Assembly: GCF_000011465.1 (NCBI RefSeq)
Contig: NC_005072.1
Location: forward strand, 750,001-782,000
Source: Prochlorococcus marinus subsp. pastoris str. CCMP1986
GTDB lineage: Bacteria; Cyanobacteriota; Cyanobacteriia; PCC-6307; Cyanobiaceae
Direction of reading: 5' to 3'
Length of the DNA: 32,000 nucleotides
Positions 1 through 32,000 of this stretch are shown piece after piece. Numbering within the stretch: position 1 is the first letter of the stretch; each line of letters opens with the position of its first letter. A model generated the notes under the pieces. The model had not been told where the DNA came from, did no database searches, and saw nothing but the letters and a program-made list of their open reading frames with translations. The position numbers and the translations under genes were made by a program.

Positions 1-972
1 TGCAACTTCTTTCTTATTAGTATTTACAATTCTAACAGCCTGATTAACAGTAAAATCTCCTTCTACCTCTTTAACTCCTACAACTAGAAGAGAGGCACCT
101 TTTTGCTCAATTGCAAGACAAGCACCTTCATCTAATGTTATTTGTCCAACTGTTTTAATAGCATGAGATAACCAACTTTTTTTATTACCTACTGGTTTAT
201 CAACAGGATGAAATATTGTCCCTATTTTTTTTTCATTGAAAATATTTATTAAATTATTCTCATTTCTGCCATCGGCTAATTGAACTTCTACACCTCCTTT
301 TGTTGCTATTTCAGCAGCAATTAATTTTGTTGTAATACCACCTGTCCCCCATTCGTTATTATAATTTTGGATGTTTTTATCTTTTATAATTTTCAATTGA
401 TTACTATTAACTTCTTTTATTGGATGAGCATCTTCATTATTTCTTGGGTCTTTTGAATATAAATTTTCTATATCAGTTAATAAAATCAGCTTATTGGCAT
501 TTATGGCTAAAGCAACTAAAGCAGAAAGAGTATCATTGTCTCCATATTTAAGCTCTTCATTGGCAATAGAATCATTCTCGTTGACTATAGGTATGACATT
601 CAGATCAATTAACTTTTGAAATGTTTTTGAAGCATTATTGAAGGATTCTCGTGAATCAAAATCAGTTTTTGTTATTAGTATTTGAGCTATATTATGACCT
701 AGCTTTTTCATTGTCTTTTCATATAAAGTCATTAAATTAACTTGTCCCACTGCAGCTACAGCTTGAAGTGCACTGAGTTCCTTTGGTCTTGTATTCAAAT
801 TTAATTTTTTACATCCTAATCCAACCGCACCACTTGTTACGAGAATGACTTTATTGCCTTTAAAAATAAAACTTGTTAGAGATTTACATAAACTTTCTAT
901 TACTTGTTCTGTAGATTGATCCTCATTTCCTCTGAGAATACTAGTACCAATTTTTACGACCCATTTTTTCAT
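1..972 (-). CDS. proB: glutamate 5-kinase (partial; C-terminal end runs off the left edge of the window)
   Basis: Absent from the ORF track because there is no stop in the window. Reverse complement from ATG 972..970 reads [19 protein letters not shown]..., then [15 protein letters not shown] (amino-acid kinase fold) and a PUA-like tail ([22 protein letters not shown]). ATGA start/stop overlap with the upstream gene. Confidence 0.85.
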
Positions 973-1463
973 TTTAAGAAATTAGAAATCATTTTTTCTA
1001 GGATTAATGTTAAATTTATATTTATTGGTAATCCATTTTTGCTTAATCTTTTAACTAATATTGTTTGAATATTACATCTATTTCCCACGATAATATCTGT
1101 AAAAATTCTATCTCCTATTATTGCAATATTTTTTGAGTCTTCATTCATTTCTGAAATTACATCCAAAGTAATTTTTTTTCTTGGTTTCAGAGCGTTTGAT
1201 TTATATCTGATATCTAATTCCTTAGCAATCTTTCTAATTCGTTCATTAGAGGGATTATTACTAATTAAGTACATAGAGAATAATTTTTTAGATTCTTTTA
1301 TCCAATTTTTTACATTTATTGGAACTATATTTGATTGGCGACTTAATAATGTACCATCAACATCTATTAATAAGCTTTTAATTCCTTCTTTTTGTAGTTT
1401 TAAATGAGATATTTCATATATAGGTAATTTAGAGTCCCAATAGATATTTACAAGAGAACTCAT
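969..1463 (-). CDS. HAD-superfamily (IIIA, YqeG-like) phosphatase
   Basis: 164-aa ORF with HAD motif I ([10 protein letters not shown]), LISNNP and GDRIFTDI motifs. Translationally coupled to proB. Confidence 0.7.
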
Positions 1464-1467
1464 TATT

Positions 1468-2004
1468 TTAAAAACTACTCTTTTCTAACTCAGATTCTAT
1501 TAAGGGTTGAACTTTATCAAATTCATCATCCTCAATTAATAATGCCCCTTGATTGATAAGTTTTCCCACGATAAAAAAAGGATCTAGAGGAATATATAAT
1601 CCATATTCTTGTTCCAATAAATTAAAACTCACAAGTAATTCATATGTTTCACTTTCCTCCTCTATACCATCTTCTTCTAACTCATCATAAATTGGCTCTT
1701 CGAGTTCACCAGATACAGTTAATGTAACTGCGGATCTTATAAGTTTTAGATCATGTTCTTGTAGAACTGCATCAGCATTCTTTAAGACTTGCTCGTTTTT
1801 CTCAATTTTTTCAATTAATTCTGGCTCATCATTTTCATTAATTTTGAATAAACTGACTGGTGTATCTACGGGTGTTAATAATGCATATTCTTTTTCTTCA
1901 ACCTTTACTATTTGTTCAAGATAACAAAATAGTTCATTTCCATTTGAATCATTTAAAATAAGTGTCTGTGCCTCATAATTATCTTTGGAGTTATGATCGT
2001 TCAT
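1468..2004 (-). CDS. conserved acidic hypothetical protein (DUF1292/DUF3727-like)
   Basis: 178-aa ORF, highly acidic, with an EYALLTPVDTPV segment reminiscent of DUF1292-type proteins. Tight spacing in a co-directional gene string. Confidence 0.5.
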   Translation of the reverse strand: MNDHNSKDNYEAQTLILNDSNGNELFCYLEQIVKVEEKEYALLTPVDTPVSLFKINENDEPELIEKIEKNEQVLKNADAVLQEHDLKLIRSAVTLTVSGELEEPIYDELEEDGIEEESETYELLVSFNLLEQEYGLYIPLDPFFIVGKLINQGALLIEDDEFDKVQPLIESELEKSSF

Positions 2005-2037
2005 TTTTGATTTAACTTATATAGATTTATATTAATA

Positions 2038-2493
2038 TTATATTTGTTTATTACCCACTAATTCTTTTAACTCAGGACCTTCCTGAATCCATTGCTCAAG
2101 AATTATTTTGGCAGATAAGCTATCAATAAGTCCAGATTTATCTTTCTTTACTCCAAATCTATTTGTTGATTCCCACGTTGAGCTATGTTCATTGACGAAG
2201 GAAAAAGGAAGTTTTAATTCATTAAAAAGAAATTCACCATAAGTTTTGCAATCAAGAGCTTGAGATGTCATCCCCCCCGCCTCATCAAGTGGTAAACCAA
2301 CGATAAAACCAGTTAAATTGTGTTTTTTAATGTGTTCTTTAATAATAATTATTTCGTTATTATTTCTTTCTCTCTTTAATGCAGGAAGAATATTTACCGT
2401 AATAAAAAGTGAATCACAATATGCTAATCCTATTCTTTTTAGCCCAACATCTAAACTTAATATTGACTTAGATTTGGGCTTGCAATATTTCAC
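2038..2493 (-). CDS. ruvX: YqgF/RuvX-family putative pre-16S rRNA nuclease (Holliday junction resolvase-like)
   Basis: 151 aa with N-terminal [12 protein letters not shown] (DxGxxRIGxA RNase-H-fold motif) and [11 protein letters not shown] start overlaps the upstream stop (GTGA). Confidence 0.8.
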
Positions 2494-3545
2494 TTAGACT
2501 TCAAAGGAAACGGGGACGGGTAAGCGTTACCTTGTGGATTTAATTTTTCAAAAATTGATTCTAATGATTGGTTTATTTTATTAGTCTGCTTAGATTCGTT
2601 CCTAACAATAGTATTTCTAACAAGGATAATTTCTTGGTAATTATCTCTAAAACCAGAATTCTCTAAATATGTATTTAATTCAGCACTTTCTTCATAAGTC
2701 TTAATTATAGAATAAGGAGATTTTTCAAAAAATTTATTCAGAATATTTTTTAAAATAGGACTTAATCTAGCATCCCAACTTTTACCAATCGTTAATGTAT
2801 AAATTTTATTATCTTGAAAATTTATATCTTTTATAATTGTGCATAAAACAGTATTGTTGTGAATTACTGCCCCGCTATTTGAATCATTTCTATCGGAAAT
2901 ATCTTTTTGATCAAGATCCAATATCGTCCTTATTAATGGAGATTGATTTGAACGAATAAAATTAAGTACATTTACTAAATTTAATTTGGTTATTGCTTGA
3001 AATTCATCAATAAAATAATAATTTTCATTTTTATTTTTAATGGACTTATTAATATTATTTTTACTCCACAGTTTCACCTTTTGTAATGGTTGGAACCCTA
3101 ATTCTCTTGCACTTGAAATAAGGTGATTATTGTCTATATCAGAATTAATTACCCAGCTTGCAGTTTTTATATCTGTAATAGAGATTGATTTCTTTATCAA
3201 TCCTAGTATCAAATCTTTTTCGGTTATTGAAGACTTTATAGTTGTTAAATTAGGCTTCGATATTCTTAAACAAGAACCCTTGAAGTTTAAAGGAAATATA
3301 TTCAAATAACCTACAATTTTTTTTTCCTCTATTGCAATAATACATTTATGCTTAGTTTTTTTTAAGTTATTTAAAAAAATTTTTAAGTCTTCAAAAGTGT
3401 TTATAATTGCCATTTTAAAAAACCAATTATTTAACTTCTCACTTCTAAAATTCATTAATAGATTTAAATGACGAATATGAAGCTCCTCAAAGGTAACTTT
3501 TCTATCTTTATTAGAATTCAAAATATGATTTGAATCTTGTTTCAT
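2490..3545 (-). CDS. conserved hypothetical protein (possible acetyltransferase-like fold)
   Basis: 351-aa uninterrupted ORF in a co-directional operon-like string. No motif I can name with certainty. Confidence 0.5.
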
Positions 3546-4706
3546 TTATATATTATTCCTTATTAATACTATAGGTGTTTTTTCATCAGAATTGCCTGCG
3601 GGATTAACCTTTAAGATTTCTTTTAGTAAATTATTTACTGAATTATTTGAACTGGCTAATATTTTTACACCACCAAGATCATTTACATCAACTACGGCTA
3701 CTTCTACTTTAAGCTGTTTTGATAACTTATCACAAAACAATTTCGTATTTATTGGACCCATAACTATGCTTTTATCATATGGAACAACTGTTCCACTTAT
3801 GTCATCAATTAGTGAGGATTCAAAACCAGTTAATCTATAAAATATCCCTTTAATTCCAATACATTTAAATAAAAAACCTAAAATTAATGAAAAGGTTATC
3901 CTCATAACACCTATTTTATCGACAAGTAATTGCATACCACAAGCGGTGGCAAGGCTACTTGTGGGATGAAAAAAATAACATAATATTTTTGAAAAAATAT
4001 TGTATTCTAAGTTTTGAGGTGCAACATATCTTCCTTGCATAATTGCAAGTGGTGTTTCACCTATAGTTAAAATATCTTTCTCTCTTGTGACATTTTTGCA
4101 GTAATCCATAACAGTTTCAATTGGATTATCAAATGAGCCAAGCAAATCAGTTTTAACAGCTATAGCTTTATAACCAAGTTTTAAAGGAATTTCAATTAAT
4201 TCTTTTTTATTATGACGATTTAAATTCACTAATAAACCATCTTGTTTTTTAGTAATGCCAAAATGACCGTAATTTTCCCAAAAAATCTTTAACCATATAT
4301 ATTTGATTTTGTTTTTTAAATCACTATTTTTAAATTTTAAAATTACTTGTATTAATAGTTCTGAATTTGCTTTTATAATTGTTGTTGGCCAATAATTATA
4401 TATATTTTTTTTTATAGATCCAGAATAAATATAAATACTTTCCTCATAATCTAAATCTTTAAGATATTGATTATTTTTAGATTGAAAAAAATCTAAATCT
4501 AGATTTAGATTAGAAACCATAGTTTCTTTATGTTTACTTTTATTGATTATTTTTAAATTAATAATTACTTCACTATTTTTATCTTTATTTCTATATTTAT
4601 AATCTAGGGGTAATAAAACCAAATTTGATTTGAGGGATTTATTAAAATAAAAATCTAGAAATATTTTTAAAAATAAAAATAAGAAAATAATTTTTAGAAT
4701 AATCAT
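3546..4706 (-). CDS. membrane-anchored protein with C-terminal CofE-like (F420-0:gamma-glutamyl ligase family) domain
   Basis: 386 aa with an N-terminal hydrophobic helix. The C-terminal part (ILTIGETPLAIMQGRY ... VAVVDVNDLGG) resembles the CofE/F420 ligase fold. This is recalled family resemblance only. Confidence 0.4.
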   Translation of the reverse strand: MIILKIIFLFLFLKIFLDFYFNKSLKSNLVLLPLDYKYRNKDKNSEVIINLKIINKSKHKETMVSNLNLDLDFFQSKNNQYLKDLDYEESIYIYSGSIKKNIYNYWPTTIIKANSELLIQVILKFKNSDLKNKIKYIWLKIFWENYGHFGITKKQDGLLVNLNRHNKKELIEIPLKLGYKAIAVKTDLLGSFDNPIETVMDYCKNVTREKDILTIGETPLAIMQGRYVAPQNLEYNIFSKILCYFFHPTSSLATACGMQLLVDKIGVMRITFSLILGFLFKCIGIKGIFYRLTGFESSLIDDISGTVVPYDKSIVMGPINTKLFCDKLSKQLKVEVAVVDVNDLGGVKILASSNNSVNNLLKEILKVNPAGNSDEKTPIVLIRNNI

Positions 4707-4729
4707 ATGTTTGTTATTTTAAAAACTCA

Positions 4730-5272
4730 TTAGAGATCATTTTTTTTTTCTGAGATAATACTGTTGTATTCGTTAAAGCTTTCAACTGAGAATGATGTCT
4801 CATTAATGTCTATCCCTTTTAATTCTCCAATAATCTTATTTAAATCATCAATATTAACCAATCCATTCTTATCATATTTAACTTCTCCAGTGCTATCCAA
4901 AATTATAGTCTGAGGAATTAAACCATTCCAATAATAACTAGGTAGATTCGAGTCTGTTTTAGAAGAGTTACTTTGTAATTCATCTGTAGTAAGAGCAATT
5001 AAGTCAATATTATTTCTCCAAATAAGATCTAATCCAGAGATTATTGGAGCCATAGCTTTACTGTCAGAGCTGTCGTCAAGATAAAAAAATAAAACAGAGA
5101 TCCTTCCGTTTTTTAATGATTCTTCAAGAGTAGTTTGAGGAGGAACTATAGCTCCATTACCTGCATATATTGGAAAAATATTTCCGTCATAGCTATTTGT
5201 ATCTCTACTTGCATTAGCGGGATAAGAAGTAATAAATATTAATAAGATAAGTATTGATTGAAATAACTTCAT
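4730..5272 (-). CDS. secreted/lumenal thioredoxin-like fold protein
   Basis: 180 aa with a signal peptide (MKLFQSILILLIFITSYPANA) and a thioredoxin-like beta-alpha pattern (VLFFYLDDSSDSK ... LIPQTIILD) without a CxxC. Confidence 0.5.
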   Translation of the reverse strand: MKLFQSILILLIFITSYPANASRDTNSYDGNIFPIYAGNGAIVPPQTTLEESLKNGRISVLFFYLDDSSDSKAMAPIISGLDLIWRNNIDLIALTTDELQSNSSKTDSNLPSYYWNGLIPQTIILDSTGEVKYDKNGLVNIDDLNKIIGELKGIDINETSFSVESFNEYNSIISEKKNDL

Positions 5273-5286
5273 TAAAGGAAGGAAAT

Positions 5287-6909
5287 TTATTTAGTGCTAG
5301 ATCTACCTAAACCTTGTAGGATTCCTTTCCCAACTAAACCAATAGCTTTGCCTACTACTTTTGTTAAGAAATTCACGAAAAGGTTACCAATATATTTTAC
5401 AGCAATTTCTAATTGAGGAGCTATTGCATCTCTAATTTCAACTAATAAAGTAACTTGTTTTTGAAACCACTCTAAATTTTCTAGTTCTTTTTCTCTATTC
5501 TCATTTTTATAGTATCTTGTAAATTTAGAATCAATGATATCGATATATTCGCGTTTACTTTCATATAAATAGATTGGCATATAAATATTTTCATGCCATC
5601 TATTATAGTTGTTGATATTATTTCTAAATCTCTCAAAAGATCTTGTAGATTGCAATTGTGGATTTATCAGTATTGTTCTTAATTCCGGCCAGCTTGAACA
5701 AATATTAAATACTTCAGAGGCTAATAAATTACAATTTCTTATTATCCAATTAGATATTATATTTTCTAGAACAATAAATGACTCTGTTTCGTATAGAGGT
5801 AATAGTTTGCCATCAAAATCTATGGGTTCATTTTTTATTATTGGATCTATAAACATTATTGATTCATGTGACTCTCTATCTTTTTCATTGCAAGTTACTT
5901 CTTTATAAATATATTCATTAATTGAGATGGACTCGCCATTTTTTTTAACTCTGAAATAGCTTTCAGTTATATTTGATATGGTATTAAGCTTAAGTTCTTC
6001 AATAAGAGAATTAAAGTCCTCTTTATAGTCTTTTTCTTTATAATTTTCTTTTATGTTTTTTATTAAATTATCAAGTTCATCAAGCATTGTACAAATTAGA
6101 CGTGAAATAAACTCTTTTTTTATACCTGACAAAATGATAGATGAATTATTAAATTCAACATCAAAATTGGTTGAAGCATACCTCTTACTAAGACGATCAA
6201 GTATTAAATCCCAAATTTCTAATGTATTTTTATCTTTTATAAAAATAGTATTAGTATTTTTATTTTCTATATTGATTTTGTTTTCAGTGTAAATAGCTTC
6301 TGAATAAAGGTCTAAGGAATTGCCCCATAGGAATATTAGGAAGGATTTGGCAGTTATTAGTTCTCTTAATCTTCCCTTTAAAATGAATTTGTAAAATTCA
6401 GGTGTTGAGTCAGAATTCACATATTTGAAAATATAATTTATTTCATTATCAATTTGTTTGAGACCAGATGATAATAATTTCTGATTAAAAGTAAGTTCTT
6501 TTTCTTTTTTAACAACTACAGAAGGATTATTTTCCAAGTCGAATACTCTCCCTCCCTCTGAGATGATATTTATAGACTCTAAAACTTTATCAACACTTGG
6601 ATTTAAAAGTAAACCTTCACTATTTAAAGAGGGAGTTACTTTTGTTTTATTTAAAAGTTCACCAGAAAAAATTACAAGAATATTTGATTCATCCCACCTC
6701 TCTTTTAATTTTAATAATTCCAATCTTATGAGATCTTCAGATTGGTAATTAAGAATATTCCATATTATTAAATCTGGATTTAAATTTTTACTACTGCTAT
6801 CCAGTGTGATATTTAAATTATTGTCTAATGAAGTCAACTTTAATGATAAAGATTCTGCAATTAAGCTTGGAGCAATAATTAGGATTGATTTCTTCTTAAT
6901 TAATTCCAA
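5287..6909 (-). CDS. large conserved cyanobacterial hypothetical protein (DUF3685/Ycf55-like guess)
   Basis: 540-aa ORF with a receiver-like N-terminal beta-alpha segment (SILIIAPSLIAESL). The family assignment is a guess. Confidence 0.45.
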   Translation of the reverse strand: MELIKKKSILIIAPSLIAESLSLKLTSLDNNLNITLDSSSKNLNPDLIIWNILNYQSEDLIRLELLKLKERWDESNILVIFSGELLNKTKVTPSLNSEGLLLNPSVDKVLESINIISEGGRVFDLENNPSVVVKKEKELTFNQKLLSSGLKQIDNEINYIFKYVNSDSTPEFYKFILKGRLRELITAKSFLIFLWGNSLDLYSEAIYTENKINIENKNTNTIFIKDKNTLEIWDLILDRLSKRYASTNFDVEFNNSSIILSGIKKEFISRLICTMLDELDNLIKNIKENYKEKDYKEDFNSLIEELKLNTISNITESYFRVKKNGESISINEYIYKEVTCNEKDRESHESIMFIDPIIKNEPIDFDGKLLPLYETESFIVLENIISNWIIRNCNLLASEVFNICSSWPELRTILINPQLQSTRSFERFRNNINNYNRWHENIYMPIYLYESKREYIDIIDSKFTRYYKNENREKELENLEWFQKQVTLLVEIRDAIAPQLEIAVKYIGNLFVNFLTKVVGKAIGLVGKGILQGLGRSSTK

Positions 6910-6988
6910 TTTTAAAACTCTACCTCTAATACAAAATTAACTAACAAATTCGTTAAAAACCAGTGCTTTATAAATATTTACTGGGTTT

Positions 6989-7756
6989 TCAGGCGTAATA
7001 GTCTTTATTAATTGGAATATCATTTATTCTTTCTGTAGATAAAATATTACTTGCTTCACTTATTGTAAATTTATTTTCATAAAGAGCTTTTCCTACTATT
7101 ACTCCATATAGTCCAGAATCTTCAAATTTAGTTAATGATAACAAGTCTGAAATTGAACCTACACCGCCTGATGCAATAACAGGAATATCAGTAATTTCAA
7201 GAATCTTTTTTATAAAAACTTCATTAGTCCCTTCTAGAGTTCCATCGGTATTAATATCTGTAACAATAAAACTGGCAATTTTAAAAGAGGAAAATTCTTG
7301 TACTAATTCTGTGGCTAATACATCTGATTGTTTTAGCCATCCCCTTGTGCTTACTTTTCCCTCCTTTGCATCTATTCCAATAATAATTCTGCTTGGGAAT
7401 TTGGTTGATAAGCTTTTAACTAGTTCTTTATTTTCTATAGCGGAAGTTCCCATAATAACCTTATCCACGCCGTAAGAAAATAATTGTTTAATCCTTTCTA
7501 GCGATCTTATACCTCCTCCAATTTGAATAGGAATATTAACTGATTTGACAATCTTTTGAATTGATTGATCATTTGTTGGAATACCGGTCTTAGCAGCATC
7601 CAGATCAACAATATGAATACATTTTGCTCCCTCATTCTCCCAGTATTTTGCTTGCTCATAAGGTTCTCTGGAGAAGTCTTTTTTCTTGTTAAAGTCACCT
7701 TTAAAAAGTCTTACACATTTACCATTCATTAAATCTATGGCTGGAATTAGTTTCAT
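6989..7756 (-). CDS. hisA: 1-(5-phosphoribosyl)-5-[(5-phosphoribosylamino)methylideneamino]imidazole-4-carboxamide isomerase
   Basis: 255 aa with MKLIPAIDLMNGKCVRL, IHIVDLDAA, IQIGGGIRS and ASGGVGS, which are typical HisA TIM-barrel motifs. Confidence 0.9.
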   Translation of the reverse strand: MKLIPAIDLMNGKCVRLFKGDFNKKKDFSREPYEQAKYWENEGAKCIHIVDLDAAKTGIPTNDQSIQKIVKSVNIPIQIGGGIRSLERIKQLFSYGVDKVIMGTSAIENKELVKSLSTKFPSRIIIGIDAKEGKVSTRGWLKQSDVLATELVQEFSSFKIASFIVTDINTDGTLEGTNEVFIKKILEITDIPVIASGGVGSISDLLSLTKFEDSGLYGVIVGKALYENKFTISEASNILSTERINDIPINKDYYA

Positions 7757-7848
7757 GGATTTATCCTTTTCATTAATTACTTCTTAGTAGTACTATTCAT
7801 TATGTAGTTCTAACTTAGGTTACTACTTTAGTTTAGTATTTTTTGAAT

Positions 7849-8769
7849 ATGAAAATTCTTGTAATGGGTGGAACAAGATTTGTTGGCAAGTCTTTGGTGA
7901 GTAAATTGCTAAATCAAAATCATGATATTGATATTTTTACAAGGGGTAATAAAACTAATCCTGACAATACAAATTTAATAAAAGGTGATAGAAATGATAT
8001 CGAATGTATTCTTAAACTAAAAAACAAAAAATATGATGTAATTTTCGATATCTCTGGTCGTGAAGTAGAGCAAACTAAACTTCTTATCGAGAATTTAGAC
8101 GATTCTTTCTTTAGATATATCTATGTAAGTTCAGCTGGAGTTTATAAAGATAACTATGAATTACCTTTATCCGAGGATTCTCCGCTTGATACTAATAGTA
8201 GACACAAAGGAAAATTTGAAACTGAAAATTGGTTAGTTGAGAAAAAAATACCTTTTACAAGTTTTAGACCTACTTATATTTATGGACCTGGAAATTATAA
8301 TAAAATTGAAAATTGGTTTTTTGAAAGACTATTTCATCTTAAATCAATCCCAATTCCTGCTGATGGTTCCTTGATTACTCAGTTAGGGCATGTTTCTGAT
8401 TTAAGTGATGTAATGATTAAGTGTTTGGATTTTGAAAAATCTAAAAATAGTATCTATAACTGTTCTGGAGAAAGAGGAGTAACTATAAAAGGTTTAATTT
8501 ATTTGTGTGCAGAAGTTTGTGGTTTAAATAAAACCGATATTTATTTAAATAAATTTGATTTTGAAAAATTAGATCCTAAATCAAGAAAGGGATTCCCAAT
8601 AAGATTAAATCATTATCAAACTGATATTTCAAAAATTAAAAACGATTTAAATTGGAAACCAAAATTTGATTTACTTAGTGGTTTGAAAGACAGCTTTATC
8701 AAAGATTACCAATTTAAAAAGGACAATAAATTTGATAGAACTTCAGATAGTGTTCTTTTTAACGCGTAA
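7849..8769 (+). CDS. NAD-dependent epimerase/dehydratase family protein (CSP41-like)
   Basis: Rossmann motif MKILVMGGTRFVGK at the ATG 7849 (the track ORF starts at an upstream TTG 7843), plus YxxxK-like YIYGPGNY. Confidence 0.7.
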   Translation: MKILVMGGTRFVGKSLVSKLLNQNHDIDIFTRGNKTNPDNTNLIKGDRNDIECILKLKNKKYDVIFDISGREVEQTKLLIENLDDSFFRYIYVSSAGVYKDNYELPLSEDSPLDTNSRHKGKFETENWLVEKKIPFTSFRPTYIYGPGNYNKIENWFFERLFHLKSIPIPADGSLITQLGHVSDLSDVMIKCLDFEKSKNSIYNCSGERGVTIKGLIYLCAEVCGLNKTDIYLNKFDFEKLDPKSRKGFPIRLNHYQTDISKIKNDLNWKPKFDLLSGLKDSFIKDYQFKKDNKFDRTSDSVLFNA

Positions 8770-9285
8770 ATAATCTATAAAAGTTATAAGTGTCAATATA
8801 AATCCCAACCAATAAAATGTTATTCCTAAAGTAGATAATAAATCTTTTGAAAATGGTTGAAAAAATATAATTAATGCAATAAAAAAGGAGAAGGTTTTAT
8901 ATTTCCCAAGTTGAGAGGCAGGTAATCCATCTTTCTTAGTAGTTCTTAATGCAGATATTATTAATTCTCTAAATAATATTATTGCTAATGACCAAAAAGG
9001 GATTATTTCCATTTTACTTAGCCACAATAAAGGTATTAACAAAAATATTTTGTCTGATAATGGGTCAATAATAGCTCCAAACTTCGTTGTAAGATAAAAT
9101 TTTCTTGCAAAATATCCATCAAAATAATCAGTGATGCCTCCAAGAATAATTAAAGCAAAAACAAAATTAGGTCTGTTTATTTCTAGAAATATTATTAGTG
9201 GAAATGTAAGAAATAATCGAGATATTGTTAATATATTTGGAATATTTGCTATTAATTTTTTAATATTTTTTGTTTTGTTTAGCAA
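8743..9285 (-). CDS. pgsA: CDP-diacylglycerol--glycerol-3-phosphate 3-phosphatidyltransferase
   Basis: 180 aa, multi-TM, with the CDP-alcohol phosphatidyltransferase motif (GGITDYFDGYFARKF ... GAIIDPLSDK). Only a TTG start is available. Its 3' end overlaps the convergent gene by 27 nt. Confidence 0.8.
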   Translation of the reverse strand: MLNKTKNIKKLIANIPNILTISRLFLTFPLIIFLEINRPNFVFALIILGGITDYFDGYFARKFYLTTKFGAIIDPLSDKIFLLIPLLWLSKMEIIPFWSLAIILFRELIISALRTTKKDGLPASQLGKYKTFSFFIALIIFFQPFSKDLLSTLGITFYWLGFILTLITFIDYLRVKKNTI

Positions 9286-9420
9286 AATATTTTTTATAAA
9301 TAAAGTACATTTTACACTTATATTGTGTTTTAAGTTTTAACAAAATTCTAAAGATTATAAACACTTCTTCTATCTAAGAATCATTTTATTTTATATTAAT
9401 AAAATATTATTTATAACTAA

Positions 9421-10032
9421 ATGCGACCTCATAGCTTAAAGCTATCTCCAGATTCTGATTTGATTATTTGTATTAAAGAATATTCTTTATCAAATAATCT
9501 ATATGGTTATGTTTCAGGTGTAGTAGGTAATCTTAGTAAGGCTTGTATTCAGTGTCCTGGCAACCAAGAAATTAGTAAATTTGAAGGTAACTTAGAAATA
9601 GTATCCCTTAATGGAAATTTTAATAATGGCGATGTCCATATTCATCTAAGCTTCGCAGATGAGGGATGTAATGTTTTTGGAGGTCATTTAGAAGAAGGCT
9701 CGATTATTAAAAAAGGGACGGACATTTTATTAGTTTCTTTTGAAAATGAGACTATTGATATCTCTAATCAAAATTTAACTAACAATCAATCACGAGTTAA
9801 AGTATATATCCTTAAAAATTGTCCTTGGTCAAAGAGAAGTCTTAGGTTACTTGATTCGTTATCTATTCCGCATGAAGCGATTTTGATCGAGAGTGACAAA
9901 GAGTTTCAAAAGGTTAATTCTTTAAGTAATCACAATACTTTTCCTCAAATATTTTTAGATGATGTTTTTTTTGGAGGATATGATGAACTATCAAAACAAG
10001 CTAAACATGATTATTTAAATTCATTTAAATAA
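9421..10032 (+). CDS. PPC/DUF296 domain fused to a glutaredoxin-like domain
   Basis: The N-half (LEIVSLNGNF..GDVHIHLSFAD..GNVFGGHL) matches the PPC/DUF296 pattern. The C-half (VKVYILKNCPWSKRSLRLL ... TFPQIFLDDVFFGGYDEL) matches the glutaredoxin fold, with CPWS at the active site. Confidence 0.6.
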   Translation: MRPHSLKLSPDSDLIICIKEYSLSNNLYGYVSGVVGNLSKACIQCPGNQEISKFEGNLEIVSLNGNFNNGDVHIHLSFADEGCNVFGGHLEEGSIIKKGTDILLVSFENETIDISNQNLTNNQSRVKVYILKNCPWSKRSLRLLDSLSIPHEAILIESDKEFQKVNSLSNHNTFPQIFLDDVFFGGYDELSKQAKHDYLNSFK

Positions 10033-10043
10033 TCATGTTTAAG

Positions 10044-10232
10044 CTATTTGTCTCGATTTATAAGTTTTTCAGAATTTAATTCATCCTCTAGCTGCTTTAT
10101 TAATCTCGCAACTAGAGTTTGAAATTCCGGCTGACATCCTTTAAATGCTGCTTTATGCCTAATTGGCTCATTTCTTGTTCTTAAATCAGTAAGCATCAAT
10201 TGTAATGCATCAATATTTGGGTTTATTTTCAT
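10044..10232 (-). CDS. small hypothetical protein
   Basis: 62-aa ORF lying 24 nt downstream of the SDR gene on the same strand. No recognisable motif. Confidence 0.4.
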   Translation of the reverse strand: MKINPNIDALQLMLTDLRTRNEPIRHKAAFKGCQPEFQTLVARLIKQLEDELNSEKLINRDK

Positions 10233-10256
10233 TGTTTTTATTTATTTTTGCATCTT

Positions 10257-10916
10257 TTAAATATTTTGCATAGCCTTTTTAAAAGATACTTTTTTATTCT
10301 CACTGGAACTTGTTACTTCTATTGTTTTATTAAAAGATTGTTTGTTACTTAAGGAATCTATACAACATTTTGCTACTAGTCTTCTTGGTATAGAACCTTT
10401 AAATTGTGTATCTTCTTTTGAGTAATCTATGTTCTCATCTTTTATTTTTTCAATTTCTTTTAATCCTCCAGGCCTTATGATTGTCCAATCGAAATTTTGA
10501 TTTTTTAGAAAGTTCTCACCAATTTTTTTCCATATAAGAATTAAACCAAATAAGTTTAATGGGTGAAAAAATTTACCAGTACACAAAGAGCTTACTAAAA
10601 TAACTCTCTTTATTCCGACTCTTTTACAACTTTGTAATTGTCTATACACCCCTAGTGCATCTACTTTTGCAGGTCCAGTTAAATCTAATGAAGCTCTTGC
10701 CCCAGTAGCAATTATTAATGCATCCACATTTTCTAAAGCCTTATCTAATGCAACTTTATTATCTAATGAAATTCTAAAGGTTTCGGTATTTTTAAGATTC
10801 TTTGGAATCTTTGAATTTTTCCTAACTATCTGCTTTACTTTTATTCCTTTCTTCACTGCTTCTTCCGTTATTCTATATCCTGTTTTACCTGAAGCTCCAG
10901 TAATCGCAATTTTCAT
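10257..10916 (-). CDS. NAD(P)-binding atypical SDR (NmrA/Tic62-like)
   Basis: 219 aa with MKIAITGASGKTG (Rossmann GxxGxxG) and the size and pattern of the NAD(P)H-binding PF13460-type family. Confidence 0.7.
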   Translation of the reverse strand: MKIAITGASGKTGYRITEEAVKKGIKVKQIVRKNSKIPKNLKNTETFRISLDNKVALDKALENVDALIIATGARASLDLTGPAKVDALGVYRQLQSCKRVGIKRVILVSSLCTGKFFHPLNLFGLILIWKKIGENFLKNQNFDWTIIRPGGLKEIEKIKDENIDYSKEDTQFKGSIPRRLVAKCCIDSLSNKQSFNKTIEVTSSSENKKVSFKKAMQNI

Positions 10917-10951
10917 GATAATCTATTTAATTTTATAATTATATGAGGTTT

Positions 10952-11605
10952 TTAAGGCTTTTTACATATAAATTTTTTTTTCCTCTTGGGATATAAAGTT
11001 CTACACATTAAGCATTTTGTACCATCACAACCTCTTGCCGTACAATGTTCCCTTCCATAGAAAATTATTTGCAAATGTAAAGTGTTCCATTCTGAGATTG
11101 GAAAAATATTTTTAAGATCTTTTTCGGTCTGCCTTACATTATCTCCATTTGTAATCCCCCATCTTTGTGATAAACGATGTATGTGTGTATCAACAGGGAA
11201 GGATGGAATATTAAATACTTGTGACATTACAACTGAAGCTGTTTTATGACCAACTCCAGGTAGTGATTCAAGCTCTTCGAATGAATTGGGAACTTGACCA
11301 TGAAATTCTTCGATTATTAATTTTGATAAGAGGTAAATATTTTTAGATTTTTGGTTAGAAAGACCTAATTGTTTTATGTATTCATAAATTCTGGAAACGC
11401 CGAGTTCTTTCATTTTTTCTGGAGTATCTGCGACTTTAAATAATTCCTTAGTTAGTTCATTAACTTTCTTATCTGTAGATTGAGCACTTAATACTACTGC
11501 CACAAGCAACGTGAAAGCATTTGTGTGATTAAGGGGGATTGGAGGAGATGGATATAACTCTTTAAGTTCTTTAAGTATAATTTCTGCTCTTTCACTCTTT
11601 TTCAT
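10952..11605 (-). CDS. nth: endonuclease III
   Basis: 217 aa with the HhH-GPD motif (LESLPGVGHKTASVV ... VDTHIHR) and a C-terminal Cys cluster (CTARGCDGTKCLMC). Confidence 0.9.
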   Translation of the reverse strand: MKKSERAEIILKELKELYPSPPIPLNHTNAFTLLVAVVLSAQSTDKKVNELTKELFKVADTPEKMKELGVSRIYEYIKQLGLSNQKSKNIYLLSKLIIEEFHGQVPNSFEELESLPGVGHKTASVVMSQVFNIPSFPVDTHIHRLSQRWGITNGDNVRQTEKDLKNIFPISEWNTLHLQIIFYGREHCTARGCDGTKCLMCRTLYPKRKKKFICKKP

Positions 11606-11702
11606 TTATTTAATTTTTTAAGTGATGTATAAAATTATACAAGTGATATTTATGGTGAATATTTTCTGTTAGCTTTAGTATTCTAAAGACTTAAATGTTT
11701 TA

Positions 11703-12761
11703 GTGGAAAAAGAGGCGTTAATAATTGATGATTTACATCATAAATATGATAATCAAAAAATTTCCAATTGGATATTAAATGCAATTAACTTAAAAATAGA
11801 AAAGGGTCAATTATTAGGACTTCTTGGACCTTCTGGTTGCGGTAAAACTACTCTTTTAAGATTAATCGCCGGATTTGAATATCCTTTAAAAGGAAAAATT
11901 ATTTTAAATGATCAGGAAATTTCAAATAAAAATAGAATACTAACTCCAGAAAAAAGAAAAATAGGAATGGTTTTCCAGGATTATGCTCTTTTCCCTCATC
12001 TAACTGTTTTAGAAAATGCAATGTTTGGTTTGAAAGATAAAAAGAATAAATCAAGAGTTAATTTTCTAATAAATATTGTAGGTCTCGATAAATTTATAAA
12101 TAGGTATCCACATGAATTATCAGGAGGACAAAAACAGAGACTTGCTATTGCTAGAGCTTTAGCTCCGGGAACAAATTTTATATTATTAGATGAACCATTT
12201 TGTAGTTTGGATATACACGTAAAATTAAAATTAAGAAGTGAACTTCCAAATATCCTTAGAAGTTGCAATGCAAGTGGATTAATGGTTACTCATGATCCTG
12301 AAGAGGCCATGTCTATATGCGACAAGGTTGCTGTGATGAATGAAGGGAAAATACATCAAGTTGATTCACCTTTAAAACTTTTAGAAAACCCTAAAACAAT
12401 TTTTGTAAGTAGTTTTATTCTGGGCAATAATATTCTTAATCTCAAAAAAAAAGAAAACTCTTTTTCATGTTGTATAGGTGAAATAAATACTTCTTCTTTG
12501 GAGGGTAAAAATAATATCAAATTTATTTCTATTCCCCAGAAATTTATTTCTATTAAAAGTTCTGTAGATGGCGATGCAAAAATAGTTTCAAAAGAATTTA
12601 TGGGTGAATATTTTATGTATAAACTATCGCTTAAAGAAGAAACATTAAGGGTCAGAACTAACATTAATGATGACCTTAATGTTGGAGATAATTGTTTTTT
12701 AAGTATAGATAAAGATTGTTTCTGTTTTTTATATCCTGGAGCACATAAGATCTTTATTTAA
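11703..12761 (+). CDS. ABC transporter ATP-binding protein, FbpC/PotA (iron(III)/polyamine importer) type
   Basis: Walker A GPSGCGKTT, signature LSGGQKQR, Walker B ILLDEP, H-loop VTHD, and a C-terminal TOBE-like extension. GTG start. No permease or binding-protein gene is adjacent. Confidence 0.85.
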   Translation: MEKEALIIDDLHHKYDNQKISNWILNAINLKIEKGQLLGLLGPSGCGKTTLLRLIAGFEYPLKGKIILNDQEISNKNRILTPEKRKIGMVFQDYALFPHLTVLENAMFGLKDKKNKSRVNFLINIVGLDKFINRYPHELSGGQKQRLAIARALAPGTNFILLDEPFCSLDIHVKLKLRSELPNILRSCNASGLMVTHDPEEAMSICDKVAVMNEGKIHQVDSPLKLLENPKTIFVSSFILGNNILNLKKKENSFSCCIGEINTSSLEGKNNIKFISIPQKFISIKSSVDGDAKIVSKEFMGEYFMYKLSLKEETLRVRTNINDDLNVGDNCFLSIDKDCFCFLYPGAHKIFI

Positions 12762-12909
12762 TTAAATTTTATAGGCAATTACACTTGCCTCCTTTCCAGT
12801 TTGAACATTTTTTCTTTTTACATTTCTTTTTTTTGTTTGCATATAATTTATTAATTAGTAGAAATTCAGAATAATCTTTTCCTAAATTCATTTTATTGAT
12901 ATTGCTATT

Positions 12910-12928
12910 GATATTCATTATCATATTC
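12910..12928 (+). promoter_or_regulatory. Fur-box-like site within an array of NATWAT hexamers upstream of ferritin
   Basis: GATATTCATTATCATATTC matches the 19-bp Fur consensus GATAATGATAATCATTATC at 14/19. It is embedded in ATTGATATTGCTATTGATATTCATTATCATATTCAC (12895-12930), about 80 nt upstream of the ferritin ATG. Confidence 0.4.
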
Positions 12929-13007
12929 ACTCATATATTTTTAATCTTTTTTAAGTTACCAATTTATACAAAATGTTGTATTATTTAAATATGAATTTTA
13001 ATTGATA

Positions 13008-13562
13008 ATGACTATGAATAATTTAAAAACAAAAAAATTAGTTAATTTAGGTCCTTCTGGTAGAGCTGTTGCTCAGCCAATGGATGTTAGCTTATTGGAT
13101 AACTTTTATGAACATCTAACAATGGAAAGATATGCAAATGTTCAATATTTTTCTATTTATTTATGGTTTCAAGAAAGAGATTTAGATGGCTTTGCTTCAC
13201 ATTTTCTAAGTGAATCTCAAGGAGAAATGGAACATGCCTATAAATTTGCTAATTATTTTATTGCTCGTGGACAAACCGTAAAATTGAAGGAATTACCTGC
13301 TCCAATTCAGACATGGGATTCTATTGAGGATATAATTTCTTATTCATTCAATATGGAAGCTGATTTAACTTCTTCGTTACAACAGTTATATTCAATTTCA
13401 GAGAGAATTTCAGATACAAGAACTAGTGTTTTCTTAGATCCAATTGTGGATGCTCAAACAAAATCTGAGGATGAATTTGCTCATATATTAGGAAAAGTTA
13501 AATTTGCAGCGAATCAGCCTTCTGCAATACTTTTAATTGATAGTGATTTAAAGAAAAAATAA
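13008..13562 (+). CDS. ftn: ferritin (non-haem, Ftn-type)
   Basis: Ferroxidase-centre pattern (MERYANVQYFSIYLWF ... SQGEMEHAYKFANYF ... MEADLT ... DAQTKSEDEF). The track ORF starts at TTG 13002; ATG 13008 or 13014 is more likely. Confidence 0.8.
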   Translation: MTMNNLKTKKLVNLGPSGRAVAQPMDVSLLDNFYEHLTMERYANVQYFSIYLWFQERDLDGFASHFLSESQGEMEHAYKFANYFIARGQTVKLKELPAPIQTWDSIEDIISYSFNMEADLTSSLQQLYSISERISDTRTSVFLDPIVDAQTKSEDEFAHILGKVKFAANQPSAILLIDSDLKKK

Positions 13563-13838
13563 ATTCTTTTCTATTCTTTTTTGATCAATAGTTCTTTTAC
13601 ATTTCTCAACTAATAAACTAGAAAAACTAATATTTTCATTATTTCTATTTTTTAATACTTTTGCTATTGAAAATATCTCATTTAATCTTTGCGAGATATT
13701 TTTATTTTCATAAAATAATCTATCTCGCAATCCTACGTGTGAAGTGTTGAAATAAGCTTGATGAATATTCGTTATCCTGTAACTTAATGAGTCAACTTCT
13801 ATTAGCAAGTTATTGATTATGGATTCAGATTTATACAT
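13548..13838 (-). CDS. hypothetical protein co-transcribed with the Crp-family regulator
   Basis: ATG 13838 lies 8 nt after the Crp stop. The longer track ORF (to 13883) would overlap the Crp C-terminus. No recognisable motif. Confidence 0.45.
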   Translation of the reverse strand: MYKSESIINNLLIEVDSLSYRITNIHQAYFNTSHVGLRDRLFYENKNISQRLNEIFSIAKVLKNRNNENISFSSLLVEKCKRTIDQKRIEKNLFFL

Positions 13839-13845
13839 ATTTCGT

Positions 13846-14442
13846 TTATAAAGGGGAGGCTTCAATAAATGATGGGGCCACACTTACTGTCTGTGTTCCA
13901 AGTGGAGCTATTAATAACTCAGATGAACGGAGTTTTGAGATTAATCTTGTAGATGTTACCCGTGTTGAACCTATTAATTCTCCTATCCTTTCATGAGTAA
14001 GCCTAAAAGGTAATACGCACCATTGACCGCATCTTCTTCCGAGACGGTTAACTAATATTGAAAATAGAGCTTGTAGTCTTTGCTCTGCATTTCCAAGATG
14101 TCTTATTCTCAAGAGTTGAAGAGTCCATTCATTAACAGCATCAAATCCAGCATTTTCAGAAATATTAACATTACTTTGGAAGGACAAATCAGTTAACCCT
14201 TCTACACAAACACCTTCACTGCATAATAAATCAGTTCTTAATTGATCTCCTGATTGCAAGAAAGCAAGAGTCATCCCTTCTGTTTCTTCACATGGGCAAT
14301 ATACTCTTGCAATGCCGCTCTCAACTTCAAGACAGGTCCCCATTGGCCTCGAGGAGGGATCGATAAGAACTGACTGTCCAGTTACCATAGTTACTTTACG
14401 AACAGTTTTTGATGAATATTCTCCATAATTATGGAAATTCAT
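13846..14442 (-). CDS. Crp/Fnr-family transcriptional regulator
   Basis: 198 aa with an N-terminal cNMP-binding-like beta-roll and a C-terminal HTH (LTHERIGELIGSTRVTSTRLISKLR). Markedly higher G+C than its neighbours. Confidence 0.85.
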   Translation of the reverse strand: MNFHNYGEYSSKTVRKVTMVTGQSVLIDPSSRPMGTCLEVESGIARVYCPCEETEGMTLAFLQSGDQLRTDLLCSEGVCVEGLTDLSFQSNVNISENAGFDAVNEWTLQLLRIRHLGNAEQRLQALFSILVNRLGRRCGQWCVLPFRLTHERIGELIGSTRVTSTRLISKLRSSELLIAPLGTQTVSVAPSFIEASPL

Positions 14443-14456
14443 ATTAATTAAACTTT

Positions 14457-14475
14457 GATAATGAGAATTATTATC
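14457..14475 (+). promoter_or_regulatory. Fur box (17/19 to consensus), 15 nt upstream of the Crp-family gene start
   Basis: GATAATGAGAATTATTATC versus GATAATGATAATCATTATC. It sits inside the 7-7-7 palindrome TGATAAT-GAGAATT-ATTATCA (14456-14476). Confidence 0.6.
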
Positions 14476-14501
14476 AATTATGAATCAAATTATTCTTTAT
14501 T

Positions 14502-14520
14502 GCAATAGATTCTCATTATC
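14502..14520 (-). promoter_or_regulatory. second, inverted Fur-box-like site in the same divergent intergenic region
   Basis: The minus strand reads GATAATGAGAATCTATTGC (13/19 to consensus). Its first 12 nt, GATAATGAGAAT, are identical to the first 12 nt of site 1. Confidence 0.45.
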
Positions 14521-14599
14521 ATGGTTTATTTTGAATTTTTTCTTTACATTATTAAATCGAATATAATTTAAATGGGTGGAATTAATTTTAGAATTAGAT

Positions 14600-14791
14600 A
14601 TGAGTTCTAATAAAATCTGTTTAAATTGTGGCAGTTCCGATCTTGTCTCTGACAGATCATTAGGAGGTAGGATGGTCTGCTTTAAATGTGGTTCCTCTTC
14701 ATTTAAAAATAATTCTTTTTCGCGCATTCAAAACAAAAAGATTATTTATTTATTAATTGTCTTGGTTATTCTATTGATTGTAGTTCTTTAG
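14600..14791 (+). CDS. small zinc-ribbon protein with C-terminal membrane anchor
   Basis: MSSNKICLNCGSSDLVSDRSLGGRMVCFKCGSS has CxxC-x17-CxxC and is followed by KKIIYLLIVLVILLIVVL. The track ORF starts at GTG 14576; ATG 14600 is preferred. Diverges from the Crp gene across the Fur boxes. Confidence 0.55.
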   Translation: MSSNKICLNCGSSDLVSDRSLGGRMVCFKCGSSSFKNNSFSRIQNKKIIYLLIVLVILLIVVL

Positions 14792-15572
14792 CTTTTCTGT
14801 AAACATGCCAATAGCCTTTATATTTAGCAACCTCGATATTAATATCAAATAAAATACTTAAAATTTTGCCATTTATTGTTTCGCTTTGCGTTCCATCTGC
14901 AATTATTATTCTGTCTTTCATCATTATGACCCTGTTGTATATTTCTGTAATCATTGATATATCATGAGTTACGCAAATTATTTTAGTATTTAATCTTGTT
15001 AATTCATTAATTTGATCTATTACATAGAATTTTGATTTTAAATCTAAATTAGCAATTGGTTCATCTAGAATTAATATCTCTGGATTTTTAACTAAAGCTC
15101 TAGCAATTAGAACAATTTGTTTTTCACCTTCAGATAAATGTGAAAAATATCTTTGGGATAACTTTGTTATTAACATCTTGTTAATTAGATTTTCCGCTAA
15201 TAAAACATCCTTTTCAGATTTATTTAAGATTTTGCAATACTTACCATATAAACCACTAATAATTAAATCAAATACCGTTATATTTGCATTTACTCTTGCC
15301 TTAACATCCTGATTTACTGTACTGATCTTTTTTCTAAGTTCCCAAATACTAATGTGTCCTTTATTAAATAGTTTAAAAACAGTATCTTTCTTTAAAACTG
15401 GATAAATATTTCTATTTATTAATTCTAATAAAGATGACTTTCCAGAGCCATTAGGTCCAATCATAATTACATTTTCACTATATTTTAGTTTTAAATTTAA
15501 ATCCTTCACTACCTCGTATTCATTTTTAAAGCAACTAATATTTTTTGCTTCAAGCCATAAATCATTAGTCAC
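14766..15572 (-). CDS. orphan ABC-type ATPase (ModF-like)
   Basis: Walker A GPNGSGKSS, signature LSEGEKQ, Walker B LILDEP, H-loop VTHD. GTG start. No transmembrane-domain gene is adjacent. Confidence 0.85.
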   Translation of the reverse strand: MTNDLWLEAKNISCFKNEYEVVKDLNLKLKYSENVIMIGPNGSGKSSLLELINRNIYPVLKKDTVFKLFNKGHISIWELRKKISTVNQDVKARVNANITVFDLIISGLYGKYCKILNKSEKDVLLAENLINKMLITKLSQRYFSHLSEGEKQIVLIARALVKNPEILILDEPIANLDLKSKFYVIDQINELTRLNTKIICVTHDISMITEIYNRVIMMKDRIIIADGTQSETINGKILSILFDINIEVAKYKGYWHVYRKAKELQSIE

Positions 15573-15673
15573 TAAAATTTGTTACTCCAGAATATGAATA
15601 ACTGTATTGAACTAAGAACGAATATTAAAAGATAAAGCCAATTAAGCCATGCTGGTCGATTAACTTTTTTCAT
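15572..15673 (-). CDS. candidate 33-aa single-helix membrane micro-protein
   Basis: Below the track threshold. ATG 15673..15671 gives MKKVNRPAWLNWLYLLIFVLSSIQLFIFWSNKF. It starts 5 nt after the Rieske gene stop, and its TAG overlaps the GTG of the ABC ATPase. Confidence 0.3.
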   Translation of the reverse strand: MKKVNRPAWLNWLYLLIFVLSSIQLFIFWSNKF

Positions 15674-15678
15674 TGAAG

Positions 15679-17001
15679 TTATATTATGAGCAACAAAAAC
15701 ACGAGTGGTGCTGCATATCTTATAAATGTTTTTCTTATTATATTTATATTATTAATTACTTCCAATTTCTTAATTTCTGGAGGATATTTCAGAATTATCT
15801 CATCATAAACATTTAGTTCCTTATTTTTATTTATGTGTTTCCAAGGATTATCCTTTTCTTCAGATTTTTTATACCAATTCCAGAAATAATTAATTATTCT
15901 ATCTTCACCTAGTAATTTTATCTCGTCATTTTTTATTAAGCCTAATTTTTGATTATAAGTTTGGGTTTTAAGAATCATATAATCTTCATCAAAAATTTTG
16001 TAAAAAATCTTTTTTTGAATCTCTTTGAATAATATTAAATTATTAAGGAATTTGTTTTTAAGGAATTTCCTATAATGTCTAACTATTACTCTCGCTTTAT
16101 TATCTCCTAGGGGAATGTGATCAAGCACTTGCACATATCGTGAAGCGGCTGGATCTCCTTTATAGATTAAAATCCTTCCTGGCGGAATATACTTTATTCT
16201 TATAAATTCTTTTGTAGGATTATTTTTGTAGAAATATATACTTTCAATATAATTTGGATTGATATTTATTTTTTGATTAAAACTTACTAGAACATTTTTA
16301 TTTACATCTTTGTCTGGAATTGTATCACCATGAACCCAAAATATATGAAGTATATCCAAATGATTTTCGATAATTCTTGACCAATCACATTTAAAATCAA
16401 CTAAAACTTCTTCAGATACGGAATCTTTAACTGAAAATCCATTAGCAGTTAAATCATAATTACTAATTAATGAATCATCGTTAAATTTATTTAAATCTGT
16501 CTCTGACTTGTCAGTAAAATAAATAAAGATATAACTTTCCCTCTCTACTACTTTGAATTGAGATAAGTGAATTCTCTTTGCATAATTATCATAATTATTG
16601 TCAACAATATGACTACAGGTTATCCTATCTATATTTTGACAGTTTCCTTGAGAACTGAATCTTGCCCCATGATATGGGCATGTTAATTCACCATTAGAAA
16701 TTGAACCGCCATAAAAGGAGGAACCTCTATGAGGGCAAATATTTTTGATACATCTAACATTATTGTTCTTGTCTCTAAAAAGAAGAAGAGGTTCATCAAA
16801 CAATGAAAAATAATGAATTTTGTTTTTTTTAAGCTCTGTTGAAGGACAAATTGCATACCAGCCATGTAAACCTAATTTTAATTCTTTTTGTTTTTCTCTT
16901 ACCTCCAAATTATCTATATTAACTACAGTTCCTTTTTTAAAAGGCTTTAAAACCGTATTAATATCTTTAGTTTTAAAAAAATTAATTTGCTTATTTTCCA
17001 T
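15679..17001 (-). CDS. Rieske [2Fe-2S] domain oxygenase (PAO/Tic55-like), C-terminal membrane anchor
   Basis: CPHRGSSF...CPYHGARF Rieske motif, a mononuclear-iron-like region (ENHLDILHIFWVHGD), and a hydrophobic tail AAPLVFLLLII. Confidence 0.85.
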   Translation of the reverse strand: MENKQINFFKTKDINTVLKPFKKGTVVNIDNLEVREKQKELKLGLHGWYAICPSTELKKNKIHYFSLFDEPLLLFRDKNNNVRCIKNICPHRGSSFYGGSISNGELTCPYHGARFSSQGNCQNIDRITCSHIVDNNYDNYAKRIHLSQFKVVERESYIFIYFTDKSETDLNKFNDDSLISNYDLTANGFSVKDSVSEEVLVDFKCDWSRIIENHLDILHIFWVHGDTIPDKDVNKNVLVSFNQKININPNYIESIYFYKNNPTKEFIRIKYIPPGRILIYKGDPAASRYVQVLDHIPLGDNKARVIVRHYRKFLKNKFLNNLILFKEIQKKIFYKIFDEDYMILKTQTYNQKLGLIKNDEIKLLGEDRIINYFWNWYKKSEEKDNPWKHINKNKELNVYDEIILKYPPEIKKLEVINNINIIRKTFIRYAAPLVFLLLII

Positions 17002-17366
17002 AAACTAATATCTTTTTTTAATTTACTAGTTATCTTTGGGAACTATAACTCAAGTAAATAATCAATTTCTGTTATAAAAAAAATTCTCTATCATTTGTAG
17101 CAATATTTGGAGAAGAAATATTAGATTATCATCCTCTTAACTAATAAAGTATCTTTTAATCGTTTGAAAAGTAAATTTTGTTCTATTCTTGTGTTTTTCA
17201 AATAATTTTGTAGATTTTTCAAAATTTTGTCAAATATTTTATTTTCTAAATAACCTTATATAACTTAAATAATTTTTTCTATACCAATGAATTATCAAGT
17301 TTTAATGAATGCGATTGTTTAATAATTATTGTTAATGTAAATTAAATCAATAATATTTGGTTTTCA

Positions 17367-17711
17367 ATGTTTAAAAATATTTTTAATATTCTTTTATTAT
17401 TTCTTTTCTTGATATTCGATACCCCTGCTTATCCTATTGACTCTTCACAAAAGGCTATTGAAAAATATTCTTTAAAGATTTCCAGTAAGTTTGCAAATAC
17501 TTATTGTAACTCGATAAAATTTGGTATTTCCAAGGATGGGGCGTTGAGATTTTCAATAGGAGAGACAAATAAAGAATTTTCTTATAGTAAATTAAATAAA
17601 TTTATTGACTATGAACTTCTTAATAAAAATATTCTTCTAAGCCTAAAAAATAATTGCAAGATATTCGACTTCCCTGAATATGAATTAGACAAATTGGCAT
17701 TTAAAAACTAA
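17367..17711 (+). CDS. secreted hypothetical protein
   Basis: 114 aa with a signal-peptide-like N-terminus (MFKNIFNILLLFLFLIFDTPAYP) and two Cys. Confidence 0.5.
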   Translation: MFKNIFNILLLFLFLIFDTPAYPIDSSQKAIEKYSLKISSKFANTYCNSIKFGISKDGALRFSIGETNKEFSYSKLNKFIDYELLNKNILLSLKNNCKIFDFPEYELDKLAFKN

Positions 17712-17738
17712 ATTTTAAATATTTCCTAAAATAAAGCT

Positions 17739-17921
17739 TTATTTCTTCCCTATCCAATCATTTGGTTTCTCCATCATCCAGTCAAAAACGCCTTTTGCAT
17801 CAAGATTTCTTGAGGCAATTATGAATAATATTGGAAATAATAAAGACACTATTCCGATTACAAATATTTCTAATTTTCCAATTCCAATTTCAGAAAATGT
17901 TAAAGCAAAAATTTTAATCAT
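17739..17921 (-). CDS. small membrane protein
   Basis: 60-aa ORF with a central hydrophobic helix (IFVIGIVSLLFPILFIIA). Confidence 0.4.
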   Translation of the reverse strand: MIKIFALTFSEIGIGKLEIFVIGIVSLLFPILFIIASRNLDAKGVFDWMMEKPNDWIGKK

Positions 17922-18102
17922 TTTTTGATTGTATTACTAATTTCGTGACTGGCAATAGTTGATAAATCAATATTAGAATAATTTATGTTTATGAAAATTA
18001 TATTACTAAATTATGGCTAAATTTAAATTTAATATTTTGTATAAAGTAACTATTTAACAAGTCATATTATTTAAATAAATTATATGAAGAGTTTAATTTT
18101 TA

Positions 18103-18255
18103 ATGACGTTTAATTCATTAACCTATTTTATTGCATCGATTTTAACATTAATGATAGTTTTCTCGTTTTCTAAAATCTTTTTTAAAAGTAAAAAAAGAAG
18201 TGCAAAAAGTATTTATAAATTAATTGATGATTTAGAAAAAAAATATATTTATTAG
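18103..18255 (+). CDS. candidate 50-aa single-helix membrane protein
   Basis: Below the track threshold: MTFNSLTYFIASILTLMIVFSFSKIFFKSKKRSAKSIYKLIDDLEKKYIY, i.e. an N-terminal TM helix with a basic tail. Confidence 0.3.
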   Translation: MTFNSLTYFIASILTLMIVFSFSKIFFKSKKRSAKSIYKLIDDLEKKYIY

Positions 18256-18321
18256 ATTTCTTCAAACTACTAATTGTAATGTTATTTAATAATTGAAAAA
18301 TATTTTCATTTAGTAATTAAT

Positions 18322-18618
18322 TTAATCAAATTCAATGCCAACTTCTTCTTTAGCATCTCTATCTAAATCAGGAAGATGTGGTTCTACCCAGTGTTCTTTA
18401 TTATCGATACCTGCTGCGTTGACATAATTCATAATGTGTTGATCAACTTGCTTATATAAGTCATGAAGGTTTAAATCCATCCGAATGTCATGAGCAATTT
18501 CTGAAACTTGTTGTTCAGTTAGACAATGATCCGGATGTAATAAATCACAACAAGGAATTCTTTTTTCAATCAACTCATTTATGTTGATTTTTATTTCGTA
18601 ATCTTGATGTACAGTCAT
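18322..18618 (-). CDS. acidic hypothetical protein with Cys/His cluster
   Basis: 98-aa ORF containing CCDLLHPDHC and many D/E/H residues. No family recognised. Confidence 0.5.
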   Translation of the reverse strand: MTVHQDYEIKININELIEKRIPCCDLLHPDHCLTEQQVSEIAHDIRMDLNLHDLYKQVDQHIMNYVNAAGIDNKEHWVEPHLPDLDRDAKEEVGIEFD

Positions 18619-18817
18619 TACTGTATAAGTTAATTAGTTTCAATTTTAATTACTCTTTTATTTATTTAAGTGTTCGGTTATGAAACGAAGTTGTTTGGTT
18701 TAAGAACTTTATCTTTTTCATTCATTAATTTTAATTTTTATATGAAATGACAAGAAATTTGAAAATACACTTGCATGGATATATTTTTATGTTTGATTTA
18801 AATAAAAGACATTAATT

Positions 18818-18997
18818 ATGAAGTCATTAAGGTTCTCTAGAGAGACTAATATTTACTTGCCAAACATATTAGATAAATTTAAAAAGAAGAAATCTAGTGG
18901 AGGAGCTTTCGTTACATGGTTCCTTGTATGGTATTTTGGTTCTTCAATATTATTATTACTAAGCTTGCATTCTTATTATATGGGCTTTGCTAGATAA
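18818..18997 (+). CDS. candidate 59-aa membrane protein
   Basis: One codon below the track threshold: MKSLRFSRETNIYLPNILDKFKKKKSSGGAFVTWFLVWYFGSSILLLLSLHSYYMGFAR. Confidence 0.3.
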   Translation: MKSLRFSRETNIYLPNILDKFKKKKSSGGAFVTWFLVWYFGSSILLLLSLHSYYMGFAR

Positions 18998-19025
18998 TAA
19001 TAAACGAAGTTTTAAAAAAGTTTAA

Positions 19026-19223
19026 TTATATAAACAGGTCTTCCAAGTCCTTATATAAATCATCTTGATCTAATTGATTACTTGGAGAATCTAGTTTCTC
19101 TACCTCTACTAATGACACTTCATCTTTAGACTTGTAATAAAGATATCCAATGGCCCCGAACAAAAGAGTGAAAGGTATGATCATAATAATAATTATTGAC
19201 TTGTTTTGAATATAGTGCAACAC
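19026..19223 (-). CDS. small membrane protein divergent from the RHH gene
   Basis: 65-aa ORF with a GTG start. An internal ATG at 19184 gives a 52-aa version starting MIIPFTLLFGAIGYLYY (TM helix) with an acidic tail. Confidence 0.4.
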   Translation of the reverse strand: MLHYIQNKSIIIIMIIPFTLLFGAIGYLYYKSKDEVSLVEVEKLDSPSNQLDQDDLYKDLEDLFI

Positions 19224-19251
19224 TTACTTTAGTCAAGTGCCGAACTTTTAT

Positions 19252-19620
19252 ATGCCCACAAAGAAAAGAAGAGTTGGTTTTATCCCTAGAAGCGATGTCT
19301 TGGATCTAATAAATAAATTAAGTTTTGAAAACAATTTAAGTATTTCAAAAATAATTAATATTTTAGTAGAGGAGGCACTCTACAAAAGAGGGATATTCAA
19401 TATAAAAAATGGTAAAATTTTGAATTACGAAAACAAAATTAAATTTGATAATGAAAATCTAATAAAGATAAAGAATGATGACAAAGATATCTCTAATGAA
19501 ATTTATAATTCTGAAAATCAAAGTGATAACGTGCCGAGTCATAAATTTATTGATAAGGAAATTTATGAAAAATTTTTAATGTTCCTTCAATTTCAAGAAG
19601 AAATGAAAAAAAGGAATTAA
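19252..19620 (+). CDS. ribbon-helix-helix (CopG/Arc/MetJ-like) DNA-binding protein with low-complexity C-terminal half
   Basis: From ATG 19252: MPTKKRRVGFIPRSDVLDLINKLSFENNLSISKIINILVEEALYKRG. This is a basic N-terminus, a beta-strand (RVGFI), helix A and helix B. The rest is N/K/E-rich. Confidence 0.6.
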   Translation: MPTKKRRVGFIPRSDVLDLINKLSFENNLSISKIINILVEEALYKRGIFNIKNGKILNYENKIKFDNENLIKIKNDDKDISNEIYNSENQSDNVPSHKFIDKEIYEKFLMFLQFQEEMKKRN

Positions 19621-19736
19621 TATAAAAGTGTTGCACTGTTCAGTACAGTTAGGTACTATTTAAGGGTACATATTTTAAAATTTAAAGTCTTTGTCGAATA
19701 TTTATTTTCTGAGAATAGAAAATAAATTCAAATATT

Positions 19737-20102
19737 TTGAGGTCTTTTCCTTTTCCTTATCCATTTACTATGAATTTTTATACTCAGGAATTAAAGCTTA
19801 ACCTTTTGCCTCCAGATAAATTATATTGTGATTTTAATCATTGGAGCTCTTTGTTTACTCAAGATATGTCCATACTTTGGGAAAAGGGACATTGTGTTCC
19901 TTTAAAGAACTTACCATCCGAAGTCTCCGATATGATTTTTCCTTATTTATTATTAGCCTTATCAGACTACAAGATTTTGAACAAAAAGAATTTAAAAGGG
20001 ATTGGACTTGATAACTTATTAAACCTATGGTTTGATAAATATTCTTTGAACAAAAATGGTTATTTCCAACTTACGAGTTTAACTAGAAAAAATATAATTT
20101 AA
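19737..20102 (+). CDS. hypothetical protein
   Basis: 121-aa ORF from TTG 19737; the first ATG is at 19770 (MNFYTQELK...). No family recognised. Confidence 0.45.
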   Translation: MRSFPFPYPFTMNFYTQELKLNLLPPDKLYCDFNHWSSLFTQDMSILWEKGHCVPLKNLPSEVSDMIFPYLLLALSDYKILNKKNLKGIGLDNLLNLWFDKYSLNKNGYFQLTSLTRKNII

Positions 20103-20252
20103 ACAATAAGGTAATTAAAGATCATTTTTATAAATTTTTTCTTCAAAAGTATTCAGTATATAGATTAGATAATTTTAAAAAGTGATTGCATAATAAATAA
20201 ATTGTTAATAAAATTATCAAATGAAAAAATATTTGTAGATTTATTTATTGAA

Positions 20253-20300
20253 AGCGGACTAAATCCTCGTGGAGAAATGGACTTTAGTCCGCTCTATCTT
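20253..20300. terminator. strong hairpin between convergent genes (bidirectional terminator, or 3' end of an sRNA)
   Basis: AGCGGACTAAA (20253-20263) pairs perfectly with TTTAGTCCGCT (20283-20293) and is followed by CTATCTTTTT. The stem is unusually G+C-rich for this region. Confidence 0.5.
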
Positions 20301-20437
20301 TTTAGCAAAGGAAAATTTAAGTGGCAAGTTAAGTCTCAATTTTTATTTTAATGATATCTTTTAGCTCTGAATTTTGAATACAATTTTACCAAGTTAATTT
20401 TTTGATTTATTTAGGTTCAATATTTATAAATTATCAT

Positions 20438-20560
20438 TCATTTACTTACAAATAAAATTAGTCCACGAGTAAAGATAATTGCAACCGCGAAAAGATAAAT
20501 CCAAAACAATACCATACTTATCTTGTTCTCTAAATTACCTTTGTGATAATTGTCTTTCAT
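20438..20560 (-). CDS. candidate 40-aa single-helix membrane peptide
   Basis: Below the track threshold: MKDNYHKGNLENKISMVLFWIYLFAVAIIFTRGLILFVSK. Confidence 0.25.
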   Translation of the reverse strand: MKDNYHKGNLENKISMVLFWIYLFAVAIIFTRGLILFVSK

Positions 20561-20970
20561 TAATAATTAATAGAATATGATATTAAATATAAAAGGAATT
20601 CTAAAGTCCTATCAATAATTGTAACTTCCTGAAAAATCTCATTTGTTGGATATTGTCTAACTGATTTTTATCTAATTAAAGTTTTTAATTATTTTTTTGG
20701 AAATATTCCTCCGAATAAAACATTAATGAAAGTTTTAGTAAACGAAAGGTAAAAATTATTTTTTCTATTAATTAAATATTTAAAATTAGTGTTTATCGTT
20801 ATTATGTTATTTTTAATTTTTACGAATTTATTATCACTAGTCAAAGTTATTTTTTTCTATTATTTCTTGAATTCAATTTAATATTTCATAAAGATAATTT
20901 TCCATTCGTTATGGTTTCTTTTCATTTAAACTTGTTTTTATTAGTAAATTTTTTTTAAATTATTATTTGC

Positions 20971-21333
20971 CTATTTTTTTATATACACTTCTGGATCTGA
21001 GAAATCTACTTCAATTTGTTTTAAACGTTTTTGGTAAATAACCTCGTATTTTGAATCGAAAGGATCACGGCTTTTGTATCTATTATAATTTTGTCCTTCA
21101 TATTTTTCTAAGTTTATAAATTCTTCTACTTGCTTGATAAGATCTTTATAAATTGAAGCTCCTATAATTTGTTCTTGAGAAAGGTCTCTTGAATTTGAAT
21201 CAACATACTCAACAATTCCTTTATATGTATAAAGCCATTGTCTCCTTATCACAGGATCGAGGGCAATAACTTCTTTAACTATAAAGTTTGTACAAAGTTT
21301 CAACTTTATCTTTAAATCTTTAATATCAGTCAA
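20971..21333 (-). CDS. hypothetical protein (no Met codon anywhere; TTG start)
   Basis: 120-aa open frame with a TAA seven codons upstream of the TTG. No family recognised. Confidence 0.4.
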   Translation of the reverse strand: MTDIKDLKIKLKLCTNFIVKEVIALDPVIRRQWLYTYKGIVEYVDSNSRDLSQEQIIGASIYKDLIKQVEEFINLEKYEGQNYNRYKSRDPFDSKYEVIYQKRLKQIEVDFSDPEVYIKK

Positions 21334-21462
21334 AAAATAAGGGAAGAATGTTTAGATCATTTTAGATCAGGCTTTATATAATTACTATTTTTTTTTAGGA
21401 CTCTTATTTAATTATTCAAATTAAATTCTAGAGAAAACACAGAAAAAAATATTCTGTAAACT

Positions 21463-21708
21463 TTATTTTTGTAGCTTATAACCAAATTGAATCAATTGGT
21501 TATACGTAGATTTAATTTGTAAATGGTTTAGAGATAGACGTCTTTCTTCATTCTTTTGGACATAAAAAAAACCTTTATTGTCTAAACTTTTCTCAATTGT
21601 TACGTTTTGCTTCCCTTTATTTAGAATCCAAGGCTCTTTTTGAAAATTTTCATCTCCAAATTTGTAATCCCATGGGAAAGTTTCAGCCAATTTATTTTCT
21701 TGTGACAA
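21463..21708 (-). CDS. hypothetical protein (no Met codon anywhere; TTG start)
   Basis: 81-aa open frame, W/F/K-rich. No family recognised. Confidence 0.35.
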   Translation of the reverse strand: MSQENKLAETFPWDYKFGDENFQKEPWILNKGKQNVTIEKSLDNKGFFYVQKNEERRLSLNHLQIKSTYNQLIQFGYKLQK

Positions 21709-21995
21709 GTAAGATATTTATCGAGTAAGATTCTTTAACTTTACTCTATTTTATTGTTGTTGAACTAATTGATGGCTATATATTTACTTTTTGATTTATA
21801 AGGTCTCTCCACAAACAAGCCATTATATAAGTTAGAAGTGAGCTTGAAAATATTAAAAAAAATGATGTAGTAGTCATGTTGTTATTTGTTAAAAATACAT
21901 AGTTACACCGCTGTATAACCGATAGTTAAACAGAAGATAAATTTAAGTAAATCTCTTGGAACAGAGTTAATAATTAAACTAAGTTGAGACAATTT

Positions 21996-22190
21996 TTATG
22001 ACCTTATGGTTTTGTTTAATTCAAACTTTTCAGCTTTTTCCGTTTGACACTCAGTGTCATCTTCAGGGCATTTAATTTCTGCTTTCTTGTTCATGTGATT
22101 GTTGCAACCGCCTGCCATAACTGGTAAACCACTTGTAGCTGTGAAGCCAGTCAAACATAAGAAGGTTATGTATGGAATAATTCTTGTCAT
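21996..22190 (-). CDS. small exported Cys-containing protein, possible lipoprotein
   Basis: MTRIIPYITFLCLTGFTATSGLPVMAGG|CNNHMNKKAEIKCPEDDTECQ... has a signal peptide ending in a lipobox-like AGG-C. The mature part is about 36 aa with 3 Cys. Confidence 0.5.
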   Translation of the reverse strand: MTRIIPYITFLCLTGFTATSGLPVMAGGCNNHMNKKAEIKCPEDDTECQTEKAEKFELNKTIRS

Positions 22191-22721
22191 CTAATTGTTA
22201 CTATATGTAAACTTATTATGTTACATTTAATTCCTAACTGTGAGTAGATAGGATATTCCATTGATTTATTAATGAATTTAATTATTTGTATGTATGCTGA
22301 TAGATTTTGAAAAGACTTATTTATTTGTTTTTACTATATAAGTTCTTAATAAGCAAAAAAAAAGACTTCGATAAATAATGCCGAGCCTAAGTGATGGGGA
22401 TTTTTATTATTACAGAAATTTTTATATAGATCAACCCCCACAAATGGCGCAAGTCTTTTATGAATCACTACATGTTATCTCATTTTCTTTAAAAATTATT
22501 TTTTATTTTTTGGAAAGGCTTAGTGATGTTAATTAATTAGTTTTTTAAGCTCCTAATGTATAGTTAAATTTTATTATGCAATAGTAAATAATTATTTATT
22601 TATGGAAGTTTAATTTAATTGATTAAGCAATTAAATTTATTTATATAACTGCTACTAGGAAAGAGTTGAATTTCTAACGTCGGAAGTTAATTTATTTCTT
22701 TTTCTCTTTTTTAGAGACTTA

Positions 22722-22760
22722 ACAATATAAAAGCTTGCTTAATATCCCTATAAGCAAGCT
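22722..22760 (-). terminator. rho-independent terminator closing the hli operon
   Basis: Perfect 10-bp stem AGCTTGCTTA (22732-41) / TAAGCAAGCT (22751-60) with a 9-nt loop. On the minus strand it is followed by TTTATATTGTT. It lies 27 nt downstream of the stop of ORF 22787..23002. Confidence 0.65.
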
Positions 22761-22786
22761 CTCATGACGATTTAATTTTTAAATAT

Positions 22787-23002
22787 TTATGCTGGCAATC
22801 TACAATCAAGTTCTATTGTTCCCTCATCCATAAGGCGACCAATTTTTAAAACTAGTGCCATATCTAATCTTGAGAAATCTGATTGGTGATTTGTAATCCA
22901 ATCTAATTCAGATAAAGTTATTACTCCAGTAGTATTAACTTTGAGGAAGAGTAATCCTAAATTCATTATGCTATTAATTAGTTGCTTTTTTTCCCTTAGC
23001 AA
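22787..23002 (-). CDS. hypothetical protein, last gene of the hli operon
   Basis: 71-aa ORF from TTG; an internal ATG at 22966 gives 59 aa (MNLGLLFLKVNTTGVITLSELDWITNHQSDFSRLD...). It sits between hli genes and the terminator on the same strand. Confidence 0.4.
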   Translation of the reverse strand: MLREKKQLINSIMNLGLLFLKVNTTGVITLSELDWITNHQSDFSRLDMALVLKIGRLMDEGTIELDCRLPA

Positions 23003-23064
23003 TCATCAGTACTGGTACTAAAAGATATGCAAAGAATGAGATTAAGAAAATATCTAAATTCATT

Positions 23065-23193
23065 TTAAAAAATCCCAGGTATGATCCAGCCAAAAAGACC
23101 GTAATTAACTACTAATGCAAAAAAGCCCATCATTGCCATTCTTCCATTAGTTCTTTCTGCATTTTGCCAGTAATTAGGTTTTGAGTTTTCCAT
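23065..23193 (-). CDS. hli: high-light-inducible protein (HLIP, one-helix CAB-like), 42 aa
   Basis: Below the track threshold: MENSKPNYWQNAERTNGRMAMMGFFALVVNYGLFGWIIPGIF, with the canonical ExxNGRxAMxGF motif. Confidence 0.8.
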   Translation of the reverse strand: MENSKPNYWQNAERTNGRMAMMGFFALVVNYGLFGWIIPGIF

Positions 23194-23223
23194 TTTTTTG
23201 TTTTAGTTATTTGAAGTTTGTAT

Positions 23224-23484
23224 TTAAACGAAACCTGGAATGATTTGACCTGTAGTTAGATATGCACCAACTGCAGCTATAAGTCCGATCATTGCAAATC
23301 TACCGTTGAGAGTTTCTGCAACAACTTTTTCCTTCTCGATTGTTTTAGTTTTTGTGTTTGAGTTTGTCATTTGATTTTTGTTTGAGTAGATTAAATTTTC
23401 TTCTTGAAATTGTTTAGTTAGGGAAGCAACGAGTAAAGCAGTTAGAGATACAATTAAAATCAAAAAAACTGCTAGTGGACTCAT
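23224..23484 (-). CDS. hli: high-light-inducible protein, possibly with an extra N-terminal helix (86 aa from ATG 23484; 48 aa from ATG 23370)
   Basis: The C-terminus AETLNGRFAMIGLIAAVGAYLTTGQIIPGFV is a canonical HLIP. The in-frame upstream segment MSPLAVFLILIVSLTALLVASLTKQ begins at an ATG overlapping the previous stop (TAATG). Confidence 0.8.
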   Translation of the reverse strand: MSPLAVFLILIVSLTALLVASLTKQFQEENLIYSNKNQMTNSNTKTKTIEKEKVVAETLNGRFAMIGLIAAVGAYLTTGQIIPGFV

Positions 23485-23693
23485 TAAAAAATACCTGGAA
23501 TGATTTGACCTGTTGTTACGTATGCACCTAATAATGCTACGAAGCCAATCATTGCCCAACGACCGTTAACTTTTTCTGCGTTTTGAGGATAGCCGTCATA
23601 AGAAACTGACTCATCTATGTAAGGACGAGTTTCTGATGGAAACATGTTTTGTCTTCCGCCAGACTCAGTTGTTGTGTATGAAGAATTTGACAT
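23484..23693 (-). CDS. hli: high-light-inducible protein, 69 aa
   Basis: NAEKVNGRWAMIGFVALLGAYVTTGQIIPGIF. Its ATG overlaps the stop of the preceding hli (TAATG). Confidence 0.9.
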   Translation of the reverse strand: MSNSSYTTTESGGRQNMFPSETRPYIDESVSYDGYPQNAEKVNGRWAMIGFVALLGAYVTTGQIIPGIF

Positions 23694-23800
23694 TAGAAAA
23701 AACCAGGAATTATTTGACCAGTTGTTACGTATGCGCCAACAGCTGCTACGAAACCAAGCATTGCTGCTAAGCCGTTAAATCTTTCTGCGTCAGGTGTCAT
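23693..23800 (-). CDS. hli: minimal high-light-inducible protein, 35 aa, with Leu replacing the motif Arg
   Basis: Below the track threshold: MTPDAERFNGLAAMLGFVAAVGAYVTTGQIIPGFF. The helix is nearly identical to its neighbours, but ExxNGR is ExxNGL. Confidence 0.75.
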   Translation of the reverse strand: MTPDAERFNGLAAMLGFVAAVGAYVTTGQIIPGFF

Positions 23801-23997
23801 AATTAAAATTTGATTATGTAAACAAATATAACACAACTATTAATGAATGTAAAGATATTGGCCTCTATTAGTGCTTAAATAGTATTTTCTATACATTTTT
23901 GATACATTAATGTATAAAGTCATTAAACTTATCTATTTATTGTTAACAAGTAAGATTTTGAAAAATAATAAACAATTATTTATGAAACTTTTTAGGT

Positions 23998-24200
23998 ATG
24001 GAATATGATTTTATTAGTGGGATACTTGAATTAATCCAAAATCAAATCTTTTAGATAATGAAAGAAAAGTAAATAAAGAAAAGGCTATTGATGAAATAGT
24101 AAAAATAATTCAGGATTTTCAATACAATGATGAACTTAGTGAGAAATATAAATGGAAAAGAAATCTGATTCTATTTTTAAGCACCTTCTTTAAGTATTAA
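23998..24200 (+). pseudogene. frame-disrupted small ORF
   Basis: ATG 23998 opens MEYDFISGILELIQNQIF and hits TAG at 24052. The -1 frame is open from 24030 to TAA 24198-24200 (..LDNERKVNKEKAIDEIVKIIQDFQYNDELSEKYKWKRNLILFLSTFFKY) but has no start codon. The switch point is the T-run at 24049-24052. Confidence 0.3.
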
Positions 24201-24344
24201 CTTAAGTTGATCGCTATCTAGTTGTTCTAAATAATTTCTCATTGCAAGCCATGATCTTTCGCTTTCTATCTTTCCGCTTTGTTTAAAAAAAATTGCGGAA
24301 ACTTGATCTACTAATTCTTTATGAGTCATATACATATGCTTCAT
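24177..24344 (-). CDS. candidate 55-aa protein, third member of an overlapping cassette
   Basis: Below the track threshold: MKHMYMTHKELVDQVSAIFFKQSGKIESERSWLAMRNYLEQLDSDQLKLILKEGA. Overlaps the preceding ORF by 26 nt. Confidence 0.35.
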   Translation of the reverse strand: MKHMYMTHKELVDQVSAIFFKQSGKIESERSWLAMRNYLEQLDSDQLKLILKEGA

Positions 24345-24459
24345 CAGGTTTAATTACAAAACCATTAAAAAATTCAGCTAATAACTTTGATGGATCTTGA
24401 GCAGATATTTTCCTATCCTCTTTGGATAGTTCCTTTTTAATTAGATTTAGGTACTTCAT
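24319..24459 (-). CDS. candidate 46-aa protein, second member of an overlapping cassette
   Basis: Below the track threshold: MKYLNLIKKELSKEDRKISAQDPSKLLAEFFNGFVIKPDEAYVYDS. Its ATG overlaps the TGA of the 99-aa ORF (ATGA). Confidence 0.3.
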   Translation of the reverse strand: MKYLNLIKKELSKEDRKISAQDPSKLLAEFFNGFVIKPDEAYVYDS

Positions 24460-24755
24460 GCCGATTCAGGTAATTCTAGTTCCTCAAAAGTCCAACCTTC
24501 TAGTTGAAGATCATGCCATTTATCCCAGGCTTTTTCCAAATGCATTTGACTTGATGACTTGATTGCTGAGGGCTCACCAAGATCGTTTGCATAATATTTA
24601 TGGGCAAAAATCATGATATTATTTCTGGTTGATTTTTCATTTCTTGTAAATAAAATTAGTCTGCTGCGATCGGGGTTAAGAAGCCAACCACTTGGGGACT
24701 CATTACGATAACCATAAGAAAAATTAGACCAAACATTAGCTGCTCCAAGGTTCAT
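24456..24755 (-). CDS. hypothetical protein (possibly a marine-picocyanobacterial DUF family)
   Basis: 99-aa ORF, W-rich (GWLLNPDRSRLILF ... AWDKWHDLQLEGW). ATG start. Confidence 0.5.
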   Translation of the reverse strand: MNLGAANVWSNFSYGYRNESPSGWLLNPDRSRLILFTRNEKSTRNNIMIFAHKYYANDLGEPSAIKSSSQMHLEKAWDKWHDLQLEGWTFEELELPESA

Positions 24756-24814
24756 TGCTTAGTAATACATGTGTACTACTAATATAAGCCAATGGTAATT
24801 AAATCGTCAAGTAT

Positions 24815-25090
24815 TTAATTATTAACTTTGAGTTTTTCTCTTAATTCTGGAAAGCTATTTGCAATATGGATTAACTCATAAACCTCTTCACTATCATATT
24901 TTTTATCCGGAACTCCACTTCCTACTTCTATTCCTTTATCTTTCATTTTCTTTAGGATCAGTTCTTGTCTTTCTTGCCTTGTCATCGATTTATATTTTTT
25001 TCTTATTTCTTCTTTATCCATAATAATTAAAGCTAATGCAATTGTTCCAATACTAAAAATTAAGCTCCATCCCTTCGAGTTTATAGGCAA
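24815..25090 (-). CDS. hypothetical protein with N-terminal membrane helix
   Basis: 91-aa ORF from TTG with WSLIFSIGTIALALIIM followed by a charged helical tail. Confidence 0.4.
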   Translation of the reverse strand: MPINSKGWSLIFSIGTIALALIIMDKEEIRKKYKSMTRQERQELILKKMKDKGIEVGSGVPDKKYDSEEVYELIHIANSFPELREKLKVNN

Positions 25091-25503
25091 TTTATATATA
25101 ATTTCTATTTGATTATCTTATTAAATAGTGATTGTAATAAAACATAAAAATATTTAATTTATAGTATTAAAAATTTAATTACCATAGGTAATACCTATCT
25201 CCTCATTTCTTCTTAATTCGGCTTATGTCCTCCCTAGCCCACTACTATCGCTATCACTAAATTCTATATATTAATTTTTAAATACAGTTCCAGGTATGGG
25301 TTTATCGTACTAAAGTATAAATACTGGGTCTCTATGTATAAAAAATCATACAAGAAGACATTAATCTATAGTAAAAGCATTACGCAAAGATATATCAGCT
25401 AAAACAAGAAAACTTTATAAATTAGCACCGAAGAAGATATAGATCAGTAGCTGTATTGTTAGGTCACTCAAAGTAGTCAACCCTTCTCCTCGTTTAGTTG
25501 AGT

Positions 25504-25611
25504 TTAAAAATAAGGAGTATATGGAACTTCAGAATTTAGTGAGTCACCATAATAGCTTTCTGCTGACTTCTCTAATAACCAGTACAAGAAATTAACAAAT
25601 GGTTTCTGCAT
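25504..25611 (-). CDS. micro-ORF A (35 aa), paralogue of micro-ORF B
   Basis: MQKPFVNFLYWLLEKSAESYYGDSLNSEVPYTPYF. It shares a 21-residue core with ORF B and has many synonymous codon differences (see findings). Confidence 0.45.
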   Translation of the reverse strand: MQKPFVNFLYWLLEKSAESYYGDSLNSEVPYTPYF

Positions 25612-25673
25612 AAGAATCTCTATTTCTATAGTCATTCAAATTCATATCTCTAATTTAAAGGACGTAAAAATAC

Positions 25674-25796
25674 TTATTTAGAAAAAGATCGAATCGTATT
25701 AGAAGGGACTTTTATTGGAACTAAAGATTTACCGTAGTGTGATTCGGCTGATCTCATCAGTAACCAGTAAAAGAAATTTACTAAAGCAGTCTCCAC
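25674..25796 (-). CDS. micro-ORF B (40 aa, GTG start), paralogue of micro-ORF A
   Basis: (M)ETALVNFFYWLLMRSAESHYGKSLVPIKVPSNTIRSFSK. There is a stop (TAA) two codons upstream of the GTG. Confidence 0.45.
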   Translation of the reverse strand: METALVNFFYWLLMRSAESHYGKSLVPIKVPSNTIRSFSK

Positions 25797-26365
25797 AAGG
25801 ATTTAGTAACTGACCTAAGAAACCTTATTCGAAGTGTATTAGCAATATACAAAACTCTAATATCAAGCAATCAAGACATTTGTATCAGTATGAACTATTT
25901 AGTTACTTAAACAAATCATTATTACTCAAACACATAAAACTAATTAATGATAAACAATAACAAATTAATAAAATATTAAATTTAAGTGGAAATAAATTTC
26001 CTCTAGGTTGTTGTTAAACATAGCTATCTGTATTTTGGTATTTGTTATTTAGATTTTTTTACCAAGCTTTTTGTAATAGTTAATTAATAGATGTCTTTAA
26101 TTTTCTTACTAATTCCTTACCTCTCTTGGTTAAAAAAGTCAGTCTCTTCTCCTATCAGCAGGATCTTCCATTTTTGATATAAGTCCTATTCCAGAGACTT
26201 CCCTCTTAGTCTATAAGCAGATAACCAATCTGTATTTCTGCTAAAACTAGCTTTGTCCATTTTAGTTATCATTTTCAGGGTTTTTGAGTGTACTAGCTTC
26301 CTTCCTATTCCATTACTTTCCGATTCGTGATAACTAAGTTATTACCCCAAACCTATTGCAAGCAC

Positions 26366-26388
26366 AAAAAAACCCGTCTATGACGGGC
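26366..26388 (-). terminator. rho-independent terminator of the tRNA gene
   Basis: The minus strand reads GCCCGTC-ATA-GACGGG followed by TTTTTTT, starting 8 nt after the tRNA CCA end. Confidence 0.7.
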
Positions 26389-26395
26389 TTCTCAT

Positions 26396-26472
<77 letters not shown>

Positions 26473-26517
26473 ATACATACATAGCATACATCTGAACGGG
26501 TTCTTTTTTATATATTT

Positions 26518-27483
26518 TTAGGATTCTTGGAATTTTAATTGACCTTTTACTTCAATTTGAACCCCTTCAGGTAATTTTATGATCTTGTCCTCTATATCTT
26601 GTATTCTTAATTCGGAAATCCATTCTAGTTGTTTCAAAATATGTAGACCCACAGATTGTTTTGCTCTTTTTGATCCGTCTTCAACTTTTAAAGCTAAACC
26701 CATTCCTTCATTTACTTTACAAAAACACTGTATTCCTTCTGCTCCTCCCTTGCTTATTACATGCCCATGTGATGCTTGTATAACCTCCGTATCAAATCTA
26801 TTGTGGTCGCTTATCATTGTTGGATTAATTGTCATCGCTCTACTTATTTGCTCTAATTCAGCATTATCTGAACTACTTAATAATGAATATAATTTTGCCA
26901 TTTCGAGTATTTTCATATATAGAGTTGGAGCTCCACAGTCATCTCTCTCTGCGTATATCTGCTCCAATGGGATTTCAAGAAGTTCCGATATTATCCTAAA
27001 GATTTCTACTTGTAGAGGGTGATCTCCCTTTAAATAAGTTTCTAACGGCCAATTTAATTTTTTACATGTTGCTAGAAATGCTGCATGCTTACCAGAACAA
27101 TTATGTTCTAAGGGACTTGTTTTTTTTATGGGACATTTGAGATTATGTATGTCTATATTGTATTCCCACAAAATTTTAAAAGCTTCTCTTGCATGTAATT
27201 TAGATCCACTGTGAGATCCACAGGATAAGGCAATTGACTTTGATGAATTCTTGATTTTTGATGAAGCTCCACTACTCACAAATGGAATTGCTTGAAAAGG
27301 CTTTAAGGCAGATCTTATGAAGCTTTTATATTCTGGATTACCAGCACACATTAACACTCTTCCTTTTTTATCACTAATTACTGCATGTACTTTGTGAATC
27401 GATTCTAGTTTTGAACCTCTCATTAATATCATCTCTAATGGAGGATTATTTGATGTGTATAAATTTTTAAAATTAGAACTCAT
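26518..27483 (-). CDS. L-asparaginase II family protein (Rhizobium-type, PF06089-like)
   Basis: Motifs SALKPFQAIPF, CGSHSG, CSGKHAAFLA and ISKGGAEG. Start preferred at ATG 27483 (MSSNFKN...), 2 nt after the ycf36 stop, rather than at the track start 27519. Confidence 0.75.
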   Translation of the reverse strand: MSSNFKNLYTSNNPPLEMILMRGSKLESIHKVHAVISDKKGRVLMCAGNPEYKSFIRSALKPFQAIPFVSSGASSKIKNSSKSIALSCGSHSGSKLHAREAFKILWEYNIDIHNLKCPIKKTSPLEHNCSGKHAAFLATCKKLNWPLETYLKGDHPLQVEIFRIISELLEIPLEQIYAERDDCGAPTLYMKILEMAKLYSLLSSSDNAELEQISRAMTINPTMISDHNRFDTEVIQASHGHVISKGGAEGIQCFCKVNEGMGLALKVEDGSKRAKQSVGLHILKQLEWISELRIQDIEDKIIKLPEGVQIEVKGQLKFQES

Positions 27484-27484
27484 T

Positions 27485-27982
27485 TTAGAGATTATTGTTT
27501 TGAAATAGTAAAATTCCAATTAAAGCAAAGATAATAATAATAGATAAAATTTGAATTAAATTTTTTAAAATTGGTTTTACTTCTAGTGATGCTATTAACG
27601 ATTCTTTTTCTCTTAATTTAATTGGTTTGATCCATATTTGTCCGTCATACCATCCTGATTCTTCATATTCCACTTTTTCAGAAGTTAATCTTTTGAATAT
27701 ATGATTCCAACCTAGATATAACCTTATAGAGAAAAGAAATGGCAATGATAAACTACTAAAAAAGCTTAATAAAATGTACCTTAATGTAGAAGTTTCAAAA
27801 TATACACTCCCTGAAGAAATTACAACAAATATAAAAAATGTTCCGATCCAAAACTTTAGTAAAATAAATGAAAAAGCTTTCTTTGATTTTGGCCAAGTAA
27901 ATATTTTAGATTTTGATAATTCGATAAATTCATTTGTAGGCTGTTGATCTTTTGGAACTGGGCAGTTAAATTGATTCATCAA
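27485..27982 (-). CDS. ycf36: Ycf36 (DUF1230) membrane protein
   Basis: The N-terminal CPVPKDQQPTNEF motif is typical of Ycf36. It is followed by two hydrophobic helices and WYDGQIW. Confidence 0.75.
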   Translation of the reverse strand: MMNQFNCPVPKDQQPTNEFIELSKSKIFTWPKSKKAFSFILLKFWIGTFFIFVVISSGSVYFETSTLRYILLSFFSSLSLPFLFSIRLYLGWNHIFKRLTSEKVEYEESGWYDGQIWIKPIKLREKESLIASLEVKPILKNLIQILSIIIIFALIGILLFQNNNL

Positions 27983-27988
27983 TATTTA

Positions 27989-28333
27989 TTATGGAAAATT
28001 GAGGTCATCTCCATTACTCCAAAATGATTCAAGGTCGTAGAACTTTCTTATTTCGGGTTGAAAAATATTTACTATTAAATCACCATAATCAAGTAGGGCC
28101 CATTTTGCTTCGCTAACTCCCTCTTTTCTAATTGGTTCAATCTTTGCTTTTTCTCTAAGTTCTATCTCAACAGAATTAGTAATTGATCTAACTTGAACAT
28201 CTGATAAGCCTTCAGCAATAAGTATCCACTCACTAATGTATGAAACTTTGTCAATTTTAATCAATTTTATCTCTTGGGCCTTTTTTATATCACAGGCTTT
28301 GGCAGCCATTAAAACTAACAATTTATTGTCCAT
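27989..28333 (-). CDS. rsfS: ribosome silencing factor RsfS (iojap-like)
   Basis: SEWILIAEGLSDVQVRSI ... KWALLDYGDLIVNIF is the RsfS signature. ATG 28333 avoids overlap with the upstream ORF, whereas the track start 28405 overlaps it by 83 nt. Confidence 0.8.
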   Translation of the reverse strand: MDNKLLVLMAAKACDIKKAQEIKLIKIDKVSYISEWILIAEGLSDVQVRSITNSVEIELREKAKIEPIRKEGVSEAKWALLDYGDLIVNIFQPEIRKFYDLESFWSNGDDLNFP

Positions 28334-28961
28334 AAACGTTTTCACTTGAAACTGATTTGTCTGAACCCTCTTGTTGTGATAATTCTGACCTAGCTTTTTC
28401 AGCACTTTTTCTTAATGCTTCTAATCTGTCTTCAAATATTATTCTTTTTTTCTTTTTTCTAGTTTTTTCTATTAGCTCTTTTAAAGCCCCGCCAAGGCTT
28501 TTATAAGCATTTGGGATACTATACCCAAATCTACAGGCAAGGTCTATGGCTCTTTCATCTGCAAAAATAGCATCTTGTAATCTTTTCTCAGAATTATTTT
28601 TTATGTAAAGTCTATATCCTGCAAAACCTGATAAGCCAAGAGCAAGTATTAAAAGTAATCCATCTTGTACCCATAGTTCACCTATCGCTCCACCAAGGCC
28701 TATTGCTAAAGCTGCCATTTCCCATCCGTCCCGTGGAATTGCATCATTTTGAATCTTTCCTACTTCATGCCAAAACAATAAATTTCTATGATCAATCGCA
28801 TAATTATCCCATTCTTCTAAATCTATTTGAATTTCAACTTCGTCACGACCAATTTCCTCTAAAGCAATCAATGGAGGATCAATGGCGGCGGCAGCTTCAA
28901 TAAAAACCCAACTTTCATTCTCTGGAGGCAACAAACTTTTAAGTCGCTGAAGTTCGCTCAT
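28323..28961 (-). CDS. conserved hypothetical membrane protein
   Basis: 212-aa ORF with two central hydrophobic helices (MAALAIGLGGAIGELWV, LLLILALGLSGFAGY) and a basic C-terminal region. Confidence 0.5.
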   Translation of the reverse strand: MSELQRLKSLLPPENESWVFIEAAAAIDPPLIALEEIGRDEVEIQIDLEEWDNYAIDHRNLLFWHEVGKIQNDAIPRDGWEMAALAIGLGGAIGELWVQDGLLLILALGLSGFAGYRLYIKNNSEKRLQDAIFADERAIDLACRFGYSIPNAYKSLGGALKELIEKTRKKKKRIIFEDRLEALRKSAEKARSELSQQEGSDKSVSSENVYGQ

Positions 28962-29069
28962 AAATTATGTTTTATTATCAATACTATAGAAACAAATGTT
29001 GCTTTTCAAGTAACTTGATTAACAACTGATGATTTGTAAGTAGCATTAAATAAATGAATTTTTCTAATT

Positions 29070-32000
29070 ATGCCTCAAAGAGGTGATCTTAAAAGAATCC
29101 TAATTCTTGGTTCAGGTCCAATTGTTATAGGACAAGCATGTGAATTTGATTATTCAGGTACTCAAGCTTGTAAAGCTTTAAGAAAAGCTGGATATGAAAT
29201 TGTTTTAGTTAATTCTAATCCAGCTTCAATAATGACTGATCCTGAAATTGCAAATAAAACCTATATTGAACCTTTGACTCCAGAAATAGTTTCTCAAATA
29301 ATTTTAAAGGAAAAACCTGATGCGATTCTTCCTACAATGGGTGGTCAGACTGCCTTGAATCTGGCTGTAAAACTATCTGAATCTGATTTTTTGACAAATA
29401 ATAATGTTGAATTGATAGGAGCTGATTTAAAAGCTATTAACAAGGCTGAAGATAGAAAACTATTCAAAGAATCGATGGAAAATATTAATGTAAATGTATG
29501 TCCTTCGGGGATTGCTTCTGATTTATTCGAAGCTAGAGAAGTATCTAAGCAAATAAATTCTTACCCGTTAATCATAAGACCAGCTTTTACTTTAGGTGGA
29601 GTTGGAGGAGGTATAGCATACAACCTTGAAGAATTTAATGATCTTTGCAAATCTGGTTTAGATGAGAGTCCAAGTAATCAAATCTTAATTGAAAAATCTT
29701 TAATAGGTTGGAAAGAGTTTGAATTAGAAGTTATGAGAGATACAGCTGATAATGTTGTTATAATTTGCAGTATTGAAAATTTGGATCCTATGGGTGTCCA
29801 CACTGGGGACTCAATTACAGTGGCACCTGCTCAAACGTTAACTGACAGAGAATATCAAAGACTTAGAGATTTATCTTTAAAAATAATAAGAGAGGTAGGT
29901 GTTGAAACAGGAGGAAGTAATATACAATTTGCGGTAAATCCAAAAAATGGTGATGTAATAGTTATTGAGATGAACCCAAGGGTAAGTAGATCCTCTGCAT
30001 TAGCTAGTAAAGCTACAGGCTTCCCCATAGCTAAGATTGCGGCTTTATTATCTGTTGGGTACACACTTGATGAAATTATTAATGATATTACTAAAAAAAC
30101 GCCTGCATGCTTTGAACCCTCAATTGATTACGTTGTAACAAAGGTACCAAGATTTGCTTTTGAAAAGTTTAAAGGTTCCTCAAATATTTTAAATACATCA
30201 ATGAAATCTGTTGGAGAATCAATGGCAATTGGCCGATCTTTTGAAGAATCTTTTCAAAAAGCTTTGAGATCTTTAGAAATTGGTATTTTCGGTTGGGAGT
30301 GTGATTCTATTGAAGATTTTAACAACGATAATGATTTAAAGAATAATTTACAAAACCCAACTGCTGAAAGAATATTAATAGTTAAAAAAGCAATGGAATC
30401 TGGTAAGACTAATTCATATATTAATGAAATAACGAATATAGATTTGTGGTTTATTGAGAAGTTACGAAATATTTTTAATTTTCAGAATGAATTTTTAAAA
30501 GGGAATGAACTTACTCGAATTGATAGAGATTTAATGTTAAATGCAAAGCAATTGGGCTTTTCAGATCAACAGATTGCAAAATTAACTAACTCTGAATTTT
30601 TTGAAGTGAGAAATTATCGAAAAAAATTGAAAGTTTTGCCACTTTACAAAACTGTGGATACTTGCTCAGCTGAATTTTCATCTGAAACTCCTTACCATTA
30701 TTCAAGCTATGAAGAAGCTTTTTTACACAATAATTTAAATATAAATGATAATGAAATTTCTGCCGATAATCATAAGCATTTAAAAAAAATTATGATATTG
30801 GGAGGTGGACCTAATAGAATTGGCCAAGGTATTGAATTTGATTATTGTTGCTGTCATGCCTCGTATCAAGCTTCAAGTAATGGTTATCAAACGATAATGG
30901 TTAATAGCAATCCTGAAACTGTTTCAACCGATTATGATACAAGCGATATTTTATATTTTGAGCCTGTTACTTTGGAAGATGTTCTCAATATAATTGAAGC
31001 TGAAAATCCATATGGATTGATAGTTCAATTTGGAGGACAGACACCTCTTAAGTTGTCTTTGCCTTTATCCAATTGGTTGGAGTCTTATGAAGGTATTAAA
31101 TGTAAATCAAAAATTCTTGGAACATCTCCTCATTCAATTGACATAGCTGAAGATAGAGAAGAATTCACAAAGATTCTTGAAGAATTAAATATAAGACAAC
31201 CGCTCAATGGAATAGCACGTAATGAAAAAGAGGCAATGTTAGTTGCAAATAATATAGGATTCCCTTTAGTCGTAAGGCCCTCTTATGTCTTAGGTGGAAG
31301 AGCTATGGAAATAGTTAAAGATAAAAATGATTTATCTCGATATATAAAAGAGGCCGTTAAAGTTTCACCAGATCATCCGATTCTTTTGGATCAATATTTA
31401 AGTAATGCAATAGAAATTGATGTTGATGCGTTATGTGATAAAACCGGTTCGGTTGTTATCGCAGGTCTTATGGAGCATGTTGAACCTGCAGGAATCCATT
31501 CTGGTGATTCTGCTTGTTGCCTACCTTCAATTTCTTTATCCCAAGAAACAATAGAAACTGTTAAAAAGTGGACAAAATTAATTGCAAATAGATTAAATGT
31601 TGTTGGCTTAATTAATCTACAATTTGCAATTAGAAATCATAGTAATGAAGAAAATCAATTATTTATTCTTGAGGCTAATCCACGAGCATCAAGAACTATA
31701 CCTTTTGTTTCTAAAGCTATCGGTAAACCTGTTGCGAAATTGGCGACTCAATTAATGCAAGGATCCTCTTTAAAAGATATAAATTTTACTAAGGAACTAA
31801 TACCTAAATATCAAGCGGTTAAGGAAGCTGTTTTACCTTTCAAAAGGTTTCCTGGATCTGATGCTTTACTTGGCCCTGAGATGCGTTCAACAGGTGAAGT
31901 AATGGGATTGGCCGATAATTTTGGCCTGGCATATGCAAAATCTGAATTGGCTGCTGGAAATGGCGTCCCTTCTGAGGGTGTTGCTTTTTTATCTACTAAT
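29070..32000 (+). CDS. carB: carbamoyl-phosphate synthase large subunit (partial; continues past the right edge)
   Basis: Absent from the ORF track because there is no stop in the window. ATG 29070 gives [60 protein letters not shown] second ATP-grasp repeat follows ([26 protein letters not shown]). The frame is open for 977 codons. Confidence 0.95.

Follow-up and report, generated by a model that had tools for sequence, protein, structure and literature searches.

The spacer between a gene for a Crp/Fnr-family regulator (crp) and a divergent zinc-ribbon gene in the window, the whole 32,000-nucleotide stretch of DNA that was analysed, carries two sites that are putative operators of one Fur-family type and that overlap the predicted core promoter of crp. 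It seems reasonably probable that this promoter is clamped by a Fur-family dimer, most likely that of the iron sensor Fur. As far as can be judged from sequence, iron probably controls a Crp-family regulator in Prochlorococcus as well as in its relatives. Sites for Fur-family repressors that overlie a promoter are textbook elements; crp is an unstudied and very conserved gene.

Operators and predicted promoter of the crp gene

The Crp/Fnr-family regulator (198 aa, Pfam HTH_Crp_2 and Crp) is encoded at 13846-14442 of the minus strand. The initial annotation had drawn attention to a 19-mer, box 1, in the spacer upstream of it (GATAATGAGAATTATTATC, 14457-14475, plus strand), and the sequence confirms that 17 of its 19 positions agree with the classical E. 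coli Fur box GATAATGATAATCATTATC. Its position, close to the start of crp with 14 nt between it and the ATG (14440-14442), was also correctly described, as was the 7-7-7 palindrome TGATAAT-GAGAATT-ATTATCA (14456-14476), the outer heptamers of which are perfect inverted repeats. With a GC content of 17%, the spacer is of a kind in which loose AT-rich motifs are abundant, and at up to five mismatches the Anabaena 19-mer has 41 matches in the window against about 25 expected, making it uninformative as a window scanner. Box 1 is less readily produced by composition: it is the only sequence in the 32 kb with two or fewer mismatches to GATAATGATAATCATTATC, shuffles yield a mean of 0.09 matches per 32 kb even at three or fewer, and its match has p <= 0.003 against shuffles of the region.

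A second copy of the first 12 bases of box 1 (GATAATGAGAAT) lies in inverted orientation at 14509-14520 (minus strand), 79 nt from the zinc-ribbon ATG (14600). The exact 12-mer occurs at these two places in the window and nowhere else in it, and 0.63 matches at one or no mismatch are expected from shuffles. The reading of this copy as a full duplicate box did not survive comparison with other lineages, as its conserved part consists of one TGAGAAT half-site plus the -35 hexamer TTGCAA. Its GATAAT hexamer is specific to high-light clade II Prochlorococcus (HLII), represented by 79 distinct orthologous spacers, and beyond HLII GAGAAT alone is kept, within TGAGAAT. The neighbouring palindrome TATTGCAATA was rejected as a site of its own, being non-palindromic in other lineages, where what is conserved of it is again the -35 hexamer.

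Both operators fit the pattern TTGNNA-N5-TNNCAA, 17 bp forming a 7-1-7 inverted repeat about a central base, with the symmetric G and C 11 bp apart as in the Fur-family spacing of TGATAAT-N-ATTATCA. The proximal operator is the 17-mer TTGATAATAATTCTCAT (14461-14477, minus strand), with a column identity of 0.989 in HLII and a 7-1-7 core, TGATAATAATTCTCA, at 14462-14476; read as TGATAAT-A-ATTCTCA, this core has no mismatches to TGAKAATNATTMTCA and shows the inverted-repeat geometry of the Fur family. Box 1 is made up of the proximal operator and a further hexamer that HLII strains carry; it is exact in 71 of the 79 HLII spacers, and the further hexamer brings about the 17/19 match to the E. coli consensus. 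The distal operator (ATGAGAATCTATTGCAA, 14500-14516, minus strand, HLII column identity 0.987), whose TGAGAAT is overlapped by the second 12-mer, begins 39 bp upstream of the proximal one and consists of this half-site, one base, and a degenerate second half whose last six bases are the -35 hexamer.

The consensus scan predicts the crp promoter as TTGCAA-17-CATAAT on the crp strand, with the -35 hexamer at 14500-14505, in the right half of the distal operator, and the -10 hexamer at 14477-14482 (both minus strand), each invariant in the 79 HLII spacers. The -10 hexamer and the proximal operator share one base, the last of the former and the first of the latter, and the operator spans the predicted transcription start at about 14470, some 7 nt downstream of CATAAT. 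The two operators overlap the -35 and the -10/start region of a promoter that is a consensus prediction backed by conservation.

Conservation of the boxes across strains, which had been proposed as a check, is borne out in HLII, where operator and hexamer columns have an identity of 0.990 as compared to 0.763 for unassigned columns (Mann-Whitney p = 4e-18), and all indels lie outside the boxes. Another high-light lineage, the low-light clades, Cyanobium and Synechococcus, together sampled by 16 further loci, also keep the operator pair, so that the layout extends from high-light Prochlorococcus (about 30% GC) to genomes of 64-70% GC. In high-GC DNA the two operators are the sole occurrences of the full motif, in 20.6 kb of L094 and in 6 kb of L096. 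In all orthologs compared the spacing is 39 bp, except for locus L081 (40 bp). Proximal-site orthologs at the same position are TTGATAATAATTATCAA (L081), TTGAGATCACTTCTCAA (L083), TTGAGAGCAATTCTCAA (L093), TTGCGAGTCATTCGCAA (L088 and L090) and TTGAGAGCCGTTCGCAA (L096), and the distal site reads TTGAGAATCGCTTGCAA in low-light Prochlorococcus and high-GC relatives, and TTGAGAACCTATTGCAA in L081. The -35 TTGCAA is present in every distant ortholog, and -10 equivalents read by eye in the distant loci are TAGATT, TAGAGT and TATAGG. The orthologous sites retain TTGNNA-N5-TNNCAA, and the halves of the proximal palindrome covary (TTGAGA/TCTCAA, TTGCGA/TCGCAA, TTGATA/TATCAA), as is expected of sites for a symmetric dimer. 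Functionless chance matches would not be about 99% conserved over a 76% background, nor persist at the same promoter position as AT-rich islands in genomes of 64-70% GC; this cross-lineage conservation effectively refutes chance as an explanation, to which we attach next to no probability.

The initial annotation had also placed the divergent gene under Fur control. This gene (14600-14791, plus strand) encodes a small, membrane-anchored zinc-ribbon protein of 63 aa, with a CxxC-x17-CxxC arrangement, a weak match to Zn_Ribbon_TF and a hydrophobic C-terminal tail. The ORF is intact in 78 of 94 loci, all of them high-light, with a conserved motif C..CGSS..VSDRSLGG..VC..CGSS, and is absent from the low-light and high-GC loci. 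As the gene is confined to high-light clades and the operators track crp, keeping their position relative to it whatever the upstream neighbour, the claim is not sustained. The predicted start of the zinc-ribbon gene, near 14574, lies about 62 and 105 bp downstream of the operator centres. A TATAAT at 14562-14567 (plus strand), seen by eye within a conserved block (14559-14570, identity 0.96), is the likely -10 hexamer of this gene and was missed by the consensus scan for want of an accompanying -35; TTTACA (14543-48) was rejected in that role, lying just 13 nt from TATAAT.

Fur-type or Zur-type sites

The classical appearance of box 1 turned out not to be diagnostic of Fur, since the RegPrecise consensus for cyanobacterial Zur, NTNANAATGATNATCATTNTNAN (PMC9337993), has the same core. 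Its best match in the window is box 1, with two mismatches (14 of 16 specified positions), which is about as good as the Fur match; the E. coli Fur consensus is a better description of cyanobacterial Zur sites than of cyanobacterial Fur sites. An alternative that we consider improbable is that the zinc sensor Zur represses crp and acts at the ferritin/FutC cluster in a zinc-iron crosstalk, as proposed by Barnett et al. (2012), who described “potential Zur boxes” for the FutC-ferritin-Rieske cluster of MED4. The sequence TGATAATAATTATCA of L081 agrees without mismatch with the 7-1-7 consensus for Anabaena Zur, and the divergent gene of the high-light clades does encode a zinc-ribbon protein. 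The sites share the family geometry and, in high-light strains, a near-perfect match with cyanobacterial Zur boxes (RegPrecise; Anabaena TGATAATNATTATCA; PMC9337993, PMC3323870), and their arrangement is like that of the SynZur sites at bmtA, where two boxes flank the -35 and -10 (SynZur sites are known at znuA/znuC and bmtA; PMC9337993, PMC3323870).

Several observations argue against Zur. The match to NTNANAATGATNATCATTNTNAN or TGATAATNATTATCA is confined to high-light clades: low-light orthologs have 5-6 mismatches to either consensus (p 0.1-0.47 against shuffles), and the high-GC orthologs do not discriminate. The sites differ from Zur boxes in that the bases kept across lineages at positions 4 and 12 are G and C (TGAGA...TCTCA), rather than T and A, and in standing in an iron rather than a zinc gene context, with znuABC, COG0523, bmtA and zur all absent from the window. 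Moreover, in most of the high-GC relatives (L086-L092) the gene directly upstream of crp belongs to the Fur family, and its product scores 50 bits to SynZur (7ne9), as compared to 175 bits for a CobW-linked paralog in L096. On these grounds the linked gene, in Cyanobium among others, is not a Zur ortholog. Lastly, the zur mutant of Synechococcus WH8102 and zinc conditions have just six differentially expressed genes in common, of which bmtA and synw0360 go down and synw0970-0973 (znuC, znuA and two unknowns) go up (PMC9337993).

What favours Fur is the TGAGAAT/ATTCTCA half-site kept in higher-GC relatives. The FurA-type half-site ATTCTCA(AT), identical to the core that the sites in the furA promoter of Anabaena have, is present in the proximal site of HLII, low-light clades and Cyanobium, and in the distal site everywhere. 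TGAGAAT-N-ATTCTCA, an idealised Anabaena core rather than a published matrix, has 1-3 mismatches to the sites of every lineage (p <= 0.02); the Zur-type TGATAAT-N-ATTATCA is a fit for the high-light clades only. The Anabaena FurA consensus is AAATAAATTCTCAATAAAT, and FurA has sites ATAAATATTCTCAATAAGC and TGTTATATTCTCAATTAAC on its own promoter (PMC4005646); the Cyanobium proximal site CGATTCATTCTCAATAAGC has the 13-mer ATTCTCAATAAGC in common with ATAAATATTCTCAATAAGC. Like the FurA boxes of Anabaena sp. PCC 7120, the sites can be described as AT-rich operators of 19-23 bp with the core ATTCTCAAT, readable as 7-1-7, the differences being that the sites here are putative and that high-light half-sites have drifted from TGAGA to TGATA. 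Likeness to the Anabaena furA promoter (Gonzalez et al. 2014, PMC4005646) extends to the presence of two sites, their predicted overlap with promoter elements and the probable control of a regulator gene, although the target here is a Crp-family gene rather than fur. With the E. coli Fur box and the 7-1-7 scheme of Baichoo and Helmann, the operators share the hexamer and 7-1-7 organisation with its central base, as well as the overlap with the -10/start region, here a predicted one, and repression by occlusion, the latter being proposed here; the higher-GC orthologs, however, match it at 11-12 of 19 positions, and a close match is found in high-light strains only.

The drifted high-light half-sites thus come to resemble both enterobacterial Fur boxes and cyanobacterial Zur boxes. 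This classical look is specific to the high-light clades and explains the “potential Zur boxes” of Barnett et al. (2012), and the boxes of the iron cluster are probably Fur sites that have drifted to the Zur/enterobacterial form in AT-rich high-light genomes.

Gene neighbourhood and the Crp-family protein

The surroundings of crp are as initially noted, with ferritin, two ABC ATPases and a Rieske oxygenase nearby; the cluster in the window includes the ferritin, a FutC-like ATPase and the Rieske protein. A further Fur-type 7-1-7 site, TGATATTCATTATCA (12909-12923), is present in the spacer that separates a Cys-rich mini-ORF from the ferritin gene, within a block conserved in 75 HLII spacers, and has orthologs TGAGAACCATTAGCA (L083), TGAGATTGATTCGCA (L085), TGATAGTGATTCTCA (L093) and TTGCAATCGATTCTC (L097). 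It probably belongs to the same regulon as the crp operators. FutA-FutB adjoin crp in L088, L089, L095 and L096. TTGAGAA half-sites, and only half-sites, are found upstream of fur in L086 and L088 and of the futA operon in L096; a full operator was not found at the futA promoters examined in relatives, L094 and L097 included. Directly downstream of crp is a small ORF (13548-13838, minus strand, about 96 aa when counted from its ATG at 13838), which is probably co-transcribed with it. It has no Pfam or NCBIfam match, but an ORF of 88-108 aa is found at the equivalent position in L081, L083, L085, L086, L087 and L093, with weak but consistent conservation in the alignment.

The neighbourhood also bears on which Fur paralog might bind. 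A third, PerR-like paralog of the FurC type would make crp and a ferritin/peroxiredoxin cluster responsive to peroxide or redox stress, which we regard as rather unlikely. Bit scores for the crp-adjacent Fur-family protein (62-75 against Fur structures, 61.5 against B. subtilis PerR) are compatible with such a paralog but do not discriminate; low-light loci carry a peroxiredoxin-like gene of the AhpC-TSA_2 type and an additional ferritin beside crp; and the Crp-family protein has six invariant cysteines. A 2026 preprint names PMM0806 a putative redox-responsive regulator, grouped with RpaB and proteostasis modules. On the other side, the footprinted Anabaena FurA sites have the same core, ATTCTCAAT, as the operators, FutA-FutB and ferritin are the recurrent neighbours, and PMM0806/PMT0502 belong to iron-correlated modules in both MED4 and MIT9313.

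From gene order on the MED4 map, we take the window's crp to be probably the ortholog of MED4 PMM0806. PMM0806/PMT0502 (Crp family) are among the 34 genes common to the iron-correlated modules of both MED4 and MIT9313 (PMC3598940, Table S5), a listing that gives membership and from which the direction of the response is not readable. In a 2026 iModulon study of MED4, PMM0806 falls into RpaB- and Rre1-associated modules, and no iron module is reported. Searches of the literature on Prochlorococcus Fur boxes with Crp, and on IdiB in Prochlorococcus, turned up no treatment of this gene pair, and no experimental characterisation was found of the family to which the window's regulator belongs.

From HLII to Cyanobium, the Crp-family protein has a mean column identity of 82%. 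It is neither PtrA nor NtcA, scoring 40 bits against an NCBIfam cut-off of 300 for the former and 30 bits against a cut-off of 245 for the latter. Its recognition helix, GSTRVTSTRL, is nearly identical to that of NtcA (GSTRVTVTRL), and from this GTA-N8-TAC-like targets are predicted for the protein.

This prediction matters for the possibility that the palindromes are autoregulatory sites of the Crp-family protein itself, which we hold to be very unlikely. Autoregulation is common among Crp/Fnr-family regulators, and FNR/FixK boxes have ends similar to the TTG...CAA of the operators. Whatever the neighbours, the operator pair accompanies crp, and in the high-GC loci the full motif is found at the crp promoter only. 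Yet the sites are 17-mers of odd length with a central base and with G and C 11 bp apart, whereas FNR (TTGAT-N4-ATCAA) and CRP sites are of even length with 8 bp between symmetric positions. No GTA-N8-TAC was found in the crp/zinc-ribbon spacer, and the half-sites upstream of fur and the futA operon in relatives are of the same type as the crp operators.

Elsewhere in the window, one perfect NtcA-type palindrome lies upstream of the FutC-like gene; being conserved within HLII only, it is noted here as an incidental finding. The Crp-family protein might bind at TGTATAAAATTATACA (11626-11641) and at a palindrome in the ferritin promoter, both of them candidate sites.

A possible two-tier iron circuit

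Of the cascade from Fur to Crp put forward in the initial annotation, the part that stands is the presence of operators with the geometry of the Fur family on the predicted crp core promoter. This placement makes a cascade from a metal regulator to Crp the best reading, one with good indirect support, and the identity of the metal regulator as Fur is one that we infer from sequence and context. The reading gains strength from the operator pair being kept in all the Prochlorococcus, Cyanobium and Synechococcus relatives compared, from the non-Zur Fur-family gene next to crp in most high-GC relatives, and from the listing of PMM0806/PMT0502 among iron-responsive genes. In this cascade, metal-loaded Fur would occupy both sites, 39 bp apart, when iron is sufficient, excluding RNA polymerase; when iron is low, Fur would leave, and crp and the small downstream ORF would be transcribed. 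The Crp-family protein could then act as a second-tier regulator of neighbouring iron genes, probably through NtcA-like sites.

IdiB of Synechococcus elongatus is an iron-responsive second-tier Crp/Fnr regulator. The window's protein, with its six invariant cysteines and NtcA-like helix as features, is likened by context to IdiB and to Tery_1663 of Trichodesmium (PMC12090762): in each case the Crp/Fnr gene lies among idiA/futA, ferritin/dps or isiAB genes, and a small hypothetical gene follows it. The low-iron induction belongs to Trichodesmium, in which the Crp/Fnr regulator and the hypothetical gene beside isiAB are more than 100-fold up in low iron (PMC12090762).

A more extended version, which we put forward tentatively and think has the odds against it, is a two-tier iron circuit across Prochlorococcus, Synechococcus and Cyanobium, in which Fur would directly repress a dedicated Crp/Fnr regulator, itself extremely conserved, with an Fe-S cluster or other redox-active centre bound by its six invariant cysteines, and this regulator, not Fur, would drive iron-stress genes without a full Fur box. 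Through NtcA-like sites, the Crp-family protein would drive futA/idiA, the FutC-like ATPase and ferritin. If true, such a circuit would be a feed-forward loop joining iron supply, sensed by Fur, with Fe-S/redox status, sensed by the Crp-family protein, and would achieve this integration in organisms with very few regulators.

No phototroph on Earth is more abundant than Prochlorococcus, which frequently experiences iron shortage and has only about 30 regulators. Knowledge of its iron regulatory network comes mostly from two microarray experiments, and to our knowledge its genetic manipulation is not yet possible. A match to the E. coli consensus can indicate the wrong paralog in cyanobacteria. 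The conserved double operator described here provides a concrete and cheaply testable link from a metal sensor, probably Fur, to an uncharacterised second-tier regulator.

Paired operators on the predicted crp promoter

The spacer between the Crp/Fnr-family regulator gene (crp, 13846-14442, minus strand) and a plus-strand gene for a 63-aa CxxC-x17-CxxC protein with a hydrophobic tail (the zinc-ribbon gene, 14600-14791) carries a candidate Fur box, box 1 (GATAATGAGAATTATTATC, 14457-14475), the first 12 bases of which are repeated on the minus strand at 14509-14520. Re-reading of the window sequence confirmed the box and its coordinates as given in the initial annotation. With its flanks, box 1 reads TGATAAT-GAGAATT-ATTATCA, the outer heptamers being perfect inverted repeats. 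It differs from the E. coli Fur consensus at two positions and is the only site in the 32 kb with two or fewer mismatches (dinucleotide-preserving shuffles give 0.09 matches at three or fewer), and the exact 12-mer occurs only twice across the window. Nearby genes encode a Rieske oxygenase, a ferritin and two ABC ATPases, one of them FutC-like; a search of the rest of the window for fur, zur, idiA, isiB or zinc-uptake genes found none.

A consensus scan predicts a TTGCAA-17-CATAAT promoter on the crp strand, its -35 covering 14500-14505 and its -10 covering 14477-14482. Neither hexamer varies in high-light clade II (HLII), whereas conservation of the intervening 17 nt is only 82%, as would be expected of a real promoter. 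Two 17-bp operators overlie it, their starts 39 bp apart: the proximal (TTGATAATAATTCTCAT, 14461-14477) has the final -10 base as its first and spans the predicted start site (~14470), and the distal (ATGAGAATCTATTGCAA, 14500-14516) has the -35 hexamer as its 3′ half.

The zinc-ribbon ORF is intact with its motif conserved in 78 loci, by which criterion it is a real gene, limited to the high-light clades. Its likely -10 (TATAAT, 14562-14567) predicts a start at ~14574, which puts the operator centres beyond the core promoter, at ~62 and ~105 bp upstream of that start. The suggestion that Fur also controls this gene finds no support in these data, although the operators could conceivably affect its upstream promoter contacts. 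The block 14537-14549 (TTTTTCTTTACAT), between the distal operator and this TATAAT, has an HLII column identity of 0.97; it was rejected as the zinc-ribbon -35 because it lies too close to the TATAAT (13 nt).

Conservation of the operator pair

Scanning genomes with the Crp-family protein identified 80 loci, all from HLII-like Prochlorococcus (90-94% protein identity). Of 79 distinct HLII spacers, 71 carry box 1 unchanged and 74 the unchanged 12-mer. Column identity is 0.990 for operators and promoter hexamers versus 0.763 across the 85 spacer columns with no assigned element (Mann-Whitney p = 4e-18), and the boxes are free of indels, which are confined to the 5′ untranslated regions and the stretches separating conserved blocks. 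Contigs fetched for more distant homologs show the same architecture in a second high-light lineage (L081, 29% GC), in low-light (LL) clades (L083-L085 and L093, 37-39% GC) and in Cyanobium and Synechococcus (L086-L092 and L094-L096, 64-70% GC). As regards conservation across strains, which the initial annotation had left to be checked, it is the operator pair that is kept from HLII to Cyanobium and Synechococcus.

Across lineages the distal site follows (T)TGAGAA(T/C), a 3-base spacer and (C/A)TTGCAA, while the halves of the proximal palindrome covary between lineages (TTGATAataatTATCAA, TTGAGAtcactTCTCAA, TTGAGAgcaatTCTCAA, TTGCGAgtcatTCGCAA and TTGAGAgccgtTCGCAA). Spacing in the fetched loci is 39 bp, with L081 (40 bp) the sole exception. 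TTGNNA-N5-TNNCAA is restricted to the two operators in 20.6 kb of 64%-GC DNA (L094) and in 6 kb of 69.5%-GC DNA (L096). That the architecture is kept across lineages excludes a chance origin. The gene upstream of crp is the zinc-ribbon gene in high-light genomes, a peroxiredoxin-like gene or second ferritin in LL clades and a Fur-family gene in most high-GC relatives; since this neighbour varies, the operator pair belongs to crp.

Identity of the binding regulator

The sequence geometry of the operators (odd length, a central base, 11 bp between symmetric G and C) is that of the Fur family. Autoregulation by the Crp-family protein at these sites is unlikely: its recognition helix (GSTRVTSTRL) is nearly the same as that of NtcA (GSTRVTVTRL), the spacer contains no NtcA-type GTA-N8-TAC site, and FNR and CRP sites are of even length with shorter spacing. 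The protein itself, which is neither PtrA nor NtcA, has a mean alignment identity of 82% from HLII Prochlorococcus to Cyanobium and no cNMP-binding domain by Pfam. Its six invariant cysteines (C49, C51, C74, C79, C138 and C142, in YCPCEETEG, LCSEGVCVE and RRCGxWC) suggest that the protein binds a metal or Fe-S centre or senses redox state.

Within the Fur family, Zur has to be considered. Barnett et al. (2012) described “potential Zur boxes” in the FutC/ferritin/Rieske cluster of strain MED4, taken as zinc-iron crosstalk (PMC3323870), and the RegPrecise consensus for cyanobacterial Zur (NTNANAATGATNATCATTNTNAN, PMC9337993) shares its core with box 1, matching at 14/16 specified positions. However, the deeply conserved half-site, TGAGAAT/ATTCTCA, is of the Anabaena FurA type, known from a footprint-derived consensus (AAATAAATTCTCAATAAAT) and two sites in the furA promoter, ATAAATATTCTCAATAAGC and TGTTATATTCTCAATTAAC (PMC4005646); the Cyanobium proximal site CGATTCATTCTCAATAAGC has 13 consecutive bases in common with the first of these. 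An idealised TGAGAAT-N-ATTCTCA matches all lineages with 1-3 mismatches (p <= 0.02), whereas the Zur-type TGATAAT-N-ATTATCA matches high-light genomes only. As the former palindrome is our own construct, the independent support comes from the Anabaena sites. A shift from TGAGA to TGATA in the high-light clades, together with one extra hexamer, best accounts for the “classical” appearance of box 1.

Gene context also favours iron over zinc, the recurrent neighbours of crp being ferritin, FutC, FutA-FutB and a Som-type porin; the Fe(III) transporter genes futA-futB adjoin it in L088, L089, L095 and L096. In L086-L092 crp is immediately preceded, in the same orientation, by a Fur-family gene, which is also upstream in L094. 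Its product scores 50 bits against Synechococcus Zur (SynZur, structure 7ne9), versus 175 bits for a CobW-linked paralog in L096 with which it shares 36% identity, so the crp-linked paralog is not Zur; it may be Fur or PerR-like, between which these scores do not separate. In L096 the SynZur-like gene (35-442) lies near a CobW_C, COG0523-type gene (1697-2092) and ~2 kb from futA-futB-crp, making zinc and iron regulators near neighbours there. In Prochlorococcus the cluster is rearranged relative to high-GC relatives, with fur located elsewhere.

Published expression data concern PMM0806, which by gene order (FutC, ferritin, small ORF, crp, ATPase, Rieske) we infer to be the ortholog of crp. 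PMM0806/PMT0502, annotated “bacterial regulatory proteins, Crp family”, fall in the iron-correlated modules of MED4 and MIT9313, which have only 34 genes in common in a re-analysis of the Thompson et al. 2011 arrays (PMC3598940, Table S5). A 2026 preprint places PMM0806 as a putative redox-responsive regulator in RpaB- and Rre1-associated modules and describes no iron module.

Overall, it is highly probable that the operator pair on the crp promoter is functional and of Fur-family type, and the iron sensor Fur is the regulator we moderately favour. The proposal that Fur controls crp stands as regards a conserved operator pair on the predicted promoter, with Fur its presumed binding protein.

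The surrounding iron cluster

A second Fur-family 7-1-7 site (TGATATTCATTATCA, 12909-12923) lies ~90 bp upstream of ferritin, between it and a divergent Cys-rich mini-ORF, inside a block (12898-12927) kept in 75 HLII spacers. Its orthologs are of a clearer TGAGA/TCTCA type in LL clades (TGAGAACCATTAGCA, TGAGATTGATTCGCA and TGATAGTGATTCTCA), with TTGCAATCGATTCTC in a Synechococcus locus. The site precedes the predicted ferritin core promoter (-35 TTACCA, 12956-61; -10 TATTAT, 12979-84), a placement that would also suit activation or anti-repression. Isolated TTGAGAA half-sites occur upstream of fur (L086, L088) and the futA operon (L096), against ~0.1 expected per locus by our base-composition estimate for those genomes.

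The Cys-rich ORF (12769-12930, minus strand), between the FutC-like gene and ferritin, has this Fur-type site in its promoter region. It ends in ...CKKKKCSNWKGGKCNCL and has counterparts in L086 (4940-5149), L096 (5127-5267) and L097 (5095-5250); the motif C-x4-C-S-x-WKGG-x-C-x-C is kept in the translated sequences of LL Prochlorococcus (L093), Cyanobium and Synechococcus (e.g. GCRKKKCSKWKGGKCCCGRE). The product may be a metal-binding mini-protein, similar in kind to IsiE of Synechocystis. Directly past the FutC-like stop, 12770-12835 is strongly conserved, with a GGCAA-TTACAC-TTGCC hairpin and T-rich run; this stretch overlaps the 3′ end of the ORF's coding region on the opposite strand and may be both terminator and coding sequence.

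Two further palindromes are candidate sites for NtcA-like helices. A conserved 6-4-6 palindrome (ATACAAAATGTTGTAT, 12966-12981) overlaps the predicted ferritin -10, with TGTATCATT(T/A) at this position in LL loci and the full TGTATCATTTATTACA in L083; it is possibly a site for the Crp-family protein or NtcA. A perfect NtcA-type palindrome (TGTATAAAATTATACA, 11626-11641) ~60 nt upstream of the FutC-like gene, present as TGTATAA(T/A)TTTATACA in 64/80 HLII loci and absent from other clades, is a candidate target of the Crp-family protein, given its NtcA-like helix.

Immediately downstream of crp, a small minus-strand ORF (13548-13838, ~90-100 aa), probably co-transcribed with it, occurs in every Prochlorococcus locus examined as well as in L086/L087 of Cyanobium. 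It is fast-evolving, with a few conserved positions (S..I..L..E, FL.E...R) and no family match. The arrangement recalls Trichodesmium, where a Crp/Fnr regulator and adjacent hypothetical gene beside isiAB rise >100-fold under low iron (PMC12090762). Next to the iron cluster, ~17000-26000 holds short ORFs only, with no Pfam match except one DUF1651, and looks like a variable, island-like region.

In the most likely mechanism, metal-loaded Fur would occupy both operators and block the crp -35 and start site; on loss of iron, crp and its downstream ORF would be transcribed, and the Crp-family protein would act on the neighbouring iron genes. Observed directly are the operator sequences and their geometry, where they lie, how far they are conserved and which genes surround them; the protein that binds, the direction of control, the start site and the targets of the Crp-family protein are inferred. 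The locus had already been flagged for possible Zur boxes and an iron response of crp hinted at in published data; the operator pair is a well-known kind of element, of which the crp promoter would provide a new instance.

What the first reader, a model, noticed from the sequence alone, without database searches (positions are those of the whole stretch)
25504..25796. Two tandem paralogous micro-ORFs with a codon-level signature of purifying selection, inside an apparently empty tract
Both ORFs are on the minus strand. ORF A (25611..25504) reads MQKPFVNFLYWLLEKSAESYYGDSLNSEVPYTPYF. ORF B (25796..25674, GTG start) reads (M)ETALVNFFYWLLMRSAESHYGKSLVPIKVPSNTIRSFSK. Across a 21-residue core, 15 residues are identical (VNF-YWLL--SAES-YG-SL). 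Seven of those 15 use different codons: GTT/GTA, TTA/CTG, GCA/GCC, AGC/TCA, TAT/TAC, TCA/TCT and CTA/TTA. These include six-fold Ser and Leu family switches that need several nucleotide changes. An in-frame 3-codon indel follows the core. This pattern fits selection on a peptide rather than a drifting DNA repeat. Both ORFs fall below the ORF-track threshold and I recognise no family. The sequence has an aromatic/hydrophobic N-half and a polar tail, with no full TM helix.
Basis: seen in the sequence. Interest (0 to 1): 0.7.

Follow-up and report, generated by a model that had tools for sequence, protein, structure and literature searches.

The report
Conserved Prochlorococcus micro-protein gene pair
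The two tiny minus-strand reading frames are real protein-coding genes, one 35 and one 40 amino acids long. They belong to an uncharacterised micro-protein family that I found only in high-light Prochlorococcus and surface-ocean metagenomes. The peptide sequence is strongly conserved, but its function has never been tested.

Summary
ORF A (25611..25504) and ORF B (25796..25674) read exactly as reported, with 15 of 21 core residues identical and 7 of those using different codons.

They are genuine genes.
- I found relatives in 10 Prochlorococcus genome loci, 288 marine metagenome stretches and 168 protein clusters. None turned up in phage collections.
- Across 77 distinct DNA versions of the A type, only the proposed frame is open, with pN/pS 0.10. 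Diversity by codon position is 3.3/0.3/10.3. Family ORF lengths all differ by multiples of three.
- Degraded B copies exist elsewhere, so intact copies are being maintained.

Other results:
- The window comes from Prochlorococcus genome CP138976.1. ORF A is annotated there as a 43-aa hypothetical protein, probably from the wrong start. ORF B is not annotated.
- Each ORF has its own conserved upstream element with a -10-like box about 50 nt before the start codon.
- AlphaFold predicts one helix (residues 2-25) and a disordered tail. There is no transmembrane segment.
- No Pfam, NCBIfam, PADLOC, PHROG, Rfam or PDB relative was found.

The best-supported view is an island-borne pair of single-helix micro-proteins. 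The proposed mode of action, binding a larger partner, is inference only. This is a new member of a known kind and of moderate interest.

The parts
25504..25611 (-). Micro-gene A: 35 aa, MQKPFVNFLYWLLEKSAESYYGDSLNSEVPYTPYF, including the stop codon. Annotated in RefSeq from the upstream ATG at 25635 as a 43-aa hypothetical protein.
   Evidence: Sequence. 85 intact 35-aa homologues, 77-78 distinct DNA versions, pN/pS 0.10, and the only open frame. The upstream ATG is not conserved. Annotation.
25674..25796 (-). Micro-gene B: 40 aa with a GTG start, (M)ETALVNFFYWLLMRSAESHYGKSLVPIKVPSNTIRSFSK, including the stop codon. Not annotated in the source genome.
   Evidence: Sequence. 12 intact B-type homologues (9 distinct DNA versions), pN/pS 0.24. 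An ATG sits at the aligned start in the loci that carry B alone, L008-L010. No gene is called there in CP138976.1.
25612..25676 (-). Conserved leader of gene A. It begins at B's stop codon (TAAGTATTTT-TACG...) and contains the box ATTTGAAT (25641..25634). It is a probable promoter -10 region (TATTTT / TACGWT about 55-62 nt before the ATG) plus a 5' UTR.
   Evidence: The leader precedes every A-type ORF in 79 distinct sequences, whatever the upstream neighbour. Per-site diversity is about 0-0.1 in the two boxes, against a mean of 0.29 at third codon positions. TAnnnT hexamers are nearly invariant. There is no consensus RNA structure and no Rfam match.
25840..25874 (-). Conserved promoter-like element of gene B: TTGATT (25874..25869), 19 nt, TATATT (25849..25844). 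The predicted transcription start is near 25837-25840, giving a 5' UTR of about 41-44 nt (25797..25839).
   Evidence: The element is conserved between the tandem loci (window, L001, L002) and the B-alone loci (L008-L010). It is unique in the window, with 0 matches expected by chance. The simple consensus scan missed it because the spacer is 19 nt.
25385..25503 (-). 3' flank of gene A, conserved only among loci with the tandem arrangement. No convincing terminator or structure. It contains a 21-codon TTG ORF (25480..25415) behind an AGGAG that is not conserved as coding.
   Evidence: z-score -1.2; consensus energy -0.26 kcal/mol. The small ORF has an in-frame TAG in L002 and L022.
26396..26472 (-). 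tRNA-Met (CAT). This is context: the border of the variable small-ORF region that holds the two micro-genes. The conserved core genes lie beyond it (asparaginase II, CGLD27-like, RsfS).
   Evidence: The syntenic tRNA is in L001, with about 1.5 kb more DNA between the tRNA and gene B.

Best explanation
Shown:
- ORF A and ORF B are two anciently duplicated, independently maintained protein-coding micro-genes.
- I found their family only in high-light Prochlorococcus genomes (cultured members: MIT 9107, 9123, 9201, SB and this strain) and in surface-ocean metagenomes.
- Selection acts on the amino-acid sequence.
- The conserved module is the N-terminal 25 residues: M-x-K-x-[LF]-x-N-F-x-Y-W-x-L-x-[KR]-S-A-E-S-[YH]-Y-G-x-S-[LMF].
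- Residues 2-25 are predicted to form a single alpha-helix. It has a roughly 10-residue aromatic, hydrophobic N-terminal part and a polar second half.
- A short subtype-specific tail follows: EVPYTPYF in A, VKVPSN-I-SFS in B.

Inferred:
- Each gene has its own -10-type promoter about 50 nt upstream. In this window B and A can therefore be made separately, or together from B's promoter.
- The peptides are too short and too polar to span a membrane, and they have no enzyme-sized relatives. They most likely act as stoichiometric binders, docking the aromatic helix onto a larger protein or onto each other, with the tail giving specificity. Known cyanobacterial small regulators work this way.
- They are dispensable accessory genes of the variable region next to tRNA-Met, which also carries hli genes.

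The partner and the physiological role are unknown.
For: Coding status:
- Exact sequences.
- 10 genome loci, all Prochlorococcus. 288 metagenome relatives, 80 examined. 168 protein clusters. 34 representatives at 50% identity, all tiny peptides apart from one spurious repeat match.
- Diversity by codon position is 3.31/0.30/10.3, and pN/pS is 0.096 (A), 0.24 (B) and 0.27 (A2).
- Only the proposed frame is open, in 77 of 77 sequences.
- ORF lengths differ by multiples of 3.
- Decayed B copies where selection has lapsed.

Ancient duplication: pS between A and B is saturated at 0.76.

Structure: AlphaFold2 predicts a helix at residues 2-25, with pLDDT 87 over residues 1-20 and a low-confidence tail. 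The maximum Kyte-Doolittle 19-residue window is 0.0-0.5, so there is no transmembrane segment. There are 9-10 aromatic residues in 35.

Separate promoters:
- The conserved B element is at 25840-25874.
- The A leader is conserved in three different upstream contexts. These include loci where the upstream gene is divergent, so A must have its own promoter there.

A and B each occur alone in some genomes.

Known precedents for binder-type small proteins and for tandem small-protein paralogues are AtpTheta, AcnSP, PirA and nblA1/nblA2, as reviewed in PMC11848123.
Against: - No transcription, translation or interaction data exist for any member. I found no ribosome-profiling or proteogenomic study of a strain that carries it.
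- The helix is not strongly amphipathic (muH 0.1-0.3), so the binding surface is not obvious.
- The AlphaFold model rests on a shallow alignment (9 sequences; mean pLDDT 75, pTM 0.39).
- Neither promoter matches a full sigma-70 consensus. The -10 assignment of the A leader is ambiguous: TATTTT or TACGWT.
- No consistently linked partner gene was found. The 91-aa neighbour co-occurs in 8 of 11 genome loci, but at variable distance and orientation.
Confidence: 0.55

Rival explanations
1. Membrane-interface or toxic peptide. The aromatic N-terminal stretch (F-x-N-F-x-Y-W-x-L) would insert into the membrane interface. The peptide would then perturb membranes or a membrane complex, as a type I toxin, a phenol-soluble-modulin-like peptide or a photosystem accessory would.
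For: The hydrophobic, aromatic 10-residue segment has mean Eisenberg hydrophobicity 0.57-0.77. The genes lie in a variable region with hli genes and small membrane-protein ORFs. There is a weak resemblance to the N-terminus of PsbX (MTPSLMNFFYSLL, E = 0.35). Steglich et al. proposed toxin-antitoxin-like peptide/antisense pairs (Yfr9/Yfr8) in MED4 islands (PMC2518516).
Against: There is no segment long enough to span a membrane (maximum KD19 0.0-0.5). The second half of the helix is polar and acidic. The Pfam scan, which includes the PsbX family, returned nothing for the peptides at E <= 1. No promoter-like site was found on the plus strand over the ORFs. The PADLOC scan gave no significant hit (only E = 0.053 for B, 11.3 bits).
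Confidence: 0.15
2. Precursor peptides of a ribosomally synthesised, post-translationally modified peptide. The conserved N-terminal helix would be the leader, and the subtype-specific aromatic tail (EVPYTPYF, VKVPSNSIKSFS) would be the modified core.
For: The N-terminus is conserved while the tails vary across divergent members. The tail is rich in Tyr, Pro and Phe. Prochlorococcus is known (from my own knowledge) to make lanthipeptides from many precursor genes.
Against: No modifying enzyme, protease or transporter lies in the surrounding 9 kb. The ORFs there have no Pfam domain except DUF1651 and a weak chlorophyll a/b-binding hit on one hli-type gene, and the flanking genes are housekeeping. 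No enzyme is consistently linked in 91 loci. Tails are strongly conserved within each subtype rather than hypervariable. There is no double-glycine cleavage motif (sequence).
Confidence: 0.06
3. A regulatory leader peptide or a dual-function RNA. On this view the RNA or the act of translation matters, not the peptide, as with the Yfr6 / Downstream-peptide (glutamine riboswitch) transcripts.
For: The roughly 65-nt 5' leader is strongly conserved at the nucleotide level. Short conserved ORFs behind conserved leaders are known in marine picocyanobacteria (PMC2864571; PMC2518516).
Against: There is no Rfam match, even at E <= 10. The leader has no consensus secondary structure or covariation. A pN/pS of 0.10 over the whole ORF shows that the amino-acid sequence itself is constrained. 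In the dominant environmental context the downstream gene is usually convergent on the opposite strand, so in those loci there is nothing to attenuate.
Confidence: 0.05
4. A drifting non-coding DNA repeat with chance ORFs.
For: The genome is AT-rich and full of short ORFs. Both ORFs are shorter than most gene-caller thresholds.
Against: All the points under coding status above apply: frame-specific conservation, codon-position periodicity and indels in multiples of three.
Confidence: 0.01

Closest known systems
Cyanobacterial small regulatory proteins that bind larger proteins: AtpTheta (48 aa), AcnSP (44 aa), PirA (52 aa); and the adjacent paralogues nblA1/nblA2 (review PMC11848123)
   Same: Size class and stand-alone genes with their own promoters. 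The peptides are too short to be enzymes and have largely helical or disordered architecture. nblA1/nblA2 give a precedent for two adjacent small-protein paralogues.
   Different: There is no sequence similarity to any of them. No Pfam, NCBIfam or PDB hit was found, and the profile search of 1.84 billion proteins found only the family itself. No partner is known. Unlike AcnSP, the family is not a recognisable fragment of a larger protein. It is restricted to the variable genome of high-light Prochlorococcus.
Yfr6 / Downstream-peptide-motif ORFs of marine picocyanobacteria (Rfam RF01704; PMC2864571, PMC2518516)
   Same: Both are short (17-100 aa) conserved ORFs in Prochlorococcus with synonymous-substitution patterns. 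Both sit behind a conserved 5' leader and are often unannotated.
   Different: The leader here has no RF01704 or glnA match and no conserved secondary structure. The Yfr6 peptide is described as widespread in high-light and low-light strains, whereas this family was found only in some high-light genomes. I could not compare the peptide sequences directly.
Yfr9 (44-aa ORF) / Yfr8 antisense pair in genomic island 1 of Prochlorococcus MED4 (PMC2518516)
   Same: A small peptide-coding frame in a high-light Prochlorococcus genomic island, present in some strains and lost by frameshift in others.
   Different: The reported Yfr9 carriers MED4, MIT9515, MIT9301 and AS9601 are absent from my hits. That scan used a narrow N-terminal pattern. 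No overlapping antisense gene is evident here.
PsbX, the small photosystem II subunit (Pfam PF06596)
   Same: The N-terminal 13 residues resemble a plastid or cyanobacterial PsbX N-terminus: MqKtLvNFfYwLL versus MTPSLMNFFYSLL.
   Different: The match is not significant (E = 0.35). The Pfam scan gave no hit. PsbX continues as a full transmembrane helix, whereas these peptides turn polar after about 10 residues.

Membership tests
Genuine sORF-encoded small protein (<50 aa) | The reading frame is intact in homologues from independent genomes | tested here: met
   102 intact family ORFs in 91 loci, with ATG or GTG at the aligned start. The proposed frame is open in 77 of 77 distinct A-type sequences, and the other five frames carry stops in 73-77 of 77.
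Genuine sORF-encoded small protein (<50 aa) | Purifying selection at the amino-acid level (dN/dS well below 1, third-position periodicity, indels in multiples of 3) | tested here: met
   pN/pS is 0.096 (A), 0.24 (B) and 0.27 (A2). Diversity by codon position is 3.31/0.30/10.3. ORF lengths are 108, 111, 120 and 123 nt.
Genuine sORF-encoded small protein (<50 aa) | Transcript and peptide detected | not testable with these tools
   No expression data are accessible. Literature searches found no ribosome-profiling or proteogenomic study of a carrier strain.
Downstream-peptide / glutamine-II riboswitch-associated ORF (Yfr6 type) | RF01704 (or RF01739) RNA motif in the 5' UTR | tested here: not met
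   The whole-window Rfam scan at gathering score found only the tRNA. The scan of 25300-26100 at E <= 10 found only a chance snoRNA hit. RNAalifold predicted 0 pairs on 47 leaders.
RiPP precursor peptide | Genomic linkage to a modifying enzyme, protease or transporter | tested here: not met
   The ORFs from 17.3 to 25.1 kb have no enzyme domain. Neighbour clustering over 91 loci found no recurrent enzyme.
RiPP precursor peptide | Conserved leader with a variable core | tested here: inconclusive
   The N-terminal 25 residues are conserved and the tails differ between subtypes. Within a subtype the tail is nearly invariant: most of the 85 A-type copies end in EVPYTPYF or a close variant.
Type I toxin (small hydrophobic toxin with antisense RNA) | Transmembrane-length hydrophobic helix | tested here: not met
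   The maximum Kyte-Doolittle 19-residue mean is 0.0-0.5. The hydrophobic stretch is only about 10 residues.
Type I toxin (small hydrophobic toxin with antisense RNA) | Overlapping antisense RNA gene | tested here: inconclusive
   No promoter-like site was found on the plus strand over the ORFs in a simple consensus scan. Settling this needs dRNA-seq.
PsbX (PF06596) | Match to the family profile, and a single transmembrane helix | tested here: not met
   The Pfam scan found 0 families at E <= 1. The PDB profile hit covers only the first 13 residues at E = 0.35. There is no transmembrane helix.
Small protein derived from a fragment of a larger gene (AcnSP type) | Significant similarity to part of a larger protein | tested here: not met
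   The profile search of 1.84 billion representatives found 34 hits, all family peptides. The longer ones are mis-called starts or read-throughs, and the single 554-aa hit is a spurious repeat match.

The most novel reading that the evidence does not exclude
The shared aromatic N-terminal helix could be a docking module for a conserved membrane-associated machine, with the alternative tails switching the outcome. The candidate machine is a photosystem II or Hlip assembly intermediate. Two hints point that way: the genes sit beside hli clusters, and their first 13 residues resemble the PsbX N-terminus. On this view the A/B pair is net -2 and +3 in this genome and heterodimerises through the helix. 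It would be a new, ecotype-specific class of photosynthesis or stress modulator carried in genomic islands and controlled through the conserved TAAGTATTT...ATTTGAAT leader.
Probability: 0.07. Interest if true: 0.7.

Novelty: new member of a known kind. Interest (0 to 1): 0.38.

Why it matters
Prochlorococcus is the most abundant phototroph in the ocean. Its variable regions, packed with tiny ORFs, are thought to hold much of its niche and phage-defence adaptation, yet most of that content is unannotated or labelled 'hypothetical'.

This result turns two sub-threshold ORFs into a well-supported gene family.
- The family has a defined start codon, conserved core motif, subtypes, probable promoters and environmental abundance (288 metagenome stretches, 168 protein clusters).
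- It shows that a closed reference genome (CP138976.1) misses one member and probably mis-starts the other.
- It gives concrete, testable targets for small-protein work in marine cyanobacteria: a 20-residue tryptic peptide and a roughly 65-nt conserved leader.

It does not by itself reveal a new mechanism.

Tried and rejected
- **Phage origin.** blastn and tblastn against 50,697 phage records, and a pattern scan of IMG/VR, found nothing.
- **Known families.** Pfam, NCBIfam and PHROGs found nothing for the peptides, and PADLOC gave only a non-significant hit for B at E = 0.053. The PDB profile search gave only non-significant hits.
- **Riboswitch or Yfr6-type leader.** No Rfam hit. A single-sequence fold is no better than shuffles (z = -0.36). 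There is no consensus structure on 47 leaders.
- **Terminator or sRNA in the 3' flank.** The fold z-score is -1.2 and the alignment fold energy is about 0. The scan called no terminator on the minus strand.
- **A third micro-ORF (25480..25415, TTG, behind AGGAG).** It is interrupted by TAG in L002 and L022, so it is not coding.
- **The 43-aa form of ORF A.** The upstream ATG is created by one base after the invariant TTTGAAT box. It is replaced by a TGA-terminated frame in the dominant variant.
- **tRNA-derived att repeats marking an integrated element.** None was found.
- **The leader motif as a regulon signal elsewhere in the window.** There was only a chance-level match.
- **Remote relatives in larger proteins.** None was found.
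- **PsbX homology.** Not supported.
- **Structure searches (fold search).** Not run, because a single helix gives meaningless matches.

Full report
**1. What is in the sequence**

Reading the minus strand of 25200-26200 and listing ORFs reproduces both ORFs exactly.
- ORF A is 25611..25504 (ATG, 35 aa; an in-frame ATG at 25635 would give 43 aa).
- ORF B is 25796..25674 (GTG, 40 aa).
- They are 62 nt apart.

- DNA identity is only 52/77 (68%), without gaps.
- It starts about 8 nt before the two start codons, which align (AT[T/C]CTT[A/G]TG).
- Over the first 25 codons, synonymous sites are saturated (pS 0.76) while pN is 0.245.
- The paralogues find each other by tblastn at E of about 1e-7. Unrelated hits in the window are at E above 0.1.

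**2. Where the window comes from**

- The 43-aa form of ORF A is an exact match to WP_268741266.1, 'hypothetical protein [Prochlorococcus]'. It is carried on CP138976.1, a 1,661,798-bp genome (assembly GCA_047305115.1).
- No gene is called for ORF B there.
- The pair lies 0.6 kb downstream of tRNA-Met (26396-26472, minus strand).
- On the far side of the tRNA are core genes: asparaginase II, CGLD27-like, RsfS and DUF3318.
- On the near side, from about 17 to 26.4 kb, lies a run of small ORFs with no Pfam domain, a DUF1651 protein and three tandem hli genes. This run is bounded by a Rieske/PaO-type oxygenase gene.
- This is the typical layout of a high-light Prochlorococcus variable region next to a tRNA. 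That statement rests on my own knowledge of the field.

**3. Homologues**

- A profile of A and B found 10 predicted proteins, then 168 clusters with a broader profile. The only names attached are 'hypothetical protein', in strains MIT 9123, MIT 9201 and SB.
- A scan of one genome per species found 10 loci, all Prochlorococcus, including the complete MIT 9107 genome.
- A metagenome scan found 288 confirmed stretches, of which 80 were fetched.
- Phage collections gave nothing.
- An index-free HMM search of 1.84 billion representatives found 34 hits. All are members of this family, and the longer ones are mis-called starts or read-throughs. The one exception is a spurious repeat protein. The family is therefore not a fragment of any larger protein.

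The members fall into four types:

| Type | Length | Distinguishing feature |
|---|---|---|
| A | 35 aa | ends ...NSEVPYTPYF |
| A2 | 36 aa | ...EEVPYTPYF; MIT 9107 and 9123 |
| A3 | 35 aa | dominant environmental form, MEKSFLNFIYWILVKSAESYYGDSMKTEVPYTPYF |
| B | 39-42 aa | ...VKVPSNSI-SFS |

The tandem B-then-A arrangement seen in the window recurs in L001, L002, L013, L014 and L022. L016 also has it but is cut by the contig end. A2, A3 and B also occur alone, and in L020 B and A are divergent.

**4. Is it coding?**

Yes.
- Among 85 intact 35-aa A-type ORFs (77-78 distinct DNA sequences, 32 distinct peptides), summed diversity by codon position is 3.31/0.30/10.3.
- Pooled pN/pS is 0.096 for A, 0.24 for B and 0.27 for A2.
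- As a control, the proposed frame is open in 77 of 77 sequences. The other five frames carry stops in 73-77 of 77, and four of them give ratios of 1.3 to 4.5 (the remaining antisense frame gives 0.20).
- All intact family ORFs are 108, 111, 120 or 123 nt long, with 92 ATG and 10 GTG starts.
- Two decayed B copies show what happens without selection. L015 is 5'-truncated. L060 has lost its start and gained internal stops.
- The GTG of ORF B aligns with an ATG in the loci that carry B alone.
- The upstream ATG of the annotated 43-aa ORF A is not conserved, and the A3 type has a TGA stop there. The 35-aa start is therefore correct.

**5. Flanking signals**

Gene B:
- It is preceded by a conserved element: TTGATTGCTT-N-TTTTGTATATTGCTA (25874..25840).
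- This element is shared by the tandem loci and the B-alone loci, and it is unique in the window.
- TATATT at 25849..25844 is a good -10 box. It predicts a transcription start near 25837-25840.

Gene A:
- Every A-type ORF, in three different upstream contexts, is preceded by the same roughly 65-nt leader. The contexts are after B, after an unrelated 29-aa ORF, and next to a divergent gene.
- The leader reads T[A/G]AGTATTT-N2-TAC-N2-TG-N-TTT ... ATTTGAAT ... ATG.
- In the window it begins with B's own stop codon (25676).
- Per-site diversity in the two boxes is about 0-0.1. The mean at third codon positions is 0.29, and the flanks run at 0.3-0.6.
- The leader has no significant fold, no consensus structure or covariation in 47 sequences and no Rfam match. 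It is therefore conserved as primary sequence.
- Nearly invariant TAnnnT hexamers (TATTTT at about -62, TACGWT at about -55) make a -10 promoter element the most economical explanation. This is inference.
- The A3 genes sit next to a divergent upstream gene and so need their own promoter.
- The role of the ATTTGAAT box is unexplained.
- I found no convincing terminator after A.

**6. The peptide**

- AlphaFold2 on a 9-sequence alignment predicts one helix at residues 2-25, with pLDDT 87 over residues 1-20 and a low-confidence tail.
- There is no transmembrane-length hydrophobic segment (maximum KD19 0.0-0.5).
- Residues 4-14 are strongly hydrophobic and aromatic, and the rest of the helix is polar. 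Nine or ten of the 35 residues are aromatic.
- In this genome A has net charge -2 and B has +3, but that contrast is not conserved in other B types.
- Invariant or nearly invariant positions are N7, F8, Y10, L12, L13, A17, S19, Y21, G22 and S24. More divergent members keep the helix and vary the tail.
- The peptides had no significant Pfam, NCBIfam, PADLOC, PHROG or PDB relative.
- The best PDB hit is the first 13 residues of a PsbX chain at E = 0.35. I treat this as a lead only.

**7. Mechanism**

Shown: two anciently duplicated, separately conserved micro-protein genes whose amino-acid sequence is under selection.

Inferred: separate promoters, and action as small binding modulators. The aromatic helix would dock onto a partner, or the two peptides onto each other, with subtype-specific tails. 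This is by analogy with AtpTheta, AcnSP and PirA, and with the adjacent nblA1/nblA2 pair (PMC11848123).

I rate coding status at about 0.95 and the binder model at about 0.3-0.4.

Rivals:
- Membrane-interface or toxic peptide: 0.15. There is no transmembrane segment and no antisense signal.
- RiPP precursor: 0.06. There is no linked enzyme, and tails are conserved within subtypes.
- Regulatory leader peptide or dual-function RNA: 0.05. There is no structure, and in the common context the downstream gene is usually convergent, so there is often nothing to regulate.
- Chance repeat: 0.01.

**8. Comparison with what is known**

- The nearest described things in Prochlorococcus are the short ORFs behind the Downstream-peptide riboswitch (Yfr6) and the island-borne Yfr9 peptide (PMC2518516, PMC2864571).
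- The riboswitch test failed here.
- The family exists in databases only as automatically predicted hypothetical proteins.

**9. Verdict**

This is a real, abundant, uncharacterised micro-protein family with one unannotated member and one probably mis-started member in a closed genome. It is a new member of a known kind (conserved bacterial small proteins). It is moderately interesting, and a useful annotation and experimental lead, but it is not a new principle.

Noticed in passing
window 25612-25635 (-): The RefSeq annotation of ORF A (WP_268741266.1, 43 aa) starts at an upstream ATG. That ATG is formed by one base after the invariant TTTGAAT box and is absent from most homologues, so the public start codon is probably 8 codons too early.
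   Followed up: yes
window 23224-23836 (-): Three tandem hli (high-light-inducible protein) genes share a 96-nt C-terminal repeat at 71-75% identity. They lie 1.7 kb from the micro-gene pair. hli homologues also lie near family members in L001, L004, L007 and L010.
   Followed up: partly
window 24815-25090 (-); L001, L002, L004, L006, L008, L009, L010: A 91-aa protein with an N-terminal hydrophobic segment and a charged tail has no family assignment. It co-occurs with the micro-genes in 8 of 11 genome-derived loci, but at distances of 0.4-5 kb and in both orientations. This could be shared island membership or a functional link.
   Followed up: partly
window 25415-25480 (-): A 21-codon TTG ORF (MTTLSDLTIQLLIYIFFGANL) sits just behind a strong AGGAG in the conserved 3' flank of gene A. 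Its nucleotide sequence is conserved in the tandem loci, but the frame is broken by TAG in L002 and L022. Why this flank is conserved is unexplained.
   Followed up: partly
L015 1700-1770 and L060 740-860: There are two decayed B-type copies. One has lost its 5' half, and the other has lost its start codon and gained internal stops. Both lie upstream of intact A-type genes.
   Followed up: yes
L001 5933-7814 versus window 25797-26395: The syntenic single-cell genome AG-335-A05 has about 1.5 kb more DNA between tRNA-Met and gene B than the window has. This is an insertion or deletion hotspot right at the tRNA.
   Followed up: no
L006 7848-7937 (+); L003-L005 equivalent: In the A2 loci a different micro-ORF (29 aa in MIT 9107, MEVKTLLKELARVWKKILMTLKTWIGKFK) ends on the same TAA that opens the conserved A leader. 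Its frame differs in L003, so its coding status is doubtful.
   Followed up: partly
L041 2665, L047 about 2668, and about 20 other A3-type loci: A sequence resembling the first leader box (TAAGTATTTGATATTTTGTTTTTCAT) lies about 266 nt upstream of the real leader on the same strand. It overlaps the 3' end of the divergent 38-61-aa gene. It may be chance in AT-rich DNA or a trace of duplication.
   Followed up: no
family N-terminus (window 25573-25611, -): The first 13 residues resemble the N-terminus of a photosystem II PsbX chain (8wql): MTPSLMNFFYSLL, E = 0.35. The match is not significant, and the Pfam scan found no family for the peptides.
   Followed up: partly
window 23874-23894 (+) and 17264-17284 (+): A 21-nt repeat (CTTAAATAGTATTTTCTATAC, 90% identical copies) lies in two intergenic spots of the variable region, one just upstream of the hli cluster. 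It could be a shared promoter element.
   Followed up: no
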